In this document: piece by piece, positions 1 through 64,000 of the stretch
Numbering within the stretch: the first letter of the stretch is position 1
Layout of the letters: every line of letters begins with the position of its first letter
Assembly: GCA_965637545.1 (NCBI GenBank)
Contig: OZ281499.1
Span: 13,950,001 to 14,014,000 of the forward strand
Direction of reading: 5' to 3'
Length of the DNA: 64,000 nucleotides
Source of the DNA: Phallusia mammillata
Lineage: Eukaryota
Notes under the pieces: generated by a model
The model's database searches: none
What the model saw: only the letters and a program-made list of their open reading frames with translations
What the model was told of the DNA's origin: nothing
Translations under genes and position numbers: made by a program

Positions 1-739
1 ACTACAAGTGTTCATTTGAGTTATTTTATCACAGGGCCTTCTGTAGCTCAAATAATTACTGAAAATGATTTAGTAGATCAGGGGTGTCCAAAGTGCGGCC
101 CGCGGCTGTTGTCCTAAATTACGTTGCGTATGGCCCGCCATAGTTTCGATTGCGACTTCACACAAAAGCCTACCATGAAACTCTAATTAGCGGTAAAAAG
201 GTGTATACATAGTGCTGACACAAGGTCAAGGCAAATTTTATTTGCATAGTCACTTCATCATCACAGTTCCATTGTTGAACGGACAAGTAAACAGCAAGGA
301 CACCGAAAAAAACCGAAGGTTATCGAGTCAAGTGGCCTGTTATTTTAATTGTGGTTGAATTCCGTTTTGGGTATGTTCTGCCGTAGGATCGCAACCGACC
401 GCACGAGCCTGGCGGGGTACGTCCGGTTGCATATGACGGTGGTTGAACCGTCGGGTTCTGCTGGCCAAATGAAACCCGCCTAAACGGAAACACCAGCTCG
501 GTTCCTCGGAACGTTTCCTGTGATCCCGTAGGCAGACCCGGGTGTCCCGAGGACAGTTCGTTGCGACGATGAAATTGTTTTCGTCGAGCATCTCTTCCTC
601 CTCTGCTTTTGTAAGATCGATCGCGAGATCTCTGATGTTCGCTGGGAGAAGGTGCTGCACTGTCTTCGACCCGGATGGCCGATCTGAAAAACCGAATTCT
701 ACTGCAGTATTTCGTTCTTTTGTGTGTGACCAAGTTATC

Positions 740-2808
740 CAGTTTATTTATGTTATAGTATAGAATAAAAAAAAGTAAAATCGCACTAAGATAAAACTGA
801 AACACACACGGAAAAAACACAAAAGAAAAAAGGTGAAAACTAGGGTAGTTATGACATAGAAGAACAAGATGTATTGTATTTTTCTGATATGAGCAAGGAC
901 ACAGAAGTGAATTTATCGTTGAGGGGTCATATTGCCTTAATAAATGCAAGCGAAGCTGTTTTTTAAAAGAGGACAAGCGTGGCAGAGACTTGATATCGTG
1001 TGGTGAGTCTTCCCATACTTTTGGACCTCGATGACAAATTGATCTTGTGCCGAACGCGGTGTTTACGCGTGGATAAAAGTAGTTCTGGTTTTCAGCACTT
1101 CTGGTGTTGTGATGGTGCACTGACGCAATAGGTGTGAACAGGGAGTTGTATGTGGAAGGTAGTGTACCAGTACGAAACGCATGCAGTAGTTTGGCTACCT
1201 CAAGTTTGTCCCTCCCTCAAAAATGTCTTTAAACTTCAGAAGACGCAAGTCATGATATAGTGGAGTAGCGCGACATCGGTAAGGGCTGCGAGTAATAGCT
1301 CGCAAAATTTTGTTATGTTTGATGTTGAGGGTTTTAATTGATGCAGCGTATCCGCTACCCCACGCTGCGACAGCATATTGCAGATAGAGGTACAAAAGAG
1401 TAGTAAATAATACGAAGAAACTGTTGTCCAAAGTAGTCACGCAGCTTGTATATGATACCGCAGGCTTGTGCTAGTTTTCGTTCCACATGAGCTATGTGTT
1501 TCTCCCATTTTAACTGATCGTCAATATAAACTCCAAGGTATTTTGTTTCTGTTGATCGCTGTATTTGCTGCGATCCTATGGAAATCGAAAACTTCTGCGT
1601 GTTTGAGCGCTTAGAAGGACAAAACAGTAAATACGTTGTTTTACTTGTATTAAGAGATAGCTTGTTGTGGCGCATCCAGTTGTCAACATAAACGAGTTCA
1701 TTGTTTACGTTTGCCTGTAGATCAGTCAGCGACTCTGATGACATGCTTACGCACGTGTCATCCGCAAAGAGTTTCGTTGTAAATTTAGATGCCGTTGGTA
1801 AGTCATTTATGTAAAGCGAAAAGAGCAAAGGAGCCAGTGACGAACCGTGAGGGCAGCCACATGTTACATTCAGCAGTTGTGATGTTACGTTTGCTATGCG
1901 TGTGCATTGTTTACGATGACTTAAGTAGCTCCTGAACAGTTCTAAGGGGCTTCCCCGTATTCCATACTGATGCTCCAACTTCCACAACAAAACCCTGTGA
2001 TCGACTGTGTCAAATGCGTTGGACAGGTCTAAGAAAATAGCGCATGTGTATTGCTTTCGATCAAGCGCAGCTAACAGTCTTTCATGGATGTCCTAAATTG
2101 CCAGGGATGTGGATCGATTGCATCGAAAACCATACTGGTGAGTTGTTAACATTCCATTTTTTTCAACGTAGTTGTACAGACGTTGATATATAATTTTTTC
2201 AAAAATCTTAGCAAAAGGGGACAGTAGCGAAATTGGTCTGTAGTTAGTGCATTCAACTTGTGAGCCTGTTTTATAAATTGGTATTACTTCCGCAATTTTA
2301 AGTTCCCCAGGGTGGCTTTATGGTGGGGGGATTTTGAGGTGGTGGCATTACTGGCTGTGGAATGGATGATGCCATGTTTGCTCCTATGTTGGCAAAGAAC
2401 TGGTTAAATTTGCTGGCAACAGTGATTGGTCAGTAGTGCAATGTGCAGTACCATCTAGTTGTAGTTCAGCCGGAGCTTTTTGTAAAGTTTGTTTTCGGGA
2501 CAACAATCTATTGATGATTTTCCACATTTCACTAATATCATTTCTGTGATCTGTTAGTTCTTTTTCAATATACCTGTGCTTAGCATCTCTTAAAATGTGA
2601 TTGAGCTTGTTACGGTACTGTTTATATTGGTTGTATTTGCTTGTACATATTGGTTGTATTTGCTTGTACAAAAGCCTGACTTACATAATGCATGATACAT
2701 TTTATTTTTTATTTTGATTGACTTATAAATTCCCTTGCTTATCCAGGTTTTTTTGGCCAATTTCCTTCTTCTAGTAATTGTAGTTAACACAGCCAAATTC
2801 CATAACAC
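740..2808 (-). mobile_element. 5'-truncated CR1/L2-type non-LTR retrotransposon (RT pseudogene)
   Basis: Minus-strand motifs TWISKGIYKS, AIFLDLSNAFD, HGSSLAPLLFSLYINDL, LFADDT and C-terminal HHHNTRS..GPKVW..SFKKQLR. Boundaries approximate. Confidence 0.88.
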
Positions 2809-2917
2809 TGAGCATGTTAATCTTTCAACAGTAGTATTGATAACACATTATGACGCCACAATACACAATGAAGGTGTTTACAGCAAGAGTTATAATCTTT
2901 CTCTGCATTCATACAAG

Positions 2918-4560
2918 ATGGCGTCGGTTATCAAAAAGAGAAAAGTCAGCAGTGAGGGTCGACGTTTTCAAGAAAAATGGAAACTGTAATACTTTTTAAC
3001 TGAAAATCAAACGAATTGTGTTTGCCTAATTTGCCACGAGAGGGTAGCAGTTTTTAAAGAAAGTAATGTGAAAAGACATTGCCAGACAAAGCACGCCGCT
3101 GCGTTTGACAAGATAGAAGGCAGCTGTCGCCAAGAAAAGTTAAAGCAGCTTCTAGGCTTGCATCCCAACAGCGATTTTTTACGAGGACCTGTGGGTCTTA
3201 CGAAAACATCACTAAAGCTAAGTAGCCGTACTTATAGCGAAACACGGAAGACCATTTACAGAGGGTGCGTTTGTCAAAGATTGAGTTATGAAAATGGTGG
3301 AGAATATATGTCCTGAGAAGAAGCAAGAATTTAATAACGTTTGTCTGGCTCGCAACGTCGTTGCAAGAAGAATTGAGGACGTTTCGGAAAATATACAAAG
3401 ACAGGTATGAGAAAGGGGAGCAATGTTTGATTGTTTTTCATTGGCCTGCGATGAAAGCACAGATGCGTCTGATACGGCACAGCTATTAATTTTTATAAGA
3501 GGGGTTGATGACAACATGGATGTTACAGAAGAACTACTCGACCTGGAAAGTCTTAAAGGCCAAACAAGGGGAATAGATTTATTTGCGTCTGTTTGCGCAG
3601 CTGTTGACAAGACAAAGCTACAGTGGAGCAAACTTTGTGGAATAAGTACTGACGGTGCACCTGCCATGACTGGTGAACGAAGTGGGTTGGCCACACTGAT
3701 TTGCAATAAAGTCAGTGAAGAAGGTATATTTCTATTAAATTGCACTGCATTATTCGCCAACAGGCTCTCTGTGCAAAAGTTCTCAAACTTGATCACATTA
3801 TGGGACCAGTGGTAAAGGCAATCAATGCTATTCGCTCAAGAGCCCTTGATATCCAGGCAGAATACGGAGTTGTATTTTACTACAACGATGTTAGGTGGCT
3901 TAGTCAAGGGTAGGCAATGCAGCGGTTTTTCTCCCTTAGAAAGGAGATTAACAAACGGGAGGGGGCAATGCAAGAACTATCAGAACCTGCGTGGCTCACA
4001 GATTTGGCCTTTTTCGTTGACATAACAAAGCATCTAAATGCATTGAACGTCAACCTTCAAGGACGAGATGCAAAGGCCTTCAAAACCAAGCTGCAACTTT
4101 TTCGAAGACACTTATCCCAAACAGAAACCTGCACTGCACACTTTCCGTCTCTAAAACAAGTTCTCGACAGTTTACCCCGCAATAGCATGTGTGTTCAAAT
4201 AGCTAGGTATGCGACGGCTGTAGCGTCTCTTTCTGATGAGTTCTGAAATCGCTTTCGGGATTTTGCAGCCATTACAAAGGAATTGTTGCTTTTTTCTTCG
4301 CCCCTGACAGTATCCAGACGATGTTCCGTCCCAGTTGCAGCTCGAGCTAATTGAACTGCAATGTGACGACGAGTTGCGAAGCAGACATCAACAACTTTCT
4401 CTGGTAGAATTTTACCGACAGTTAGATAATGGCAAATTTCCAGAAATGCGAAGTTTTGCGAAAAAAATGCTGAGTTTGTTCGGCTCAACGTATTTGTGTG
4501 AGCAGACATTCTCAGTAATGAAGTTAAATAAAAGTCGATTAAGAAACGTCTTGCGTGATG
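2918..4560 (+). pseudogene. GTF2IRD2-like (Charlie) hAT transposase, frameshifted
   Basis: RRFQEKW, FSLACDESTDASDTAQLLIFIRG, ISTDGAPAMTG, WLTDLAFFVD, LSLFGSTYLCEQTFSVMK. Confidence 0.9.
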
Positions 4561-5439
4561 TCGTGAAAATGTTACTTAACACTTTAGTTGAAAGTTCGTT
4601 TACAATGTTTGTTAAATAAAATTCCTGTTTCAATTAATTTGTGTTCCAATTCTATGGTTAAAAACTTTGCCCAAAAACGTTGGCCCGCAGGAGGATTGTC
4701 ATTCTGGCGAAATGAACGACGAAGATATGGAAAATTATTTTACGCACGACTGCACAAAATTTCACACAATTTTTAAGACTTTTAATTTTGCAGGTGCCGT
4801 ATTTCAACACAACCAGACGTCCGGAGTCACCCGTACATGTTTGGAAATGGCATAGATACCTGGACAGGATTTCTACCAATAAAACCATTTCTACCAATAA
4901 AACCACTAGAAATGTCCGAAATTTAGGGTACAATATTGTAAGGAATTTTTCAAAATCAGCAAAATTGCCAATTTGGGCAATTGAAAAAAAGAAAAATCAT
5001 CTGCTTTTTTTTCATTCCATATAAAAGCAAAAAATAACGACAACAGTAAATACAAAAGGTACACAGCATTTATGCTTCTGCTGTTCAATGCGCGGCATTT
5101 GTTGCACAACTTGGTGGTTCAGCACAGCTTGGTTTCTTTTATTGTTTTTAATGTGATGAATTTTAAGCACTCCTATACAGCAAAACAACCCTAAATAAAC
5201 TCCAATACCAAACACTTCTTCAAGCAATGAATTTCATTAACTCCAAAGTTCTGTGGCGGTCATTGTTACGTAGTTAATGCCTCGTGTCAGTATGGATACA
5301 TGGCGTGGACATGTTTCATTATTTCTGCGTTGTCGTTACGTTTGTACGTTGATTTTACCTTTCTAGTACTTCATTCAAAATTGTTGAAGTCAAAACTGTT
5401 GTTCTCGTTTAGGTAACACAAGTGTGTTGTTCAGTAAGC

Positions 5440-6420
5440 TAAGCAAGTCAGGAGCTTTGATAGGTGTGTTTAGCATGTGCAGCAGTGTACATTATTAGGT
5501 ATGAAGTTATAGCCTGTTTTAAACAATTCCCGAAAATCAGAATTGTATAAAAATGGGAAGAAATGTAGACGAAAGCATGCCTAAAACCTTGATAATAAAA
5601 TAAATTTGGCGCGATTAAAGAGTTTTCTGCAAAATAACTTTTTGTCAGACACCTATACAATTTAGCATGTGCATGCATTATTGCCTCTATGACGTAACAG
5701 TAGGAACCTTAAAGTTTAAAGCCTAATCTAAACACTTTCCGAAAATGAGAATTGAATAAAAGTTGGCAGAAATGTAGACCAAAGCATGCTTAAAACCTTG
5801 AAAGTAAAATAAATTTGGCGCGATTACAGAATTTTCAGCAAAATAACTTTTTGTCAGACACCTATACAATTTAGCATGTGCACCATTTTGGCTGTGACGT
5901 GACGGCTAAGCCCTTGAGTTTACAACTTTTTTCAAACACTTTCCGAAAATGAGAATTGAATAAAAATTGGCATAAATGTAGACCAAAGCATGCTTAAAAC
6001 CTTGGTAATAAAATAAATTTGGCGCGATTAAAGAATTTTCAGCAAAATAACTTTTTGTCAGACACCTATACAATTTAGCATGTGTATGCATTGTTGGCTA
6101 TATGACGTAACAGTAGGAACCTTAAAGTTTAAAGCCTAATCTAAACACTTTCCGAAAATGAGAATTGAATAAAAATTGGCAGAAGTGTAGACCAAAGCAT
6201 GCTTAAAACCTTGATAATAAAATAAATTTGGCGCGATTAAAGAATTTTCAGCAAAATAACTTTTTGTCAGACACCTTTACAATTTAGCATGTGTATGCAT
6301 TATTGGCTATATGACGTAACAGTAGGACCCTTAAAATTTAATGTAAACACTTGGAATTAAAAGGTTAAAAGCTCACTCTGAACACTTTCCGAAAAGTAGA
6401 ATTCTCTAAAAATTAAAATA
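5440..6420 (-). repeat. Left subterminal satellite array, ~4.5 copies of a 204-209-bp unit
   Basis: GGCGCGATT recurs at 5608, 5817, 6021, 6230. The array is the reverse complement of the right-arm array. Confidence 0.93.
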
Positions 6421-6534
6421 AGTGAAAGCTATTCGGTTATAGTTGCATTTGTAAACATTGCTCATTTATGCTATCGCAGAAAACATTGATTTATTATTCA
6501 ACTGAGAAATATTGAAAACCTTTTGTAAAACAAC

Positions 6535-7214
6535 ATGGGAAGACGAACGCCTGCTGTAAAATATTAGAAGGGAGTCAGTGGAAAACAAACAGGCTATCTC
6601 CGTGCTGACGGTTCACCACTTCCTTCTGTGTTGTTGGTGACGGACAGCAACGGAAGGAACCTTGTTTACCCACGGGTGGTATCATGTAACAGTGATTCAT
6701 TCGTTTTTAATGCAATTTCTCTTCCAGGTGGCCATATTGACCATGGATGCATCGAAGTGGAGTTTGGGCGAAAGTTCGGCAACGTCGACTTTGTGGTACT
6801 AGCACTTGGCACTAACGACGTTGATTCAGGCAAATCCATCGCCTGCGACGAAGCAGCTTACCGAAGCTTGGTTGAGGCGTCCTGCAGCGTGTACCCCAAA
6901 GCGCAGGTAGAATTGAGACAAAGGATTTTCCGTCAATTCAAGTAATAGTTGGTCAATATGGACGAATATTGTCGCAGATTATTGTGGCTGGAATTCTTCA
7001 GCAAAGGGGGATCACGGGCACCTTGTTCCAGAGATCAAAAAGGTGTTGCGCAACCTCGCCACGGGAATGGGCATCAGCTTCCTGGACTTTACCATCGGCC
7101 ATAATCGAGAGCTTTGGCACGACCGCCTACACTTGTCTGACGTCGGTTTGCGTCATTACATGGCCAGTCTTGAGGCTCATATTCATGCCCTTCTTGCTGC
7201 TTCCAGCGTGCCAA
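6535..7214 (+). pseudogene. SGNH/GDSL-fold hydrolase exons of the MULE polyprotein (exons 6535-6906 and 6978-7214)
   Basis: LLVTDSNG (block I), PGG (II), LALGTND (III), WHDRLHLS (V, 7121-7132). GT-AG introns 6907-6977 and 7215-7286. One in-frame TAG (6565) and a frameshift at the G-run 7006-7010. Confidence 0.75.
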
Positions 7215-7465
7215 GTGAGTAGTTGTGTTATTTAAATTTTGATGGTTGATCCCTAAATATAACCATAATATATTTCAATATTTTAGAAAAAATGTTGGGC
7301 TTTGCCGAAACCGACGGAATAAAGATAACGAAGAAGAAGAAATTCCGAAGTCGGCTGTGTTTTGGATGTGTGGCTGACCACATTCGTCCCTCATCCAAAA
7401 AGGCTAATCGGGACATCACACAAACGCCTTTTCCCAGCTTTGATGCCACCAGAAGAGTTTCGACT

Positions 7466-7780
7466 GGAGCGAAGGGCAAGGTGGCTGAGGTTGCTGGACC
7501 CCCTAGCAAAGCTGACGGTGGAGCGAGGGGCAAGGTGACTGAGGTTGCTGGACCCCCTAGCAAAGCTGACGGAGGAGCGAAGGGCAAGGTAGCTGCAGTT
7601 GCTGGACCCCCTAGCAAAGCAGAACGTGGAGCGAAGGGCAAGGTGGCTGAGGTTGCTGGACCCCCTAGCAAAGCTGACGGTGGAGCGAAGGGCAAGGTAG
7701 CTGCAGTTGCTGGACCCCCTAGCAAAGCTGACGGAGGAGCGAAGGGCAAGGTAGCTGAGGTTGCTCGACCCCCTAGCAAT
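7466..7780 (+). repeat. Coding tandem repeat, 54 bp x ~5.8 (GAKGKVAEVAGPPSKADG)
   Basis: Units start at 7466, 7520, 7574, 7628, 7682, 7736, in frame within ORF 7292-8527. Confidence 0.95.
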
Positions 7781-8657
7781 GGCAACACAGGAAATCTTTC
7801 AGAGCTTGTTTCGTTTGTGCTGCTGCTGCTAAATGTTGCCGGACTTGTGATTTTCTGCCTGGGTCTGTTCAGTTTGTTTTATTTTGATTTTATACTGTAT
7901 GGTTTGAGTTCCACCGGCTTACCTCAATTACTTAAATTCGCCATTGGTCTAACGAAAATTGTTTTTAGCTGGATACTACAATCACGTCGGTTTCGTGGAA
8001 CATTGAAGCAAAGACAAAGAAATCTTTATCGAAAAAAAAAATGTTTAAAACAACGACCAGGTATCAATTTGCCATTTACTTCTCATTTGCTACATCTGCC
8101 TAAAATTGTTAAAATTGGGGGTGGGCCACAAAAGGCAAATTTCGCCGAGACTGTTAAAGTCATTTCGGATTACATGACCCAGCACAACTTACAAAAATTT
8201 AATCGAGACCGTAGTTTAGGATTGCTGCGCGAAAGTCACTTGTGGAAAAATATGCCAATAATGAAGCGGTTTAGGTTTTTACAAAGCTTTTGCAGCAAGC
8301 ACCGCGACGTAATTAGTAAAAACCTATGTTCACTTTCGGTAACCGTTTTGAACAAGGATGTTTTTGTTGACGATCAAAACAAGATTGATAACGGTCCAAT
8401 TATCGCTTTGGCGAAATGCTTAGACCATTATCCAAATGTTTCAAAGTTGCCATACCGAGCGGTAAAAGCTTTTTTGGAGTCATCCGCTTTAGCCGTAAAT
8501 TCAAAAAATCGACAGAGTTTGCAATAGATGGATAACTGACTTAAGATTCAGACAGGCTGTTCAGCACTCTTATACTGAAATAAATGGAGATTGCGATGTT
8601 GTTGTCAAACAATCTGAAAATAGTTCAGTCACTAATTCACTTAACGAATCCATTACG

Positions 8658-8760
8658 TATTGTGTTTGTCAAACCCCTTATGATGGTCGGTTAATGGTTG
8701 AATGCGAAACTTGCTCACAGTGGTATCACCCCAGTTGCGTATTTGATTGTTGTTCTCCCG
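8658..8760 (+). pseudogene. PHD finger of the MULE polyprotein
   Basis: YCVCQTPYDGRLMVECETCSQWYHPSCV; the frame is open upstream of the annotated 8694 start. Confidence 0.85.
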
Positions 8761-9399
8761 CAGTTACGTTTTCGGCTGTCGAGTGGAATCGTACTCATAT
8801 GGTTTGTCCTAATAGCAGGCATCGTTTTAGATCGTTTTATGAACACAAAATAATGGACTTAACAGATGGGCCCGAATCTGTTAAAAATAACTCGCCAGTA
8901 ACTGTTTTAAGTAATATTTTAGAGAGTTCGTCGTCTTGTGACCCCTCTGTCGTTTCTCCTACCTTACCAAAGACTGAATTTTGTGTATTGCCAGTGGCCA
9001 ACGATTCTTTGTCTCATTCTGTTACTATTAACGGCGAGAATGATCATTTAGTTTTGTATGAAAACGCTGAGTCGAACAAAACGCTTACTGAAGAATGTGT
9101 TGATAGTACTTGTAGCGACTTTTTGAGTGAGGATTGTTTTGTGGATAATGTTTTTGATGAACTTGGAAAAATAAATGACGCAACAAGATCAGAATATAAA
9201 CACAACGATGATATTAACATACAAGAAAAGTTTATTATTTCATTGCAAGAATGGCACTCTATGGTTAAAAATAGAAAAACAAACCACTTCCATGGTTCTC
9301 GATACGTTGAAATCACGTTGCATTACTTGCATCAAATTTATAGCGGTTGTGTGCCTAATGTAAAAAATAAATACCTGATTGATCCAAATGGAGTTGTTG

Positions 9400-11000
9400 C
9401 AATTTCTAAAGCAGATAAATGCTACAAGGAAGGTTGGATAAATTTTTACTGTGGTCATCAAAATTGTGAGACTTGTAATTGCGAAACTAAATTAGTGGTA
9501 ACGTTTTGGTCGTTTGTTGACAGAGTTGGAGGGCATGTTGAAATAAGTGGTAAAAGAAATCATCGTCCCGGATGTAAACGTAGTAGGCGTTGCTGTGGGC
9601 CAATGAGGAAAAAGCTTCGCAAATCTTTACAGAACCAAACCGCTGTTAAAAAATATAGGGAAATTTACGATGGCATGAAACCGGAGGAACGATGGTTAGG
9701 GGCCCACACTTTTTTACCGTCACAATCTGTATTAAATAATATTAAAAGTGAAAGTAATTATGGTCACCGAAAAAGCAAACTCTGGTTTATAAACCTCAAT
9801 TCGATTGGAAATGGATGAAAAACAAAATCGTTTTGTAAGAGTAATAAGTTTACACCCCCCAATGGTAATCCTGTACATAGATGCACCGATAAAAATCTTT
9901 CATCGCACTTGCATGTTTGACGTGGTTTACTTCAATGCGACCGGAAGTATTTTATGCCGCCTTCAAAATTACTCTGATTTCCAAGTTTACACTTTACTTA
10001 TTCGAAACCCGACACCAGGGAGCACACCGCTACCTGTTGCTACGTGCGTAACAAGTCACCACGACGCCAATACAATTAGTCACTTTTTAGAAAACTTTTT
10101 ATTTGATGCGGTAAAATTGTGTGGGACAGCGAAAAAACCCAAGTTGATAGTAATTGATGGCTCAATGGCAATGTGGAACGCTGTTTTAAAAGCAATGTGT
10201 CGCGAATCGCGCTTAGATTATTACAGGCGTTGTTACAGAATTGTAACAGGTGTACCTGGCGATTCCGACCTGCAAAAAAACATTTGTTGCCAATTGCTAT
10301 AGCCACGCTATGAAAGCAGCAAAAATTTTGTGTGGTAAATACTGCAAAAACAAAAAACTAGTCAAAACCTACTTGTTTTGGATAAACGTCATGTTTTCGT
10401 GTTCGACCGTTAAAGAGTTAGACGAAGCAGTAGAAAGCTTTTTCATTTTAACCAACAGCGAAGCTTCTTCCTCATTGGTCGAATTGCATTTTAAAAGACT
10501 TAAGTCACAAGGTCAGTCGCAATCCGCTCGGTTCGACCATGACAATGACGGCAAAACAGTTACAGACGAAACCGACTATTTTTTTACTGCAAAAGCATCG
10601 GACAAGTTGCAAGAAAGTCACTCACCCTTCTATGCCAGATACAAACGAAAATTAGATACCGTTCTTAAAACAATATCTGATTCTACACCACCGACCCAAA
10701 TGCATACAAATATATACCATAACACTGAGATTTCGAGTAAAGTTTTGGAAATAACTTTAAGCAGAATCTGTTCTACTTCAAAATTTATGCTTGGAGATTT
10801 GTCCCGACATATGCACAAAGGCACAACTTCCGGTGATCAATCGCTAAAGTACAAACAGCATAGTGATATATGTAACAACCTTAAACAACTAGGCCATCAA
10901 AGCATTTTGAAGAACAACCGAACCCAAGGAATTATTGAACAACATTTTGGAGATTTAAAAACAAATGTGATAGATTGGAAACGAATTGCTAAAATTGACG
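9400..11000 (+). pseudogene. NOF/Rehavkus-type Mutator DDE transposase core
   Basis: Cys/His-rich region (CGHQNC..GKRNH), VYFNATGS (expected Asp reads Asn at 9934), PLPVATC..HH, LIVIDGSMA (10156), CYSH (10295-10306), QGIIEQHF (10937). Frameshifts near 9810 and 10275. Confidence 0.8.
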
Positions 11001-11489
11001 ACTTCGTTGTAAAGTATTATCAAGCCATAATGATTTTGCAAAAACTGTTTGCTGACTCCCACATTTATCTTAAATCCACCCAAAATCGTACTTCGAGCAA
11101 GAAACTATTGACTCCTGTGATTGAGTCAAAATTTAGAAAAAGAAAACGCAAACGAACAAGTTATTACTCTTCAGATACTGCTTTTAAGCAGCTACAATAC
11201 CGGAATGAAACTTCGAAAGAAACAGGAATGTCCCCTAGTCCTTTCACGGCACGATTTGCTTTTTGCCCTGACCCGGAAATATTGATTTCAATTTGCAAAC
11301 CTGTTGCAGATTTCATTTGGCACCAAATTCTCCACAACACCCAGTCCATATTTGAAACTGCAATAATCACTAAATGGCGCCATTCATTGTCATGGTTGGA
11401 CATGTGTTCGGTTTGCCCAAAACCAAGGGGCAAAACGTATATTGCGCTTACTGAAAATTTTGCTCGTTCTCACAACGATGCGACGCTTG

Positions 11490-12075
11490 GGTGGTTAACG
11501 GATAAAGTTGTAGATTGCTATATTACTAGAACTGTCGCCATATGTAATTCGATTTCGCCTGGTAAATTTGCATGTGTGTCAAGTGTTTTAGCTTCTGAAA
11601 TTTTAAGTGGAAAATAATTAAAAACATGCAACGAGCATTAAAAGGAATAATAAACAGTGACGGACAGTTATGTGAAAATGTTGTTTTACCCGTTTTGTAT
11701 GAAAATCATTTTGTTGTGTTGTGGTTAAGTCAGTTGAATAATACTCTAGTTCTGTACGACTCGGTTGTTTCCAGCAGCGATCGCTTGAAAAGTTTAGTAA
11801 ACAAATACCTTATTCCAGCCCTTAAATGTATAACTGACCAGGACATTACATTTACAAGTGATTCGACAGTCGTTCAGCAAGACCAGTCTAGTTGTGGATT
11901 ATGCGTTTGTTATACAGTTGATCGCCTTGCATCAGCCATTCTTGAGATGATTCGACAGTCGTTCAGCAAGACCAGTCTAGTTGTGGATTATGCGTTTGTT
12001 ATACAGTTGATCGCCTTGCATCAGCCATTCTTGAGATTCGCCATGTAAACTTTGACGTTACGAACTATCGAGTTT
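11490..12075 (+). pseudogene. Ulp1/SENP-like (C48) cysteine protease domain
   Basis: WLTDKVVDCY, PVLYENHF (His 11707), LYDS (Asp 11758), QQDQSSCG (Cys 11893). Confidence 0.82.
11860..12037 (+). repeat. Exact 89-bp tandem duplication disrupting the Ulp1-USP frame
   Basis: 11860-11948 is repeated at 11949-12037; removing one copy puts ORFs 11626 and 12078 in the same frame. Confidence 0.95.
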
Positions 12076-12077
12076 GG

Positions 12078-13661
12078 TTGGTGTACGCATTGGTTCAAGA
12101 TTCATTAAGTTGTAACTTAAAAATAATAAATTTCTCGAAGAAGAAAACTGGGGTCTCAGTTGGTCTTCCAAACAAGTTTAATAACTGCTGGATGAATTCT
12201 GTACTGCAGGGTATACAAAGTATATTTGTAGATTTACCGAGTGTTTTAATTGATTGTAACGATCTAAATGGGAGAGTTGCGAACGTAATTTGCGACCTCC
12301 GACGAGGGAAAGTGGAAGAGGCAGCTTACCTTCGGTTAGTCCGCGATATGTGTTGTCATCTTGGTTGGGTTCTCGGCCAACACCAAGATGCAAGTGAATT
12401 TTTGCAAATCTTTGATTTCAATTATGTTTTGAAAGGTTGTAATTTAGATTGTACGTTTCAGCTACATATAACAAAAACGTGTAAGTCATGTGACCAACAA
12501 TCTAATATTCTTCATAAACAATCGGTTTTAGCTTTGCCAGTTTTTGAAACAATTCCAGATAATAGCAATATAAATGCATACTGTGAAGAGAAATTTCGTG
12601 GCGTGAAGTTAGGTTTTTGTGCTAGTTGCAACTTGGAAAAGGAAATCGTTTTTGAATCACACCTAGAAAATGTATCAGATATTTTGTGCGTTGTTTTGCA
12701 TAGAAACATAACAGGCCAAAAAACAACCAAACGCGTAAAAGCCACACAATTGTTGTCGTTTAAATCCGCTTCAGAAGAGTATGTTTACCAGTTAATGTCT
12801 GTTGTTGTTCACGTCGGAACGAAAGTTGATTCTGGGCATTACATTACCTACAAAATTAATGGCGATAAAATAACTGAACTTAACGATTTGGTAGTAAAAG
12901 ACATGTTTTGGGACTCTGTTGAGGAAAATATTTCCACAGGATCTTGTATTTTGTTTTATCGAAAAAAATCAGTGAATGCACTTTGTAAAGATCAATCCTC
13001 TGAAAGTGACGAGGGTGATCAAACGATTAAAGTAGTCCCTAGAAAGCGTCGTCGTATGGACGCATCAGCCGTTGTCACTACGGAACGAATAGATTATAGG
13101 GACATAGAATTAATGCAGACAGACAGCAAGGGAGAGGTAGTGGCGCTTTCTGGTCCAGAGATACTTGAAGCTTCCGTAGCAGAAGTTTACAAATTTGTCA
13201 ATTGTCAGCTTTTGTCCGCTATGTCAAAGTCGTTTGAGGTCGGCAAACATGAACTTGAGTGTTATCGTTTATGCCTTTTTTCGAAAAACCGTAGAAAGCA
13301 GTTGACCGGTTACAACTTAAGGTCAACTTTGGAAAAAACATCATTGTTAACAGACACGTTTCAAAACCTAATGCGATTTTTAGATTATTCACTTTGTCGA
13401 TTTCGCGTCCGACAACGTCTTATGGGTAAGCAAGTATATAGGGAAACAAGTGTTTGCAAGGAGTTGAAGCCAGAAATAGCCATCCAAGGAAGCATTATTC
13501 ACAGTTTGCTTCAGGTTGAAACATTCGACATATCTTTTTTACCAACAATGTGTTATAAGTTACATGGAAGCAGCCATTTACTACATAATGCATGTCGAAA
13601 GTTTAACGTATATGAAAGCGTCCAAACGAATAGGAATTTCGGCAGTAGCATATGTGAATAA
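12078..13661 (+). CDS. Ubiquitin-specific protease (C19) domain plus unknown C-terminal region; C-terminus of the MULE polyprotein
   Basis: GLPNKFNNCWMNSVLQ (Cys 12186), QHQDASEFL, CKSC..CASC, VVHVGTKVDSGHYITY (His 12837), ELND. 527-aa open frame. Confidence 0.88.
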   Translation: MVYALVQDSLSCNLKIINFSKKKTGVSVGLPNKFNNCWMNSVLQGIQSIFVDLPSVLIDCNDLNGRVANVICDLRRGKVEEAAYLRLVRDMCCHLGWVLGQHQDASEFLQIFDFNYVLKGCNLDCTFQLHITKTCKSCDQQSNILHKQSVLALPVFETIPDNSNINAYCEEKFRGVKLGFCASCNLEKEIVFESHLENVSDILCVVLHRNITGQKTTKRVKATQLLSFKSASEEYVYQLMSVVVHVGTKVDSGHYITYKINGDKITELNDLVVKDMFWDSVEENISTGSCILFYRKKSVNALCKDQSSESDEGDQTIKVVPRKRRRMDASAVVTTERIDYRDIELMQTDSKGEVVALSGPEILEASVAEVYKFVNCQLLSAMSKSFEVGKHELECYRLCLFSKNRRKQLTGYNLRSTLEKTSLLTDTFQNLMRFLDYSLCRFRVRQRLMGKQVYRETSVCKELKPEIAIQGSIIHSLLQVETFDISFLPTMCYKLHGSSHLLHNACRKFNVYESVQTNRNFGSSICE

Positions 13662-15044
13662 AATGTAAATTGATACCGTTTTTTTATTGTGTGTATTGAC
13701 ATTCATATATTTTAAAAACACCTAAACCCTGAAATATTGAATAAATTTAAACTGGAGATTGTGTGTTAATTATTTTGCACTGTTTCGGTAAATAAACCAT
13801 GCACATCGATACTGCTGTACATTATATAATTCTCCGACAAACATATATTGAAAGTTCTTTAATCGCGCCAAATTTATTTTATTACCAAGGTTTTCAGCAG
13901 GCTTTGGTCTACATTTCTGCCAATTTTTATTCAATTCTCATTTTCGGAAAGTGTTCAAAAAAAGTTGTAAAACTCAAGGGCTTAGCGGTCACGTCGTAGC
14001 CAAAATGGAGCACATGCTAAATTGTGTAGGTCTCTGACAAAAAGTTATTTTGCTGAAAATTCTTTAATCGCGCCAAATTTATTTTACTGTCAAGGTTTTA
14101 AGCATGCTTTGATCGACATTTCTGCCAATTTTTATTCAATTCTCATTTTCGGAAAGTGTTTAAATTCAGCTTTAAACTTTAAGGTTCCTACTGTTACGTC
14201 ATATAGCCAATGATGCATACATGTTCTGAATGGTATAGGTCTCTGACAAAACGTTATTTTGCGAAAAATTCTTTAATCGCGCCAAATTTATTTTATTACC
14301 AAGGTTTTAAGCATGCTTTGGTCTACATTTCTGCCAATTTTTATTCAATTCTCATTTTCGGAAAGTAAAGACTTAGCCGTCTCGTCACAGCCAAAATGGT
14401 GCACATGCTGAATTGTATAAGTCTCTGACAAAAAGTCATTTTGCTGAAAATTCTTTAATCGCGCCAAATTTATTTTATTACCAAGGTTTTAAGCATGCTT
14501 TGGTTTACATTTCTGCCAACTTTTATTAAATTCTCATTTTCGGAAAGTGTTCAAATTAGGCTTTAAACTTTAAGGTTCCTACTGTTACGTCATATAGCCA
14601 ACAATGCATACACATGCTAAATTGTATGTGTCTGACAAAAAGTTACTTTGCTGAAAATTCTTTAATCGCGCCAAATTTATTTTATTACCAAGGTTTTAAG
14701 CATGCTTTGGTCTACACTTCTGCCAATTTTTATTCAATTCTCATTTTCGGAAAGTGTTTAGATTAGGCTTTAAATGTTAGGGGCCTACTGTTACGTCATA
14801 GCCAATAATGCATATACATGCTGAATTGTATAGGTGTCTGACAAAAAGTTACTTTGCTGAAAATTCTTTAATCGCGCCAAATTTATTTTATTACCAAGGT
14901 TTTAAGCATGCTTTGGTCTACACTTCTGCCAATTTTTATTCAATTCTCATTTTTGGAAAGTGTTTAAATTCAGCTTTAAACTTTAAGGTTCCTACTGTTA
15001 CGTCATATAGCCAATGATGCATACATATTCTGAATGGTATAGGT

Positions 15045-15969
15045 CAGGGGCGGGCAACTTCTACAGTCGGCGGGCCTGATATGGGAAAATGAAGTACTTG
15101 GCGGGCCGGATTCCTGAATCGATACATTAATCGCGTATTTATCCAATGATTTAAAACGGATTTTTGACCACCTAAACCAGGGGTGGGGAACCTTTTCGTT
15201 TATAAAAGCTACCTAACGATTTATCGACACTCGTGTAGGCCGCATAGACTATTTCCCAGGCCAAGGGCAGTGAGGTTCAAACTTTTTGACTTACACAATG
15301 GTCGTTTTGCTATTTCCTCGTAGTTTGTAGGACTTACGGTCCCAGCTAATTAAAATTCCTCACTACATTTTCATCTTCACTACAACATTCAGGATTTATT
15401 TAACCTAGAAATTGCTGAACCTGGAGTTTTTGGTAGTCCTAACTATGGAAATCGCTTTATGTACCACTATGGGACCACATGGGTCTTGTTTGAAAACCGC
15501 TGCCCTGGAACTAATCAAAAAATAATCTGCAATAAAGTCAAAAATACGTTTCTGTCTATTTTTTTCAGCGCCTGGTGCAGTCGGTTATATCAACATCTTA
15601 AAAATGTATTTTGCCATCGAAGGCCGCACTTAGTGCCCTGAAAGACCGCATGTGGCCTTTAGGCCGCAGGTTCCCCACCCCTGCCTGAACTAGGCTATAC
15701 GTGTGGAAACAAAGAAAACCGTTAAAGTAGGACACACACGGTTGGTAGTTATGTCGTAACAATGGACGTATGGTGCAATGGTAACAACGGCGGGAAATTT
15801 TTTTGCTATTGGGGAGCGTTACTGTGCGTTACAACTGTAATTTGACGTAGTAAGCAAGTAATGGGGGATTGCGGCAGACTGTGGCCGCGGGCCACATTAT
15901 CATGTAAGACCGGAAACTGTCCGCGGGCCGCTCAAAATCCCGTCGCGGGCCGTATGTTGCCCACCCCTG
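15045..15969. mobile_element. hAT MITE inserted in the satellite
   Basis: TIRs CAGGGGCGGGCAAC / GTTGCCCACCCCTG; TSD GTATAGGT at 15037-15044 and 15970-15977. Confidence 0.92.
15178..15683. mobile_element. hAT MITE nested in the previous MITE
   Basis: TIRs CAGGGGTGGGGAACC / GGTTCCCCACCCCTG; degenerate flanks CCTAAAC / CCTGAAC. Confidence 0.85.
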
Positions 15970-18434
15970 GTATAGGTCTCTGACAAAACGTTATTTTGCG
16001 AAAAATTCTTTAATCGCGCCAAATTTATTTTATTACCAAGGTTTTAAGCATGCTTTGGTCTACATTGCTGCCAATTTTTATTCAATTCTCATTTTCGGAA
16101 AGTGTTCAAAAAAAGTTGTAAAACTCAAGGGCTTAGCGGTCACGTCGTAGCCAAAATGGAGCACATGCTAAATTGTGTAGGTCTCTGAAAAAAGTTATTT
16201 TGCTGAAAATTCTTTAATCGCGCCAAATTTATTTTACTGTCAAGGTTTTAAGCATGCTTTGATCGACATTTCTGCCAATTTTTATTCAATTCTCATTTTT
16301 GGAAAGTGTTTAAATTCAGCTTTAAACTTTAAGGTTCCTACTGTTACGTCATATAGCCAATGATGCATACATATTCTGAATGGTATAGGTCTCTGACAAA
16401 ACGTTATTTTGCGAAAAATTCTTTAATCGCGCCAAATTTATTTTATTACCAAGGTTTTAAGCATGCTTTGGTCTGCATTTCTGCCAATTTTTATTCAATT
16501 CTCATTTTCGGAAAGTAAAGACTTAGCCGTCTCGTCACAGCCAAAATGGTGCACATGCTAAATTGTATAAGTCTCTGACAAAAAGTCATTTTGCTGAAAA
16601 TTCTTTAATCGCGCCAAATTTATTTTATTACCAAGGTTTTAAGCATGCTTTGGTTTACATTTCTGCCAACTTTTATTAAATTCTCATTTTCGGAAAGTGT
16701 TCAAATTAGGCTTTAAACTTTAAGGTTCCTACTGTTACGTCATATAGCCAACAATGCATACACATGCTAAATTGTATGTGTCTGACAAAAAGTTACTTTG
16801 CTGAAAATTCTTTAATCGCGCCAAGTTTATTTTATTACCAAGGTTTTAAGCATGCTTTGGTCTACACTTCTGCCAATTTTTATTCAATTCTCATTTTCGG
16901 AAAGTGTTTAGATTAGGCTTTAAATATTAGGGGCCTACTGTTACGTCATATAGCCAACAATGCATACACATGCTGAATTGTATAGGTGTCTGACAAAAAG
17001 TTACTTTGCTGAAAATTCTTTAATCGCGCCAAATTTATTTTATTACCAAGGTTTTAAGCATGCTTTGGTCTACACTTCTGCCAATTTTTATTCAATTCTC
17101 ATTTTCGGAAAGTGTTTGAAAAAAGTTGTAAACTCAAGGGCTTAGCCGTCACGTCACAGCCAAAATGGTGCACATGCTAAATTAAATAGGTCTCTGGCCA
17201 TAAGTTATTTTGCTGAAAATTCTTTAATCGCAAATTTATTTTATTACCAAGGTTTTAAGCATGCTTTGGTCTACATTTCTGCCAGTTTTTATAGAATTCT
17301 CATTTTCGGAAAGTGTTTAAAATCAGTTGTAAAATTCAAGGGCTTAGCCGTTACTTCACAGACAAAATGGTGCACTTGCTAAATTGTATAGGTCGCTTAA
17401 AAATCATAATTGGAGATCCAGATCAAAACGGTATTTTTTTTTCTATCAAAAAAAAGAAGTTGTTTTTAACATTAAAATATATTAGTTTTTGGAAACACTG
17501 CAGAAAAATATTTCTTCTTTCTCCCTATTTTCATTTCGCCAGAATGACAATCCTCCCGCAGGCATATAGACCTGATAAAAAATGGCCCCCATTAAAAAAA
17601 AGTTTGGACACCCCTGTAGTAGATCATGACCATGAGGATGGAAGTTTAACTAATCTCTCTGTAAAAAAAGAAAAAATCACAGTTTAGCAAATGATCCAGG
17701 TTTGTGGCTTGATTTCTCTGCTGATGATGTGGCTTATTGGATCGCCTGTGGACCCAGTAACGCCAACACCACAATGGACCATTTGAAGTCTTACCGGCGT
17801 TTTAGTAGTGGCAAACCAGTAGTACGGTACTGTTCACAGAAACTGTTTATCGGGACAAAAGTCAATGGTGAAAAATACAAGAGAGAGTGATTACTGTATT
17901 CACTATCAACAGGATCAATTTATTGTTTTGTTTGTAAACTTTTTGCTCCAAAAATATCGCGTATTGTAATTGACAATCATGGGAAAGGCTTCAATCGTCG
18001 AAACTCTCTGTTAACATATTTAACTCGCAGACAAGTTTCGAGGTTGGATTCACAATTGGAGAAACAAATTCAAGATTAGTGTGATTCCTGGGAACATGTC
18101 TTGAGGCGTGTCATAGCTGTTATTTGTACGTTAGCTGAACGCTGCTTGGCTTTTCGGGGATCAGACGACATGTTTGGATCATTGCACAACGGGAATTTTT
18201 TAGGAGTGCTTGAACTCATCAGCCAGTTTAATCCATTTTTAGCAGGCCACATTTCTAAATGTGGAAATTCTGGAAGAGGAAATACTTCTTACTTGTCAAA
18301 ACCACCTGCGAGGAAATTATTGAACTGATGGCACAAAAGGTCCATGCGTTCTTGTTGACGAAGTTAAGTCTTCTGGTTGTTTTAGTCTGTCCGTTAATTA
18401 AACACGAGATCTATCACATATCGATCAGCTAAGG

Positions 18435-18970
18435 CAGCGGTTCTCAACCAGTGGGCCATGGAAGCATTTTAGGTGGGCCACAGACCAATAAGAAAAAGTT
18501 TTTTTAAAGAATTTACTTTCATTTGTGCCACTATACTCAATTTTACAAGAATAATGGTTTGGGAGGAATTGAAAAGGGATGTAAATTTATTTCAATTAAT
18601 CTATTTACGACATAAAGTTACTTTGAGTTTCTGCAACACTTTATGTTTATGATGTAATAAACTACTTTGTGATTACAATGAAGCAGCATAGCAACCGTCC
18701 AATTACTCGGTCATAATTAAAAGTGCTTGATTAAAAGGGAAGCAGAGCCACTGGTTTTGGGTAAAGTACTCTTTTATAAAAAAAAATTGCATCGAGTTAT
18801 TTTGAACTTCTGCATGTGCATGATGTTCAGCAGCAAGCATCCCACTAATGCACGGTGGAATAAATAATTAAATTGGTTTAAAATATGTTTTGCAGTTTTT
18901 GTTTTTTTAACCTATTTTATATATTTTTTTTTCTTGTATAAAAGCTTACTGGGCCACGAAACAAAAAACT
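18435..18970. mobile_element. One-ended hAT MITE remnant
   Basis: Left TIR CAGCGGTTCTCAAC with GGGCCA subterminal motifs. No right TIR seen; the host transposase resumes at HTGEKMANQV. Confidence 0.65.
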
Positions 18971-19805
18971 CACACCGGCGAGAAAATGGCAAACCAAGTG
19001 CTGCAGTACTTATGTGAAACGTGTTTTTAAAATGTAGGGGCCAGTCTTATGACAATGCTGCTAACATGTCAGGGCGTTATAAGTGGATGCTGCAAAAAAT
19101 TTTGGAAACCAACAAGTTTGCTATTTATGTGCCCTGCGCAGCTCATTCGTTAAACCTGGTTGGGCAAAGTGCTGTTGGCTGCTGTCAAAAGGCTGTTAAT
19201 TTCTTCTCTATCGTACAGTTACTCTATACCCTTTTTGCGGCCTCAACCAGCCGAGGGAAAATTCTTAAACGTCGTATCGGAAATGAAAGTTTCTTAAAAT
19301 CCTTTTTTAAGACAAGATGGGAGGCACGTACCATAGCAACAGCAGCAATTTTGAAATCTTTTCCAATAATGTTAGAAGCATTAGAACACATAGCCGAAGA
19401 TCAGTTACAAAACAGGAGACGCAAGAAGAGAAGCAAATAATATTGCAGATAAGATGCAAGAGCTAGAATTCGTTTTTATGTTGAATTTTTGGAATGAGAT
19501 TTTGCAGAATTTTCACAGAGTAAGCAAAGTTCTACACAATGAGGATGTGCACTTAAAAACATGTGCAGATCTGTATGTGTCATTAGCTGACCAATTGTGC
19601 GCTTCACGCGATAAATTTGAAAAATATGCAAAGGAAATGTTACCAGATGTTGATTACAAGGCAGCTACAACTCCCAAAGGTATCAGAAAAACGGTGCCCA
19701 ACGACGGATAGATACCCAAAAGTGCATATGGATACCAGAGATAAATTTCGCAACACCACATTTTATATACTTAGGAACACTATACACGGACTTGAAAAGT
19801 AATTT

Positions 19806-21235
19806 AATCATAAACATTACTGCCAAGGTGCTGGTGTATATAGAATACATCGTTCAGACGTTTCAACAATCTCTGTTGTCAAACGTTTAACGGGTTAAAC
19901 AAGAGGCGTATGAAAAAACTGTTGCATTGGGCCGCTACAACTACCACCTTTCAATTTAACGGACAGTACTATAAGCAGATCGACGGCATTGCGATGGGAT
20001 CACCTATTGCACCTCTGCTAGCAGATGTTTTTATGAACTATGTTGTCGACACCGCTTTAAAATCTACCACGACGGAAAACAACCCTGAGATTCTGTGTCG
20101 TTACGTGGATGACCTTTTTTTGGTTTTTCCTTCTAAACCTGATCTTCATGAGTTTTATAAAAACATAAACTCGGTACATCCCAACATCACCTTCAGCAAA
20201 GAAGAGCTAAGCGGCACCATTCACTTTCTCGACGTTATGGTGGAAAAAAACAAGCAACGGAGTTAAAACCTTTACCTACCGGAAGCCAACCAACACTGGC
20301 CTTTGCACCAAATGGGAAAGCTTCATACCTGCTCGTTATAAGCGGAATTTAGTACTGTGTCTTCTAAACAGGGCCTACGGAATCGCTAATTCATACATAA
20401 TAATGCATGAAGAATTTAAGAAGGTCAAGAAAATGCTTGGAGCGAATGGATATCCCCACAACTTTGTGGACGGGTGTATTAAAGGGTTTCTGAACAAAAA
20501 ACACAAATATTAAACAACGGCTCCAACGAGGAGAGATACGTGGTTGCAAGACTTCCATTTCTCGGTCCAGTGTCTTACAACATTGCGCGTGAATTGGAGC
20601 ATTTTGTTCGTCGAACCAGGGCCAACATCTGCTTACGCCTTATTCATGAAACTAACAAACTTTCACGGTATTTTCCAATAAAAGAGCGCCAGGAACATAT
20701 CAAGAGAACTAACGTTGTTTACCGGTTGGTTTGCAACTGCGTCGCTTCATATATTGGGGAAACGCGACGAAATCTCGCTGTGAGAATCAAAGAACATCGC
20801 ATGGACCAAAAATCAGAAGTGTGTCGGCACATTTTGTCGAATCCGACACATAAAGTTAATTTTGCCGAGCCGGAGATTTTGGACGCAAACCAAGACCGCG
20901 TGAGACTGGTGTTTCTCGAATCGCTTTTTATTCAAAAGCATGACCCCGAGCTCAACATCGACACAGTTTCCATGCCCTTGCGTCTGTTCAACACCTGACC
21001 CATATCTCCAGTTCTTATCTTTTTGTCTACGCCACCGTTCTAAACGCCAGTTCCCTGTTATCGTCTGTGACGTCACTTTACATATCTGGCTTTTACCTTT
21101 TTTTCCTTAGTGCTTTATATACCGTGTTCTACAGCTTGAATGACAACCTACACTGATGATGACAACAGAGATTGTTGAAACGTCTGAACGATGTATTCTA
21201 TATACACCAGCACCTTGGCAGTAATGTTTATGATT
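19806..21235 (+). mobile_element. 5'-truncated Penelope-like retroelement (RT C-terminal half plus GIY-YIG)
   Basis: YKQIDGIAMGSPIAPLLADVFM, RYVDDLF, NVVYRLVC..YIGETRRNL..RIKEH. 76-bp inverted terminal duplication 19806-19881 / 21160-21235. Confidence 0.9.
21150..21190 (+). ncRNA. Candidate minimal type I hammerhead ribozyme in Penelope pLTR
   Basis: CTGATGA(21153-59)-T-GACAA-cagaga-TTGTT-GAAAC-GTC; stem I is weak. Confidence 0.55.
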
Positions 21236-21889
21236 GACAAACTTGTAACTGAGATAAGAAGAAGAGGAGAGATAAACAAACAAATAGCAGAGAGGTTTTC
21301 TTTTCTAACCGATGTGCCATGTGATGGCACTTCATCTAATAACACTAAAAGGTATTCTCAGTGCTGTCTAAAGGTGGTTGATGCTTACCCTAAGGACTTC
21401 AACGCGTTCATTTTCACGGTTGAAGTATATTAAAAATCCCTTCAGAACAGCTATGCGACAAGTCAGTTTGGATGCTCTATCTCTATTATGTATAGAAGCA
21501 GATGTCTTACGTATGGTTAGTTATAAGGATTTAATCAAAGTGTTTGCAAGGAAGAAAAGCAACTGTATTTAAAATATAAGCACACAGAAATAAAACATTA
21601 GGGGCACCAAATTGTTTTAGTGCTTAGGGCCTCTAATAGTGTTAATCCGGCCCTGCATACTGCAGTTTTAAAAAAAGAAACAATATAAATTTTTAGTAAA
21701 ACTACCTGTTTTTTTGAAGGGATTTAATTTTTTTTTAAAGTCCAGTTAACCAAAAATACTTGTCTTAAAAACAAACAAAATACTTACCAAAAATAATAAA
21801 AACTGTTGTTTAGAAACTTATCATATATTAGTTCTGGACTTTTTCAACAGTATTGATTCTGACCTGTCGAAACTCAGCTTTTTCTCAGA

Positions 21890-22020
21890 ATTGGTTGTGA
21901 ACAAACGAATTATGCTTCTTGCAAATGGGTAATGTTTACACAAGCAACATGGAACTGTTGATGACAGCAACAACAAGAAATTAAGTCAGTTGTTACTATT
22001 ACTGCATACTGTGCATGTTG
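21890..22020 (-). pseudogene. Decayed PHD-finger-like remnant
   Basis: With one frameshift the minus strand reads TCTVCSNSN/DLISCCCCHQQFHVACVNITHLQEA*FVCSQP. Confidence 0.45.
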
Positions 22021-23065
22021 TTTTGTGACTGTAAAATTAGATTGCAGTTTCCAGAAATAGGTTTAAAGTTTTTTCTATATTCTAATACAGATGTTGGTAC
22101 TTTACACCCTCTTCCTGCACAATCCACTTTGCATACAAGCACTCAACAGCTGGTATAATCAGACTGAAGGTTGTGGACAGATATCTTTGCAGTGTGTATT
22201 GTCATATTCTCTCAATGTATTTTAACAAAAATTTTGCTCTTATTATATGTAAATCGCTTGCCATGGTAGTTTTTTTTTTATTTGGGTTAAAAAGGAATAG
22301 TTTCTCTTTACCACTGTTTGCACTCCACAGTCAGTAAAACATGTTACTAAGTATTTTCCAGGTGTTTGTAATTAGATTTTAATCATGTAGACACCAACAT
22401 AGAATTGGTTGTCCATTGACTTAAATAGTATTTTATTGGTAGAATATTTATGTCAAATTACTCCATTCAAAGATAGGATACATGATGGGCTCTATTTTTT
22501 TTCATTTTTAATGCAGATTTTTTTATTAAAGTGATTGGCCTATTGTTACATGCTGAAGGAAGAATTAGCTACTGTGTAAGTAACAGCAGTAGCTGCACAA
22601 ATAATTATGAAAGGTTTTTCATTCTATCCACGAACCTGCCACATCTTTTAGCTTATTTGTTTGTTTTGGTATTTTCAATAATAAGTAATTCAATAGTTGT
22701 ATGCTTTGGAAGTATTTTTTTTTATGGCTATATTACTATTGTCATGGACGTTTTTTTAGGTTTATTGATTCATTTACAATACAATTTTGACAACCTGAAT
22801 TTTTCTTTTTAATGACAGTCACAAACTGGCATGCTCTATAAATAAGGACACAATTACTACGTTTACATGGCCACTTGCGCACATAGCCTGCAAACATGGC
22901 CTGTTCATTTATTCAGCCCCAACGAACAGGCGCAAAACCGCTCGCGTTTCCATGTCCGTTTTGTGATCAACCAGGCGTATAAATGTAGGGAAAGCAACGT
23001 ACGCGGTATAAGCAGAAGTTGTCTGGCTGAGTATCGGACCAAATCAAGAAGCAAGAAAACTTGTC

Positions 23066-23646
23066 ATGAATCACCACATAACTCAAGATTTGATTCTCTT
23101 GACTGTTTTTGCAATGCATATATCAGTTTTAGTTATTTTATTACACAAACAAAGTCATTGCCTTCAGACAATAGGCATGTTGGTTGCACAAAAGTCAAAT
23201 AGTTCAGCTACAGTTAAAAGGAGAAGGTTTTGGATGCTTCAGAGGTATGTAACGTGCATGATGTTCACTTTTACAAATAACTAATGTTATTTTTTATGCA
23301 AAAACAAGATCTACTGATTGGTGGGAGACTGTGGTAAAAAATTTTGATGACTCGGATTGGTTGAGACATTTTAGAATAAGAAAATCAACTTTCGAGGGGC
23401 TTGTTGCACTACTGAGTGAAGATTTGAAACCAGGTTATTAATGTTCGTAATATTTGGTACAGATTATAACAACATAGTATTGATGAATTATGGTAAAACT
23501 ATAATGATATGAAATTTTAGATAACAGATCAGTCAGAACAACACCAATATCACTTGAAAAAAGGATTGCAGTTGCCATATATAAATTAGCTTCCATTGCT
23601 GAATTTGGAGTTGTGGGAGTTACATCTGGTATTCACAAAACATCTG
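23066..23646 (+). pseudogene. Harbinger C transposase, 5' exons
   Basis: KRRRFWMLQR, DWWETVV..WLRHFRIRKSTF, PISLEKRIAVAIYKLAS; interrupted by the Gypsy element. Confidence 0.8.
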
Positions 23647-23805
23647 TGTAATGTATATTGCGCCACCTTGTGACGCTTTAAGTATGTTGCCCCGCCTTGT
23701 GACGACCTTGCCGCATGCCCATATAAAAGCGTGCGTTTAACCTTTACGGGCATTCGAAGTGTCTTGTAGCTGTGGGCTTGTTGTGTCGCTGATTCATTCA
23801 ATACG

Positions 23806-23819
23806 TGGTGTCAGAAGTG
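23806..23819 (+). promoter_or_regulatory. Primer-binding site, probably tRNA-Leu
   Basis: TGGTGTCAGAAGTG directly follows the 5' LTR and is complementary to a ...CACUUCUGACACCA tRNA 3' end. Confidence 0.75.
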
Positions 23820-23839
23820 CGTTCACGCCTCTAATTAAG

Positions 23840-26800
23840 ATGGACAAATCAGCAATTTCTCTACCCCCGGCAATGCAGTGGAATGGCAATATGGCCGAGA
23901 ACTGGAAAAGGTTTATCCAGAGATTTAAGCTCTATCTGACGGCGATTGGTGGTGACAGCAAGTCCGACAAAAGTAAGTCTGCGTTGCTTCTTCATGTTAT
24001 GGAAGGTGGTGGCATTCAGATTTACAATTCTTTTAAGTTCGAAACTGGAAATGACATGAAATTTGATGTCATAGTGAATGAATTTCAACTGTATTTCTGC
24101 CCCAAAAAGAACGTAACATTTGAACGTTATAAACTTAACAACCGAAACCAACAGGATGGTGAAAATAGTGATCAATATGCCACCGAGCTAAAAAATCTTT
24201 CTGCACATCGTGAATTTAAGAATCTTAGTGACTCATTAATCCGGGATAGAGTGGTTTGTGGAATTTCTGACGACAAGGTTCGTGAAGTTCTTTTAAAAGA
24301 AGTTGACCTGACTCTTGAAAAATGTCTTTCTATTTGTCGTTCAAATGAAGTAGTTAAACTACAAGCTGCTGTAATTAGGAGCCAAGAAAATAACGTGTGG
24401 GTTGTCAATAATCAACAATTAACCCCGGGGACAAGTCGTTTCAGGTCCAACAAAAGGAACCTGCGGTGCGAAGTATGTGCTTTAATTCACGCTTCAGGTG
24501 CATGTCTAGCCCGGGGAAAACCTTGTTTCCATTGTGGAAAACTTGGCCACTACTCAAGATGTTGTAGCAACCGAAGAGTCAATGAAGTGAAGGAAACTTC
24601 TTTTCACGTTAATACAGTGAGTACCGTTGTCACTTCAAAAGATTGGTTAGTTCCATTGAGATTAAATGGAAAACAGTTTACCTGTAAAATTGACACTGGT
24701 GCCCAGGTGAACCTAATTTCGCTATCAGATATTAAAGCTATTTCCAGTACACCTCGTATCGAAAGTACCAATATTGTGCTAACTGCGTTTGCCAATCACA
24801 AGATATTTGTGTATGGTGTTTGCACTTTAAATGTCACATTCCGAAACCATGCGCACGTGATGAAGTTCTTTGTTGTCCAAGCTAAAACTCAACCACTTAT
24901 CGGTCTTTTTGGTGCAGAGGCGTTAATGCTTGTCAATCGTGTACATGCAGTGGAGTCTATAGAGCAGTGTGGTAATCTTGTCCGCGAATACGAGGATATT
25001 TTTAATGGTCTCGGTTGTCTTCCAGATACATACTCAATAAGGTTGAACTCCAATGCCAGTCATCCATCCGAGTCGAAAAGTTCCGTGTCTGCTGAAACCA
25101 AAGTTAAAAGAAGAACTTCAGAGAATGAAAGGATTAGGTGTTATAACAGAAGTGACTGAACCAACCAGATGGGTAAACTCGTTAGTAATTGTGAACAAAA
25201 AGAACGGAAAACTTCGTGTTTGTCTTGATCCCCGTGACCTCAATAAATCAATCATGCGTGAACATTACATGTTACCCACTCGGGAGGAATTGATGTCACA
25301 ATTTAGTAATGCAAAGTTTTTTAGCAAGTTGGATGCTGTGAGTGGTTTTTGGCAAATAAAAATTGACGAAGAAAGTTCGAAGCTGTGTACATTTAATACT
25401 CCCTTCGGAAGGTACAGGTTTTTGCGTTTACCGTTTGGTATCTCGTCCGCCCCAGAAGTATTTCATCGTGCTGTACATTCCTTGTTTGAGCACATGGATG
25501 GTGTTGACACGTCAATGGACGATATTATTGTGTGGGGCAGTTCCAAAGAAGAACATGACAGGCGACTCCACATGGTTTTGAAACAAGCTAGGAAGTCAAA
25601 TTTACGATTGAATCGTGAAAATGCGTTTTTTTTGTCAATCGTTTAACGTTCATGGGAGATGTTTTAAGTGCAGGTGGTTTGCATCCAGATTCCAAGAAGG
25701 TTCGAGCCATTGAGACGATGTCGCGACCAGCAAACAAGCGTGATAGTCAACGCTTTCTGGGCATGGTGAACTATCTTGCACGGTATATTCCCGATGTGTC
25801 AGAAAAAACTGCACAGCTTCGCTCACTGGTGCATAAAGATAGTGAATGGAACTGGACCAGTAACGAAGAAAAAGCGTGGATGGAATTAAAGAGGGTAATT
25901 TCTAGCCAACTCGTTCTTAAACAGTTTAATCCTGTACTTCCAATAAAGGTATCCGCAGACGCCTCAAAAGAAGCTCTTGGTGCGGTATTGCTTCAGATGC
26001 ATGACAAAGAATGGTATCCTGTGTCCTACGCCTCTAGATCCTACACGCAATGATTGATGCTGAAACGCGCTACGCACAAATTGAAAAGGAACTCCTTGCG
26101 GTAACGTTTGCGTGTGAGCATTTTCATCAATTCATATATGGTCAACACATATGCAAACTGATCACAAGCCATTAGTTCCATTGTTTAAAAAAAACTTAAA
26201 CAATTGTCCAATAAGGGTACGTCTGATGATACGTCTGCATTCGTATGACTTTAGTGTAATCTATACTCCAGGAAAGTTCATGCTCACAGCCGATGCTTTG
26301 TCGAGAAGTGTTTCCCAAGAAACCGAAGATTTTCAATCACATGATGTGGCACGTTATGTTCATTTGGTTGTGTCATCACTTCCAATCTCCTCCAATGCTA
26401 TGGCGCAACTTCGTGAAGAAACTGAACGAGATCCCCAGTCAATAGACATCCTGCATTACGTTTACAATGGTTGGCCGGAACGTTCCGCAAATTGCACACC
26501 AGACTCCCAGGTATTTTGGAAAGTCCGTGATGAACTGCCAGTAAATGATGGTGTCCTGTGTAAAGGAAGCAAAATAGTCATTCCCCGGAAAATGAGACGG
26601 TCAATTCTAGCGAAGCTGCATGAAGGTCACATGTATGCGCTACAGACCGCGTTTGCAAAAAGAACCCTTGAATCCACATGAAATTCCCAAATTTCCCTTT
26701 GAAAAAATAGGTGTTGATTTATGTTCGTATAATGGTCGGTCGTATTTAGTAGTTGTTGATTATTATTCAGGTTATCCCGATGTTTATTGTATTAACAACA

Positions 26801-27505
26801 CTTCTAGCGATGCAGTTATTACCTGTCTTAAGCAAACGTTTTCTCGCTTTGGTGTGCCGCTTAAAGTATTTAGCGACAACGGGCCACAATTTTCCTCCCG
26901 TGAATTTAGATGTTTTTCTGAATCTAATGGACTTGCGGAAAGGACTGTACAAACCGTTAAAAATCTGTTGCCAGTGGCCAGGACTTTGATTTGAATTTGT
27001 TAATTTATCGTAGTTCGCCTTTACAGTGTGGTTTATCCGCCATCACAGTTGCTCATGGGAAGGCAAACCAGAAGTAATTTGCCTATTTGTGAAGAAAAGC
27101 TTAGGTGTCATAATTTGCCCAAACGCCCTTTTTATGCCGAAAAAAACAGTACAAAAACGTTATTTTGATGTAGGTTCAAAACCATTAATTGTTTTTAAGC
27201 CTGGTACCCCTGTAAAGCTGTTTGATTTTCTTTGCCCCACGTGGACAGAGGACGGAGTTATTGACAAGGTTTTGTCACCGCGCTCCTATATCGTTCGTAC
27301 TCCTGACAATGTGCTTTATCGTCGTAATCGTATACATATTCGCCGCAACATTGAATCCTCATCTCAAAGGTCTTCTCTGTTGCAAACGTTACCTTTATCG
27401 CCGCATCATGTTTCTGATAATTGTGAAATTGTTCGCAACTTTAATGTTCCGTGTCGTTCCAAAAGAAAACGTAAACCGACGAGACGACTAATTGAAGAAA
27501 TATAG
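23840..27505 (+). pseudogene. gag-pol (CCHC, protease, RT, RNase H, integrase) with frameshifts and deletions
   Basis: NWKRFIQRF, CFHCGKLGHYSRCC, KIDTGAQ, FSKLDAVSGFWQI, SMDDIIV, ADASK, VVVDYYSG, FSDNGPQF, SNGLAER. Most of the integrase zinc finger is deleted. Confidence 0.93.
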
Positions 27506-28013
27506 ACTTGTGTATTTTTCGTTTTCATACTGATGTTAGTTTTCTCCTTTTGTTTCTTCTCTTTCGTGAAGGGAAGATGTAATGTATATTGCGCCACCTT
27601 GTGACGCATTAGGTATATTGCCCCGCCTTGTGACGACCTTGCCGCATGCAAATATAAAACCGTGCGTTTAACCTTTACGGGCATTCGAAGTGTCTTGTAG
27701 CTGTGGGCTTGTTGTGTCGCTGATTCATTCAATACAATCTGTAAACCTTTAGAACAGGGGTTCCCAAACTTTTTTGGTCTGTGGCCCAAATGTTTATTGA
27801 ATAGCGATTCGTGGCCCACCACGTGCTGTAAATTTGGGCACAAACAAAAAAAAAAGGACTCAAAAACAGGCGAAATTTTCTAGCAATTTATTTTTAATGA
27901 GATACATGCATCTGAAATTTGGCTACAAGATTCAGAATTCTTTGCAAAAATTACGTTTTTCAAAACAAAGCGCATAATATCTACAGTAGAATCTATTCAA
28001 ATGGCTCTGTGGC

Positions 28014-30717
28014 CAGTGGCGTAGCCAGGGGGGGGGGGGGCAAAGGGGCCATGGCCCCCCCCAAATTTTTTGAAATTGTACTCTTCAAAAATAAATGTGC
28101 TATATCCATTTTTTAATTGTTTGTTTATGACTGAATAACTGAGAGAATGTTAACTAAATTGACAAACAATGATTATTATCGAACAACAATGGTCATTTAC
28201 ACATTGGCTTTGGCATTAATGAGTGTAAGAGTCACTTGTATTTAGTTGGCTTTGGTGATACTCTTGTTGAAGTAATATAGCAAAACATACGAGAAATAGC
28301 AAGAAGTATAAATAGTAAATACCAAATATTATAGTTTATTGCGATGTCTAAACCAAAACAAGCAAGATTGGATGCATTTTTTTCTTAAAAAAATAAAGAT
28401 CAGCAGTCCTTAGAGGAAACACCTGTAACGCCCAGTGTTAGCAGTGTTAGAGTTACTCAGGAAATAAGAACAACAGACGATCTTGGATTTATTATGAAAC
28501 ACCATTCGCGGTTAGCCGATGATGAGAGGTATAGACTTCTAACATCTGATGGTATAAAAAACGTCCCGCTTCTTGATACTATTAGGCAAGGTCGCCGCAA
28601 GTTTCTCAAAGTTTGGCTCGATGATGATAGGTTTTCGGATTGGTTGGTCTACACTCAATGCTCTGATGGGGGCGGTTTGTGCAAGATTTGTGTTCTGATG
28701 CAAGTACGTTTAAAACATGGCAATCTCACTAACGCTGCTTTTGTTAACAAACCTTGCACTCACTTCAAAAAATTCATCGAAAAGGCTGTTGCTCATCGTG
28801 ATGCTAGTTACCATCGACAAGCAACTTTAGAAGCAAAAAGTTTTCTTAGAAGCATGGAAACTAACCAAAATGTATCTGCGAGCCTGGATTCAGAATATTC
28901 CAGACAAATAAAGGAAAATCGAAACATAATGGCTTCCATCGTTAAAACGGTGATGTTCTGTGCTTCAAACAACATATCTTTGCGAGGCCATTCGGTAGAC
29001 AACGGAAACTTTATGAACCTTCTTAAATTTCGCATCGACGCTGGGGACGAAACTTTAAAAAGCCATTTTACTCACATGGCTGGTAATGCTAAATACACTA
29101 GCCCGACCATACAAAATGAAATTCTGGGTTTAGCAAAAGGTCTAATTGTTCAAGACATAGTCACTGATGCCAACCAATCGTTTTTTTCTGTAATAGCCGA
29201 TGAGTCTTGTGATATATCAGGAAAGGAACAGCTAAGCATTGTTTTGAGATACACGAAAGCTACAGAAGTGTATGAGAGTTTCATCGGTTTTGTTGAAATG
29301 AACTCGGTTTCAGCAGAATCGATTTCTACAAGTATTTTGTCTCACCTTACCAGCACAGGATTGGATTTACAGAAACTTGTCGGACAGGGCTATGATGGAG
29401 CGTCAACAATGGCAGGTCACGTGAGTGGTGTGCAGAAGCGGATTCGCGACAAGTACCCTCGTGCATTATTTGTTCACTGTGCTGCGCACTGTTTAAACTT
29501 GGCTATAAATGATCAAAGTAAAGTTCCAACCATCAGAAACACCTGCGACATTATTAGAGAGACCATCCGTTTTTTTTAAGAAAGTCCTAAAAGACGCACA
29601 TGTTTAGGACTTAACATCCCGTTGTTCTGCCCTACCAGATGGTCTGAAAAATACAAAAGCATTCGAATCTTCAAATGTAATTTTAAACGTATACTCGAAT
29701 CACTTGGCGCCTTGGAGTGTGATTCCAGCGGTGATACAAGAGCAAAAGCATTTTCGTTAAAATGTGCTCTGGAAAAGTCTGGAGTTACTTACGCCGTGTG
29801 TTTGATTGGGCGATTTTCGGCACTCATTGAACCGTTGGCGCGGAAGCTTCAGGCTGTCGGAGTATGTGTGCCAGATGTGAAAAACTTGATCACTTCTCTT
29901 CAAAACGTTCTATCTCAAAACCGCATAAACTCGGACACTGCGTTGGATATTTACAAAGAAGCTTGTGAAGTATTAAATGTACAACAGCTGACTACACCCA
30001 GAATAGCCGAGAAACAAGTTTATCGCGACAACGTCAACGCAGAATCTGGACCGCAGTATTTTTATCGTGCAGTGTATATTCCTTACATCGAAGGTCTGAG
30101 TAGTTCGCTTCACGAACGATTTAGTGACAATTCCTCATTTTTTAATTTGCTATCGATCATTCCACCCAACAAACCAACCAAGTTAGATGAGATTGAGCGT
30201 TTATATTGTTTAGATAACCTTGAGAGCGAAGTTATTTTGTGGAGATCTTCTCTAAGCTCTCAACTCAAACCCGAATGTTTTCATGAACTTCTTTTGAGCG
30301 CAAACGACTATCTAAGCGTTCGCGACATAGTCCAGATCATAATGGCGTTGCCGGCAACAACTGTTGAAGCTGAACGTTCTTTTTCGTGTATGAAGCGGGT
30401 CAAGACATGGTTGCGCTCAACGATGACTTCCGATCGCCTTTCAGATATATGTGTGCTGCATTGTCATCATGAAAAAATCAGCGAGGAAAAGATCAATCAG
30501 ATTGTGTCAAATATGGCTGGTAGTAGGCGAAGGATGAACTTTTAATCATACCGTTGTGTGCAGCTAAAGCAATGAAGATAATTTTTTTGTGTAATTTGCC
30601 TCAGAAAAATTGCTGTTTGTGGGCACAACTATGTCGTTTTTCGTTGAATGTTATTTTACTTGTAAAAAGTCACAAAATATTGCCCCCCCCCAAAATTTTC
30701 CGCTGCCTACGCCACTG
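28014..30717 (+). mobile_element. Near full-length hAT (P52rIPK/THAP12-like transposase)
   Basis: TIRs CAGTGGCGTAG / CTACGCCACTG; TSD TCTGTGGC. Confidence 0.93.
28344..30545 (+). pseudogene. hAT transposase, near-intact
   Basis: SVIADESCDISGKEQLSIVLRY, GQGYDGAS, HCAAHCLNLA, PTRW, PATTVEAERSFS. Frame breaks at T/A runs near 28378 and 29575. Confidence 0.88.
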
Positions 30718-31111
30718 TCTGTGGCCCATTGAAAATGTCTTGGTGGCCCACTACTGGGCCATGGCCCACAGTTTGGGAACCACTGCTTTAGAATAAAAAG
30801 TGCAACAATAACATTTATATAAACTTCATTAGGCCTCTTTACATGGACAATTCTAGCGGGTTAACTCGCTAAATTGACGCGCTAAACGTGACGTATGATT
30901 TTGGTCGATACGGTTGACTGAGTTTTTGCGGGATAAAACGCGGGAAGATAACCCGCTCGTTGGAGGTAGGTTACCCGCTTGCAGGTCGGGTTATCGGCTG
31001 TTGTTAGTATTTTGTTGTGTATAGCTGTAGGAAGTAGAACTGGTTAAGTGTAAATAATAATTGTACCAGCGTTTGGTTTCAGTTTTTGAAAGTAACATTG
31101 GAGTGATAATT

Positions 31112-32352
31112 ATGTCGGAAATAGCAGCTGACAGGCAGAAGAGAGCAACTTGGTGTGCAATGATATCCATTTACTGTTGGATTTGGTTTTAGAGAGGAAG
31201 GTTTTAGAGAAGATTGATGGCAGGAGACAACGCAATAAAACTATATTTCAGGAAATAGCACAGTTAATGCACCAGTGTGAAGCTGAATATACATGGTTTG
31301 TATTTGATGAAGTCATTTAAGCAAATAGTGTTGTTGGTTGGGTTTCTCAAATATGTGTAAAGTTAATTTACAAAAAATAATAACAACACAAACCTTGTCT
31401 GAAAAGCAATAATCCAATAGATTACATTTGTCAGCAACGGTTTTCCTATGTTTAGGGAACAGATACGAGACAAGTGAAAAAATTTTAAAAAAAGTTACAG
31501 CCAAATTAAAATGAACTTGAATCAGTCTGGAGCATCTAGCTCTGAGTGGGAATACTTTGATAAAATGAATGATCTGTTTCAAGATCGACCAAAGGCAAAG
31601 GTTTGTCAACATCACCAACTATTGGTTTTAACAAGTAAGGTAGCATTAAACCTAGAACTATTTTTAAAACTTATACAACATAACATGAACATTTTCATGG
31701 TTGTACTTTCAGGCGATGGATAGTGCTGGTGTTGATTCCCTCACTGAACCAAGTGCTAAAGGTAAATATACATACTCTTGGTTGAAAGGGGACTAGGATA
31801 AAACAGTTAACAACTGCAAACTTAGTTCTTAGTGTTTTGTTGTTGGTTTTATCTGAACAATATGCATGTGTTAACTTAGATGGAACAAACTTGGATACAC
31901 AAGATATACCAAGCAGCAGATCAACTGAATCAGGTAATTTAAATCAATTCGATTTTTGTGAGTTACTTTTCCGCAATGTTTCCCATCTAAATGCTGATTG
32001 ATGTTTTAAATGCATTACATCTATTTGTACCTGCAGATAATGTTGCTAGTGATGATATGGTCCCTCCTTTTAATGGATGTTTCCCATTTGTAATTGTTTT
32101 TGTATTTGCAGATGTACATGGTAGCCAGCCTCCTAGAAAGAAGTGCCGTATGAGAGGTAAAGCTATGTGTTCTCCTGTACTTTTTTGTCCAATTACCAAT
32201 GTAGCTTATTTATAGTGTCATCTGATGAGAATTTTGAAAAGTTTATTAATGTCTACGAAGAAAACTGTGCTAAAGACCGGGAACTAATGAAAGAGATGAT
32301 GCTTGGAATTCAAGCACAGTTTCAAAAGAGTGTTATGGAACTTAAAAAATGA
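31112..32352 (+). pseudogene. Myb/SANT-like partner protein of element A (intron-containing)
   Basis: RATW..LLLDLV..KIDGRRQRNKTIF; SGASSSEWEYFDKMNDLF. Confidence 0.72.
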
Positions 32353-34753
32353 TAAAAAGCAATAAAGTTGTTGGTGATCCTGGTGTGTTTAAATTATTCA
32401 CAAAATATTTGGAGTGAATTTTTTTAAAAAAACATGCTTTTACAAAAAACAACTAGATTGGCGCAAAGGCAAGGTTTTGGAGACATGTAACAATAACGCC
32501 TCCCTACAAAGATTTCCTTCTCTGCTGTAGGACTCACAGGGTCGATTGATCGGTTGCTGTTGTGAGAAGTGGCCTCCAGGAAAAGTCGATTGACTTGGTT
32601 CAATCAATGATGTATTAAACTCTTCACAAAGGTTGTGTAACACACAGCGTGCCCCAATAATTTGTGGAGCAACTTTGATGTTACACTCAATTTTTCGCAA
32701 AATACGCCAACGGGCCTTTAATCTGCCAAATGCATTTTCGACAGAAATTCGAGCACTACTATGAGATGATAGCAGTTAAATGACTCTTTCTCCGGAGAAA
32801 GGTTTGATCCAGTAAATGGCTTCATAAGCCAAGGCAATAATGCAGGCATGTCAAACATGCGGCCCATTAGTAGCTTTGGTGCGGCCCCAACGATTTTTTT
32901 TGTTCAGTTGACTTCTACTGTTGTGAAGCTTCAGTGATTTAAAAAGTTCATCGATTCTCCAGTTTGTTTCCGTGATTTGAAATGTTACTTGTACAAGAAA
33001 ATACATACGGTAAAAATTATCATGTTGTAGCCATTAAAACCGCACCTTGTAAACCAACAACGATGGGTCGTGTAGTATGGCGCAATCAAGCGTGACTACT
33101 GGCTGTAACGCAACCAAGCGTGACAGGGGCTGCGTAACAGAGGACAGATTAATGTGAGTGTCATAAGGTCAAGTGCACTCGTTAATGTGCCTGACAAAAA
33201 TAGTACTTTTAACATGGCTGCGCCTGTTCTTCAAGTGACCAGTGCTATTCCAGCTAAGAAAAAAAGAAAATTAGCCGAGGAAAGGCGATTGTTCAATGAA
33301 AAATGGGAATTGCAGTATTTCTGTACGAGTTTAAATGGTAAGATACATTGTTTAATTTGCAATAACAGCATCAACACGCCAAAAGAGTACAATTTGAAAA
33401 GACATTATGGAGCGAAACATCAATCTTATGGTAAATATGAAGGTCTTCTGCGTGTTTCAAAACTAAAGGAATCCAAGACAAACTTGACACAACAACAGAC
33501 CTGCTTTAGGCAAATTTACAAACATAATGTTGCTTCGGTTACTGCAAGCTATGAACTCTGTAGAATGATTGCCATGAAAGGAAAATCTTACATTGAAGGA
33601 GAATTTGTAAAACAGTGCTGTGTAAAAACAGGTCAGATCGTTTGTCCAGAGAAGGCACAGTTGTTCAAGGAGATATCATTAACCAGAAACACTGTTGCTG
33701 AGCGAATAGATGAATTGGCAGATGATTTGAAACAACAACTTAAGTCAGTATCATCCAAATTTGAACATTTTTCTATTGCTATTGATGAGAGCGTCGACCT
33801 CAGTGGAATAGCACAGCTTGCAGTCTTCATCAGAGCCTGTGACAGTGAATTCAACATTATTGAGCTGATCCCCATGCATGACACTACAACAAGTCAGGAT
33901 ATCTTTGAGAAAGTTGAGCAAGTTCTAGTTGACTATAGTCTTGACTTGAGTAAACTTGCATGCTTATCTACTGATGGTGCGGCAAATATGGTTGGCCGAC
34001 ATAATGGTGTTGCTGCCAAGTTAAGAAAAAAAGGTAGAAAAATTGCATCCTGGCTCATCAATGACACATTTTCACTGTATAATTCATCAGCAAAACTTGT
34101 GTTCGAAAATTTTAAAACTGGATCATGTGCTTAGTTTGGTCACAAAGAAAGTGAACTATATTAGAGGTCGAGCTCTCAACCACCGCCAGTTCAGCCAATT
34201 GTTGGAAGATATGGGTAATCACTTTACTAATGTTCCATTCTACACAGAAGTCCGCTGGTTATCATGTCAAAAAGTTCTAAAAAGATTTTATTTGTTGAGA
34301 ACAGAAATAATCATGTTTTTGGAAATGAAAGGTCAAAACACTAACCCTGTTTACATGCGTCGTCTTCAAACGGATCGGATTAAGCCTCAAGCCGGCTTGA
34401 GATTTGATCCATTCGAGCGTCCTATTTACATGCGCGTTTCCTGCAAGTTTAATCCGTTACGATTTTCTTCGGATAAGTTTGTGTAAACATAGTTATAACA
34501 CCTCTTGTTTTGGTTACAAAGGATACTTACAAAGTAACTAACAATTATCGCCTGTTTTATTGTGTGAAAAGGATCACTCCTTCATTCAGAGCTTTTGTAG
34601 AAGTGAGAAATCAAGCTGTTAGTTTCCTATAAGCAGTTAGGGTAGCTGATTGACATTTTTTCTTGTCATTTGGTTTATTGTTAACTGTTGGGTTCTGAAG
34701 CTGATGGAACAAACCATGCTTAAGTATTATATTTTGTTTAGATAACATTAAAA

Positions 34754-36357
34754 ATGAACTATCAAGAAATACTTGGATTTGTCCTTGTCATAAAATATGT
34801 TTTGGACTGTTACATTATGATGGTTGAGTGGGACAGAGAGAGCAAATACAAAAAGTTTAAGTTACTATTTGGTAGACTGAAGTTCTTGCAGAGCAAAGTT
34901 GACAAGCGAAGTGGCAGAATTTGGATGTATCCAAGGTAGTAAACTGTAACTAGCCAACCTATGTTATGAAGCTTTTTTAAAATTATAAAATGTTACAGGA
35001 CAGGAAACTACTGGGAAGGTGATGTTTCACAGTACAACAATGCACAATGGATCCAAAACTTTAGGATGACAAAAGAAAACTTCATGGAGTTGTTGGCTAT
35101 AATTCATGATGACATAAAACCAGGTTAGGACCAAATATATGGCAATACATTTGAAACATCTTTATCATTAAAGTGTTACCTAAGTAATCATATATTGCAG
35201 AGGACATAACAGTCCGTGAGCCAATACCAGTTGACAAAAGAATGAGAATTGCTGTTTTTAAACTCGCTTCCTCAGCAGAATACAGAACAGTTGCCCACAA
35301 CTTTGGTGTCAGTAAAGCAAGTGTATACAACTGTCTCAAAAGGTACATGCTAAACATTTGTATGTTTGTGTTTCTTATTACTCCTTGTTACAGATTTTGT
35401 TTGGCGATTTGCAAAAGGTTGGACATGTTTATATTCATGCCATCAGAGAGTGAAGCAAAGGAGATTGCAACAAGAATTCAAAGAGAACACCATTTTCCAC
35501 AGGTATATGTTCTCAAATAAAATTTGTGTGTAGGTTTTATTTGTTGCTTATGTGTAGGTTATGGGTTGCATTGATGGAAGTCATATTCCAATAACTGCCC
35601 CCATGCAAGGCAAAAAAGACTATACTAATCGCAAGGGTTGGGATTCAATGGTACTGCAAGGCCTTGTTGATGATCATTACATGTAGGTAAAATACACTTG
35701 TATGTTTTTGGCACTATTTAATTTTTATCTTAGGTTTCGTGATGTTAATATTGCAATGCCTGGGAGTGTTCATGATGCTACTGTCTTTAAGCAGTCAGGA
35801 CTTTTCAAATATTCAGACATGCTACCAAAGGTACAAATCTAGTTTTAAAAACAAATTTGGTAAAAAAAAACCTACTGGATTTTGAAAAAAAATGCTTTTC
35901 AGGCACCCATTTTACTTAATGACACTGAAGTGCCTCTTTTCATTTTGGGAGACCCAGCATACCCTCTGCTTCCATGGTTAATCAATCCCTTTATTGGCTT
36001 CAACCTTTCCCCAGAAAAATAATCATTCAACTGCTACCATAGCAGTGTGCGCATATGTGTTGAAAATGCATTTGGACGACTTAAGGCGCGTTGGCGAATC
36101 TGGCCAAAAAAATGGAGGTTGATATCAGCATGGCTCCAATTGTAATATGTACTTGTTGTGCACTGCATAATATTTGTGAAAAAAGTAATGTTGCTGTTTC
36201 TGTTGGGAGTGAAGGAAGCAATCAATTTACCCAGCCACTACCTGCTCCTTCAGTACAAACTGCTGACCTTTTTGGTGCTGGAAATAGTGTACGACAGGCT
36301 GTTTTGCAGTACCTAACTGAAACACAGCCACTGCGCCAGTCATCACGATTTTTGTAA
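34754..36357 (+). pseudogene. Harbinger D transposase (multi-intron)
   Basis: RIWMYPR, WIQNFRMTKENF, RIAVFKLASS, GCIDGSHIPI, SMVLQGLVDD, GDPAYPL, VENAFGRLKARWR, CCALHNICE. Confidence 0.88.
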
Positions 36358-36441
36358 CATGTTTTGTATTTTTGAATGTTTCATAATGAACAATACATGT
36401 GTAAATGTGAACAAAAAATGTAGGTTTTAATTTTAAAAAAT

Positions 36442-38000
36442 CTACTCTTGTAAATTTTCTGCATTTTGCAGAACCACAACTTGTGATTGTTGTTGCACCA
36501 GTGCCGCTAGTTGCTGCAGACCTTCCTGTAGTGTTTTGTTCATAGATTCCACCATTGCCTCTCTGCTTTTTCTATCCTTTTCACTTTCCTTTTCAAATAA
36601 ATTCATGAATCTGTCCCATTCTTGTGTTGGTGTTTGTCCTGCAGAATAGAACATCATACATGGTAATTGACTAGGTATGGTAAGTATCTTAGCACCATAC
36701 CAAAGAAACCACACAACAAATTTTACTGCCTAGACTTGTGTTATTAGTGGACACAGGTTGTTATTTAGCATATGTAACAACAGTTGTAAGAGTTTGTAAC
36801 AACAGTTGTAAGAGTATTACTTACGGCGTGGTCTTTTATCTTTACTTGCTCTACCGTGCTGACCTGCAATATATATTAACAGGTCATTTTCTATTACTTA
36901 AACTTTAAGCAAATAACACACCAGATTTTTTTCGCTTAAAAGCAGTAGATGTTGTGGCCACATCGTCATCAGTTTGTTCTTCATCAGCAGTTGGCTCATC
37001 CATCATGCTGCTAGCCCTTGAATGTGACAAGCTACTACCAGCACTTGTTTCCCCTATTATTGAGCTTACTTCTGCATCTTCAGCTGCTTGATGTGTAATG
37101 TTGTGTTCAGCAGCAGGTTCTTGCACCTCTAATAAAATTAAACCATGCAAAGTCTTGTACAAAGGAACCTATTTGAGCAAATAGAGCTTACCTTCCACAT
37201 CAGACGTTTCATCCGAAAATGACTGAGATGCACCTAAAAGAACAATGCACATAAACATGTGATATACAACTGGATGTAACAGACAGTTTAGCAACAAATT
37301 AAATACAAACCAACCGTAAAATGAATGCAACTTTTACTGAAAGTCATGCATTATCAAATATTTAAAAATATTACCATGTTTTTGTTGCATGGTGTCCACC
37401 ATCACAGAATGTCCTTGAATTGCCTGAAAATGCATGTTTATACAATGGTAAATAAATATGTATTGTCATGTACAACATCTACAACAAACAGCGGTTGGTA
37501 CTCACTTGTGTTCTCGGTCGATCTGACAATATTTCCTTCATTTTGTCAAAAAATGGCCACCTTACAGAGCCTGCACCAGATTTTGACGTTGTTTTTAAAA
37601 TGTTGTAAAACTGAGTTTTTATGTTTTTCCACTTTATTGAAATTTGTTTCCTGTATTGCAAAAACATGCAAAAATTCACATAAATGTAGGATAAAGCATT
37701 AATTGAAACCGTCTTTGAAATGCTATGTAAGTAAATGTTTTAGACAAATCACGACCATGTCATTACCAATGGCATTTGAAAATAGTATTTTAATAAAAAC
37801 TTTATCTGTTATCAAATGTGTACCAACCAATCTCTTTGCATATTTTGTTTTCTGAACTCATTTTCCAGTTGCTGATAATACTGCCGATTTCTTCCCACTT
37901 TGCCATCAATTTTAGCTATAATTTGCTTTTCTTCTATTAAATGCAACAATAAAAGTGTTTCTTCTTCAGACCAACTACCCTGGCGAATTTTTTGACTCAT
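36442..38000 (-). pseudogene. Myb/SANT-like partner protein of element D
   Basis: GSWSEEETLLLLHLI, IKWKNIKTQF, SGAGSVRWPFFDKMKEIL. Confidence 0.8.
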
Positions 38001-38944
38001 TCTATACCTTGTTTTGTATCCAAAAATTCAACTAGTTGCTCATTCAATTCGTAAAATGATTCAAATTCTCAGGCTAATCATTTAAATAGACAAACTGCTG
38101 TACAGAGACAAGTAATAAAACACATCCTAACTAGCAAGCCCATGGGCTTGCAGGACAATAAACTGGTCGTTAGTCTGCATACAACTAGCCTGGTATCTAC
38201 CAACCCAGTTTGCACTTCTACTGTGCGACAATTTGCACCTTACGTCCATTATTACAAAACATTTCAATACAAAGTAAACAAACTTGCAAAACAACATTTT
38301 TCTAACCTCCGCCGAACCTTACAACACAGCAAACGCGGCTTGGCGAGAAGGCGGATTAAGCGCGAAACGGATCAAACCACCTAGTCGGGGCGGATTGAGC
38401 GTGAAACGGATTCAATCCGTTTCAGCGGCAAAAACGAGAGAAGCGGATTGACGAAACGGATTCGAATCCGTTTCAAACGTCCATGTAAACAGGGTTACTG
38501 ATGAATTAAAAGATGAAAACTGGCTCCAAGATCTTGCTTTTGCTGTGGATATTATGGAACAATTCACTGATCTTAATCTAAAATTACAAGGTAAAAACAA
38601 AGTTATCACTCAGTTGTATGATGACATTAAGTGCTTTATTGCCAAGTTAAGCCTATGGAAGTCACAGCTGTCAAAGGAAAATTTGGTTCATTTTCCTACA
38701 TGTGAAGAGCTGAAGGCTACCACTACTGGTGTACTTGAATTTGCTAAGTATAGCAGTCATCTTCACTTGTTGTCAAATGAATTTCAGAAAAGATTTGATG
38801 ATTTTTCATCTTTTGAACTTCAATTTTTAATATTTTCTGCGCCATTCACCTTTGATGTTACTAAAGCTGAAGAAAGTCTGCAGATGGAATTATTAGAAAT
38901 GCAGTCAGATTCTACACTCCGATCAAAGTATCTAGAAGTAGGAA

Positions 38945-41414
38945 CAGTGGCGGCTCGTGCCTAAAATTTGTGGGGGTGCTGCCCATTGTGACGCAATAAT
39001 GTACACGAGTGTAAACAGCAGACGACATCATTTGTGTATTTTGTTTACTTGCACAGCGACGGGCTAAACACAATAACGTTCAGTAATAATGCGAAAAACA
39101 AAAACATACGTGGCACAGCTTCGAAATGAAGCGGTTGTAAATACGGTAAAACACAACAGGAATTTCAGTTCGACAACAAAAATTGTCATGTTTCATTTAA
39201 GTAAATTTAGTCACAGTCACAGCGTTTTCAACATATTCTATGACACTTCACAGATTATTGTCACACAACAAAAAACTCGTCATACAGCTTTTTATTGGTA
39301 TCATAACTAACAAATTTAACAACCACATTACATTGGTTTCAGAACTTGTTCATTTAAACATCTTTCTTGAATTTTTGTGTACAGACTGTTAATTGTATTT
39401 TCGTTTCTTAACTGCAATAATTGCTGCTTGCTGGCAAATAGCTTTTAATTCCTTTTTTAAGTTCAAACCGCCTTCAAGCTTTAAAATTTACAACACTCCC
39501 ACCTAAATTTAAACCATACTATTAAATCTGGTGCTTCCTTTTTCCAACCAAAATGAATCATGAAGTTATAGTTAGGGCATGATAATTAATAGCTTCTTCC
39601 TCAATCCCAAATGATAACTAAGCAAATGTTTTTCTATTTAGTACTAGCACTGCAATTTCTTTTGGATATGTTGGTGTTCCTCAGCAAAACTGGCATCTTT
39701 GTCAGTGTTAAAAAGAACTGTTTTTCCTTTGAAGGAATCATGGAAACAGCAAAAAAGGATTTTTCATCCTAGTAGTTTAACTTGTCAAAACATCATCTCT
39801 AGATTAATTATTTGTAAAGTAATCATGAACATCAGATCTACAGAAACATTTTGAGTAGCTAGCTGTTCTTTGTCAACAATAGGATGTGCTTGGTGTCACT
39901 ACTATATTGTCTGTAGAATAATCATTCTTAAGCAACACTTCCTGTGAAGCAATTTAGCAGCTACTGTTTAGACCAGGGGTCTCAAACACGCGGCCCTCCA
40001 AGTGTTTTTGTGCGGCCCGCGAAGTCACTTTTAGAAGTTATGTGTTTTACTCAGGCGTAATACCCTGTCAGATCAGTAAGTTTACAAGATACAATCACTT
40101 TCTGTTAGTGGTATATGCAGCGTTTTAATAAAAACAAATTAAAAAGCTCCTCTTTAGAATGAGCAATTTCGATTGTTGCGTCATATTTTTCCATTGTTGC
40201 GTCATTAAAGGTCATTGTTTTCACAGAAAGCAATTGGTTCCTGTGTTTAATTACACTATATATCTGTTTCTTTTTGTGTTGTTTTTAATGTGGTTAATGG
40301 TATAAATGAACATTTTAGACTTAAATCATGCAATACTTTTGTTGCATGTTACATTGTAACAAATGTTTCGATGGTGCGACCCTCGACTTACTTAACAAGT
40401 TTTTTTTGGCCCTTAAAGCAGTTTGAGTTTGAGACCCCTGGTTTAGACAAACAGTGCATGTCCATTATATCAATACACATGATTGCACTTGGTTGCAAAT
40501 ACTGTCCATATGGTGTGTTAAGAAATCCACACTTTAAATTGTCTTCACTCTTTTTTGTCTTCATTTCAAAATTCCTGTTGCTTGCAGTTGTTAGTTCTAC
40601 ATTTGATATTGCCTGAATTTCAGTAAGGCATTTAACTTCACAGTCACAAATTTAATTATTGTTTGGTAGCATTAGGAACTAAAACTAAGTATTTCTTGTT
40701 GTTGCTTATTCCTGCATGACATTGGAGTAGCAGATGTTTTGTCCCATACTTTCATAACTCTTTTTAATTCAGTTATTGATTATAAAGGTTAATTGTGACT
40801 TTTCAAGGTGTTAGATGACCTTTTTTTCTTTTTCAAGGTGTTAGATACACTTATTTAATTCAATGATAACTGTAAAAACTGAAACCCACTTACAGTCATC
40901 TTAAAAAGTCACGACTAACAGTCAAACAACAAATTTAATGGGAGCAAAATAATTCTTTAACTGCACTTACTGTCGAACTTAAAAACACAGTACACGGGTT
41001 TGGCTTTGGAGCTCACTGACGCGAAGCATACAATACCACTAGCGCTACGTCACGGGAGGGGCTGCGCGAGCCACAGCCCCCTCTCGCCTATTTCGCCCGG
41101 CATGTAGCTTTTCCAAGTGCGCATGCGCACAACTGAAAACGTCATGAAACGTCACGAAACTGGAGCTGCAGCTCCGCCATAGATAACTTATTATTATTTT
41201 TTGCAAAAATTTTTTTTTTAAATAATTAAATTTTTTATTAATTTTATTTTAATAAAATGCCGATTAATGCCATAAAAGTTATTCTTAGTATGCACTGATC
41301 AAACATAAAAACTATATGTAAAGATTGTTTTGTATAACAACTTGGAATAGGAATGTCAAGTAAAAATACTGGGGGTGCTGCAGCTCCGCAGCCCCCTCGC
41401 ACGAGCCGCCCCTG
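38945..41414. mobile_element. Non-autonomous hAT, 2.47 kb
   Basis: TIRs CAGTGGCGGCTCGTG / CACGAGCCGCCCCTG; TSD AGTAGGAA; no transposase motifs seen. Confidence 0.9.
39974..40440. mobile_element. hAT MITE
   Basis: TIRs CAGGGGTCTCAAAC / GTTTGAGACCCCTG; TSD GTTTAGAC. Confidence 0.93.
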
Positions 41415-43698
41415 AGTAGGAATACCTGGCTTTTTTTCATATCTTCCTGAAAATTTCAAGAACTTTAGAAAGTTTGCCACTAAAATTATGTCCATGTTTG
41501 GTTCCACTTATGTGTGTGAACAGCTGTTTTCCTTTATGAAAACAATTAAAACCACCCAAAGAACAAGGCTGACTGATCGGCATTTGTCATCACTAATCAA
41601 AGTTGGAGTTGGACAGACACTTCAGCCCGATATACCAAAAATTGTCCGCAAAAAAAGATGTCAAACCTCTGGACAAAGCACTTAAACTAACTGATAAGTA
41701 GCAAATACCTGCTGCAGTTTTAAAATATAGTCTGTTTGGAATGATGTTCATAATACTGTTGGGCAGAACAAGTGTAATGTGTAGTGTAATTACTTCGTTG
41801 TTTGGTATTGATAAGTGTGATTAAAACAATTGTTTGCATCAAACATGAAATTGTGTGTCAAGGTATATAGCAATTATCGATGAACAAATAATTTGACATT
41901 ACTGTATATGCGCCATTAGCTTGTGTGCGGCCCGGATGATTACATAACATGGCGCATGCGGCTCTTGGAGGACTGTGAGTTTGACATGCCTGCAATAATG
42001 GGTATGCTGGGTCTCCCAAGATCAATAGTGGCACTGCATATCCTTCTATGTTTTTGGGCACCTGATAACACAATTAAGTAATAGGCCTAAGAGCCATACC
42101 CCCTGTTTAGTTTATCACATGATCATTTTTTTACCTGTGGAAGAAGGCTTGATTTTTTGAACAGTTCGGAGTTCTTAAAAACTGTAGCATCATTGCAGCT
42201 ACCAGGCATTTTCACACTTATATTTCTGAAACTAACATTTAAAGGTAAAACAAATTTCTGTTCCCAAGCATTAAGCTCATACCGATATTTGTCATCAACA
42301 ACAGCCTGAAGCACCACAGAGTCCCATCCTTTTCTATTGGTGTAGTCCTTTTTCCCCTTTATTGGTGCTGTTACCGCTATGTGGCTTCCATCGATACACC
42401 CTAAAACCTAAAAACAGCAACAAATCAGTTTTTATGAGTGTAAAAAATACATAAACAAGACCTTACCTGGGAAAAATGATATTTTTCGTTAAATCTTTTT
42501 GCAATTTTCTTTGCCTCATCACAGTCGGGCAGATAAATAAACTGGTGAAGTTTTTTTGTCAGAGCTTTAGATTTATACAATCTAATTAGAATGAAAACAG
42601 CTTGCATAAAAATATTTGAGTTGTTAACAAGTTATACATTCATAAACCTTGTGAGACAGTTATGAACGGATGCTTCACTGACTCCAAAAAGCTCCCCAAT
42701 CGTTCTATACTCATCAGAAGAGGCGAGCTTGTACACACCTATTGCTACACGTTTTCTGGTTGCAATGGGTTTTCTGACTGCAAGGTCATCTAAATCAATA
42801 CAGTACAAAAAATGAGTGACATAATGCTGCATGAAAACAGGCTTTAACTTACCAGGCCTCATATCATCCTCAACAAGTTCACCAAGCTTATCAAAGTCTT
42901 CTTTTCTCATTCCAAAATGCTTTAACCACTGTGTATCAGTAAAGTTGGCCACAACTGACTCCAAAAACTCATTAGCTCTAACATAAAATACAGTTTGGGA
43001 TAATTTGTGTTTGATTCACAAACAAAGAATATTGTTACCTTGGCAGCATCCAAACCCGTTTGGCTTTTTCTTTTCTATTTTTAAATTTAGTTTTGAATAA
43101 AACAATAAACAAAATTCTTCTTGCTCGTTGACGTTTACGAAAATACTCGTAAACAAATAGAGTTTGAAACATGCATTTGCACATTTCAATTAAACACCTT
43201 TCAGCAAAGATTGACATTTTGGTCTTCTCTTTCGGATCTTTTCTTGTTTGTTAGTGTTTCCTGACCTACTAGCCTACAACAAAACGTAATATAAAATACC
43301 TACGACACATATTCCAAAGATAACCCGCATAAAGGCCGGTTCACACATGACGCGGTTAGCGCGTAACTGCGGAGGTCGACGGATAGCGTTTTGCGGTTGG
43401 CATGTCACGCAAGGTGCGGTTGTCCTTGGGCGGCAAAAAAACTGTGGTTACGGCGGCTGGCGGTAGAGTTGAAATGATTCAACTGTACGGCGCGGATGGC
43501 GGCTTAATTGCAAACGTGAATGAAACAGAACAAAATTTTTTTAGTAAGTATTGATGGAAATGTTGTTTTTATATGCAACTTTTCACAGAATATGTGTAAT
43601 TTGGATACAAAGGATCATTCTTAACCAGTTTAATGTGTAAACCAATATTTTTTCACATGTAGTTGTAGATTGTAGCATAAAAAAAAACTGATAAAAAC

Positions 43699-44940
43699 AT
43701 GGAGAATTTTAATGAATGTCTTATCGACCTAGTCAAGGAATCACCTCATTTGTACGATACAAAAAATCGTGATTACAAGGATGCTATCAAAAAAGAAAAC
43801 ACATGGCTGAAGATAAGTCAAACTCTTGGGCAGCCAGGTAACTGTATCTAACTGATCACTTATGGTGTACATGATTACTATGCTACACTAAACAATGACA
43901 TATTAGTTGTATAGGTTTAAGTGTGAATAAACTATAAAGTGAGTTACCATTTATATCCAAATCAGTGGAAAAATGCAGCTTGCTAAATATGCATTCTTCA
44001 TTAGTTGAAGCTTGCACCAAACGTTGGAAAAGCCTTCGAGACAAGTTTGCAAAATTAAAAAAGGCAATGGATGAAACCACAAAAAGTGGAAGTGGTGCAA
44101 CAAATACAAGGGTTTGGGAGCACTTTGAGAGCATGAGGTTTTTGGATGAGCACCTTCGCCACAGATTGTATGTTAGAAAGTTGATAGTTTTGATTTTAAA
44201 GGCAGTGTTTAGTGGCAGAATGTTTAAGGGAAAGAAAGTCTATTAGCAGTTGACATTCTGGTCAAAATATAATTTATTTGCTTAAAAACCACACCACAAG
44301 CAAAGATTAAATAATTCTTGTTTTTAGAACTGTCAACAATATGCCCATGCTGGATCTTACCAATTCTGAAGTGGTCGAAGATTCAAATTTGATTGGTTAG
44401 TGTAATTTTTTGTTGTATTGCATTTGGTATGTGCTCAAATTAAAAAAAAATACTTTTAAAACTTGTCAAGACCTTGAATGTGTGGATGAAACATTTTCTG
44501 AAGAAACAAGATCTCCAACACCTTCATCAAGTAAGCAGTAGTAATGCAACAAAGAAACGGCATGAATTTCAGGTATGTTTGATATTTTATTTTTTAACTT
44601 TGATATTTGCCATTTAACTGAAAAAAAAAATGGTTTGTAAATACATTTGTCAGAATGTTAAAACACTTTTCATAAATAGTGTTAATGAATCACAAATTTG
44701 TTGCCAATTGAATTTGATTTTATGTTTTGTTTTAAGGAAAGGCTGTTTTCAATGTTTGAAAAAAATCATGAAGCTATTGCAGCAGTGACCTCGATACAAA
44801 CGCAGCAAGTTCACACTGAAAATGCAGCAAACCAATTTAGCAAGTTGGTTGGCCTTAAATTAGAAGCACTGCCAGCAGCTAAGGCAGATCAAGCAATGGC
44901 TCACATTTTGCAATATTTATGTGACTTGCAGTATTCTTAA
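43699..44940 (+). pseudogene. MADF-domain partner protein of element B
   Basis: LIDLVKESPHLYDTKNRDYKD..KENTW, CTKRWKSLRDKF, KSGSGA..WEHFESMRFL. Confidence 0.85.
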
Positions 44941-45087
44941 TGTGCTAACCTTTCTCAATGAAAATCTTGGATACTGAATTGCTGTGTCTTTTGATGTGCT
45001 GTAGTCTGTACATGTGTTAACATTTTCTTTGAATGTAAATGTATACTGAAATACAACCCATAACACAACAAAGTTTGCATTTAAAAC

Positions 45088-46520
45088 TTAAGATCTATTG
45101 GCTATGATATCCTGCCAGGGTAATCGTCCTGCGGGTGAATTAAAATATTCTTTAAATTCGTGTCGAATGTGTGATGCAGCTCTCGTGTAATTGTTAGAGC
45201 TCATTTGTCCAAGTGGAAATAGGTTTCCTCCCAAGTCTTCCACTCTCCATCTTCCTGGAATAACAACACCATTGTCCTCTCTGTCCACATGAAATGGTGG
45301 ACAGTATAACTAACTTCTTGGCTGGTTATGTTGTTTTTGCAAAAAGTTGTGAAGGCAACATGCAGTCTTGGTTATTAAAACAGCCTTTTCTACATCGGCT
45401 ATTATTGGGCGTTTGAACACTCTCCAACGAGTTACAAGTATTCCAAATGTGTTTTCAATGACACGTCGGGCTCTTGACAAACGGTAATTGAAAACACGCT
45501 TTTCTGCAGACAAGTAATGACCTGGATATGGTCTCATCATATTTTGCTTTAAAGGAAAAGCTGCATCACCTACGAAGCAATAAGGCACAGAAACTGAAGG
45601 GTTCCTGATATTCTCTGGAGGTGGAAAAGGAAGCTTATCACTAAGAAAATCTTTACCAAAACTTGAGTTTGCAAATACTCCTCCATCACTGTGCCTCCCG
45701 GAATCACCAATATCTACCACAGAAAAGCAGTAATCTGCTGAACTTACTGCTAATAAGACAATGCTGCGGTAACCCTTATAGTTGAAGAATTCTGACCCTG
45801 AATGAGGTGGCGACTGTATTGCAATATGTTTGCCATCTATTGCTCCCATACACATAGGAAAATCCCACTGCTTTTCAAACTGTGCTGCAATTTCTCGCCA
45901 TTCAGCTTGTGAATTTGGCATCCGTAAACAATTTGACTCTAAAGCATAACATATTGCTCTGCATGTCTCTGATATGATGTTACATAAGGTGGAGCGACCA
46001 ACACGGTAGTTAAATGCAATTGTTTGTTGAGAATCACCTGTAGCTAGGTATCTGCAACAAAAACACTTAAAAATTTAGAACAAAAATTACTTACTCAAAA
46101 ACCATACAAAAAATCACCTTAATGTCATAGCCAATCTCTGAGAGGATGATATTGGCTTTCTCCATCGCGTCGTTTGCTTTTTTATATGTGGAGAAACCAA
46201 TGAAAGCAAGTAGTCAAATGTAGACACATCCATCCTAAAATATCTGTGAAAGCTTTCTCCATCATTCCTCATGTGCCTCACAAGGATTTGTTCCCCTTGA
46301 CTCTCCCGTCTTTGCAAAATGGGCCTCACCCACCACCTTTCACAAAATTAACCTTACATGATGTTGTAAGAGCAAAAATACAGCTTATTGTAATTTGTAA
46401 GTATTTGCTTAGGTTAAAAAATAATGTAACATAGCAAATGCAAATTTTCTGACGTACCTCCGGTTCTTTGCTTCTGAACTTTTGGAGTACAAATACAACA
46501 ACAAACTCTGTTCTTCCAAC
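45088..46520 (-). pseudogene. Harbinger B transposase, largely intact exons
   Basis: FHRYFRMDVSTF, QRLAMTLR, CMGAIDGKHI, SIVLLAV, VGDAAFPL, FNYRLSRARRVIENTFGILVTRW, CCLHNFL. Confidence 0.9.
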
Positions 46521-46747
46521 AGCAACAAAATTGCGTTGTTGTACATACCGATAAAGCACTACAGTCAGCCTTTTTTATTGAACTGAAATATTCCTAAAAC
46601 ATAAGTGGTGTGAACGACCTAGCGGTTAGCGTGTCGCGGAAGACTATCCGGCGAAGCGCGACGCATACCGTTGCCGTCAAGCGCGTCTTGTGTGAACCGG
46701 CCTTGTCGCGCCACGAAGGGGAATCCCGGTTCTCGTTTCGACTGAAG

Positions 46748-47080
46748 CAGTGGTTCCCAAACTGTGGGCCATGGCCCAGTAGTGGGCCACCAAGACATTT
46801 TCAATGGGCCACAGAGCCATTTGAATAGATTCTACTGTTTTCTACTGTATACTGTAGATATTATGCGCTTTGTTTTAAAAAACGTAATTTTTGCAAAGAA
46901 TCTGTATCTTGTAGCCAAATTTCAGGAGCATGTATCTCATTAAAAATAAATTGCTAGAAAATTTCGCCTGTTTTTGAGTCATTTTTTTTGTTTGTGCCCA
47001 AATTTACAGCATGTGGTGGGCCACGAATCGCTATTCAATAAACATTTGGGCCACAGACCAAAAAAGTTTGGGAAACCCTG
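46748..47080 (-). mobile_element. hAT MITE; empty-site copy of the 27755-30785 MITE in reverse orientation
   Basis: Same internal sequence; flanks GACTGAAG / GACTGGAG; single TCTGTGGC site. Confidence 0.92.
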
Positions 47081-47129
47081 GACTGGAGATAACTCGCGTC
47101 AGCTAACCCCCGCTCATGTAAAGAGGCTG

Positions 47130-47965
47130 ATTGTTATTTCCAGGTTTTGCCAGGCCCTGTGCAGAAAACACAAAGAATTCATTTATCTTCCCGATTTCAA
47201 TGAAGCACAGCAAATTGCAAATCAAAATCGCCAAAAATCAGGGTTCCCTCAGGTTTTTGGAGCAATTGATGGATGCCATGAACATGTAAAATCTCCAAAA
47301 AATGGAATGAGAGATTATATTAATAGAAAAAGGTTTCCATCACTTGTATTACAAGCAGTGGTTGACAATCAGTACAGGTAAAACATTACATCGGCACTAT
47401 TACATTTCATTGCATTCAATTTGTATTTTTAGATTCAGAGATGTCTCTGTAAAAATGCCTGGTTGTGCTCATGATGCATCAGTGCTACGTGCTTCACATT
47501 TGTAAAAAAATGCAGCAAACTTACCAAAAGTAACAGCATTAGAATAACTCCATATTTTGCCATATCAAAAACTTTGGTTTTCATCAACAGGGCACGATTA
47601 CTATCAACGATGTGCAGACTCCACTAATGATTGTTGGAGATTCTGCTTACCCTTTGTTACCATGGTTAATGAGGCCATACACTGGCATTCAACTATCATC
47701 ATAGCAGTGTAAGAATTGTGGTTAAGAATGCTTTTGGCAGGCTAAAGGCTCGGTGGCGAAAACTTAAACGACAATTGGATGTTGACATTCAACAAGCCCC
47801 ATTTGTTATTGCAGCATGTTGTATTATGCAAAATATATGTGAACAGGCCTAAATTCCTGTACCTAGAGATACAGAAACTACTTTAACCTATGGGTCCACT
47901 TCACAGCCAGATGCTGTAGTGGACAGTCATATCCGCTCAGCAATTGCTGATTATTTACGTGAATC
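47130..47965 (+). pseudogene. Harbinger C transposase, 3' exons
   Basis: FCQALCRKH, FPQVFGAIDGCH, SLVLQAVVD, VGDSAYPL, NAFGRLKARWR. Confidence 0.85.
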
Positions 47966-48059
47966 TGACAAATATCAAAATGTAGTTCTTTCGTCTGATT
48001 ATTTTCTGTTCAATAAAATACAAATTTTTATTTGGCAGTCATTTTTAAGAGAACATATA

Positions 48060-49197
48060 ACTGCACACACTCCATAAAGAAAGAAGAATGAAAATACTAC
48101 AACAAAATGAAGATAAATCAATTTGGACATTTACTTTGAATTATTTTGTTAAGTAATTGAGGTCAGTACATCAGCAAGGTTTGTAATGACATTAATCATT
48201 TTTTCCATATTTCTTTGATTACTTTCTTGGCTGTCCTTTAGAAACTGGAGTATGCTTTCAGTGCGAGCAGCTTTTTTATCTCTAACTTCTGAAGCCTTTT
48301 GATGACGCCGTCGTGTTCTGTTTGAAGAGGCTAATGAAAATAATAAGAGATAGTAGCTGTTTGAATAAATAGCATCAGGTAGTTAGTTTAAAACCGCATA
48401 TAAAATTTGATACCTGAGATAGTTCTAGAAGATGATGGCTCTTCATAGCTTGGGGATTCGTCTGTTGGAGCTTGTTGTGAAAGTGTTTCTGTCTACAATG
48501 GTGTTGTGGCTGACTGGGTAAACATGTCAGACTGTGCTAGTGTGTCTGACTCTTGTGGAATTAAGTTTTCCTCAAGGATTGTCACTGCATAAAATGCATT
48601 ATGTAAAAATTAAGGTAATTGAAAGTTGCAGAAATTATTATGCCGATTACTAACCATCATCAAATTCTGTATATTCTTTAAGTGTCTGTGGTAATGGTTC
48701 TTTTCCAGACTCAAAGCATGATGCATTGCCTAAACACATGTGAAAATTTTTTAGAAATATGATTTAAAATCAAAATATACACACAGTCACACACACACAC
48801 CAATGATCGGGGTCGTTTTCCAAAAATTTCATCCATTTTTTCAAAGTGAGGCCAGTCCAAACCTTTGGATGAAGCACCGGATCTGTTTAAACCACCTTTG
48901 ATTTTGTTATATTGGGATTTTAAGAGTCTCCACTCTCGTCGAACTTGGGTGTCTGAAAATTTGAAACCTTTTAGTTGTACTGCATGAAATAAAAGTGACA
49001 TTGAAACAAAATACTTCACACAAGTCATAATTGTGTCCCTTCTTTCTCATTTCATTCACTGCCTGCTGCATAACATCTTTATTTCTTCTTGATTTACTGT
49101 CACTTTGCTCTACCAAATTAAGTTGTTTTGCAATAGCAATTAAGTCATTGGTTTCAGCCTTTGTCCACTTTTTAACTGCACCTACCACTTTCGCCAT
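48060..49197 (-). pseudogene. Myb/SANT-like partner protein of element C
   Basis: KKWTKAETNDLI, REWRLLKSQY, SGASSKGLDWPHFEKMDEIFG. Confidence 0.8.
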
Positions 49198-50448
49198 ATT
49201 TCTCGACTAATGCTGTACAAAATTCTTTGTCTTAATTCACAACTACCCACATCTGCGTTTTTGCTGCGTTGACATTTCATATCAAAACTCTTATCACTAT
49301 TTTGAACACGTGCAGAATGACACAATAAGCACAACTGAAGTCGCTTCGGGCCGAGTATACTGCGCTTCAAATCATTCAGGCAACCCCTTCTAGACCGCCT
49401 GACCGATCGGGAGTTGAGGCGCAGTAAAGCGCCTGGTTTCGTTACGTCACTTCCGTTTTTCGACCTTGAGGTTTAGTACTGCGCCTCAAAAGTGGCCATG
49501 GAAACGTAGTAAATGTTTCCCAGATATTTCTGAGTGTTTTACTTGTTAATAAAACAGCTTTAGTAAAATGTTACAACACATAATGTGGCACATGAAAAAA
49601 TGCTTTGAAACAGGAATATGGCGTAATAATTAAAATTGTACAATTTGAATTTTTCAGAAAATCGCACACGTTGACTTTACAGTAGGCATTAAACAGTTGC
49701 ATGCATTTTATGTTAAGATTGTATGTCATTTTTAAAAATCTATCTTGTAGTAGGTTGAAAATAAAATAGTAATTGCACAGCTTTGTTGTCTTGATTTACA
49801 GAAAAAACTTTGCATGTGAAATAAGAAAAAATTATTTCATATTTTAGAAAAATAAGTTAAGTATATGTATTTAAACAAAACTGGACAGTGGAGTCCAGGA
49901 GTAGGAACAACGTTTCGTGACAGAACTTTAATCTTCTGCCGAATCCACTTCCAACATTGAAGATTTTATCCATGAGAGTATTTTAAATCCTGGTAAATTG
50001 ATTCTGGCAATGTTCAATTGGCATTGTTTCAACGATTTCCAACATTCATTATATGTATATCATAAGTTAGGAAATCTTTATTTCCTGGTTAAAATCAGTT
50101 GACACTCGTATGAAGAACAAATTAATTTCGCTGAAAAGCATCTTCAGTGTCTACAGAGAGCAATAAAAGGGATTAAAATTAGAAAAAAGCTAAAGTTCCT
50201 TCACAAACACGATCATTCCTCAACTGAAAGCCTAACTGACTAAACTGTCTGTGAACGCGCAATGACAGATGAGAAACGCACGAAAGAAACAAAACCAGCG
50301 TATTTTACGCATAAGTCCAAACGTCCCACAAACTCTTTCTTAGAGCGCATAAACCATTACTTACCTTCCTAACACCAGGCATACAAACTGGCGCCAGTTT
50401 GTTTACTTTTGATATGTGGTGTCATAATGCATATCTTTTTATTCACGG

Positions 50449-50605
50449 TAGTCAGGCTGGAGAGCCTGCATCAAAGTGATTTTACCTTTTCGCCATGTCT
50501 ACGATTTCTATCTTCGAAATTCCCCTCGTATGTTCTTCATGGTCTTTGTTTACTTTTCGCCGGGTAAGCAGTAAGCACTTTTATGCAGTCTTTCCAGCCT
50601 GACTA
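50449..50605. repeat. 157-bp hairpin (possible MITE)
   Basis: 30-bp arms TAGTCAGGCTGG.. with 3 mismatches; CGG on both flanks. Confidence 0.55.
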
Positions 50606-50981
50606 CGGTAACCATTGCCAGTTGATTGTTACCGTCATGAGTGGATGATTTCTATTTGGCGCATTGGGAAACCCGGATGCATGGCTTCTGTAAATGCGAA
50701 AACATGTGGCCTGCACTAAGTATTTTTTAATTTATTGATCACGTTTTACTGGTAACTCAAAGTTGTGATTACTGCTGTGCGAACGTTGTCTGCAACCTGT
50801 TTGAAATTCCTTCGCCAAGAGCCATATTGTACCTGGAATAAGGGAAAGGCTGCAAAGATTCAAATGATTTTGACATGAAATGTGTTCAAGCAAATTGTGA
50901 ATCCAATATAGGGCGATAAGTGTAAATTCAGCATTAACTATGTGAGATAGGTATCAGGTGGCCAAACAACAGACATTGTTT

Positions 50982-51162
50982 AGCTCCGCCATAGATAACT
51001 TATAATTATTATTTAAAAAAAAAAAACTTTAAATAATACAAAACTTTTATTATTTTTATTTTAATAAAATGCCGATTAATGCCATAAAAATTATTCTTAG
51101 TATACACTGATCAAACATAAAAACTATTTGTAAAGATTGTTTTGTATAACAACTTGGAATAG
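50982..51162 (+). repeat. Fragment homologous to 41170-41350 (non-autonomous hAT interior)
   Basis: Near-identical AGCTCCGCCATAGATAAC ... AACTTGGAATAG. Confidence 0.85.
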
Positions 51163-52050
51163 TTTAATGGTGAAAATAACGGCCCAAATAGACGTAAAAA
51201 GCGACATGCTTTATTGTTCAAACGTTTCGGCAAATGCTCATGCCATCATCAGCGATATGAAGGCCACATCATTTGCACCCATTTATATACACTTTAGTCG
51301 CATAAAAGGTGCGAAAAAAGCGAGGTGTAAGCCACCTGCGAGTGTGCGTCTGGCCAAACAGGTGCAGAGCAACTACGACATACAATATATTTACAAACAA
51401 AGAAACAATAGTAGGACAGCACGTCACATCAAAAATAAGCAATAAGTTAATTAGGTATTAAACAAATACAGAGGAACCGACTTAGAATCAACGTTTAATT
51501 CCGGTTTATAGCGTTGAATGAAAATTGATTCCAGTAACATTAGTCGATAGCGGTCCCTGGCTGTCCCAAGCACTTCCGGGTTTTTAAACTCCACTACATG
51601 GTCTTTGTTGGCCTGAAGGTGTTGACACACCTCGGACGTTGCGATTTGTTGGTGTTCATGAACTCGCGTTCCAAGGTTTCGCCTGGTTTCTCCAATGTAG
51701 GTTTTTCCACAAGAACATTTCAGTCTGTAAACAACCGAAGATCGGTTGAGTAATCCTTGCATGTCTTTATGCACAAATGCTTTCACAAGCTTCTGTGTTT
51801 GGTGGAAAATACGTACACGGATCTTTCCGTCTGTTGCTTTAAGGATAAAACTGAAGAGTTTTTTCTGTATGCGGTGGTTGATGTCGCCAAGGTATGGTAG
51901 TTTGATGCAACTAAATTTGGTGTTGGAATCCAAATCTGTGGACTTAGCTACATGGAGGTAGCGTCTGTTTAACACCAACCTAATACACCTGGATACGAAC
52001 TTGGCCGGATAACCATTTTGATTTTCTGTAATGGAACCGAAACCATCAGC
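51163..52050 (-). mobile_element. Heavily 5'-truncated Penelope-like element (GIY-YIG plus pLTR)
   Basis: KLPYLG, SSVVYRLKCSCGKTYIGETRRNLGTRVHEH, LLESIFIQRYKPELN. Confidence 0.88.
51216..51255 (-). ncRNA. Candidate minimal hammerhead ribozyme in second Penelope pLTR
   Basis: Minus strand: CTGATGA-T-GGCA-tgagcatt-TGCC-GAAAC-GTT-TGAAC. Confidence 0.55.
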
Positions 52051-52700
52051 GGTTTGAACCGTCGCATGGGCGCAAAGTTTTTTTTAAATACCGGGGGTGA
52101 GCCTTGCAGAAGCCAATGCCATGTGTGGTATCTTTACCCGTACCACACTTTGGGACTAAACAGCACAGATACTTTTTGCAAATAGTCACTTGACACATTT
52201 GCTTCCTTCGGTATCGGACGTTTTGCTGCTCTTCTCTGAGAACACCTGTACGCACTGAATATACGATTTGCCGAATCCGCAATTTTAATTACGACAGCGG
52301 GGAATGAAAGTAAAAGTGATTCACATTTTAAATACATCCTACTTTGCATGTTAATGGCAAAACTTTGGTCACTTAAGATCAAGTTTTGGACGTTGCAGTA
52401 CTTTGCAAACTGACATTAAACCCGGCATTGGGATCGTTAACACAGACCCGAACAATACACCTAAAGATGGAGGAAAAGCAACTTGTATTGTTCAATGTTG
52501 GTACAAGAAATTTAATAAACGTATCTTTTATTGCATGAGGTTATTGCGCCCTGAAATGCAAACGCTATATTACGAGTGTAAGTTATGTTGCAATAAGTGC
52601 CCGTTTATTTCAAAACAATTACAATTGTTGCGTTTCAACCAATGTTTGTACGGTCAATAAAGTGACTACAAAGGGTGCATCTAAAATATACAGGATCGCT

Positions 52701-54110
52701 TGAATCACTTGGTGCACCTACATATCACTTGGTGCACCTTTATACCGCTTGGTGCACCTTTATATCGCTTGGTGCGCCTTCACATCGCTTGGTGCACCTT
52801 TATATCGCTTGGTGCACGTTTATATAACTAGGTGCACCTTTATATCGCTTGGTGCGCCTTTATATCACCTGGTGCAGTGGTCGTCAACCTATGGGTCGCC
52901 TAAACTTTTTCTGGGGTCGCAATAAGTCGCCGAATTTAATTTATTGCATTTTAAAATTGATTACAGAAAATGAAACTAATATTATGTTCTTTTAGATGGC
53001 AACTTTTGCTCTTGTTTTGTGGTACAGCTTGCTACCTCATGTTGCAATTAAATAGTGGTAGTGGAAAAACAGAAAATGCCTTTATCGCGCAACAATGGAC
53101 TTCGACAACGTTTATTATGACTCAACACTGTAAGTTTGTAATATTTAAGGTGACACCAGAACGAGTGAATAGTTATTTATGCAACGTACCCAACTATGCC
53201 AAATTTTTCTAATCCCGTTTTCAACCACGTGTCTGTGTGAAGCAGGATTTAGTGCAATGAGTGTATTAAAAACGAAACATCGTAATCGATTGGAAGTGGA
53301 GCATGACATGCGGTTAAGCTTGTGCAAAGTCCAGCCGTGGCTTCAAAAACTTGTGAACAGTATACAGGCGCAACCATCTCACTAACAGTACAAATTAAAT
53401 GTTGAACAATTTTGTGTAATTGTTCTTTCGGTTCAGCATTACTTAAAACATTTTTCTCAGTGTTGAAAAAAAAATGGGGTCGCATGTAAATTCTGATTTC
53501 ATTTTCCCTTAAATTGGGGTCGCCTATAAAAAAGGTTGAAGACCACTGACCTGGTGCACCTTTATATCGCTTGGTGCGCCTTCACATTGCTTGGTGCGCC
53601 TTCACATCGCTTGGTGCACCTTTATATCGCTTGGTGCAGCTTTATATTACTTGGTGCACCTTTATATCGCTTGGTGCGCCTCCACATAGCCTGGTGCGCC
53701 TTCACATCGCTTGGTGCGCCTTCACATCGCTTGGTGCAGCTTTGTATTACTTACACCTTTATATCGCTTGGTGCACGTTTATATAACTAGGTGCACCTTT
53801 ATATCGCTTGGTGCGCCGTTATATCGCTTGGTGCGCCGTTATATCGCTTGGTGCGCCTTCACATCGCTTGGTGCACCTTTATATCGCTTGGTGCACCTTT
53901 ATATCGCTTGGTGCACCTTTATATCGCTTGGTGCGCCTTTATATCGCTAGGTGCACGTTTATATCGCTTGGTGCGCCTTAATATCGCTTGGTGCAGCTTT
54001 ATATCGCTTGGTGCAGCTTTATATCGCTTGGTGCGCCTTTATATCGCTTGGTGCGCCTTCACGTCGCTTGGTGCACGTTTATACCACTTGGAACTTCGTA
54101 TTACTTGGTA
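52701..54110. repeat. 20-bp minisatellite (TATATCGCTTGGTGCACCTT), ~37 copies, split by a hAT
   Basis: Direct reading; ~9 copies lie left and ~28 right of 52875-53548. Confidence 0.95.
52875..53548 (+). mobile_element. Internally deleted hAT retaining the transposase C-terminus
   Basis: TIRs CAGTGGTCGTCAACCT / AGGTTGAAGACCACTG; TSD ACCTGGTG; PFSTTCLCEAGFSAM..RNRLEVEHDMRL. Confidence 0.9.
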
Positions 54111-54329
54111 CACATTTATATCGAAATAAATAATCACATTCACATGGAGCGCTGACTGCCTTTTTCGTCTAGTACGATTTGCATTTTACGGCACCATTTA
54201 TATGAACGAATTTTTTTGTGTAAAATAAACCCCCATGTATTTACGATAAGCTGATGCAAACAAATATTAAGTTACGAATTAAAAACGAAAATCACACAAA
54301 CACATCTGGTTATATGTAAGCATTTTTCT

Positions 54330-56412
54330 TTAGTGGTTCATTTTTTTGCTGCGATGTTTTCTTCTCCTTTTTTTGACCTCGCTTTTTCCCTGCACCTCCT
54401 GAGGGCAGACGTGTAAGAAGGGAATTATCAGTGGACGATTGGTGTTTGTTTTGTTTTATTCAGTCTAAATTTTGAAAAATTAAGCAAGTATTAAAGCTTC
54501 TCCGAATCGGAATTCTTGGACCATTCATTGATCGGCATAGCAAAATGCTCATAACCTGGCGCCAGATGAAAGGGTCCAAGGTTAACTATCGCTTTTGTTA
54601 TTTCTTTATACTGAGCTTTCACAACGCCATAGATCTGATCGATGAGTTTGGGGATCTTTTGTTGTTTCCAGCCTGATTTGCATTTGAGGACATGATTAAG
54701 GGATTCGCTGTTGTTGTTTGTCCAAATGTTTCCAATTAGTGGCATTTTTCTCCATTGCTTTTCTTTTGCTGTTTCTAAAAATCTAACTAAATACGGCCTA
54801 GCCAAAGGTTGATCATTGCATATTTGGAGAATTTCTGCACATTTAACGTCAAATTCATCCTCAGTGGTGGATTTGATTAGGTCGCCGTACATTTGTAACA
54901 AACTGTTGCGACGTTTTTCTTCAGCGCCCATTATATCGCGAAAGAATCGCGTCACGTCATCCTTTAGATGTTCATTGCATAAAACATGATTACAGCCCGA
55001 AAAGGCACGAGTTGCTGCTTTATGCATAGCTTTCTCGTCGTCCGAACCAAAAATTAGGTTGTCAAAATCATCATCTAAAACCACACTTAAATTTCCAAAA
55101 AAGTCAAAGAACGCTTGATAGTCTGACTTGTTGTGTAAAAACAAAGGCCCAAAGAAAATTGGATGTCCTCCCGTTTTAGTCCGCACAACACCCAAATGCT
55201 TAACTGTTGTAACAGTGACGAAAATGGGACCCAAATTAAACGTTTTGTCTGCTCCCAAAACTGTCTTGCCAGTAAGGCAAAATCGTCGCAAATCAAGTAC
55301 TTGTTCATCCAAATATAAATGAATGCTGGTGGGCGTGTCTTTGCCGTGTGACACTTTACGTACGAACTCATGGGTGGCTGTCATGCTGATGACCTTTAGA
55401 ATATCGTCAGCGTAATTTTTTGCGTGCGATGCCGGAGATGTTTTTGTTTTCTGGTCGTTGTATTTTTTTCTGTGGAACTGCTCCAAATTTCTCACGCCAT
55501 CAATCAGATTATCAGACTGTTGCAGTTCGTCATAAAGGTCCTTGGCACCCTGACCCCTTGACAAACAATCTCCAATTTTGTTTAAAACATCAGGGCGAGT
55601 TCTTACGTAAACATTTTTTATTTATTTTGAATTGCCGTGATGTGTATGCCCTGGATGCTTTCCTATGTATTCTGCTATAAAAACTGTTTTAAATTCTTGA
55701 TCCAAGTACTTTTCCAACCAGCATATTTTTCTTTTGTGGGACGTGTCATTTGCTAATTTGGCATAATAGCTACCAAGTATTATAATTTCGTTTTCATTGG
55801 GCTGTGGTTCCAAAATATTGTAGGTGCCCTTTCTTGGATTTCTAACAGTGTATTGTTTTTGAAAAATTCTTATTTCCACCAGATTTTCGCCGTTCTTCCA
55901 ATAAATAATTCTACTGTATGGTAAGCTACACCATGTTCCACAATCATCGTGAATTTTTTTGTTAATTGCTGCCCTTATTCGGTTGACATTTGTATTGTTG
56001 TTGACTATAAAAACACGCTTTCTTTCGCTCCCGCTGGGATTTCTTCCAGCGGTGCAAGTTTTGCTACAACCTGACGCGTTGGTAAAAATGTCTCGTATTC
56101 CAATACCCCCCTTTGGGACCCAAATTTGTCATTTTCTTCGGGCGTTTCTTCACAACTGTACGAATCTGAAGATTGAATATCTTCGCAAACCACCGACTCC
56201 TGTAAAGTATCACTTAACACTGCGGAAGATATTTGTGGAGACGAGTGAGTTGGAATCACAGCAACAAAATGATTTGGAGTCCAAACAGAAGTTTTTGAGG
56301 GCCCCACTCTTGACCACATTATGTTAATGGGGTCGCGATCATCAAAATCATCAACTGCTATGATGCGATTAAGGATTTCTACTACTTGGTCTTGTTGACC
56401 ATTGCATGGAGG
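54330..56412 (-). pseudogene. MULE-type DDE transposase preceded by the C-terminal part of a Vertnin/OTU-like domain
   Basis: INIMWSR..WTPNHFVAV; HHGNSK; VLGADKTFNLG, FGSDDEKAM, HVLCNEH, WTNNNSESLNHVLK. Confidence 0.8.
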
Positions 56413-56905
56413 ATCAATCAATCAATCAATGCTCAGGACTTGGCGTCCCCTCGCTTTGATGGACACAAGGTTCTTTCTTCTGATCGCTTCCCTCTCTAGC
56501 GTCAGAAGAGGAACTCCACACTCTTGCCTGATGGCTTCTGTCCATCTCTTGGTCCTCTTCTTCTAGCTTTACCAAAGTCTTGCTTGTAGCTGGAATTTAT
56601 AAGTTCATTGCTTCTGGCGACACGCCCGAACCATCGAAGTCTCCTCGCCGACACCACATCTTCTATGGTCTCGGTCATGTCCAGCGTCTTTCGAATGTGC
56701 TCATTGCTGAGTCTGTCCCTCCGTGTCACTCCTAAGATTGTTCTGAGGCATTTCATTTCAAACACCAGCAAAGCTCTTATCTCCTGTTCTCTGAGAGTCC
56801 ACGACTCAGAACCGTACGTCGCTATAGGAAGGATTAAAGCCCTATATAACCTGAGTTTTAGGGTTCTGGACATGTCTCTAGAGGTCCAGATGTTACTCCT
56901 TAGAC
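56413..56905 (-). mobile_element. RTE-clade LINE 3' fragment with (GATT)n tail
   Basis: KLRLYRALILPIATYGSESWTL..FEMKCLRTILGV..RRLRWFG; ATCA repeats at 56413-56430. Confidence 0.88.
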
Positions 56906-59688
56906 CAGGGATGGCGAACCTTTTTAGTTGAATGGGTCAACCATGATCTCAAAATTCGGAAAGAAAACAAAGTGGGTCACATATTTTATTACATGTCAAT
57001 GCTAAGATGCTTGTTGCTGCATTTTTTCTGAAAGTCTTGTAATCTTAGGTAGTTTTCAGCTTAATACACGCTGCAGTCATATCTGAGCTGAGACGATTCT
57101 TGATTTTATGAAATTCTTGTGTGAAAACAAAGATGAATATGTTGAACCGAACAGCGTCAACAAAGTTACAACAAATCGTTTCAAGTTGTACGTTTAAATC
57201 AGGGGTGGGCAACCTTTTTAACACGAGGGCCACTTTGGGCAATGCAATGCGTACAGGAGGGCCGCACATCAAATAAACACACATTCATATTTTTAGCTTT
57301 TACTGGAAGATCACAAGTACGAGCGTATATAAAATATCATAGCAGATACACATGTGGATGTTCAAATAGAAGTTAGTGAGAAGGTTGATGCTGGATTTTT
57401 TCAACTAAATTATCAATGTTTGGTTCCATGCTAGATGTGCATAGACGCAAACTATCAAGCAGGTGACGGTCAGTCAGATTACTTCTCAGCTTGGTTTTCA
57501 CGTCTTTCATCTGCGAAAACAATTGCTCACAGCTATATGTACTTCCAAACATGCATACAAACTTTTTGCCAAATTGCTTCAAGTTGTAGTATTCCGCCAC
57601 TGGTAGAGACTTATAAAAGTCAATGAGGTTTAGCTTATTAAAATTTTGTACAAGAATGTCATCCTCCTGCAGTGAATTCAATTCAAGCTGGATTTCTACA
57701 GGTGCAGAACTTATTTCACAGCTACAGGGGAGTGAAAGGACGGTCATGGCACTTCTTAAGCTTCGAAATTGTGTGAATCGAGATGAAAATTCCTCACGTA
57801 ATACTGCCACTCTTCGAGCATAACCACCCAGGTTCTCATTGCTGCCATCAAAGACACCTTTTAAAGTGGGAAAAAGGTCAATTTTGTGTTCACGCAAGCT
57901 TTGTTCATAGAGTTGAAGATCTCGCTCGAATGTTCGAAGGTGTTTGAACAATTCATGCACCAACTTGTTTTTTCCTTGCAGCTGGACAATAAACTTAGCC
58001 AATGCTTCTGAAATATCATTTAGGAAGGCCAAATCCATTAGCCAAGCAGAATCAGATAGCTGTGTCACATCCTTTCCTTTCAACTTCATAAGCGTATTGA
58101 TCTCATCTTTCAATTGCTAGAAGCGGTGCAACGTTGAGGCTCTGCTGAGCCAACGGACTTCTGTAAAGTAAATAACATCCCCATGCTCGCTCTCAAGGTG
58201 ACCCAAAAACTCTCGGTGATTATTTTCTCGGTGATTCAATCCTCGGGAACGAATGTAGTTTACTGTTTTTATTACTACTGAAGTAACATGATCCATTTCT
58301 ATTACTTTAGCACACAAGTTTTCCTGGTGTATAATGTAATGCACTGCAACAATATCTGGTTTCAACTCCCGAACTTTAGCAATAACACCATTGTGACAGC
58401 CAACCATTGATGGTGCACCATCTGTGGCAACAGAAATACATTTATTGAAGTCATTAATCCCAATTTTTTTTGTAAGGATGATTGAAGGCCTTCAAATATA
58501 TCAATTCCTCTAGTCGTGCCTTTCTTCGCGTTTAAATCAACCAGTTCTTCAAGTACATTAAAATCCTTGTCTACAATTCGAATAAAGACGGCTAGTTGAG
58601 CCGTGTCTCTGATATCTGTGCTTTCATCCAATGCCAGTGAATAGTATTATAAGTCTTTCGTTTTTACCTTTATTTGATATTCGATATCTGGACATGTCCT
58701 CAACTCGTCTGACTACAGTGCGACGTGATAGAGATACTTCTGAGTTCTGACACACTTTCAAACGCCAGCAAGCATTCTTTTACTATCTCACCATCTGAAA
58801 ATGGCTTTTGGTGTTTGCTGAGAATCTTTGCTATCTTAAAGCTCAGCGCAGTATTAGTAAAATCAGTCTCAGATGTTCTGGTTATTACTTGCTGTTGTGC
58901 TTGCAGGTTCCTGATTAACCTGTCTGAAAGCTGCCTTTTCTCCTCCATGGTATAATTTCCATACTTTTCATTGTGATTTTTTCAAAATGTCTGTTGTTCT
59001 CTTTGGGTTGAGCTATTGAATTCTGGCAGATTAAGCATATTGCTTTGCTATTTACTGAAGTGAATAAATATTTACCAATCCATTCATCATTAAATTTTCT
59101 GCATTCTTCTGCAAAAGTTCTTTTTTTGTTTAGTAGCCATTGCTAATGAGTTATTAGACTGCAACGCTGACTAACACTGTAAACAAGGTTTTGTCAGTGC
59201 TGTCTACCAGACAAGTGTATTGTGGCAGGACAATTGTTACAAGTAAAGCTTTATGAATAACGATTGTGTTGTAATAGATGATTCCCTTTCGAGTTCAACT
59301 GCGTTAGTTTAGCGGTGTAGCATCGTACTTCAAACAGGAAACTGAAAGAGCAAAAGTTCCAACATGATAACCTCTCAAATATACTTACTAAAAATTGCTG
59401 GAAGAACATGAAGGGCCGCACAAAAAGTGCAAAAGGGCCGCACGTTGCCCGCCCCTGGTTTAAATAAACATATTTGTTGCCTCACAATTGACTAAACAAT
59501 CTGAATTTTAAGACAATAGGCAATCTGACAAAGGGCTTGAAGTTAACTGCTGTGTTGCTTTTTAATCTTGGAAATCTGGTAACCCTACCACTAGTAATCA
59601 GTACACAATTTTGAAACTACAAGTGGGTCACTGAAATTAACGTGGTGGGTCACATTGTGACCCGCGGGCCAGTGGTTCGCCATCCCTG
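56906..59688. mobile_element. hAT MITE with non-matching flanks
   Basis: TIRs CAGGGATGGCGAACC / GGTTCGCCATCCCTG; flanks CCTTAGAC versus GGCTAGGC. Confidence 0.8.
57200..59457 (-). mobile_element. Charlie/Buster hAT with frameshifted transposase (57373-59140)
   Basis: TIRs CAGGGGTGGGCAAC / GTTGCCCGCCCCTG; TSD GTTTAAAT; LALDESTDIRDTAQLAVFIR, TDGAPSMVG, EVRWLS, MFGSTYSCEQLFS. Confidence 0.92.
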
Positions 59689-61480
59689 GGCTAGGCGGTT
59701 GCAAGAGGAATTGACAATGCAATGCAGCAAAGTCGATGCAGCTCTGGAAACATTTGCTGGAATACGTTGTCTCGAGCAATTTTGCTGCAAACATCACCGG
59801 GATCTTGGCAGAACTCAAATTCTGGCATTGTCATTCTATCTTTCAACGTTTGATAGTCATTTAGTACTTTCAAGGTTTGTTCAGCAGGAACAATGTCAAA
59901 TCTTCTGATAAGCAGCGAGAGATCATCATTTCCATAAAGCTGGCGCTGAGAGGTATCAAGAGGAATCTCATTAGCATCAAAGATTCGAAAAGCATAGAGT
60001 ACCTTATGCTCAGGGAAACGTTCTTCGAGATTACAGAGCAGTGCCTCACAGTATGTTTCTGTGGTGAATCGCAGCAGTTTAAAATCATCTTCAAGAAGTG
60101 TATTTTGAGATCTTGGTAAAATTTTTGAAATCTTCTCCCAGTCAAGTTTTAGGCTGTTTAAAACCTGATCTGAATTGGCAATGCTCCTAATCTCTTTTTT
60201 GCATATTGAAAGTGCCGACTGCATGTGAGAAAAGTGAAAACTACCTCTTTGAAACAACAATGATAACTTGTTGAGATTTACCAAAGCTGCATTCAGCAAG
60301 CAAAGGGAGAAAAGAAAGCGTTTGGGACAAATTAAATGAAGAATACCAACTGCTGTGCAATCTTTCTTCTCGGTAGCAAAATATTGGAGCGTAGCGTGTA
60401 CAGCAGGCAGTTCTGCTTTCATTGCGATTACAGCCTGACCATGAGATAGCCAGCGAGTACGCCAGGCTTTAACTAGTTTTCGCGCAGACGAATCAACATC
60501 AACAGTTTGCATTTCTTGTAGTTTTGCGGTCTTAAGCGGCGAAATTGAAAAGTACTTCCACGTCTGGACTAAGCCACGTTCGCAATCCTGGATGTGTTGT
60601 AGCTCCTTTACCGTGTCCGTACATGCCAAGGCTAAGCGATGCGAATGGCAGTGCACTGTGTAGGTAATCGGATTTTGTGCAGTAAATTTCTGTGAGAGGG
60701 AATTTCGGCGGCCTATCATTGCAGCAGCTCCATCGCATGCAATAGCGACATGTTTACCCACATCAAGACTGTAGTCAGCAGCGACCTCTTTCCAGTCGGA
60801 ATAGGTTGGCAGCAGTTGCCCCGCGAGCGTCTATCCGACGGATATCCAAAAATGCAGTTGCCTGGCGTCCCTTGTTATTGACGTACTGAACAAATGTAAT
60901 ATATTGCTGCAAAGTAGCAATATCGGTTGTCTCGTCGACCATGGTAGCCCAGCATAGGCTTTGCTTGACATCAGCAACGATGCGATCAGTCAGATGGTCG
61001 GAGATGAGCAAAATAAACTCCGTCACTGCTGTTGAACTGGTATGTCGCAGGTCACGAAGCCGGTCATTGTGACCAATGCGGTCACAACTTTTCGATCCGC
61101 TACTTCCTCTTTCAATACCCAGTAAATTAGGTGTACTTTCTCAGCCACTGTTTTGGTTTTATTTAATACACGATGCGAGACACGTTGGTTCTGTTCCAGT
61201 TTAACTGCTTGCTGGTGTTGCTCCGAGCTCAGATGCATATCCAGCCGAGGGGCGCTGAGGTCTGGCGGGTACGCTGGTGTAAACATCAGCAAACTTGCCT
61301 TGGCCAGTGATAGCTACTGGATGCTTAGAGCAGAGACTACTAAGCAGAGACTGCACACTGCGATTTTTGTTAAGATCCGTTCCGCTTGAACGCGACCAGT
61401 AAGATTGCGGCGTTTATAATGGAAAAGGATAGGAAAAAGTTGTGTTGTCGTCTGTTTTTCGTGTTTACGTGAAGCGTAGG
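59689..61480 (-). pseudogene. ZNF862-like hAT transposase, 3'-truncated
   Basis: MHLSSEQH, WATMVDETTDIA, IACDGAAAMIG, VHCHSHRLALA, TRWLS; ends at SIPLATA before the expected ERGFS motif. Confidence 0.85.
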
Positions 61481-61709
61481 CTTTTGAAATAAATTTTATT
61501 GATTGGTACATCAACTTGACTACTTCTAAAAACATATTGAAGAAAGAAACTTACCGAAGGCGGAAAAAAACGACACAGGTGGCGATTGAATGTACGAAAT
61601 TTGCTACCAAATTTTCGGATGTGCATGTATGACAAAAATGAACCATTGCCAACATCTATAGATTATATTTGCGAAAGGAGATGTAATACGAAATGCTGGC
61701 AGTTACAAA

Positions 61710-62185
61710 TGTTCTCAAAAGAATGTAACTAAATTTTAAAATCTGTCATGTATAAATAAAGACCATGCTATGCCCAACACATTTAAACTGCAATAAATTT
61801 TATCACATTGCCTTTTGTTCTGGTACTTGTTTGTTTTTTTAAATATCAATTCAAGCAGCTCAAACTAACCAACCTCATAGGTGTTGATTCCACATATATT
61901 ATTTTGATGATTATCAGGATGAAACTGGAAACAGCATATGTTCTCAAAGAAATGGCACAAAATTTTAAAATCAGTCATCATCAAATAAAGACCATGTCAG
62001 GCCTTTAAAATGCAATCAATTTTGTCATTTCGCTTTTGTTCTGGTAGTTGTGTTGTTTTATCAATTTAACATTTTTACACAAAAGTGATTTTAGATGTTG
62101 TTTTTGCAGCTTAAACTATCCAATCTCATAGGTGTTGATCCCTGATATTTTAGTTTGATGATCAGGATGAAACTGGAAATAGTAT
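61710..62185. repeat. Diverged tandem duplication, ~230-bp period
   Basis: AAATAAAGACCATG, CTTTTGTTCTGGTA, CTCATAGGTGTTGAT and ATCAGGATGAAACTGGAAA each occur twice in the same order. Confidence 0.8.
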
Positions 62186-62582
62186 CATGCATTATTTAAT
62201 CGATATTGCCATTAATTTTAATATATAATTTTTGTGGCATTTGACAAGCTTTATGGTATTGCATTTAAAATACAATTAAGGCTGGACTGTTTTCAAATCA
62301 ACTGCCTACTTTTTTATGTGTTTTTTATTTATTCAATCATTAAAGCAAACTTTTTTGGATTTTTGTACATTGTTCAGTCATATATTTCATCTATTGTTTA
62401 TCTTTGAGTTGTGACATTTTCATTTGCATGAGTCAATGTCATTTTTTTAAGCAACCACTGCATCTCATCTGCATGTAATTTTATTTTCTCTACCAGCTAA
62501 AATCTTCCTCTGTTAAGCCTTCACACAAATACCACTTAGTAAACAAATGTATTGTTTAGCAGCAAAAAAAAAAGTATAAAAG

Positions 62583-62759
62583 ATACAAAATGTACTCAAA
62601 AAGAGCAGCAGACGATCAGCGTCAGTGTAATGTTTTATTTTTGAAAAACAGAAATATTAATTTCGCCTAATATTAATATTATTAATATTTCTGTTTTTCA
62701 AAAATAAAACATTACACTGACGCTGATCGTCTGCTGCTCTTTTTGAGTACATTTTGTAT
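62583..62759. repeat. Perfect palindrome, 79-bp arms with 19-bp spacer
   Basis: 62583-62661 is the exact reverse complement of 62681-62759. Confidence 0.95.
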
Positions 62760-63399
62760 ATATCTGATAAGTGTAGACAGATCCATCGGTCACCGCCCTG
62801 TCACACAGGCTGATTCTTGTAGTCTACTATGACATTACACTTACATATAAAAGATACACTTTGGAATTGTCTATATCTGAACTTTGAAGTAAGGTGCATA
62901 CAAATCTAGTCTGTTACAAAACATAACAGAAACTGCTGATTGAATAGTAACAATAAACTTGTGTTTTGGTTTTACCTTTGATGAGTTTAAGCATGGTTGC
63001 TGTGGTGACGCAACTCCATCTTCTTAAGTTAGAGCCTATCAACAACTTATTACCATTCTAAAGTCACTGTATTCTAGAAAAAAATCACCACAACATTAGT
63101 TTCAAAAGAAAAGTTTTACCACAGCCCTTTAAGTTCAGTTCAACAATATTAAGACAAATAAATCGTTTGGGAGTAGTGTATTTCACTCAATACATTCTTA
63201 GTATAGGAGAGAGCTGTCGACAAAAACCTGCAGCACAACTTCAAACTAACCTATGGCCAATTTTGACTGAACACATGTGGTCATATCAGAAATCTCGCTT
63301 TCTACCACTACCTTGGACCTGTATTTCAATGGGCTGGATGGGTGTTTTACCTTTATATCTTTTAAAAAGTATTCTAGTTTGTTTAACAACCATTAATAT

Positions 63400-63705
63400 T
63401 CGATTCAAAAGCCTACGCTTCACGTAAACACGAAAAAACAGCACCACTTTTTCCCATCCTTTTCCATTGTAAACGCTGAAATCTTAGTGGTCGCGTTCAA
63501 GCGGAACCGATCTTAATACTTGCAGAGAACATGATTATTTTTAAAACACAAATGAAGTTTAATAAGTATCAGATTAAAATTTCTAAAAATCAAAATAATT
63601 AATTCAAACTTATATACAAAGTTTTAGTTCGATCCGTTGCGTATTGGCAAAGATATCGCCCCATTTATGTCGTCGCTAAATGGACAGTGTGCAGTCTCTG
63701 CTTAG
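63400..63705 (+). repeat. Diverged inverted copy of 61340-61480 with a ~170-bp insert
   Basis: AAAAGCCTACGCTTCACGTAAACACGAAAAA, GGTCGCGTTCAAGCGGAAC and CAGTGTGCAGTCTCTGCTTA are reverse complements of the upstream block. Confidence 0.8.
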
Positions 63706-63709
63706 AGAA

Positions 63710-64000
63710 AAGCAAACATATTATGCCTCCGTCAGCATGGAGGGTGAACACGTTCATTCGTAGAGCATCATCAAAACCTTTCAGTTTAATCCACGATTGA
63801 AATATCTTGTTGGATGGTGCAGCTGGAACAGTCGTCGACGATGCAACAGGAAGAGTCGACTGCTCTTGAACATTTTCAGCAGAATTGCGGTCATTCAGTA
63901 AAACACAATCAGAACTTGTGGTGCTGTTGGCAGATGCGGTTTCGGGGGTTAGAGCAGCAGTACGTGTTTTCGGTTTACCAGAAAAGAATTGCTTTATACT
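63710..64000 (-). pseudogene. Probable N-terminus of another transposase, running off the window
   Basis: Open minus frame SIKQFFSGKPK..FQSWIKLKGF; family not determinable. Confidence 0.4.

Follow-up and report, generated by a model that had tools for sequence, protein, structure and literature searches.

A decayed NOF-like Mutator element of Phallusia mammillata and the probable single gene for esterase, PHD finger, transposase, Ulp1 and USP domains within it

The window analyzed here is a 64-kb stretch of contig OZ281499.1 of Phallusia mammillata, and positions 4692-17554 within it are occupied by one element of 12,863 bp with perfect inverted ends of 25 bp. The terminal inverted repeat (TIR), AGGATTGTCATTCTGGCGAAATGAA, has two exact matches in the 64 kb, against none expected. 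Further inward lie two arms of tandem ~209-bp units, inverted relative to each other and 85-95% complementary. The ends and arms are made up as follows.

4684..4691: left target-site duplication (TSD), CCCGCAGG, same as 17555-17562
4692..4716, + strand: left 25-bp TIR, exact match
4717..5519: left subterminal unique segment, 803 bp, to which the right end has no counterpart
5520..6341: left arm, four tandem units of ~209 bp
13851..15044: right arm, part 1, ~209-bp units in inverse orientation to the left arm
15045..15969: nested 925-bp MITE with TIR CAGGGGYGGGCAAC and 8-bp TSD GTATAGGT
15970..17394: right arm, part 2, ~7 more inverted ~209-bp units
17530..17554, - strand: right 25-bp TIR, exact match
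17555..17562: right target-site duplication, CCCGCAGG

The perfect TIRs, the 8-bp duplication and the inverted 209-bp arrays uphold the single bounded element of the preliminary description. Because of a G/C ambiguity at the junction, a reading with a 6-bp TSD and a 26-bp TIR is also possible. The 925-bp MITE in the right arm is a later insertion that is foreign to the 12,863-bp element. Further transposons crowd the 64-kb window.

Between the arms, open frames overlap without a gap from 6568 to 13658, and they encode, in order, an SGNH esterase, 18-aa repeats, a PHD finger, a zinc-rich Cys/His domain, a DDE transposase, an Ulp1 protease, a USP deubiquitinase and a C-terminal tail.

6535..6906, + strand: exon 1, with ATG at 6535, premature TAG at 6565-6567 and the first SGNH half
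6907..6977, + strand: intron 1, 71 bp, GT-AG
6978..7214, + strand: exon 2, with the second SGNH half and a frameshift in the G5 run 7006-7010
7215..7286, + strand: intron 2, 72 bp, GTGAGT...AG, frame kept
7287..8657, + strand: linker, frame 1 open until 8524, with 18-aa repeats, a hydrophobic stretch and a frameshift at A6 8503
8658..8800, + strand: PHD finger, YCxC...CxxC..WYHxxC...HxxC (Pfam 22.4 bits, cut-off 24)
9177..9792, + strand: Cys/His-rich domain preceding the transposase, conserved and presumably DNA-binding
9793..11160, + strand: DDE catalytic region, with frameshifts at about 9800 and A7 10274
11486..12036, + strand: Ulp1/C48 protease (His 11707-11709, Asp 11758-11760, Gln/Cys 11875-11907)
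12150..12970, + strand: USP/C19 deubiquitinase (Cys box 12180-12209, His box 12831-12851; Pfam E 2.5e-11)
12971..13661, + strand: C-terminal tail and stop codon, the first ~150 residues conserved with the relative P0007

Both introns (6907-6977 and 7215-7286) yield the correct frame changes, and the first occupies the same position, at different lengths, in the related loci L005 and L006. The spliced coding length is 6,892 nt, or about 2,297 codons, including a 54-bp (18-aa) repeat present in 5.8 copies at 7465-7779 within the linker. The two GT-AG introns, the joined length of ~2300 aa and the colinear, same-strand domains are thus as first described. We consider it probable that 4692-17554 holds a dead copy of a NOF-like Mutator element, autonomous in type and with foldback-style arms, in which a single three-exon gene for accessory enzymes and transposase formerly encoded about 2,300 aa.

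When the Pfam cut-offs are applied, as had been proposed at the outset, USP passes (44 versus 23.9 bits), and SGNH, PHD and Ulp1 are sub-threshold in the window copy; these three are all backed by family alignments and profile searches. SGNH blocks I (TDSN, 6637-6654), II (PGG) and III (GTND, 6808-6822) fall in exon 1 and block V (DRLH, 7118-7132) in exon 2, with conservation across up to four loci. The top three PDB matches of the family SGNH profile are SGNH hydrolases, the ZfL2-1 ORF1p esterase 4c1b included. The PHD finger is present as well in L001, L004 and P0149, and the Ulp1 family profile matches only SENP1/2/8 in the PDB. Among 1.8 billion proteins, the USP search gave 142 matches at E<=1e-3, family members being the best, and query residues 5-493 align to P0007. 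Ulp1 and USP occupy a single frame with their catalytic residues present. Relatives on contigs of several other samples repeat the gene order at 25-53% protein identity. The colinear set from SGNH through PHD, transposase and Ulp1 to USP is seen in L001 and in L005+L010; SGNH, PHD and transposase in L006; L011 and L021 can be followed as far as Ulp1, where their contigs end. Unbroken ORFs encode transposase-Ulp1-USP in P0004 and Ulp1-USP in P0007 and P0008. These sequences indicate that the colinear domain set is a property of the family and no accident of the window copy.

The placement of SGNH in the same polypeptide, as originally claimed, finds support in the window copy and less in its relatives. 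In the window, the linker frame is open for 412 codons from the start of exon 3 (chance about 1.6e-11) and ends within 25 nt of the opening of the PHD frame, with the switch in an A6 run; within the PHD frame itself, no ATG precedes the finger. Elsewhere, the SGNH-to-PHD linker shows no detectable homology in the other loci. A distance of 4.7-7.5 kb separates SGNH from PHD downstream in L001, L005 and L006, and a stop ends the SGNH frame shortly after block V in the latter two. In L017, L021 and L022, the 7-8.7 kb upstream of PHD yielded no SGNH, and in P0149 about 280 aa precede PHD without SGNH. Since the linker is unconserved, three loci yielded no upstream SGNH, and the linker's hydrophobic stretch would be unusual for a nuclear protein, the esterase could be made separately or through alternative splicing. 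There would then be two products, one an ORF1-like protein or isoform of SGNH, repeats and hydrophobic stretch, and the other PHD-transposase-Ulp1-USP, with no single 2,300-aa chain. The esterase of retroelements, which is a stand-alone ORF1 or ORF3 (PMC3905857, PMC5408684), offers a precedent. Against the open 412-codon frame and the missing ATG, we regard two products as somewhat unlikely, and retain the single chain as our reading.

The window copy of this gene is heavily damaged, and all of the lesions first listed (about five frameshifts, one stop and one 89-bp duplication) could be located. Frameshifts are present at G5 7006, A6 8503, about 9800, A7 10274 and an A4 run at about 11607. 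The TAG at 6565-6567 is codon 11 downstream of the ATG at 6535, and an exact 89-bp tandem duplication (11859-11947 / 11948-12036) lies inside the Ulp1 region, where, by arithmetic on the frames, deleting one copy links frame 0 with frame 2. Finally, the nearly invariant first catalytic Asp is Asn at 9934-9936. Because of this replacement and the seven other lesions, the window copy cannot be active. It could be argued that the frameshifts are assembly errors and that the genomic copy is really intact and potentially active, considering that four of the five sit in single-base runs (G5, A6, A7, A4), a typical site of long-read indel errors, and that the TIRs and TSD are perfect. However, the frameshift at about 9800 falls outside such runs, and the codon-11 TAG, the 89-bp duplication and the Asp-to-Asn change are atypical for assembly errors. 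An intact copy is therefore quite improbable, and a dead one remains our reading.

The accessory domains might instead be a recent capture of host fragments, in the style of Pack-MULEs, or a nested LINE ORF1, functionless for the element. Host fragments are a known cargo of MULEs (PMC8277862, PMC6431247), LINE ORF1 modules include esterase and PHD (PMC4120745), and the window holds many other transposons. Against capture, the domain order is kept among loci from different samples at only 25-53% protein identity with catalytic residues retained, different loci share an intron position, and the USP is distant from cellular USPs, its few matches being led by family members. Against a LINE, a Pfam search detected no reverse transcriptase or endonuclease inside the element. 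We judge such an origin to be highly improbable, and treat the accessory domains as part of the element's own gene.

Within the DDE region, Asn stands for the first Asp at 9934-9936, the second Asp lies at 10156-10158 and the Glu at 10937-10939, together with a C(2)H motif at 10295-10306 and a basic KFRKRKRKR stretch at 11126-11155. Conserved motifs of the transposase are FDATG, IDGS, C(2)H and E(7)K. Fold searches used an AlphaFold2 model (pLDDT 80.5) of the relative P0154, 45% identical to the window D1-D2 piece, rather than the broken window sequence. The best Swiss-Prot match of this model is Drosophila NOF (P16320; E 1.5e-9, TM 0.69), followed by FAR1/FHY3, K. lactis Alpha3, ZSWIM1/3/9 and IS256-family transposases. 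In the ESM Atlas, the 'NOF-FB 120.7 kDa protein' cluster ranks first (TM 0.82); C48 and PHD are frequent among its members, and MULE clusters come next. The best PDB match is the IS256-type ISCth4 transposase, with hAT/Transib/RAG and P entries lower. The language-model neighbors of P0148 are all PF10551 MULE. No match to Pfam MULE, DDE or SWIM was obtained in any family member searched, and hhalign against the other MULE in the window was not significant; the D2-to-E spacing is about 270 aa, versus about 120 aa in that canonical MULE at 54491-55564. The matches of the modeled fold to NOF, FAR1/FHY3, ZSWIM and IS256 point to a NOF-like transposase of the Mutator (MULE/IS256) superfamily, not Zisupton, so that the FB-NOF/Mutator assignment of the preliminary description holds on the basis of a relative's model and with no Pfam match. 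A different superfamily with 8-bp TSDs and Ulp1 (Zisupton/KDZ), or hAT or P, is scarcely credible: the 8-bp TSD, the Ulp1 domain that Bohne and colleagues reportedly found in Zisupton in 2012, the long, hAT-like D2-to-E insertion and the lack of a Pfam MULE match are outweighed by fold neighbors that are NOF, FAR1/FHY3, ZSWIM and IS256 throughout, by the lower PDB rank of the hAT/Transib/RAG and P entries, and by the absence of Pfam KDZ or hAT matches in the searched family sequences.

For this NOF-like element, cut-and-paste insertion left the 8-bp target duplication, and decay followed through the five frameshifts, the early stop, the 89-bp duplication, the Asp-to-Asn change and the MITE nested in the right arm. 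The accessory enzymes may have been retained in the family since they help the element. The PHD finger could anchor the protein on the tails of histone H3. For Ulp1 and USP, the substrates to be freed of SUMO and ubiquitin could be factors of chromatin or repair, or the transposase itself; this might relieve SUMO/ubiquitin-dependent silencing, steer the repair of excision and insertion breaks, or prolong the life of the transposase. The esterase would perhaps act as in LINE ORF1 proteins, with their proposed membrane or lipid targeting. The counter-silencing toolkit of the preliminary description would be one such putative role. Bao, Kapitonov and Jurka (2010) proposed SUMO/ubiquitin proteases as aids to transposition, with a role in DNA repair (PMC2836005).

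The novelty claimed for this architecture was overstated in that component fusions are published, although the full combination, tandem Ulp1-USP plus SGNH, was not found in the literature searched. One of the closest systems is Drosophila FB-NOF (P16320), which likewise has inverted arms of tandem repeats and is the best fold match, at about 20% sequence identity. It differs in that the window arrays lie subterminally, at a distance of 829 bp on the left and 160 bp on the right, that the window TSD is 8 bp, and that the window family adds an N-terminal SGNH esterase and a USP after Ulp1. Rehavkus (Dupeyron et al. 2019, PMC6446971), compared by description only, reportedly has a 9-bp TSD, versus 8 bp here, and a range limited to arthropods and annelids, and is not listed with Ulp1, USP or esterase. 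Mutator and Ginger1 transposases of hydra and lancelet and plant Ulp1 MULEs likewise have a C-terminal Ulp1, sometimes with PHD; unlike the window family, these elements have one protease domain each, with no tandem USP or esterase described (PMC2836005). Trichomonas vaginalis XP_001314237.1 similarly joins a USP-type deubiquitinase to a DNA transposase (transposase_11 plus peptidase C19; PMC2836005), but belongs to an IS4/IS5-like superfamily and lacks Ulp1, PHD and SGNH. SGNH esterase and PHD recur as accessory modules in ORF1 proteins of CR1/L2/RTEX and, for the esterase, in GDSL ORFs of LTR and Penelope-like elements (PMC3905857, PMC4120745, PMC5408684), where the esterase is a separate ORF, unlike in the window gene; no report of an esterase in a DNA transposon was found in the literature searched. 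The ZfL2-1 esterase 4c1b is the second-best PDB match of the family SGNH profile, at E 0.15, a weak similarity from which a shared origin with the retroelement esterase does not follow. Finally, two uncharacterized UniProt proteins of 1,100 aa, A0A820XIE7 and A0A819CL05, have the same fold as the family DDE core (TM 0.69-0.80) and are auto-annotated as 'USP domain-containing' or 'Ubiquitin carboxyl-terminal hydrolase 36', a comparison made by fold and annotation.

The 25-mer AGGATTGTCATTCTGGCGAAATGAA has two exact matches in the 64 kb, at 4692-4716 (+) and 17530-17554 (-), against none expected by chance, and the same target-site duplication (TSD), CCCGCAGG, adjoins both ends of the 12,863-bp element that they delimit (4692-17554). 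Owing to a G/C ambiguity, the junctions can also be read as a 6-bp TSD with a 26-bp terminal inverted repeat (TIR) instead of 8 bp with 25 bp. Within the 64-kb window, no other copies of the TIR or of the element body were found. The internal repeats are as follows.

Repeat arrays and nested insertion of the element
5520-6341: left array of a ~209-bp unit, 4 units
13851-17394: right array of the ~209-bp unit, about 12.6 units, inverted relative to the left array
15045-15969: nested MITE-like element, 925 bp, splitting the right array, with its own inverted ends CAGGGGYGGGCAAC (13/14 matching)

The two arrays are 85-95% complementary. FB-NOF arms are built of tandem repeats and reach the termini; here inverted 209-bp tandem arrays are seen, yet they are subterminal, separated from the TIRs by unique sequence of 803 bp on the left and 135 bp on the right. 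The MITE-like element is flanked by an 8-bp TSD of its own, GTATAGGT, and since it has both its own inverted ends and its own TSD, it inserted later than the element around it. A second inverted pair, CAGGGGTGGGGAACC, is located inside it at about 15179 and about 15670.

Open frames on the + strand overlap continuously from 6568 to 13658 and encode, in order, an SGNH esterase, a linker of 18-aa repeats, a PHD finger, a Cys/His-rich N-terminal domain, the DDE transposase (Tnp), Ulp1, USP and a C-terminal tail. The frames are joined across the following features.

Introns and frameshifts of the gene
6907-6977 (+): intron 1, 71 bp, GT-AG, frame 0 to frame 2
7215-7286 (+): intron 2, 72 bp, GTGAGT...AG, frame unchanged
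7006 (+): frameshift by a short indel, G5 run
8503 (+): frameshift by a short indel, A6 run
about 9800 (+): frameshift by a short indel
10274 (+): frameshift by a short indel, A7 run
about 11607 (+): frameshift by a short indel, A4 run

There is good evidence that intron 1 is real, since it occupies the same position within SGNH in two related loci from other contigs, L005 and L006, between "...KA(Q/E)" and "I(I/V)...LPQ"; its counterpart measures about 1 kb in L005 and 0.2 kb in L006. In relatives the sequence continues ungapped through the positions corresponding to 9800, 10274 and 11607, which are therefore frameshifts, not introns. Only the one at about 9800 falls outside a single-base run. 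Further damage comes from an exact 89-bp duplication (11859-12036), which shifts frame 0 to frame 2, and from a premature TAG at codon 11 after the start ATG at 6535, whose product (MGRRTP...) matches the N-terminus MLGWRTP... of a related locus, L010. In addition, the first catalytic Asp of the DDE core (D1) is changed to Asn (AAT, 9934-9936). The window copy of the element is dead. Spliced and with one 89-bp duplicate removed, the gene amounts to 6,892 nt, or about 2,297 codons. The preliminary description had proposed a single TIR/TSD-bounded element, two GT-AG introns (6906/6978 and 7214/7287) and a protein of ~2300 aa broken by about five 1-bp frameshifts, one stop and an 89-bp duplication. 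The TIR pair and matching TSD bear out the first, the intron ends, frames and shared intron 1 position the second, and the reconstructed gene agrees closely with the third. An open frame also exists opposite the 54-bp coding repeat, a 186-aa ORF (7228-7788, -) that most probably just results from the repetition. Rfam and tRNA scans found nothing.

On Pfam, USP (C19) alone exceeds its cut-off in this copy (UCH, 44 bits against 23.9, E 2.5e-11). Its Cys and His boxes are present, with NNCWMNS and SGHYITY aligning to USP30, and in the related proteins P0007 and P0008 the domain reaches E 1e-22 to 1e-25. For Ulp1, Pfam C48 scores 16.9 bits in the window and 20.6 bits in the related protein P0004, against a cut-off of 20.7; a profile of nine family sequences matches only SENP1, SENP2 and SENP8 in the PDB (E 0.002-0.05), and the catalytic His, Asp and Cys and the oxyanion Gln are all present. 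The PHD finger is similarly close to threshold.

Position of the PHD finger
8658-8800 (+): PHD finger, Pfam PHD 22.4 bits, cut-off 24

Its last zinc-ligand pair is H-x2-C rather than the C-x2-C of C4HC3, and the finger is kept in five other family sequences (loci L001, L004, L005 and L006, and protein P0149). SGNH falls short of the Pfam cut-off (Lipase_GDSL_2, E 3e-4) and displays block I (TDSN), block II (PGG), block III (GTND) and block V (DRLH, Asp-x-x-His). Every block is kept in the other loci that cover it: I in L010, II and III in L005 and L006, and V in L001, L005 and L006. The top three PDB matches of the SGNH profile are all SGNH hydrolases at weak E values (0.045-0.27), including 4c1b, the ORF1 protein esterase of the zebrafish LINE ZfL2-1.

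Neither the window pieces nor 27 family members matched Pfam MULE, Transposase_mut or any other transposase family; one member matched ZSWIM1-3_RNaseH-like weakly (E 0.036). Searches with family alignments yielded about 35 related protein fragments. In the 27-sequence alignment, FDATG is nearly invariant and is followed by IDGS and NC(L/Y)SH, and in a second alignment TQGIIEQHFxxLK is invariant. Apart from the Asn at D1 in the window, the family motifs satisfy the pattern D...D...C(2)H...E with K seven residues past E, which is reportedly the motif rule of Yuan and Wessler from 2011. An AlphaFold2 model was obtained for a relative, P0154, that is 45% identical to the window piece (27-sequence alignment, pLDDT 80.5); it took the place of a model of P0148 built with 6 sequences, which was unusable (pLDDT 42.6). 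The P0154 model places D1 on strand 1, the second Asp (D2) after strand 4 and C(2)H after strand 5. Its top Swiss-Prot match is Drosophila NOF (P16320, E 1.5e-9, TM 0.69), followed by FAR1/FHY3, K. lactis Alpha3, ZSWIM1/3/9 and IS256-family transposases. In the ESM Atlas, the top match is a NOF-named cluster (TM 0.82), of whose members 45% carry Peptidase_C48 and 34% PHD, and MULE clusters come next. The IS256-type ISCth4 transposase leads in the PDB. Matches in the AlphaFold DB clusters include "nof-fb" proteins and a MULE protein, as well as two proteins of ~1,100 aa, A0A820XIE7 and A0A819CL05, that were auto-named USP. Because of these fold matches, the model supports placing the family as NOF-like within the Mutator superfamily, with a MULE/IS256-type DDE core.

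Zisupton/KDZ had been suspected first because of the 8-bp TSD and Ulp1, both of which are shared and neither diagnostic; it was rejected, as there is no KDZ Pfam match and the structural neighbors are all NOF or MULE. The TSD of 8 bp (6 bp in the other junction reading) lies outside the 9-11 bp expected of Mutator/MULE elements. The D2-to-E spacing of about 270 aa is far longer than that of the second MULE in the window, which is unrelated in sequence to the element and gave no significant hhalign match to the family. We infer cut-and-paste transposition by the DDE transposase from its fold and motifs together with the TIRs and TSD. The remainder of the window is dense in transposons.

Other transposons in the window
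54491-55564 (-): second, canonical MULE transposase ORF; GADKTF, GSDDEKA, CNEH, TNNNSESLNHVLK; weak Pfam MULE, E 0.006
320-1990 (-): transposon
23759-25646 (+): transposon
28494-30545 (+): transposon
33154-34134 (+): transposon

Besides the MULE, these include reverse transcriptase (RT) fragments, an LTR-type aspartyl protease with RT, and two hAT-like genes with DUF4371, DUF659, hAT dimerisation and Spin-doc zinc finger domains.

The related loci show how far the architecture extends beyond this copy. In L001, and in L005+L010 taken together, SGNH, PHD, the N-terminal domain, both DDE halves, Ulp1 and USP follow one another on a single strand in the order seen in the window, at 25-53% protein identity to the element. 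L006 is truncated after SGNH, PHD and the first DDE half, and in L011 and L021 the contig extends as far as Ulp1. In P0004 one unbroken ORF runs from the C-terminal part of the transposase through Ulp1 to the USP Cys box, and P0007 and P0008 each join Ulp1, USP and the tail in an unbroken ORF that keeps the active-site motifs. The related contigs come from at least eight samples, a TARA sample included. Judged by sequence, the PHD-Tnp-Ulp1-USP architecture is a conserved trait of the family. The preliminary description's domain assignments and its FB-NOF/Mutator type are supported by different evidence: SGNH, Ulp1 and USP by motifs and profiles, the near-threshold PHD by its retention in relatives, and the type by fold searches with the model of the 45%-identical relative. 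That the domain set is a family feature follows, for PHD-Tnp-Ulp1-USP, from the colinear relatives.

SGNH is less regular in the family than this core. SGNH is separated from PHD by 1.4 kb in the window and by 4.7-7.5 kb in three other loci, of which one has a Tc1 element nested in it, and no SGNH was found within 7-8.7 kb upstream of PHD in L017, L021 and L022. Foldbacks of a 20-bp repeat occur in L001, and L005+L010 carries arrays on its right side; a clear left arm or pair of TIRs was found for neither, so SGNH is placed there by order and strand rather than by a position between TIRs. The L001 arrays (428-907 and 1987-2871), inverted arrays of the 20-bp tandem repeat directly upstream of the truncated SGNH, are either the foldback arm of the related element or a separate small foldback element. 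Cyprinid fish and MDSQ loci, 27-32% identical, form a more distant group, and their available flanks contain no Ulp1 or USP. A weak PHD-like match (E 0.047) is seen in the cyprinid relatives at L007:14818-14928, L008:14801-14911 and L009:13395-13505, about 4.8 kb downstream of the DDE core and not upstream, which may be a Rehavkus-like arrangement.

A search of 1.84 billion representative proteins with the element USP gave only 142 matches at E<=1e-3, the best single-domain ones being family members, and by this measure the domain lies far from cellular USPs. Its nearest cellular relatives, P0005, P0017 and P0021, have 3-10 tandem USP domains (USP17-like arrays). P0005 and other long multi-USP proteins were considered as transposons and rejected as tandem cellular USP arrays; P0005 scores highly because ten domains are summed.

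Whether SGNH belongs to the same chain as the remaining domains depends on the linker. Frame 1 of the window remains open over 412 codons, from where exon 3 begins to 8524 (chance probability about 1.6e-11), and closes 25 nt past the opening of the PHD frame, at the A6 run; no ATG precedes the finger in the PHD frame. These observations point to a single chain. Against it, the SGNH-to-PHD linker has no homology found elsewhere and holds a hydrophobic stretch, and the SGNH frame in L005 and L006 hits a stop soon after block V. We consider a single polyprotein the probable arrangement, at least in this lineage.

The tandem active sites are intact at quarter-to-half residue identity, which suggests that the proteases are used by the element and are not passengers; retention over such deep divergence argues that the accessory domains serve the element. 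They might reverse SUMO- or ubiquitin-dependent silencing, as the preliminary description suggested, or the proteases might steer repair after excision, a DNA-repair role for such proteases having been proposed by Bao et al. in 2010 (PMC2836005). They might also shield the transposase from degradation. A more elaborate proposal, which we regard as unlikely in its entirety, is that the NOF-like lineage has a toolkit of its own for editing chromatin and protein modifications, in which a histone-reading PHD would bring the tandem deSUMOylase and deubiquitinase and the esterase to the element or its target site, erasing SUMO/ubiquitin-dependent silencing or repair signals. It would then be the first eraser of both SUMO and ubiquitin encoded by a transposon, and one retained across animal lineages. 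Transposons with one ubiquitin-like protease are known; to our knowledge, the reason for carrying it has never been tested. The interest rests with the family rather than with the dead window copy, and the family would lend itself to experiment, with its domains produced for assays and excision compared between wild-type and catalytic-Cys mutants. Such work could show whether mobile DNA manipulates SUMO or ubiquitin signaling, and whether it does so for silencing escape, repair steering or transposase stabilization.

Single modules of this architecture have been published. Ulp1, sometimes with PHD, occurs in Mutator transposases of hydra, lancelet and plants and in Ginger1, and in Trichomonas peptidase C19 is fused to a transposase_11 domain (PMC2836005). 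In the full-text literature searched, with Repbase Reports outside the scope, we found no tandem Ulp1-USP on a transposase and no SGNH esterase in a DNA transposon; within that literature, the novelty suggested at the outset lies in these two features and not in the modules taken singly. As described (PMC6446971), Rehavkus combines a PHD and a 9-bp TSD with a tandem array that precedes the 3' TIR; the element resembles that description in its PHD (8658-8800) and array (13851-17394) and differs in its 8-bp TSD. CR1/L2 LINEs have esterase and PHD among their ORF1 modules, and GDSL esterases are found in LTR and Penelope-like elements (PMC3905857, PMC4120745, PMC5408684). With the N-terminal SGNH, a module known until now from retroelements would be extended to a DNA transposon.

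What the first reader, a model, noticed from the sequence alone, without database searches (positions are those of the whole stretch)
6535..7294. Spliced SGNH hydrolase at the N-terminus of a DNA transposon protein
Seen: all four SGNH blocks (Ser, Gly, Asn, DxxH). The second intron (7215-7286) splices in phase into ORF 7292 (A|AA AAA ATG), supporting a true exon structure. Known: SGNH-like esterase domains occur in ORF1p of some CR1/L2 LINEs. Inference: capture from a LINE or host; possible deacylase/lipid-binding role in a cut-and-paste element.
Basis: partly seen in the sequence, partly recalled or inferred. Interest (0 to 1): 0.7.

Follow-up and report, generated by a model that had tools for sequence, protein, structure and literature searches.

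The report
Esterase exons heading a Mutator-type transposase
A cut-and-paste "jumping gene" starts its giant transposase gene with two short exons that encode a conserved lipase/esterase-type (SGNH) enzyme domain. Such a domain was known from retrotransposons, but I found no report of one in a DNA transposase, and the copy in this window is a broken one.

Summary
Window 6535-7294 carries two exons (6535-6906, 6978-7214) with all four SGNH blocks, then a 72-nt intron that leads in phase into the long transposon ORF.

The window copy is dead: a TAG at codon 11, a 1-bp deletion after 7010, and breaks further downstream. Other copies are intact.

The same two-exon module heads at least six diverged transposon families in this genome:
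- Intron 1 lies at the same codon boundary in 11 loci, always GT..AG, 63-846 nt long.
- The catalytic residues are invariant.
- dN/dS is 0.05-0.26.

A contiguous homologue from another species passes Pfam's GDSL threshold and folds as an SGNH hydrolase (Z 17-18 to PAF-AH Ib and TesA).

In the chromosome-4 copy, exon 3 is a 1718-codon open frame whose first Met is at codon 368. The SGNH exons most likely supply the start codon, which would make one fusion protein.

The host element (4692-17554) has 25-bp TIRs and 8-bp TSDs. Its DDE core is structurally closest to the IS256-family transposase ISCth4, so it is Mutator/Rehavkus-like.

Not shown: splicing in RNA (the only contigs that cover intron 1 retain it), enzyme activity, and origin. 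The domain lacks the His/Ser pair specific to LINE esterases.

Earlier notes of this scan had recorded SGNH modules on other pieces of this genome.

The parts
4684..4691 (.). Left target-site duplication, 8 bp (CCCGCAGG)
   Evidence: The identical 8-mer follows the right end at 17555-17562. The chromosome-4 copy also has an 8-bp TSD.
4692..4716 (+). Left terminal inverted repeat (25 bp), start of the element
   Evidence: It is 25/25 complementary to 17530-17554. Other copies begin here.
5520..6341 (.). Left subterminal array of ~209-bp repeats
   Evidence: Tandem Repeats Finder (TRF) finds 4 copies. The array is inverted relative to 13851-17394.
6535..6906 (+). Exon 1: start codon and SGNH Blocks I-III (124 codons). 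Broken here by a TAG at 6565-6567.
   Evidence: Pfam Lipase_GDSL_2 at 22 bits. The exon is intact in L003, L002, L040 and others.
6907..6977 (+). Intron 1 (71 nt, GT..AG, phase 0)
   Evidence: The same position carries GT..AG in 11 loci of 6 families, at 63-846 nt, with at least 2 in-frame stops if retained. Identity between subfamilies is 56-77%, against 90-97% for the exons.
6978..7214 (+). Exon 2: C-terminal third of the SGNH domain with Block V (D 7121-7123, H 7130-7132). Frameshifted here by a 1-bp deletion after 7010.
   Evidence: The extra A after 7010 is seen in other copies and in DNA contigs. Pfam 14 bits on profile positions 126-175 for the intact copies.
7215..7286 (+). Intron 2 (72 nt, GTGAGT..TTTTAG, phase 1)
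   Evidence: Its length is 72, 79, 83 or 85 nt in different copies. In the chromosome-4 copy only its removal links the exon-2 frame to the 1718-codon ORF.
7287..8527 (+). First stretch of exon 3: a basic/Cys-rich motif, 18-aa tandem repeats (7465-7779), a ~40-residue hydrophobic segment (7790-7909) and a polybasic tract
   Evidence: ORF list; TRF period 54; Kyte-Doolittle scan, which finds the only such segment in the 1718-aa chromosome-4 ORF.
8661..8741 (+). PHD-type zinc finger
   Evidence: Pfam PHD at 22.4 bits, below the cut-off of 24. The same sub-threshold hit occurs in the chromosome-4 ORF and in P0001 and P0002.
9805..11617 (+). DDE transposase core (frame broken in the window; the first catalytic Asp is Asn at 9934-9936)
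   Evidence: Conserved D...D...CxxH...E motifs with P0001-3. The AF2 model of the chromosome-4 core matches the ISCth4 (IS256-family) transposase best, at Z 12.7.
11626..12048 (+). Ulp1-like C48 protease remnant, with a perfect 89-bp tandem duplication at 11859-12037
   Evidence: Pfam Peptidase_C48 at 16.2 bits, sub-threshold; TRF.
12078..13661 (+). Ubiquitin C-terminal hydrolase (UCH/USP) domain
   Evidence: Pfam UCH at 44.6 bits, above the cut-off.
13851..17394 (.). Right subterminal ~205-209-bp repeat arrays, interrupted by a foreign 910-bp high-copy repeat at 15045-15955
17530..17554 (-). Right terminal inverted repeat, end of the element
17555..17562 (.). Right target-site duplication (CCCGCAGG)

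Best explanation
The stretch is the 5' end of the single large gene of a Mutator/Rehavkus-like cut-and-paste transposon (window 4692-17554).

Two short exons encode a complete SGNH (GDSL-type) serine esterase domain with an intact Ser, Gly, Asn and Asp-x-x-His set. A phase-1 intron then joins them to a very long third exon. That exon encodes, in order:
- a basic Cys-rich motif;
- 18-residue tandem repeats;
- a ~40-residue hydrophobic, membrane-type segment;
- a PHD finger;
- the DDE transposase;
- a Ulp1-type protease;
- a ubiquitin hydrolase.

The esterase is an old, selected part of this transposon lineage, not a passenger.

Shown: domain identity, fold by homology, exon structure from comparing copies, purifying selection, and linkage to the transposase.

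Inferred: that the three exons are spliced into one mRNA and one polypeptide; that the esterase is active; and that it works at a membrane next to the hydrophobic segment. There it would hydrolyse or bind an acyl ester (a lipid or an O-acetyl group), as the LINE ORF1p esterase does, to help the transposase reach or stay at the nuclear envelope or chromatin.

The window copy is a decayed pseudogene.
For: SGNH identity:
- Each exon hits Pfam Lipase_GDSL_2 collinearly.
- An exon-1 profile finds only 59 proteins at E<=1e-3 among 1.84 billion.
- Among them are contiguous homologues that pass Pfam's cut-off of 32.9 bits: P0009 at 41.6, P0010 at 41.7 and P0046 at 37.9.
- A whole-domain profile hits PAF-AH Ib at 1.6e-8 and the ZfL2-1 ORF1p esterase 4c1b at 5.5e-7.
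- The AF2 model of P0009, aligned with the element's exons as rows, has pLDDT 89.7. It matches SGNH hydrolases at Z 16-18 over 160-180 residues.

Exons:
- Exon 1 ends and exon 2 begins on adjacent columns of contiguous homologues.
- Intron 1 has GT..AG at the same codon boundary in 11 loci of 6 families, and in gene models of another species.
- Between subfamilies the introns diverge and carry indels, while the exons stay 90-97% identical with no indels.

Selection: dN/dS is 0.05-0.26, with an excess of third-position changes. The catalytic residues are invariant across sequences only 38-45% identical.

Fusion:
- In the chromosome-4 copy exon 3 is 1718 codons without a stop.
- Its first Met is at codon 368.
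- It lies in a different frame from exon 2 and is bridged exactly by the 85-nt intron.
- The conserved basic/Cys motif lies upstream of any Met in the chromosome-4 copy.

Transposon: TIRs, 8-bp TSDs in two copies, deletion derivatives, and a fold match to ISCth4.

Hydrophobic segment next to the esterase.
Against: - No transcript evidence. Contigs of runs X1 and X3, whose type is only guessed to be RNA, cover 6476-7159 and 6673-7217 with intron 1 retained. No spliced joint was seen.
- The joined exon model was not searched or folded, by rule, so the fold rests on a homologue that is 42-44% identical to exon 1.
- In the window's own subfamily an ATG sits right at the start of exon 3, so the transposase could be translated without the esterase.
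- If intron 2 is retained, a stop follows within 2-4 codons. That would give a stand-alone esterase of about 205 aa, which is how the short gene models P0009 and P0012 read.
- The more distant transposase relative P0001 shows no SGNH within 10 kb upstream.
- No fully intact autonomous copy of this family was found. The chromosome-4 copy lacks about 870 bp of the UCH region.
- Activity, substrate and membrane association are untested.
Confidence: 0.7

Rival explanations
1. The esterase is a separate product of the transposon, not a fusion with the transposase. Exons 1 and 2, with intron 2 retained or with their own polyadenylation site, would give a stand-alone SGNH protein of about 205 aa. The transposase would be translated from another transcript or from an internal start, as in two-gene Mutator elements.
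For: - A stop follows the intron-2 donor within 2-4 codons in all copies read.
- Gene models P0009 (218 aa) and P0012 (210 aa) in another species end just after the domain.
- The window/chromosome-5 subfamily has an ATG at 7292, right after the acceptor.
- Short derivatives keep only the esterase end.
Against: - The chromosome-4 copy has no Met in the first 367 codons of an open, conserved exon 3.
- The intron-2 donor and acceptor, and the phase compatibility, are kept while intron length varies between 72 and 85 nt.
- The motif just after the acceptor is conserved between families.
- Both products could exist through alternative splicing.
Confidence: 0.2
2. The domain was taken from the ORF1 esterase of a CR1/L2-type LINE.
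For: - The exon-1 profile reaches a true LINE ORF1p, P0060, at E 6.6e-4. P0060 has an APE+RT ORF2 downstream.
- The solved LINE esterase 4c1b is the third-best PDB hit.
- LINE ORF1 proteins also combine esterase and PHD domains (PMC4120745; Kapitonov and Jurka 2003, as cited in PMC5408684).
Against: - The two residues that Schneider et al. give as specific to transposon-encoded LINE esterases are not kept. H191 is Ala in all 13 sequences. S228 is Ala in this family and Cys or Gly in others. P0060 has the His, and 4c1b has both residues (PMC3905857).
- Host-type PAF-AH Ib scores better.
- There is no coiled coil before the domain.
- The introns argue against a recent retro-derived source.
Confidence: 0.15
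3. It is a captured host-gene fragment carried as a passenger (Pack-MULE style) with no role for the element.
For: Mutator-like elements are known to pick up host gene pieces (PMC6446971). The window copy is itself broken.
Against: - The module sits at the same place in at least six families whose esterase exons are only 38-70% identical at the protein level.
- dN/dS is 0.05-0.26 and the catalytic residues are invariant.
- An exon-2-like piece also lies upstream of a 35%-identical transposase on a marine metagenome scaffold.
Confidence: 0.05

Closest known systems
SGNH esterase of LINE ORF1 proteins (ZfL2-1 ORF1p, PDB 4c1b; CR1, L2, RTEX clades; Schneider et al. 2013, PMC3905857)
   Same: Both are transposon-encoded SGNH domains with conserved catalytic residues, placed at the 5' end ahead of the element's enzyme. 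There is a significant profile match (5.5e-7). Both are linked to a likely membrane or lipid context: liposome binding in ZfL2-1, and an adjacent hydrophobic segment here.
   Different: - The host element is a cut-and-paste DDE transposon, not a retrotransposon.
- The domain is probably fused to the transposase rather than sitting in a separate gag-like ORF1.
- There is no coiled coil.
- It lacks the LINE-specific H191/S228 pair.
- It is split by introns.
GDSL esterase/lipase ORF3 of bdelloid LTR retrotransposons and Athena/Terminon retroelements (PMC5408684, PMC6431247)
   Same: An accessory SGNH enzyme recruited by a mobile element, with catalytic residues intact. The authors propose roles in membrane passage.
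   Different: Those are separate ORFs in retroelements and, as the authors note, lack transmembrane or coiled-coil parts. Here the domain lies in a DNA transposon next to a hydrophobic segment.
Platelet-activating-factor acetylhydrolase Ib catalytic subunits (PDB 1fxw, 1es9, 1wab)
   Same: The best profile hit (1.6e-8, covering Blocks I-V) and among the best fold matches (Z 17.6-17.7).
   Different: It is a cellular enzyme that stands alone. Identity is only about 15-21%. No orthology is shown.
Mutator/Rehavkus DNA transposons with PHD and Ulp1 domains (PMC6446971, PMC2836005)
   Same: TIR element with a minisatellite before the 3' TIR, a PHD finger and a Ulp1 protease in one large transposase, and a DDE core nearest to the IS256-family fold.
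   Different: - Neither of these two papers contains the word esterase, so no esterase domain is described for these elements there; targeted searches likewise found no cut-and-paste transposase with an esterase domain.
- The TSD is 8 bp rather than the 9 bp listed for Rehavkus.
- Pfam MULE models do not hit.
- There is an extra UCH protease.
- The size is 13-18 kb.
SGNH hydrolase gene captured by a Helitron in platyfish (PMC4021074)
   Same: An SGNH gene mobilised by a DNA transposon.
   Different: That is a captured host gene carried as cargo in one species. It is not an integral, conserved exon pair of the transposase gene.

Membership tests
SGNH/GDSL hydrolase superfamily (Pfam PF13472 Lipase_GDSL_2) | Block I nucleophile Ser in a G/T-D-S-type motif | tested here: met
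   T-D-S-N with the Ser codon at 6646-6648. D-S-N is invariant in 13 sequences from 6 families.
SGNH/GDSL hydrolase superfamily (Pfam PF13472 Lipase_GDSL_2) | Block II Gly and Block III G-x-N (oxyanion hole) | tested here: met
   P-G-G and G-x-N are invariant. Window coordinates are 6724-6732 and 6808-6816.
SGNH/GDSL hydrolase superfamily (Pfam PF13472 Lipase_GDSL_2) | Block V D-x-x-H | tested here: met
   D and H are invariant in 8 exon-2 sequences. In the window they lie at 7121-7132, but in a frame shifted by the 1-bp deletion.
SGNH/GDSL hydrolase superfamily (Pfam PF13472 Lipase_GDSL_2) | Profile score above Pfam's gathering cut-off (32.9 bits) | tested here: inconclusive
   The element's exons, scored apart, give 18-22 and 14-15 bits on collinear parts of the model. 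The joined protein was not scored, by rule. Contiguous homologues P0009, P0010 and P0046 pass at 37.9-41.7 bits.
SGNH/GDSL hydrolase superfamily (Pfam PF13472 Lipase_GDSL_2) | Three-layer alpha/beta/alpha SGNH fold | tested here: met
   Tested on homologue P0009 (E 2e-25 to the exon-1 profile), with the element's exons in the alignment. pLDDT is 89.7 and Z is 16-18 to PAF-AH Ib, TesA/TAP and GDSL lipases. The element's own spliced protein was not folded.
SGNH/GDSL hydrolase superfamily (Pfam PF13472 Lipase_GDSL_2) | Esterase activity | not testable with these tools
   Needs an enzyme assay.
Transposon-encoded LINE ORF1p esterases (Schneider et al. 2013) | His at ZfL2-1 position 191 (four residues before the Block III Asn) | tested here: not met
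   Ala in all 13 exon-1 sequences. His is present in 4c1b and in LINE ORF1p P0060.
Transposon-encoded LINE ORF1p esterases (Schneider et al. 2013) | Ser at ZfL2-1 position 228 (strand after Block III, partner of H191) | tested here: not met
   It aligns to Ala in families A and B, Gly in D and Cys in E and F.
Transposon-encoded LINE ORF1p esterases (Schneider et al. 2013) | Gag-like ORF1 upstream of an APE/RT ORF2, with a coiled coil before the esterase | tested here: not met
   Downstream lie a DDE transposase, a C48 and a UCH domain, and no RT. The esterase starts at residue 1.
Mutator superfamily (MULE, Rehavkus group) | Terminal inverted repeats and target-site duplication (9 bp listed for Rehavkus, 8-11 bp in MULEs) | tested here: inconclusive
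   25-bp perfect TIRs. The TSD is exactly 8 bp in the window copy and in the chromosome-4 copy. The chromosome-5 derivative has no matching flanks.
Mutator superfamily (MULE, Rehavkus group) | DDE transposase related to IS256-family transposases | tested here: met
   The AF2 model (pLDDT 76) matches ISCth4 best. Foldseek gives E 5e-5 and probability 1.0, and VIA gives Z 12.7 over 240 residues, ahead of Hermes at 10.5 and integrases at about 9. The link between IS256 and Mutator is from my own knowledge.
Mutator superfamily (MULE, Rehavkus group) | Match to Pfam MULE/Transposase_mut models | tested here: not met
   No such hit at E<=1 for the chromosome-4 ORF, P0001 or P0002. None of the 14 database relatives (P0001-3, P0063-73) carries a precomputed MULE/Transposase_mut domain.
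Mutator superfamily (MULE, Rehavkus group) | [quoted passage not shown] | tested here: met
   There are 205-209-bp arrays at 13851-17394 before the right TIR. The PHD hits of 18.7-22.4 bits fall just under the cut-off of 24, but recur in all relatives.

The most novel reading that the evidence does not exclude
A membrane-tethered SGNH esterase is a working, ancestral module of a cut-and-paste DNA transposase, recruited independently of the LINE and LTR esterases. That would mean a lipid or membrane step matters for DNA transposons as well as retroelements. Candidates for that step are nuclear-envelope access, anchoring at the inner nuclear membrane, or passage between cells.
Probability: 0.25. 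Interest if true: 0.8.

Novelty: new variant of a known kind. Interest (0 to 1): 0.6.

Why it matters
Esterases of the SGNH type turn up repeatedly in retrotransposons: LINE ORF1p, rotifer LTR elements and Penelope-like elements. Their role is still unknown, and the leading idea is membrane or lipid targeting of the RNA-protein particle.

Here the same kind of enzyme is conserved, under selection, at the head of a DNA transposase, which has no RNA intermediate. It sits next to a hydrophobic segment and lies in one gene with two deconjugating proteases.

This separates the esterase's role from reverse transcription and RNP packaging. It also gives a second, independent system for testing what the esterase does for a mobile element. 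It shows too that giant Mutator/Rehavkus-like elements assemble several hydrolases into one gene.

Tried and rejected
- **Read evidence.** The runs that hold the stretch are of unknown type. Their contigs retain intron 1 and stop near the intron-2 donor. This neither supports nor refutes splicing.
- **Per-exon profile searches of PDB sequences.** Only weak hits (E 0.03-1.5), with SGNH entries among unrelated ones. They were not usable alone. The whole-domain profile built on contiguous homologues was needed.
- **Protein atlas look-ups.** The machine was busy and gave no result.
- **Joining the exons.** I did not search or fold the spliced protein, because a spliced model had to be handled exon by exon. 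A natural contiguous homologue served instead.
- **TSD in the chromosome-5 derivative.** The flanks do not match, so TSD length rests on two other copies.
- **Exon 1 on the Tara scaffold L075.** It was not found in the 1 kb available upstream of the exon-2-like piece.
- **SGNH near P0001.** None within 10 kb.
- **Contiguous homologues as cDNA evidence.** P0009, P0010 and P0012 are gene models on genomic DNA with introns, not transcripts.
- **Origin tree.** I did not build a whole-domain tree against host SGNH genes. No host PAF-AH sequences were available by reference, and exon 1 alone (126 columns) would not resolve it.
- **Chance motif, unspliced frameshifted pseudogene, and host gene outside the element.** All three are rejected.
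Full report
**What is in the window.** Reading 6400-7400 in three frames gives an ATG at 6535 and an open frame that carries T-D-S-N, P-G-G and G-T-N-D. A donor CAG|GTAGAA follows at 6906/6907 and an acceptor CGCAG|ATT at 6977/6978. The second exon contains D-R-L-H. A donor CAA|GTGAGT lies at 7214/7215 and an acceptor TTTTAG|AAA at 7286/7287. Two defects are specific to this copy. Codon 11 is TAG (6565-6567), and one base is missing after 7010, so Block V lies in another frame from Blocks I-III.

**Copies elsewhere.** The genome (240 Mb) holds many copies. An alignment of eleven of them shows GAG instead of TAG at codon 11 and an extra A after 7010 in all the others. The chromosome-4 copy (L003) and the chromosome-5 copy (L002) have both exons open. 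The window copy is therefore a decayed member of a family with intact relatives. It also has Asn for the first catalytic Asp of the transposase (9934-9936), an 89-bp perfect duplication in the C48 region, and several frame breaks.

**Are the introns real?**
- Between the two subfamilies (L002 against L003), exon 1 is 90% and exon 2 is 97% identical, with no indels. Intron 1 is 77% identical (56% if gaps count) and intron 2 is 73% (60%). Exon 1 differences fall 7/5/24 on codon positions 1/2/3.
- A protein search of the genome with exon 1 found the same module in at least six diverged families, at 38-97% protein identity to L003.
- In 11 loci, intron 1 sits at the same codon boundary. It always begins GT and ends AG, measures 63, 70, 71, 75, 94, 99, 281 or 846 nt, and would introduce at least 2 stops if retained.
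- When the exons are aligned as separate rows with contiguous database homologues, exon 1 ends at column 190 and exon 2 starts at column 191, with nothing missing or doubled.
- Gene models of another species (assembly GCA_964204865.2; best match in this genome is only 43-51%) have an intron at the same spot.
- Intron 2 varies between 72, 79, 83 and 85 nt. In the chromosome-4 copy only its removal connects the exon-2 frame to the following ORF.

**Transcripts.** One search for sequencing runs and one laying of contigs were allowed. Runs X1 and X3 are of unrecorded type ("RNA?" is a guess). Their contigs match 6476-7159 and 6673-7217 perfectly with intron 1 retained, and no spliced joint appeared. 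They may be DNA or unspliced RNA of this dead copy. The junctions therefore have comparative support only.

**Is it an SGNH hydrolase?**
- Scored apart, exon 1 hits Pfam Lipase_GDSL_2 at 18-22 bits on profile positions 63-103. Exon 2 hits the same model at 14-15 bits on positions 126-175. The cut-off is 32.9.
Instead, an exon-1 profile (A2) was run against 1.84 billion proteins. Only 59 hits reached E<=1e-3.
- Among them are contiguous proteins with both halves of the domain: P0006, P0007, P0009, P0010 and P0012. P0009, P0010 and P0046 pass the Pfam cut-off.
- A profile of the whole domain (A4) hits PAF-AH Ib beta at 1.6e-8 and the ZfL2-1 ORF1p esterase 4c1b at 5.5e-7. The identity of 4c1b is confirmed in PMC3905857.
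- AlphaFold2 on P0009 with alignment A4 gave pLDDT 89.7. Foldseek lists only SGNH hydrolases at probability 1.0. VIA-align gives Z 16-18 over 160-180 residues to PAF-AH Ib, TesA/TAP and GDSL lipases.
- The invariant columns across all families are exactly the catalytic blocks.
- dN/dS between subfamilies is 0.05-0.26 where dS is not saturated.

**Is it part of the transposase protein?** In the chromosome-4 copy, exon 3 is one open frame of 1718 codons (L035:247-5400, minus strand). Its first Met is at codon 368, after the repeats and the hydrophobic segment. A conserved basic Cys-containing motif just after the acceptor is shared with diverged families. This argues that translation starts at the exon-1 ATG. 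Against a strict fusion, the window's subfamily has an ATG at 7292, and retaining intron 2 would end the protein a few codons after the domain. A stand-alone esterase could therefore be made as well. I put the fusion at about two in three.

**The host element.**
- Genome matches, inverted repeats and tandem repeats and the ends define an element at 4692-17554.
- It has 25-bp perfect TIRs, 8-bp direct repeats (CCCGCAGG) on both flanks, and ~209-bp subterminal arrays in inverted orientation. The right array is much longer and is interrupted by a foreign 910-bp high-copy repeat.
- The chromosome-4 copy is 18.2 kb, with its own 8-bp TSD.
- Deletion derivatives on chromosomes 5, 6 and 8 keep the ends.
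- Pfam finds a PHD finger (sub-threshold), C48 (sub-threshold in the window) and UCH, but no transposase model.
- Relatives are few: 3 long and 11 shorter proteins at 32-58% identity, none of which carries a transposase domain.
- An AF2 model of the core (pLDDT 76) matches the IS256-family transposase ISCth4 best. Foldseek gives 5e-5, and VIA gives Z 12.7 against 10.5 for Hermes and about 9 for integrases. IS256 is the bacterial relative of Mutator; this is my own knowledge.
- The PHD finger plus a minisatellite before the 3' TIR are the marks given for Rehavkus elements (PMC6446971). Ulp1 and PHD in animal Mutator transposases are on record (PMC2836005). The 8-bp TSD differs from the 9 bp listed there.

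**Where did the esterase come from?**
- Schneider et al. name two residues, H191 and S228, that are conserved only in transposon-encoded LINE esterases. H191 lies four residues before the Block III Asn. That position is Ala in all 13 sequences here, but His in 4c1b and in P0060.
- I showed that P0060 is a LINE ORF1p, by the APE+RT ORF downstream.
- S228 aligns to Ala, Gly or Cys here.
- The domain therefore does not carry the LINE signature, and the source (host or other) stays open.
- The association with this transposase is old. An exon-2-like piece (E 3e-16) lies upstream of the 35%-identical transposase P0002 on a marine metagenome scaffold.
- Other database proteins combine C48 with SGNH (P0058), or SGNH with C48 and PHD (P0011).

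**How it may work.** After the esterase come 18-residue repeats (6 copies in the window, about 15 in the chromosome-4 copy). They are followed by the only strongly hydrophobic segment of the 1718-residue protein (about 40 residues, Kyte-Doolittle up to 2.9) and then a polybasic tract. The segment recurs in another family. [quoted passage not shown] By analogy, I take the module to be an active esterase held at a membrane. This is inference; nothing here tests activity or location.

**Literature.** Searches for SGNH/GDSL or esterase domains together with DNA transposases, Mutator or Ulp1 found several related cases:
- LINE, LTR and Penelope-like esterases;
- a Helitron-captured SGNH gene (PMC4021074);
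- Ulp1/OTU/UCH in DNA transposons.

None of them is a cut-and-paste transposase with an esterase. The library is incomplete and Repbase reports are not covered, so this is absence of a found report, not proof of novelty.

**Earlier notes of this scan.** They had read the element as a giant MULE polyprotein. On other pieces of the genome they had seen SGNH-Ulp1-PHD modules and an SGNH-plus-TM cassette. One note gave the Rehavkus lead and called the host a sea squirt. I tested the Mutator and Rehavkus marks myself, but not the host's identity.

Noticed in passing
window 15045-15955: A 910-bp repeat with at least 40 genomic copies at 95-99% identity is inserted into the right subterminal array. 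It looks like a recently active short non-autonomous element.
   Followed up: no
window 11859-12037: A perfect 89-bp tandem duplication (2.0 copies, 100%) lies inside the Ulp1-like region and breaks the frame. It is a very recent event in a dead copy.
   Followed up: no
window 9934-9936: The window copy has AAT (Asn) where the chromosome-4 copy and all database relatives have the first catalytic Asp of the transposase.
   Followed up: partly
window 7790-7909 (and L035 ORF residues 319-361): A hydrophobic segment of about 40 residues sits between the esterase with its repeats and the rest of the transposase, followed by a polybasic tract. A membrane-type segment inside a transposase is unusual.
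   Followed up: partly
window 7465-7779: An 18-residue (54-bp) coding repeat has 5.8 copies here and about 15 in the chromosome-4 copy. Other families carry unrelated repeats at the same place, so repeat number and sequence evolve fast while the position is kept.
   Followed up: partly
L069 (G000:C5:3203400-3209300): The chromosome-5 deletion derivative has unlike 8-mers on its two flanks, so no TSD, and a 2-bp gap in its left TIR. It may be a recombinant or rearranged copy.
   Followed up: no
L050, L051, L052 (chromosomes 1, 2 and 6): Three identical copies of a family-D locus have intact esterase exons separated by an 846-nt intron. I did not determine whether they are transposon copies or a duplicated host gene.
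   Followed up: no
L075:1033-1260 (Tara metagenome scaffold): An exon-2-like SGNH piece with D-x-x-H lies about 3 kb upstream of the predicted start of a 2074-aa PHD-transposase-C48-UCH protein that is 35% identical to this element's.
   Followed up: partly
P0058, P0011 (database proteins): Proteins from other sources combine a Ulp1 C48 protease with an SGNH domain, or SGNH with C48 and PHD. The pairing of esterase and SUMO-type protease recurs.
   Followed up: partly
window 6476-7225, runs X1 and X3: Small public runs of unknown type hold contigs identical to this dead copy, including its stop codon. The contigs end within 3-11 bases of the intron-2 donor. The cause is unknown; it could be a branch in the assembly graph or a real end.
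   Followed up: no
window 54330-56412: An earlier first-reader note of this scan (unchecked) reports a second Mutator-like element with an OTU-like domain in the same window. I did not examine it.
   Followed up: no

What the first reader, a model, noticed from the sequence alone, without database searches (positions are those of the whole stretch)
11490..13000. Tandem Ulp1 and USP proteases in one frame, catalytic residues intact
Seen: Ulp1-like His/Asp/Gln/Cys and USP Cys-box and His-box are all present. Deleting the exact 89-bp duplication gives an uninterrupted linker (AILEIRHVNFDVTNYRVWLVYALVQD). Inference: a dual-specificity deconjugase fused to a transposase; the intronless USP looks like integrated cargo rather than a host gene.
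Basis: partly seen in the sequence, partly recalled or inferred. Interest (0 to 1): 0.82.

Follow-up and report, generated by a model that had tools for sequence, protein, structure and literature searches.

The report
Transposon protein carrying two deconjugating proteases
This stretch is the broken protease end of a giant jumping-gene protein that joins a Mutator-type transposase to a SUMO-type and a ubiquitin-type protease; intact, selected copies elsewhere in the genome show the pairing is a working part of the transposon, not a captured host gene.

Summary
Both domains are real. In the window, the Ulp1/SENP-type (C48) His, Asp, Gln and Cys are present. So are the USP (C19) Cys box, zinc-ribbon cysteines, His box and Asp.

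"One frame" is only partly true here. The exact 89-bp tandem duplication exists. The copy has six frame breaks in all.

The stretch lies in a 12,863-bp foldback Mutator-like DNA transposon (4692-17554) with 25-bp terminal inverted repeats and an 8-bp target duplication.

Other natural copies read transposase, Ulp1 and USP in one open frame. One is a structurally complete element with a 2435-aa ORF.

- **Folds:** the model matches yeast Ulp1 (Z 20.6) and USP12 (Z 25).
- **Selection:** dN/dS is 0.15-0.25.
- **Conservation:** catalytic residues are invariant across lineages only 22-45% identical, including metagenome contigs.
- **Origin:** the transposon USPs form their own clade apart from the genome's other USPs. 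This is an old, integral module, not recent cargo.

Ulp1 on Mutator elements and C19 on other transposases are published. I found no description of the tandem pair, so I rate it a new variant of a known kind. Substrates are inferred.

The scan had already noted this same element on this window (s1-351704), not on other DNA.

The parts
4692..17554 (+). Whole foldback Mutator-like DNA transposon (12,863 bp); decayed autonomous copy
   Evidence: The TIR pair and TSD were found. The same termini with 8-bp TSDs occur in three other copies. It is multi-copy in the genome.
4684..4691 (.). Left 8-bp target-site duplication CCCGCAGG (right copy at 17555-17562)
   Evidence: Read directly.
4692..4716 (+). 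Left 25-bp terminal inverted repeat (right copy at 17530-17554, reverse complement, perfect match)
   Evidence: ten genomic matches against 0 for the reversed control pattern.
5507..6341 (.). Left subterminal arm repeats, inverted relative to 13849-14773 in the right arm (foldback structure)
   Evidence: the same genomic repeats hit query 1508-2342 on one strand and 9850-10774 on the other. One search shows repeated ORF units at 13799-17145.
7250..8524 (+). N-terminal ORF piece: Ala/Pro/Lys-rich tandem repeats, a hydrophobic segment, and a V-K-I-G-G motif
   Evidence: It is homologous to residues 11-556 of the intact 1734-aa ORF in L033.
8499..9815 (+). ORF piece with a PHD-type finger (around 8650-8760) and a Cys/His-rich putative DNA-binding domain
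   Evidence: One search aligns it to L033 and L031. The PHD Pfam hits are in the intact relatives. A frame break sits at about 8512.
9793..10299 (+). Transposase core, first part. The first catalytic Asp reads Asn here (AAT 9934-9936); the second Asp is at 10156-10158.
   Evidence: Other runs read G at 9934, which gives GAT, Asp.
10247..11614 (+). Transposase core, second part (CxxH 10295-10306, Glu 10937-10939), running into the N-terminal helices of the Ulp1 domain (11303-11614)
11615..11617 (+). In-frame TAA created by a 1-nt deletion; it splits the Ulp1 domain
   Evidence: No indel is seen here in three independent DNA runs.
11626..11947 (+). Ulp1/SENP-type (C48) catalytic core: His 11707, Asp 11758, Gln 11875-11880, Cys 11893
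   Evidence: Pfam C48 gives 16.2 bits. The fold of relative L022 matches Ulp1 at Z 20.6.
11859..12036 (+). Exact 89-bp tandem duplication (two units); it shifts the frame between Ulp1 and USP
   Evidence: It is absent from other copies. Contigs of three independent DNA runs (k-mer assembly) stop and restart inside it as expected for a real repeat.
12159..12959 (+). USP (C19) domain: Cys box (Cys 12186), QxDxxEF, CxxC...CxxC zinc ribbon, His box (His 12837), Asp 12885
   Evidence: Pfam UCH gives 44.6 bits and 45.2 bits. The fold of the relative matches USP12 at Z 25.0 and Foldseek E 4e-18.
12960..13665 (+). Basic (NLS-like) linker and a conserved C-terminal domain of unknown fold; frame break at about 13534-13541
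   Evidence: In the L022 model it is residues 590-760, pLDDT 63-95 per 10-residue block, mostly above 80. No family was found for it.

Best explanation
The region is the protease module of a dead copy of an autonomous foldback-type Mutator-like (MULE) cut-and-paste transposon. In intact relatives the element encodes one giant protein of 2300-2435 aa. From the N terminus it has:
- tandem repeats;
- a PHD finger;
- a Cys/His DNA-binding region;
- a DDE transposase with a CxxH motif;
- a Ulp1/SENP-type cysteine protease (C48);
- a USP-type cysteine protease (C19);
- a conserved C-terminal domain of unknown fold.

**Shown.** Both proteases have canonical folds, invariant catalytic residues and purifying selection within the transposon lineage. 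The window copy itself is disabled by six frame breaks and a D-to-N change at the first transposase Asp.

**Inferred.** Because the two proteases are tethered to the transposase, they would act where the transposase binds. There they would remove SUMO-type and ubiquitin-type conjugates. Possible targets are the transposase itself, local chromatin or silencing factors, and repair proteins at the excision or insertion site. The effect would be to protect the element from SUMO/ubiquitin-dependent silencing or degradation, or to steer repair.
For: **Element**
- 25-bp TIRs and 8-bp TSDs occur in the window copy, in three other family-B copies and in the family-A element.

**Single frame in natural copies**
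- L022 has a 994-aa ORF, L033 a 1734-aa ORF and L031 a 2435-aa ORF.
- Pfam finds PHD and UCH above their cut-offs in L031; C48 scores 18.5 bits, below its 20.7 cut-off.
- Own-genome tblastn finds at least four diverged lineages (100, 41, 40 and 33% aa identity) that all span Ulp1, USP and the C-terminal domain. Several are open for 2306-2435 aa.

**Folds** (AF2 model, pLDDT 85)
- Ulp1 1euv Z 20.6, SENP1 Z 20.4, USP12 Z 25.0.
- All of the top 50 Foldseek hits are USPs.

**Catalytic residues**
- They are invariant across seven sequences at 22-45% identity and are present in the window.

**Selection**
- dN/dS is 0.15 for Ulp1, 0.25 for USP and 0.18 for the C-terminal domain between two family-D copies.
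- It is 0.215 for USP between L022 and the window.

**Transposase type**
- The best PDB match is the IS256-family ISCth4 transposase, Z 12.6.
- Atlas neighbours are MULE clusters and a NOF-FB cluster that carries C48 and PHD.

**Origin of the USP**
- The transposon USPs form a clade apart from the genome's other USPs: own-genome copies 96% SH-aLRT, 85% with the metagenome relatives.

**Same architecture elsewhere**
- It appears in a TARA metagenome contig, an ENA assembly contig and JGI contigs.
Against: - No activity or substrate has been shown for either domain.
- C48 scores are under Pfam's cut-off in the window and in family A (16.2 and 18.5 against 20.7 bits).
- Phe replaces the Trp that usually follows the catalytic His in SENPs.
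- The transposase has no Pfam MULE hit even at E 10, so the superfamily call rests on motifs, structure and TSD length.
- Expression evidence is one 163-nt contig in a run only guessed to be RNA.
- Amplified deletion derivatives that lack half of each protease still spread. The proteases are therefore not needed in cis, though that is expected if they act in trans.
Confidence: 0.8

Rival explanations
1. The two proteases mainly mature the transposon's own 2400-aa polyprotein, cutting it after Gly-Gly sites as adenain and coronavirus PLpro do for viral polyproteins. They would not primarily act on host conjugates. This is not exclusive of the main explanation.
For: - A V-K-x-G-G motif is conserved upstream of the PHD finger in families A and B and in the window. 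It lies at the boundary between the repeat/hydrophobic N-terminal part and the nuclear part.
- GG dipeptides are few, 2-5 per complete protein.
- Both folds include known polyprotein-processing members, for example PLpro rows at Z 13.
Against: - No conserved GG lies at the transposase/Ulp1, Ulp1/USP or USP/C-terminal junctions across families.
- GG positions in the metagenome homologues do not align clearly.
- Ulp1 and OTU domains in other transposons sit on much shorter, single-unit transposases (PMC2836005).
Confidence: 0.2
2. The USP (or both proteases) is recently captured host-gene cargo, as in Pack-MULE transduplication, carried passively and without function for the element.
For: - MULEs are known to capture host fragments, including Ulp1 in plants (PMC13317346).
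Against: - It is fused in frame within single ORFs of up to 2435 aa.
- It is conserved with invariant catalytic residues across lineages at 22-45% identity and in other organisms' DNA.
- dN/dS is 0.2-0.25.
- The USPs form a separate clade from the genome's other USPs.
- They score 45-61 bits against the Pfam profile, against 106-240 bits for the six best-scoring other USP loci.
Confidence: 0.03
3. The locus is a domesticated host gene derived from a transposase-protease fusion, not a mobile element.
For: Transposase-derived host genes are common. A Styela clava homologue is annotated as an ordinary uncharacterized protein.
Against: - The window copy has TIRs, a TSD, six frame breaks and a mutated catalytic Asp.
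- The family is multi-copy, with deletion derivatives and TSD-flanked insertions at unrelated sites.
Confidence: 0.02

Closest known systems
Mutator-like elements carrying a Ulp1 domain (plant KI-MULEs/Kaonashi; Mutator elements of hydra and lancelet) and the Drosophila FB-NOF foldback element
   Same: - The transposase is Mutator/IS256-like, with foldback arms made of tandem repeats and a TSD in the 8-10 bp range.
- A C48 Ulp1 domain, often with a PHD finger, is attached to or carried by the element (PMC2836005; PMC13317346; PMC4079207).
- An Atlas cluster named after the NOF-FB 120.7 kDa protein, with C48 in 45% and PHD in 34% of members, is the nearest structural neighbour of the transposase model.
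   Different: - Here a complete USP (C19) domain and a further conserved C-terminal domain follow the Ulp1 domain in the same ORF.
- The transposase is too diverged for Pfam's MULE model.
- In plants the Ulp1 domain sits in a separate gene of the element, not in the transposase.
Ginger1 transposases with a C-terminal OTU or Ulp1 protease
   Same: A DNA-transposon transposase is fused at its C-terminus to a ubiquitin-like-protein protease, sometimes with a PHD finger. The authors proposed that the ubiquitin/SUMO pathway is involved in transposition (PMC2836005).
   Different: - Ginger uses a Gypsy-integrase-type transposase.
- Each Ginger1 protein has either OTU or Ulp1, 'but not both'. Here two different deconjugase families sit in tandem.
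Transposases associated with C19/UCH domains (a Trichomonas vaginalis transposase_11 + C19 protein; Helentron/HLE2 elements with UCH)
   Same: A USP-type deubiquitinase domain is carried by a DNA transposon (PMC2836005; PMC11417382).
   Different: - The transposition machinery differs (IS4-like DDE, or rolling-circle RepHel).
- No tandem Ulp1 has been described for them.
- In Helentrons the domains are treated as stably captured additions whose role is unknown.
Cellular USPs (USP12/46, USP14, USP30, USP2) and SENP/Ulp1 proteases
   Same: They share folds and catalytic architecture: Z 25.0 to USP12, 20.6 to yeast Ulp1, 20.4 to SENP1.
   Different: - Sequence identity is only 11-24%.
- The regulatory domains of the cellular enzymes are absent.
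- The two folds are joined in one chain behind a transposase.
- Cellular enzymes of these families are not known to me as C48-C19 tandems (my own knowledge, not tested).

Membership tests
Peptidase C19 (USP/UBP, clan CA) | Profile match above the curated threshold (Pfam PF00443) | tested here: met
   The window ORF 12078-13658 scores 44.6 bits against a cut-off of 23.9, E 1.8e-11. L022 scores 54 bits and L031 44.8 bits.
Peptidase C19 (USP/UBP, clan CA) | Cys box, His box and Asp/Asn of the catalytic triad, in that order | tested here: met
   Window Cys 12186, His 12837, Asp 12885. These are invariant in alignment A5 and aligned to the USP36 boxes by phmmer.
Peptidase C19 (USP/UBP, clan CA) | USP fold (fingers, palm, thumb) with the zinc-ribbon cysteines | tested here: met
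   The model of L022 (78% aa identical to the window piece) matches USP12 at Z 25.0, rmsd 2.7 over 259 residues. Foldseek gives E 4e-18. Four invariant Cys are present.
Peptidase C19 (USP/UBP, clan CA) | Isopeptidase activity on ubiquitin or a ubiquitin-like protein | not testable with these tools
   This needs an enzyme assay.
Peptidase C48 (Ulp1/SENP, clan CE) | Profile match above the curated threshold (Pfam PF02902) | tested here: not met
   The window piece scores 16.2 bits and L031 18.5 bits against a cut-off of 20.7. Only the distant relative L072 passes, at 29.4 bits.
Peptidase C48 (Ulp1/SENP, clan CE) | Catalytic His, Asp, oxyanion Gln and Cys in that order, plus the N-terminal Trp of the Gly-Gly tunnel | tested here: met
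   Window Trp 11492, His 11707, Asp 11758, Gln 11875-11880, Cys 11893. These are invariant in A5. The second tunnel Trp is Phe here.
Peptidase C48 (Ulp1/SENP, clan CE) | Ulp1 protease fold | tested here: met
   Model residues 1-249 match 1euv_A at Z 20.6 (210 of 221 residues, rmsd 2.8), SENP1 at Z 20.4 and the NEDD8 protease at Z 19.4.
Peptidase C48 (Ulp1/SENP, clan CE) | Specificity for SUMO rather than NEDD8 or another modifier | not testable with these tools
   Structural neighbours with different substrates are tied within 1.2 Z units.
Mutator/MULE superfamily (foldback clade) | Pfam MULE transposase domain (PF10551) | tested here: not met
   Four transposase regions give no hit even at E 10.
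Mutator/MULE superfamily (foldback clade) | DDE catalytic residues with a C/DxxH motif between the second D and the E | tested here: met
   Conserved blocks are seen in alignment A2. In the window the first D is N.
Mutator/MULE superfamily (foldback clade) | Structural kinship with IS256/Mutator transposases | tested here: inconclusive
   ISCth4 (IS256 family) is the top PDB match at Z 12.6, ahead of the P element (8.1) and Hermes (7.9). Atlas neighbours are nearly all MULE clusters. However, the model's pLDDT is 70 and rmsd is 5.2.
Mutator/MULE superfamily (foldback clade) | TSD of 8-10 bp and long or composite TIRs | tested here: met
   8-bp TSDs occur in five elements. Foldback arms made of tandem repeats are seen. 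The range for foldback/Mutator elements is given in PMC4079207 and PMC3169594.
Zisupton/KDZ superfamily (considered because of the 8-bp TSD) | KDZ-type transposase domain | tested here: not met
   Pfam gives no hit of any kind. Structural and feature neighbours are MULE, not KDZ. The 8-bp TSD alone is shared (PMC12730594).
Pack-MULE-type captured host fragment | Close similarity to a parental host gene and no constraint on the captured part | tested here: not met
   The tree separates transposon USPs from the genome's other USPs. dN/dS is 0.15-0.25.

The most novel reading that the evidence does not exclude
A lineage of animal Mutator/foldback transposons has kept a transposase-tethered pair of deconjugases for a long time. 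One is SUMO- or NEDD8-type and the other ubiquitin-type. The pair would serve as a counter-defence module that erases both kinds of mark at the element's own chromatin or on its own protein. In that reading it is a mobile-element analogue of viral deubiquitinase/deISGylase immune evasion.

A distant relative has the same two protease families in the opposite order (L072). This suggests the pairing itself, not one accidental fusion, is what is selected.
Probability: 0.25. Interest if true: 0.8.

Novelty: new variant of a known kind. Interest (0 to 1): 0.55.

Why it matters
- Ulp1, OTU and USP domains recur on unrelated transposons, yet the role of even the best-known case is still stated to be unknown (PMC13317346).
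- Here two different deconjugase families are held together under purifying selection in one transposase.
- The family has a structurally complete element with an intact 2435-aa ORF. A second copy is identical over the 736-aa protease and C-terminal module. The element may therefore have been active recently.
- That gives a concrete system for asking whether transposons manipulate SUMO and ubiquitin signalling, and which of silencing, transposase stability or repair choice is the target.
- It also warns annotators that an 'intronless USP' of this type is a transposon domain, not a host gene.

Tried and rejected
- **Word-based protein search of the protease module.** It was blank with one sequence. 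With the alignment it returned one unrelated fungal USP. This reflects the method's limits and is not evidence of absence, because the exhaustive search did find relatives.
- **Transposase in Pfam and PDB by sequence.** Pfam gave nothing at E up to 10. PDB sequence search gave nothing.
- **Zisupton/KDZ.** I considered it because of the 8-bp TSD and my recollection that the family carries a SUMO protease. I dropped it for lack of any KDZ signal, and because the structural and feature neighbours are MULE.
- **Viral origin.** A scan of viral contigs with two conserved peptides found no relative.
- **C-terminal domain.** No family was found. The Atlas gave only weak TFIIB/cyclin-like leads at 0.81, and this part was barely tested in the fold search. 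It stays unidentified.
- **TIRs around the TARA homologue (L044).** None were found; the contig may not hold the ends.
- **Further genome stretches.** Later loci came from the genome search.
- **Complex prediction was not run.** The only intronless ubiquitin-like gene the family search returned was NEDD8, and the test's controls cannot tell one ubiquitin-like partner from another.
- **Expression.** There is only a 163-nt contig at 11948-12110 in a run guessed to be RNA. This is inconclusive.
Full report
**Observation**

The 89-bp duplication is exact (11859-11947 and 11948-12036). Other genomic copies carry one unit only: their alignments break at that point with an 88-nt overlap. The window's + strand carries a chain of ORFs: 7250-8524, 8499-9815, 9793-10299, 10247-11614, 11599-12045 and 11946-13658.

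Pfam finds UCH in the last ORF (44.6 bits, E 1.8e-11, cut-off 23.9). It finds a sub-threshold C48 match in the 11626 ORF (16.2 against 20.7 bits).

- Ulp1: His 11707, Asp 11758, Gln 11875-11880, Cys 11893.
- USP: Cys 12186, His 12837, Asp 12885, plus four zinc-ribbon cysteines.

Removing one repeat unit joins the 11626 and 12078 ORFs.

The Ulp1 domain starts further upstream (11303-11614, including the GWLT Trp) in a different frame. It is cut off by a 1-nt deletion that creates a TAA at 11615-11617. So 11490-13000 is in three frames, not one.

**The element**

The region sits in a 12,863-bp element, 4692-17554.
- It has perfect 25-bp terminal inverted repeats and an 8-bp target-site duplication, CCCGCAGG.
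- The same terminus occurs ten times in the genome, against zero for the control pattern.
- Three other copies have their own 8-bp duplications.
- The arms are long inverted arrays of tandem repeats, which is a foldback structure.

Compared with intact relatives, the window copy has six frame breaks: about 8512, 9800, 10276, 11615, the duplication, and about 13540. Its first transposase Asp reads Asn. This copy is dead.

**Intact relatives**

Natural copies show the arrangement directly.
- L022 (same family, 84% nt identity) has a 994-aa open frame running from the end of the transposase through Ulp1, USP and the C-terminal domain.
- L033 has a 1734-aa frame running from the N-terminal repeats through PHD, transposase and Ulp1. 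Its USP is deleted.
- L031, from a sister family, has an uninterrupted 2435-aa frame with PHD, transposase, C48 and UCH.
- That element is structurally complete: about 17.7 kb, 2.4-kb arms 96% identical, related TIR, 8-bp TSD GTTTTGCC.
- A second copy on another chromosome is 100% identical over the 736-aa module.
- A protein search of the genome finds at least four diverged lineages (100, 41, 40 and 33% identity). All span Ulp1, USP and the C-terminal domain, and several are open for 2306-2435 aa.

**Folds and catalytic residues**

An AlphaFold2 model of the 760-aa module of L022 has a mean pLDDT of 85 and three domains.
- Residues 267-533 match USP12 (Z 25.0, rmsd 2.7 Å, 259 aligned), USP14, USP2 and USP30.
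- Residues 1-249 match yeast Ulp1 (Z 20.6, 210 of 221), SENP1 (20.4) and the NEDD8 protease (19.4).
- The top 50 Foldseek hits are all USPs, best E 4e-18.
- phmmer aligns the Cys and His boxes to USP36.

Seven sequences at 22-45% identity were aligned, three of them from metagenomes. In that alignment the Ulp1 His, Asp, Gln and Cys are invariant. So are the USP Asn, Cys, the four zinc cysteines, His and Asp.

**Selection and origin**

Nei-Gojobori dN/dS between two family-D copies is 0.15 for Ulp1, 0.25 for USP and 0.18 for the C-terminal domain, at dS 0.08-0.42. Between L022 and the window's USP it is 0.215 at dS 0.70.

In a tree of 48 USP domains:
- The own-genome transposon USPs form a clade (96% SH-aLRT).
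- The metagenome relatives with the same domain order form another clade (98%).
- The two join at 85%.
- The genome's other USPs fall among ordinary USPs.

The complete transposon USP domains score 45-61 bits against the Pfam profile. The six best-scoring other USP loci score 106-240 bits. The fusion is therefore old and maintained, not recent cargo.

**Elsewhere**

The exhaustive search of 1.84 billion representatives found 160 hits, but only 24 below 1e-10.
- The best hits span the Ulp1-USP junction (P0001, P0003, P0004, P0005, P0008, P0020).
- Every one looked up is an unnamed protein from ENA, JGI or Logan assemblies.
- P0005 (2074 aa, TARA contig) has PHD, the same transposase (39% identity), Ulp1 and USP.
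- An ENA contig and several JGI contigs repeat the architecture.
- The transposase part also matches an 'uncharacterized protein' of the tunicate Styela clava.
- The ESM Atlas holds one automatically named cluster of 65 proteins with C48 plus UCH.
- One distant relative (L072) has transposase, then USP, then Ulp1, which is the opposite order. Its USP does not group with the others, although it sits on a long branch.

**Reads**

Contigs from three independent DNA studies cover the region.
- They stop at 11888 and restart at 12008, about 30 nt (the reach of one assembly k-mer) inside the 89-bp repeat from either side.
- No 'skip 89' joint appears. This is the pattern expected if the duplication is real in all three.
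- No indel appears at 11615, so that break is real too.
- One run has two extra bases at 8513 that would remove the first frame break.
- Other runs read G at 9934, which gives Asp. Some of the lesions are therefore still polymorphic.

**Transposase type**

Pfam does not recognise the transposase. It does have conserved D, D, CxxH and E blocks.
- Its model (pLDDT 70) is closest to the IS256-family ISCth4 transposase (Z 12.6), then the P element and Hermes.
- Atlas neighbours by features and by shape are MULE clusters, plus a cluster named after the NOF-FB foldback protein that carries C48 and PHD.
- Foldback elements are mostly assigned to Mutator, with 8-10-bp duplications (PMC4079207, PMC3169594).

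I file it as a diverged foldback-type MULE. One profile test was not met.

**How it probably works**

*Shown:* a transposase-linked pair of intact, constrained cysteine proteases of the SENP and USP folds.

*Inferred:* they deconjugate SUMO-type (or NEDD8-type) and ubiquitin-type modifiers wherever the transposase is. That would protect the protein or the element's chromatin from modifier-dependent silencing or degradation, or bias repair. This follows the proposal made for Ginger and Mutator Ulp1/OTU domains (PMC2836005).

A non-exclusive rival is self-processing of the polyprotein. A V-K-x-G-G motif upstream of the PHD finger in families A and B and in the window suggests it.

**Known and new**

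Already published:
- Ulp1 on Mutator elements of plants, hydra and lancelet.
- OTU or Ulp1, 'but not both', on Ginger1.
- C19 on a Trichomonas transposase.
- UCH, C48 and OTU on Helitron-like elements.

Five full-text searches for the tandem pair on a transposase found no description. I rate this a new variant of a known kind, of moderate interest.

My boundaries and domain order agree with that note.

Noticed in passing
L072:16-3855 (JGI metagenome contig): A distant MULE-like transposase is followed by USP (72.7 bits) and then Ulp1 (29.4 bits), the reverse order of the window's family. The Ulp1 Cys motif continues in another frame after a short gap, which may be an intron or a frameshift.
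   Followed up: partly
window 8099-8119 (and L031 ORF residue 411, L033 ORF residue 425): A conserved V-K-x-G-G motif lies between the hydrophobic N-terminal part and the PHD finger. It resembles the C-terminal Gly-Gly of ubiquitin-like proteins, so it is a candidate self-cleavage site. This is speculative.
   Followed up: partly
window 9934-9936: The first catalytic Asp of the transposase reads Asn (AAT) in the window. Contigs of three other runs read G at 9934, giving GAT (Asp), so the lesion is polymorphic or specific to this assembly's individual.
   Followed up: partly
G000:C6:9775482-9793204 (L030, L031, L032): This is a structurally complete sister-family element of about 17.7 kb. It has 2.4-kb foldback arms of ~186-bp tandem repeats 96% identical, 8-bp TSD GTTTTGCC and an intact 2435-aa ORF. 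A copy on C1 (22.74 Mb) is identical over the protease and C-terminal module, so the element was probably active recently.
   Followed up: partly
G000, e.g. C3:24179502-24180749, C7:1315373-1316620, C6:26491661-26492908: At least twelve near-identical copies exist of a deletion derivative of the sister family. It has a 636-aa open frame and lacks the C-terminal half of Ulp1 and the N-terminal half of USP. This is an amplified non-autonomous form that keeps an ORF.
   Followed up: no
window 12036-13541 compared with L022: Synonymous divergence is very uneven along the module: USP dS 0.70 against C-terminal domain dS 0.12. The family-D pair shows a similar pattern. This suggests recombination between subfamilies.
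   Followed up: no
window 6568-6942: An upstream ORF inside the element gives a weak GDSL/SGNH-hydrolase match (21.6 bits, below the cut-off). This is consistent with the scan's note of an esterase exon at the N-terminus.
   Followed up: partly
window 8513 and 13534: One run carries two extra bases at 8513. Most contigs in all three DNA runs carry an extra T at 13534. Both sites coincide with frame breaks of the window copy.
   Followed up: partly
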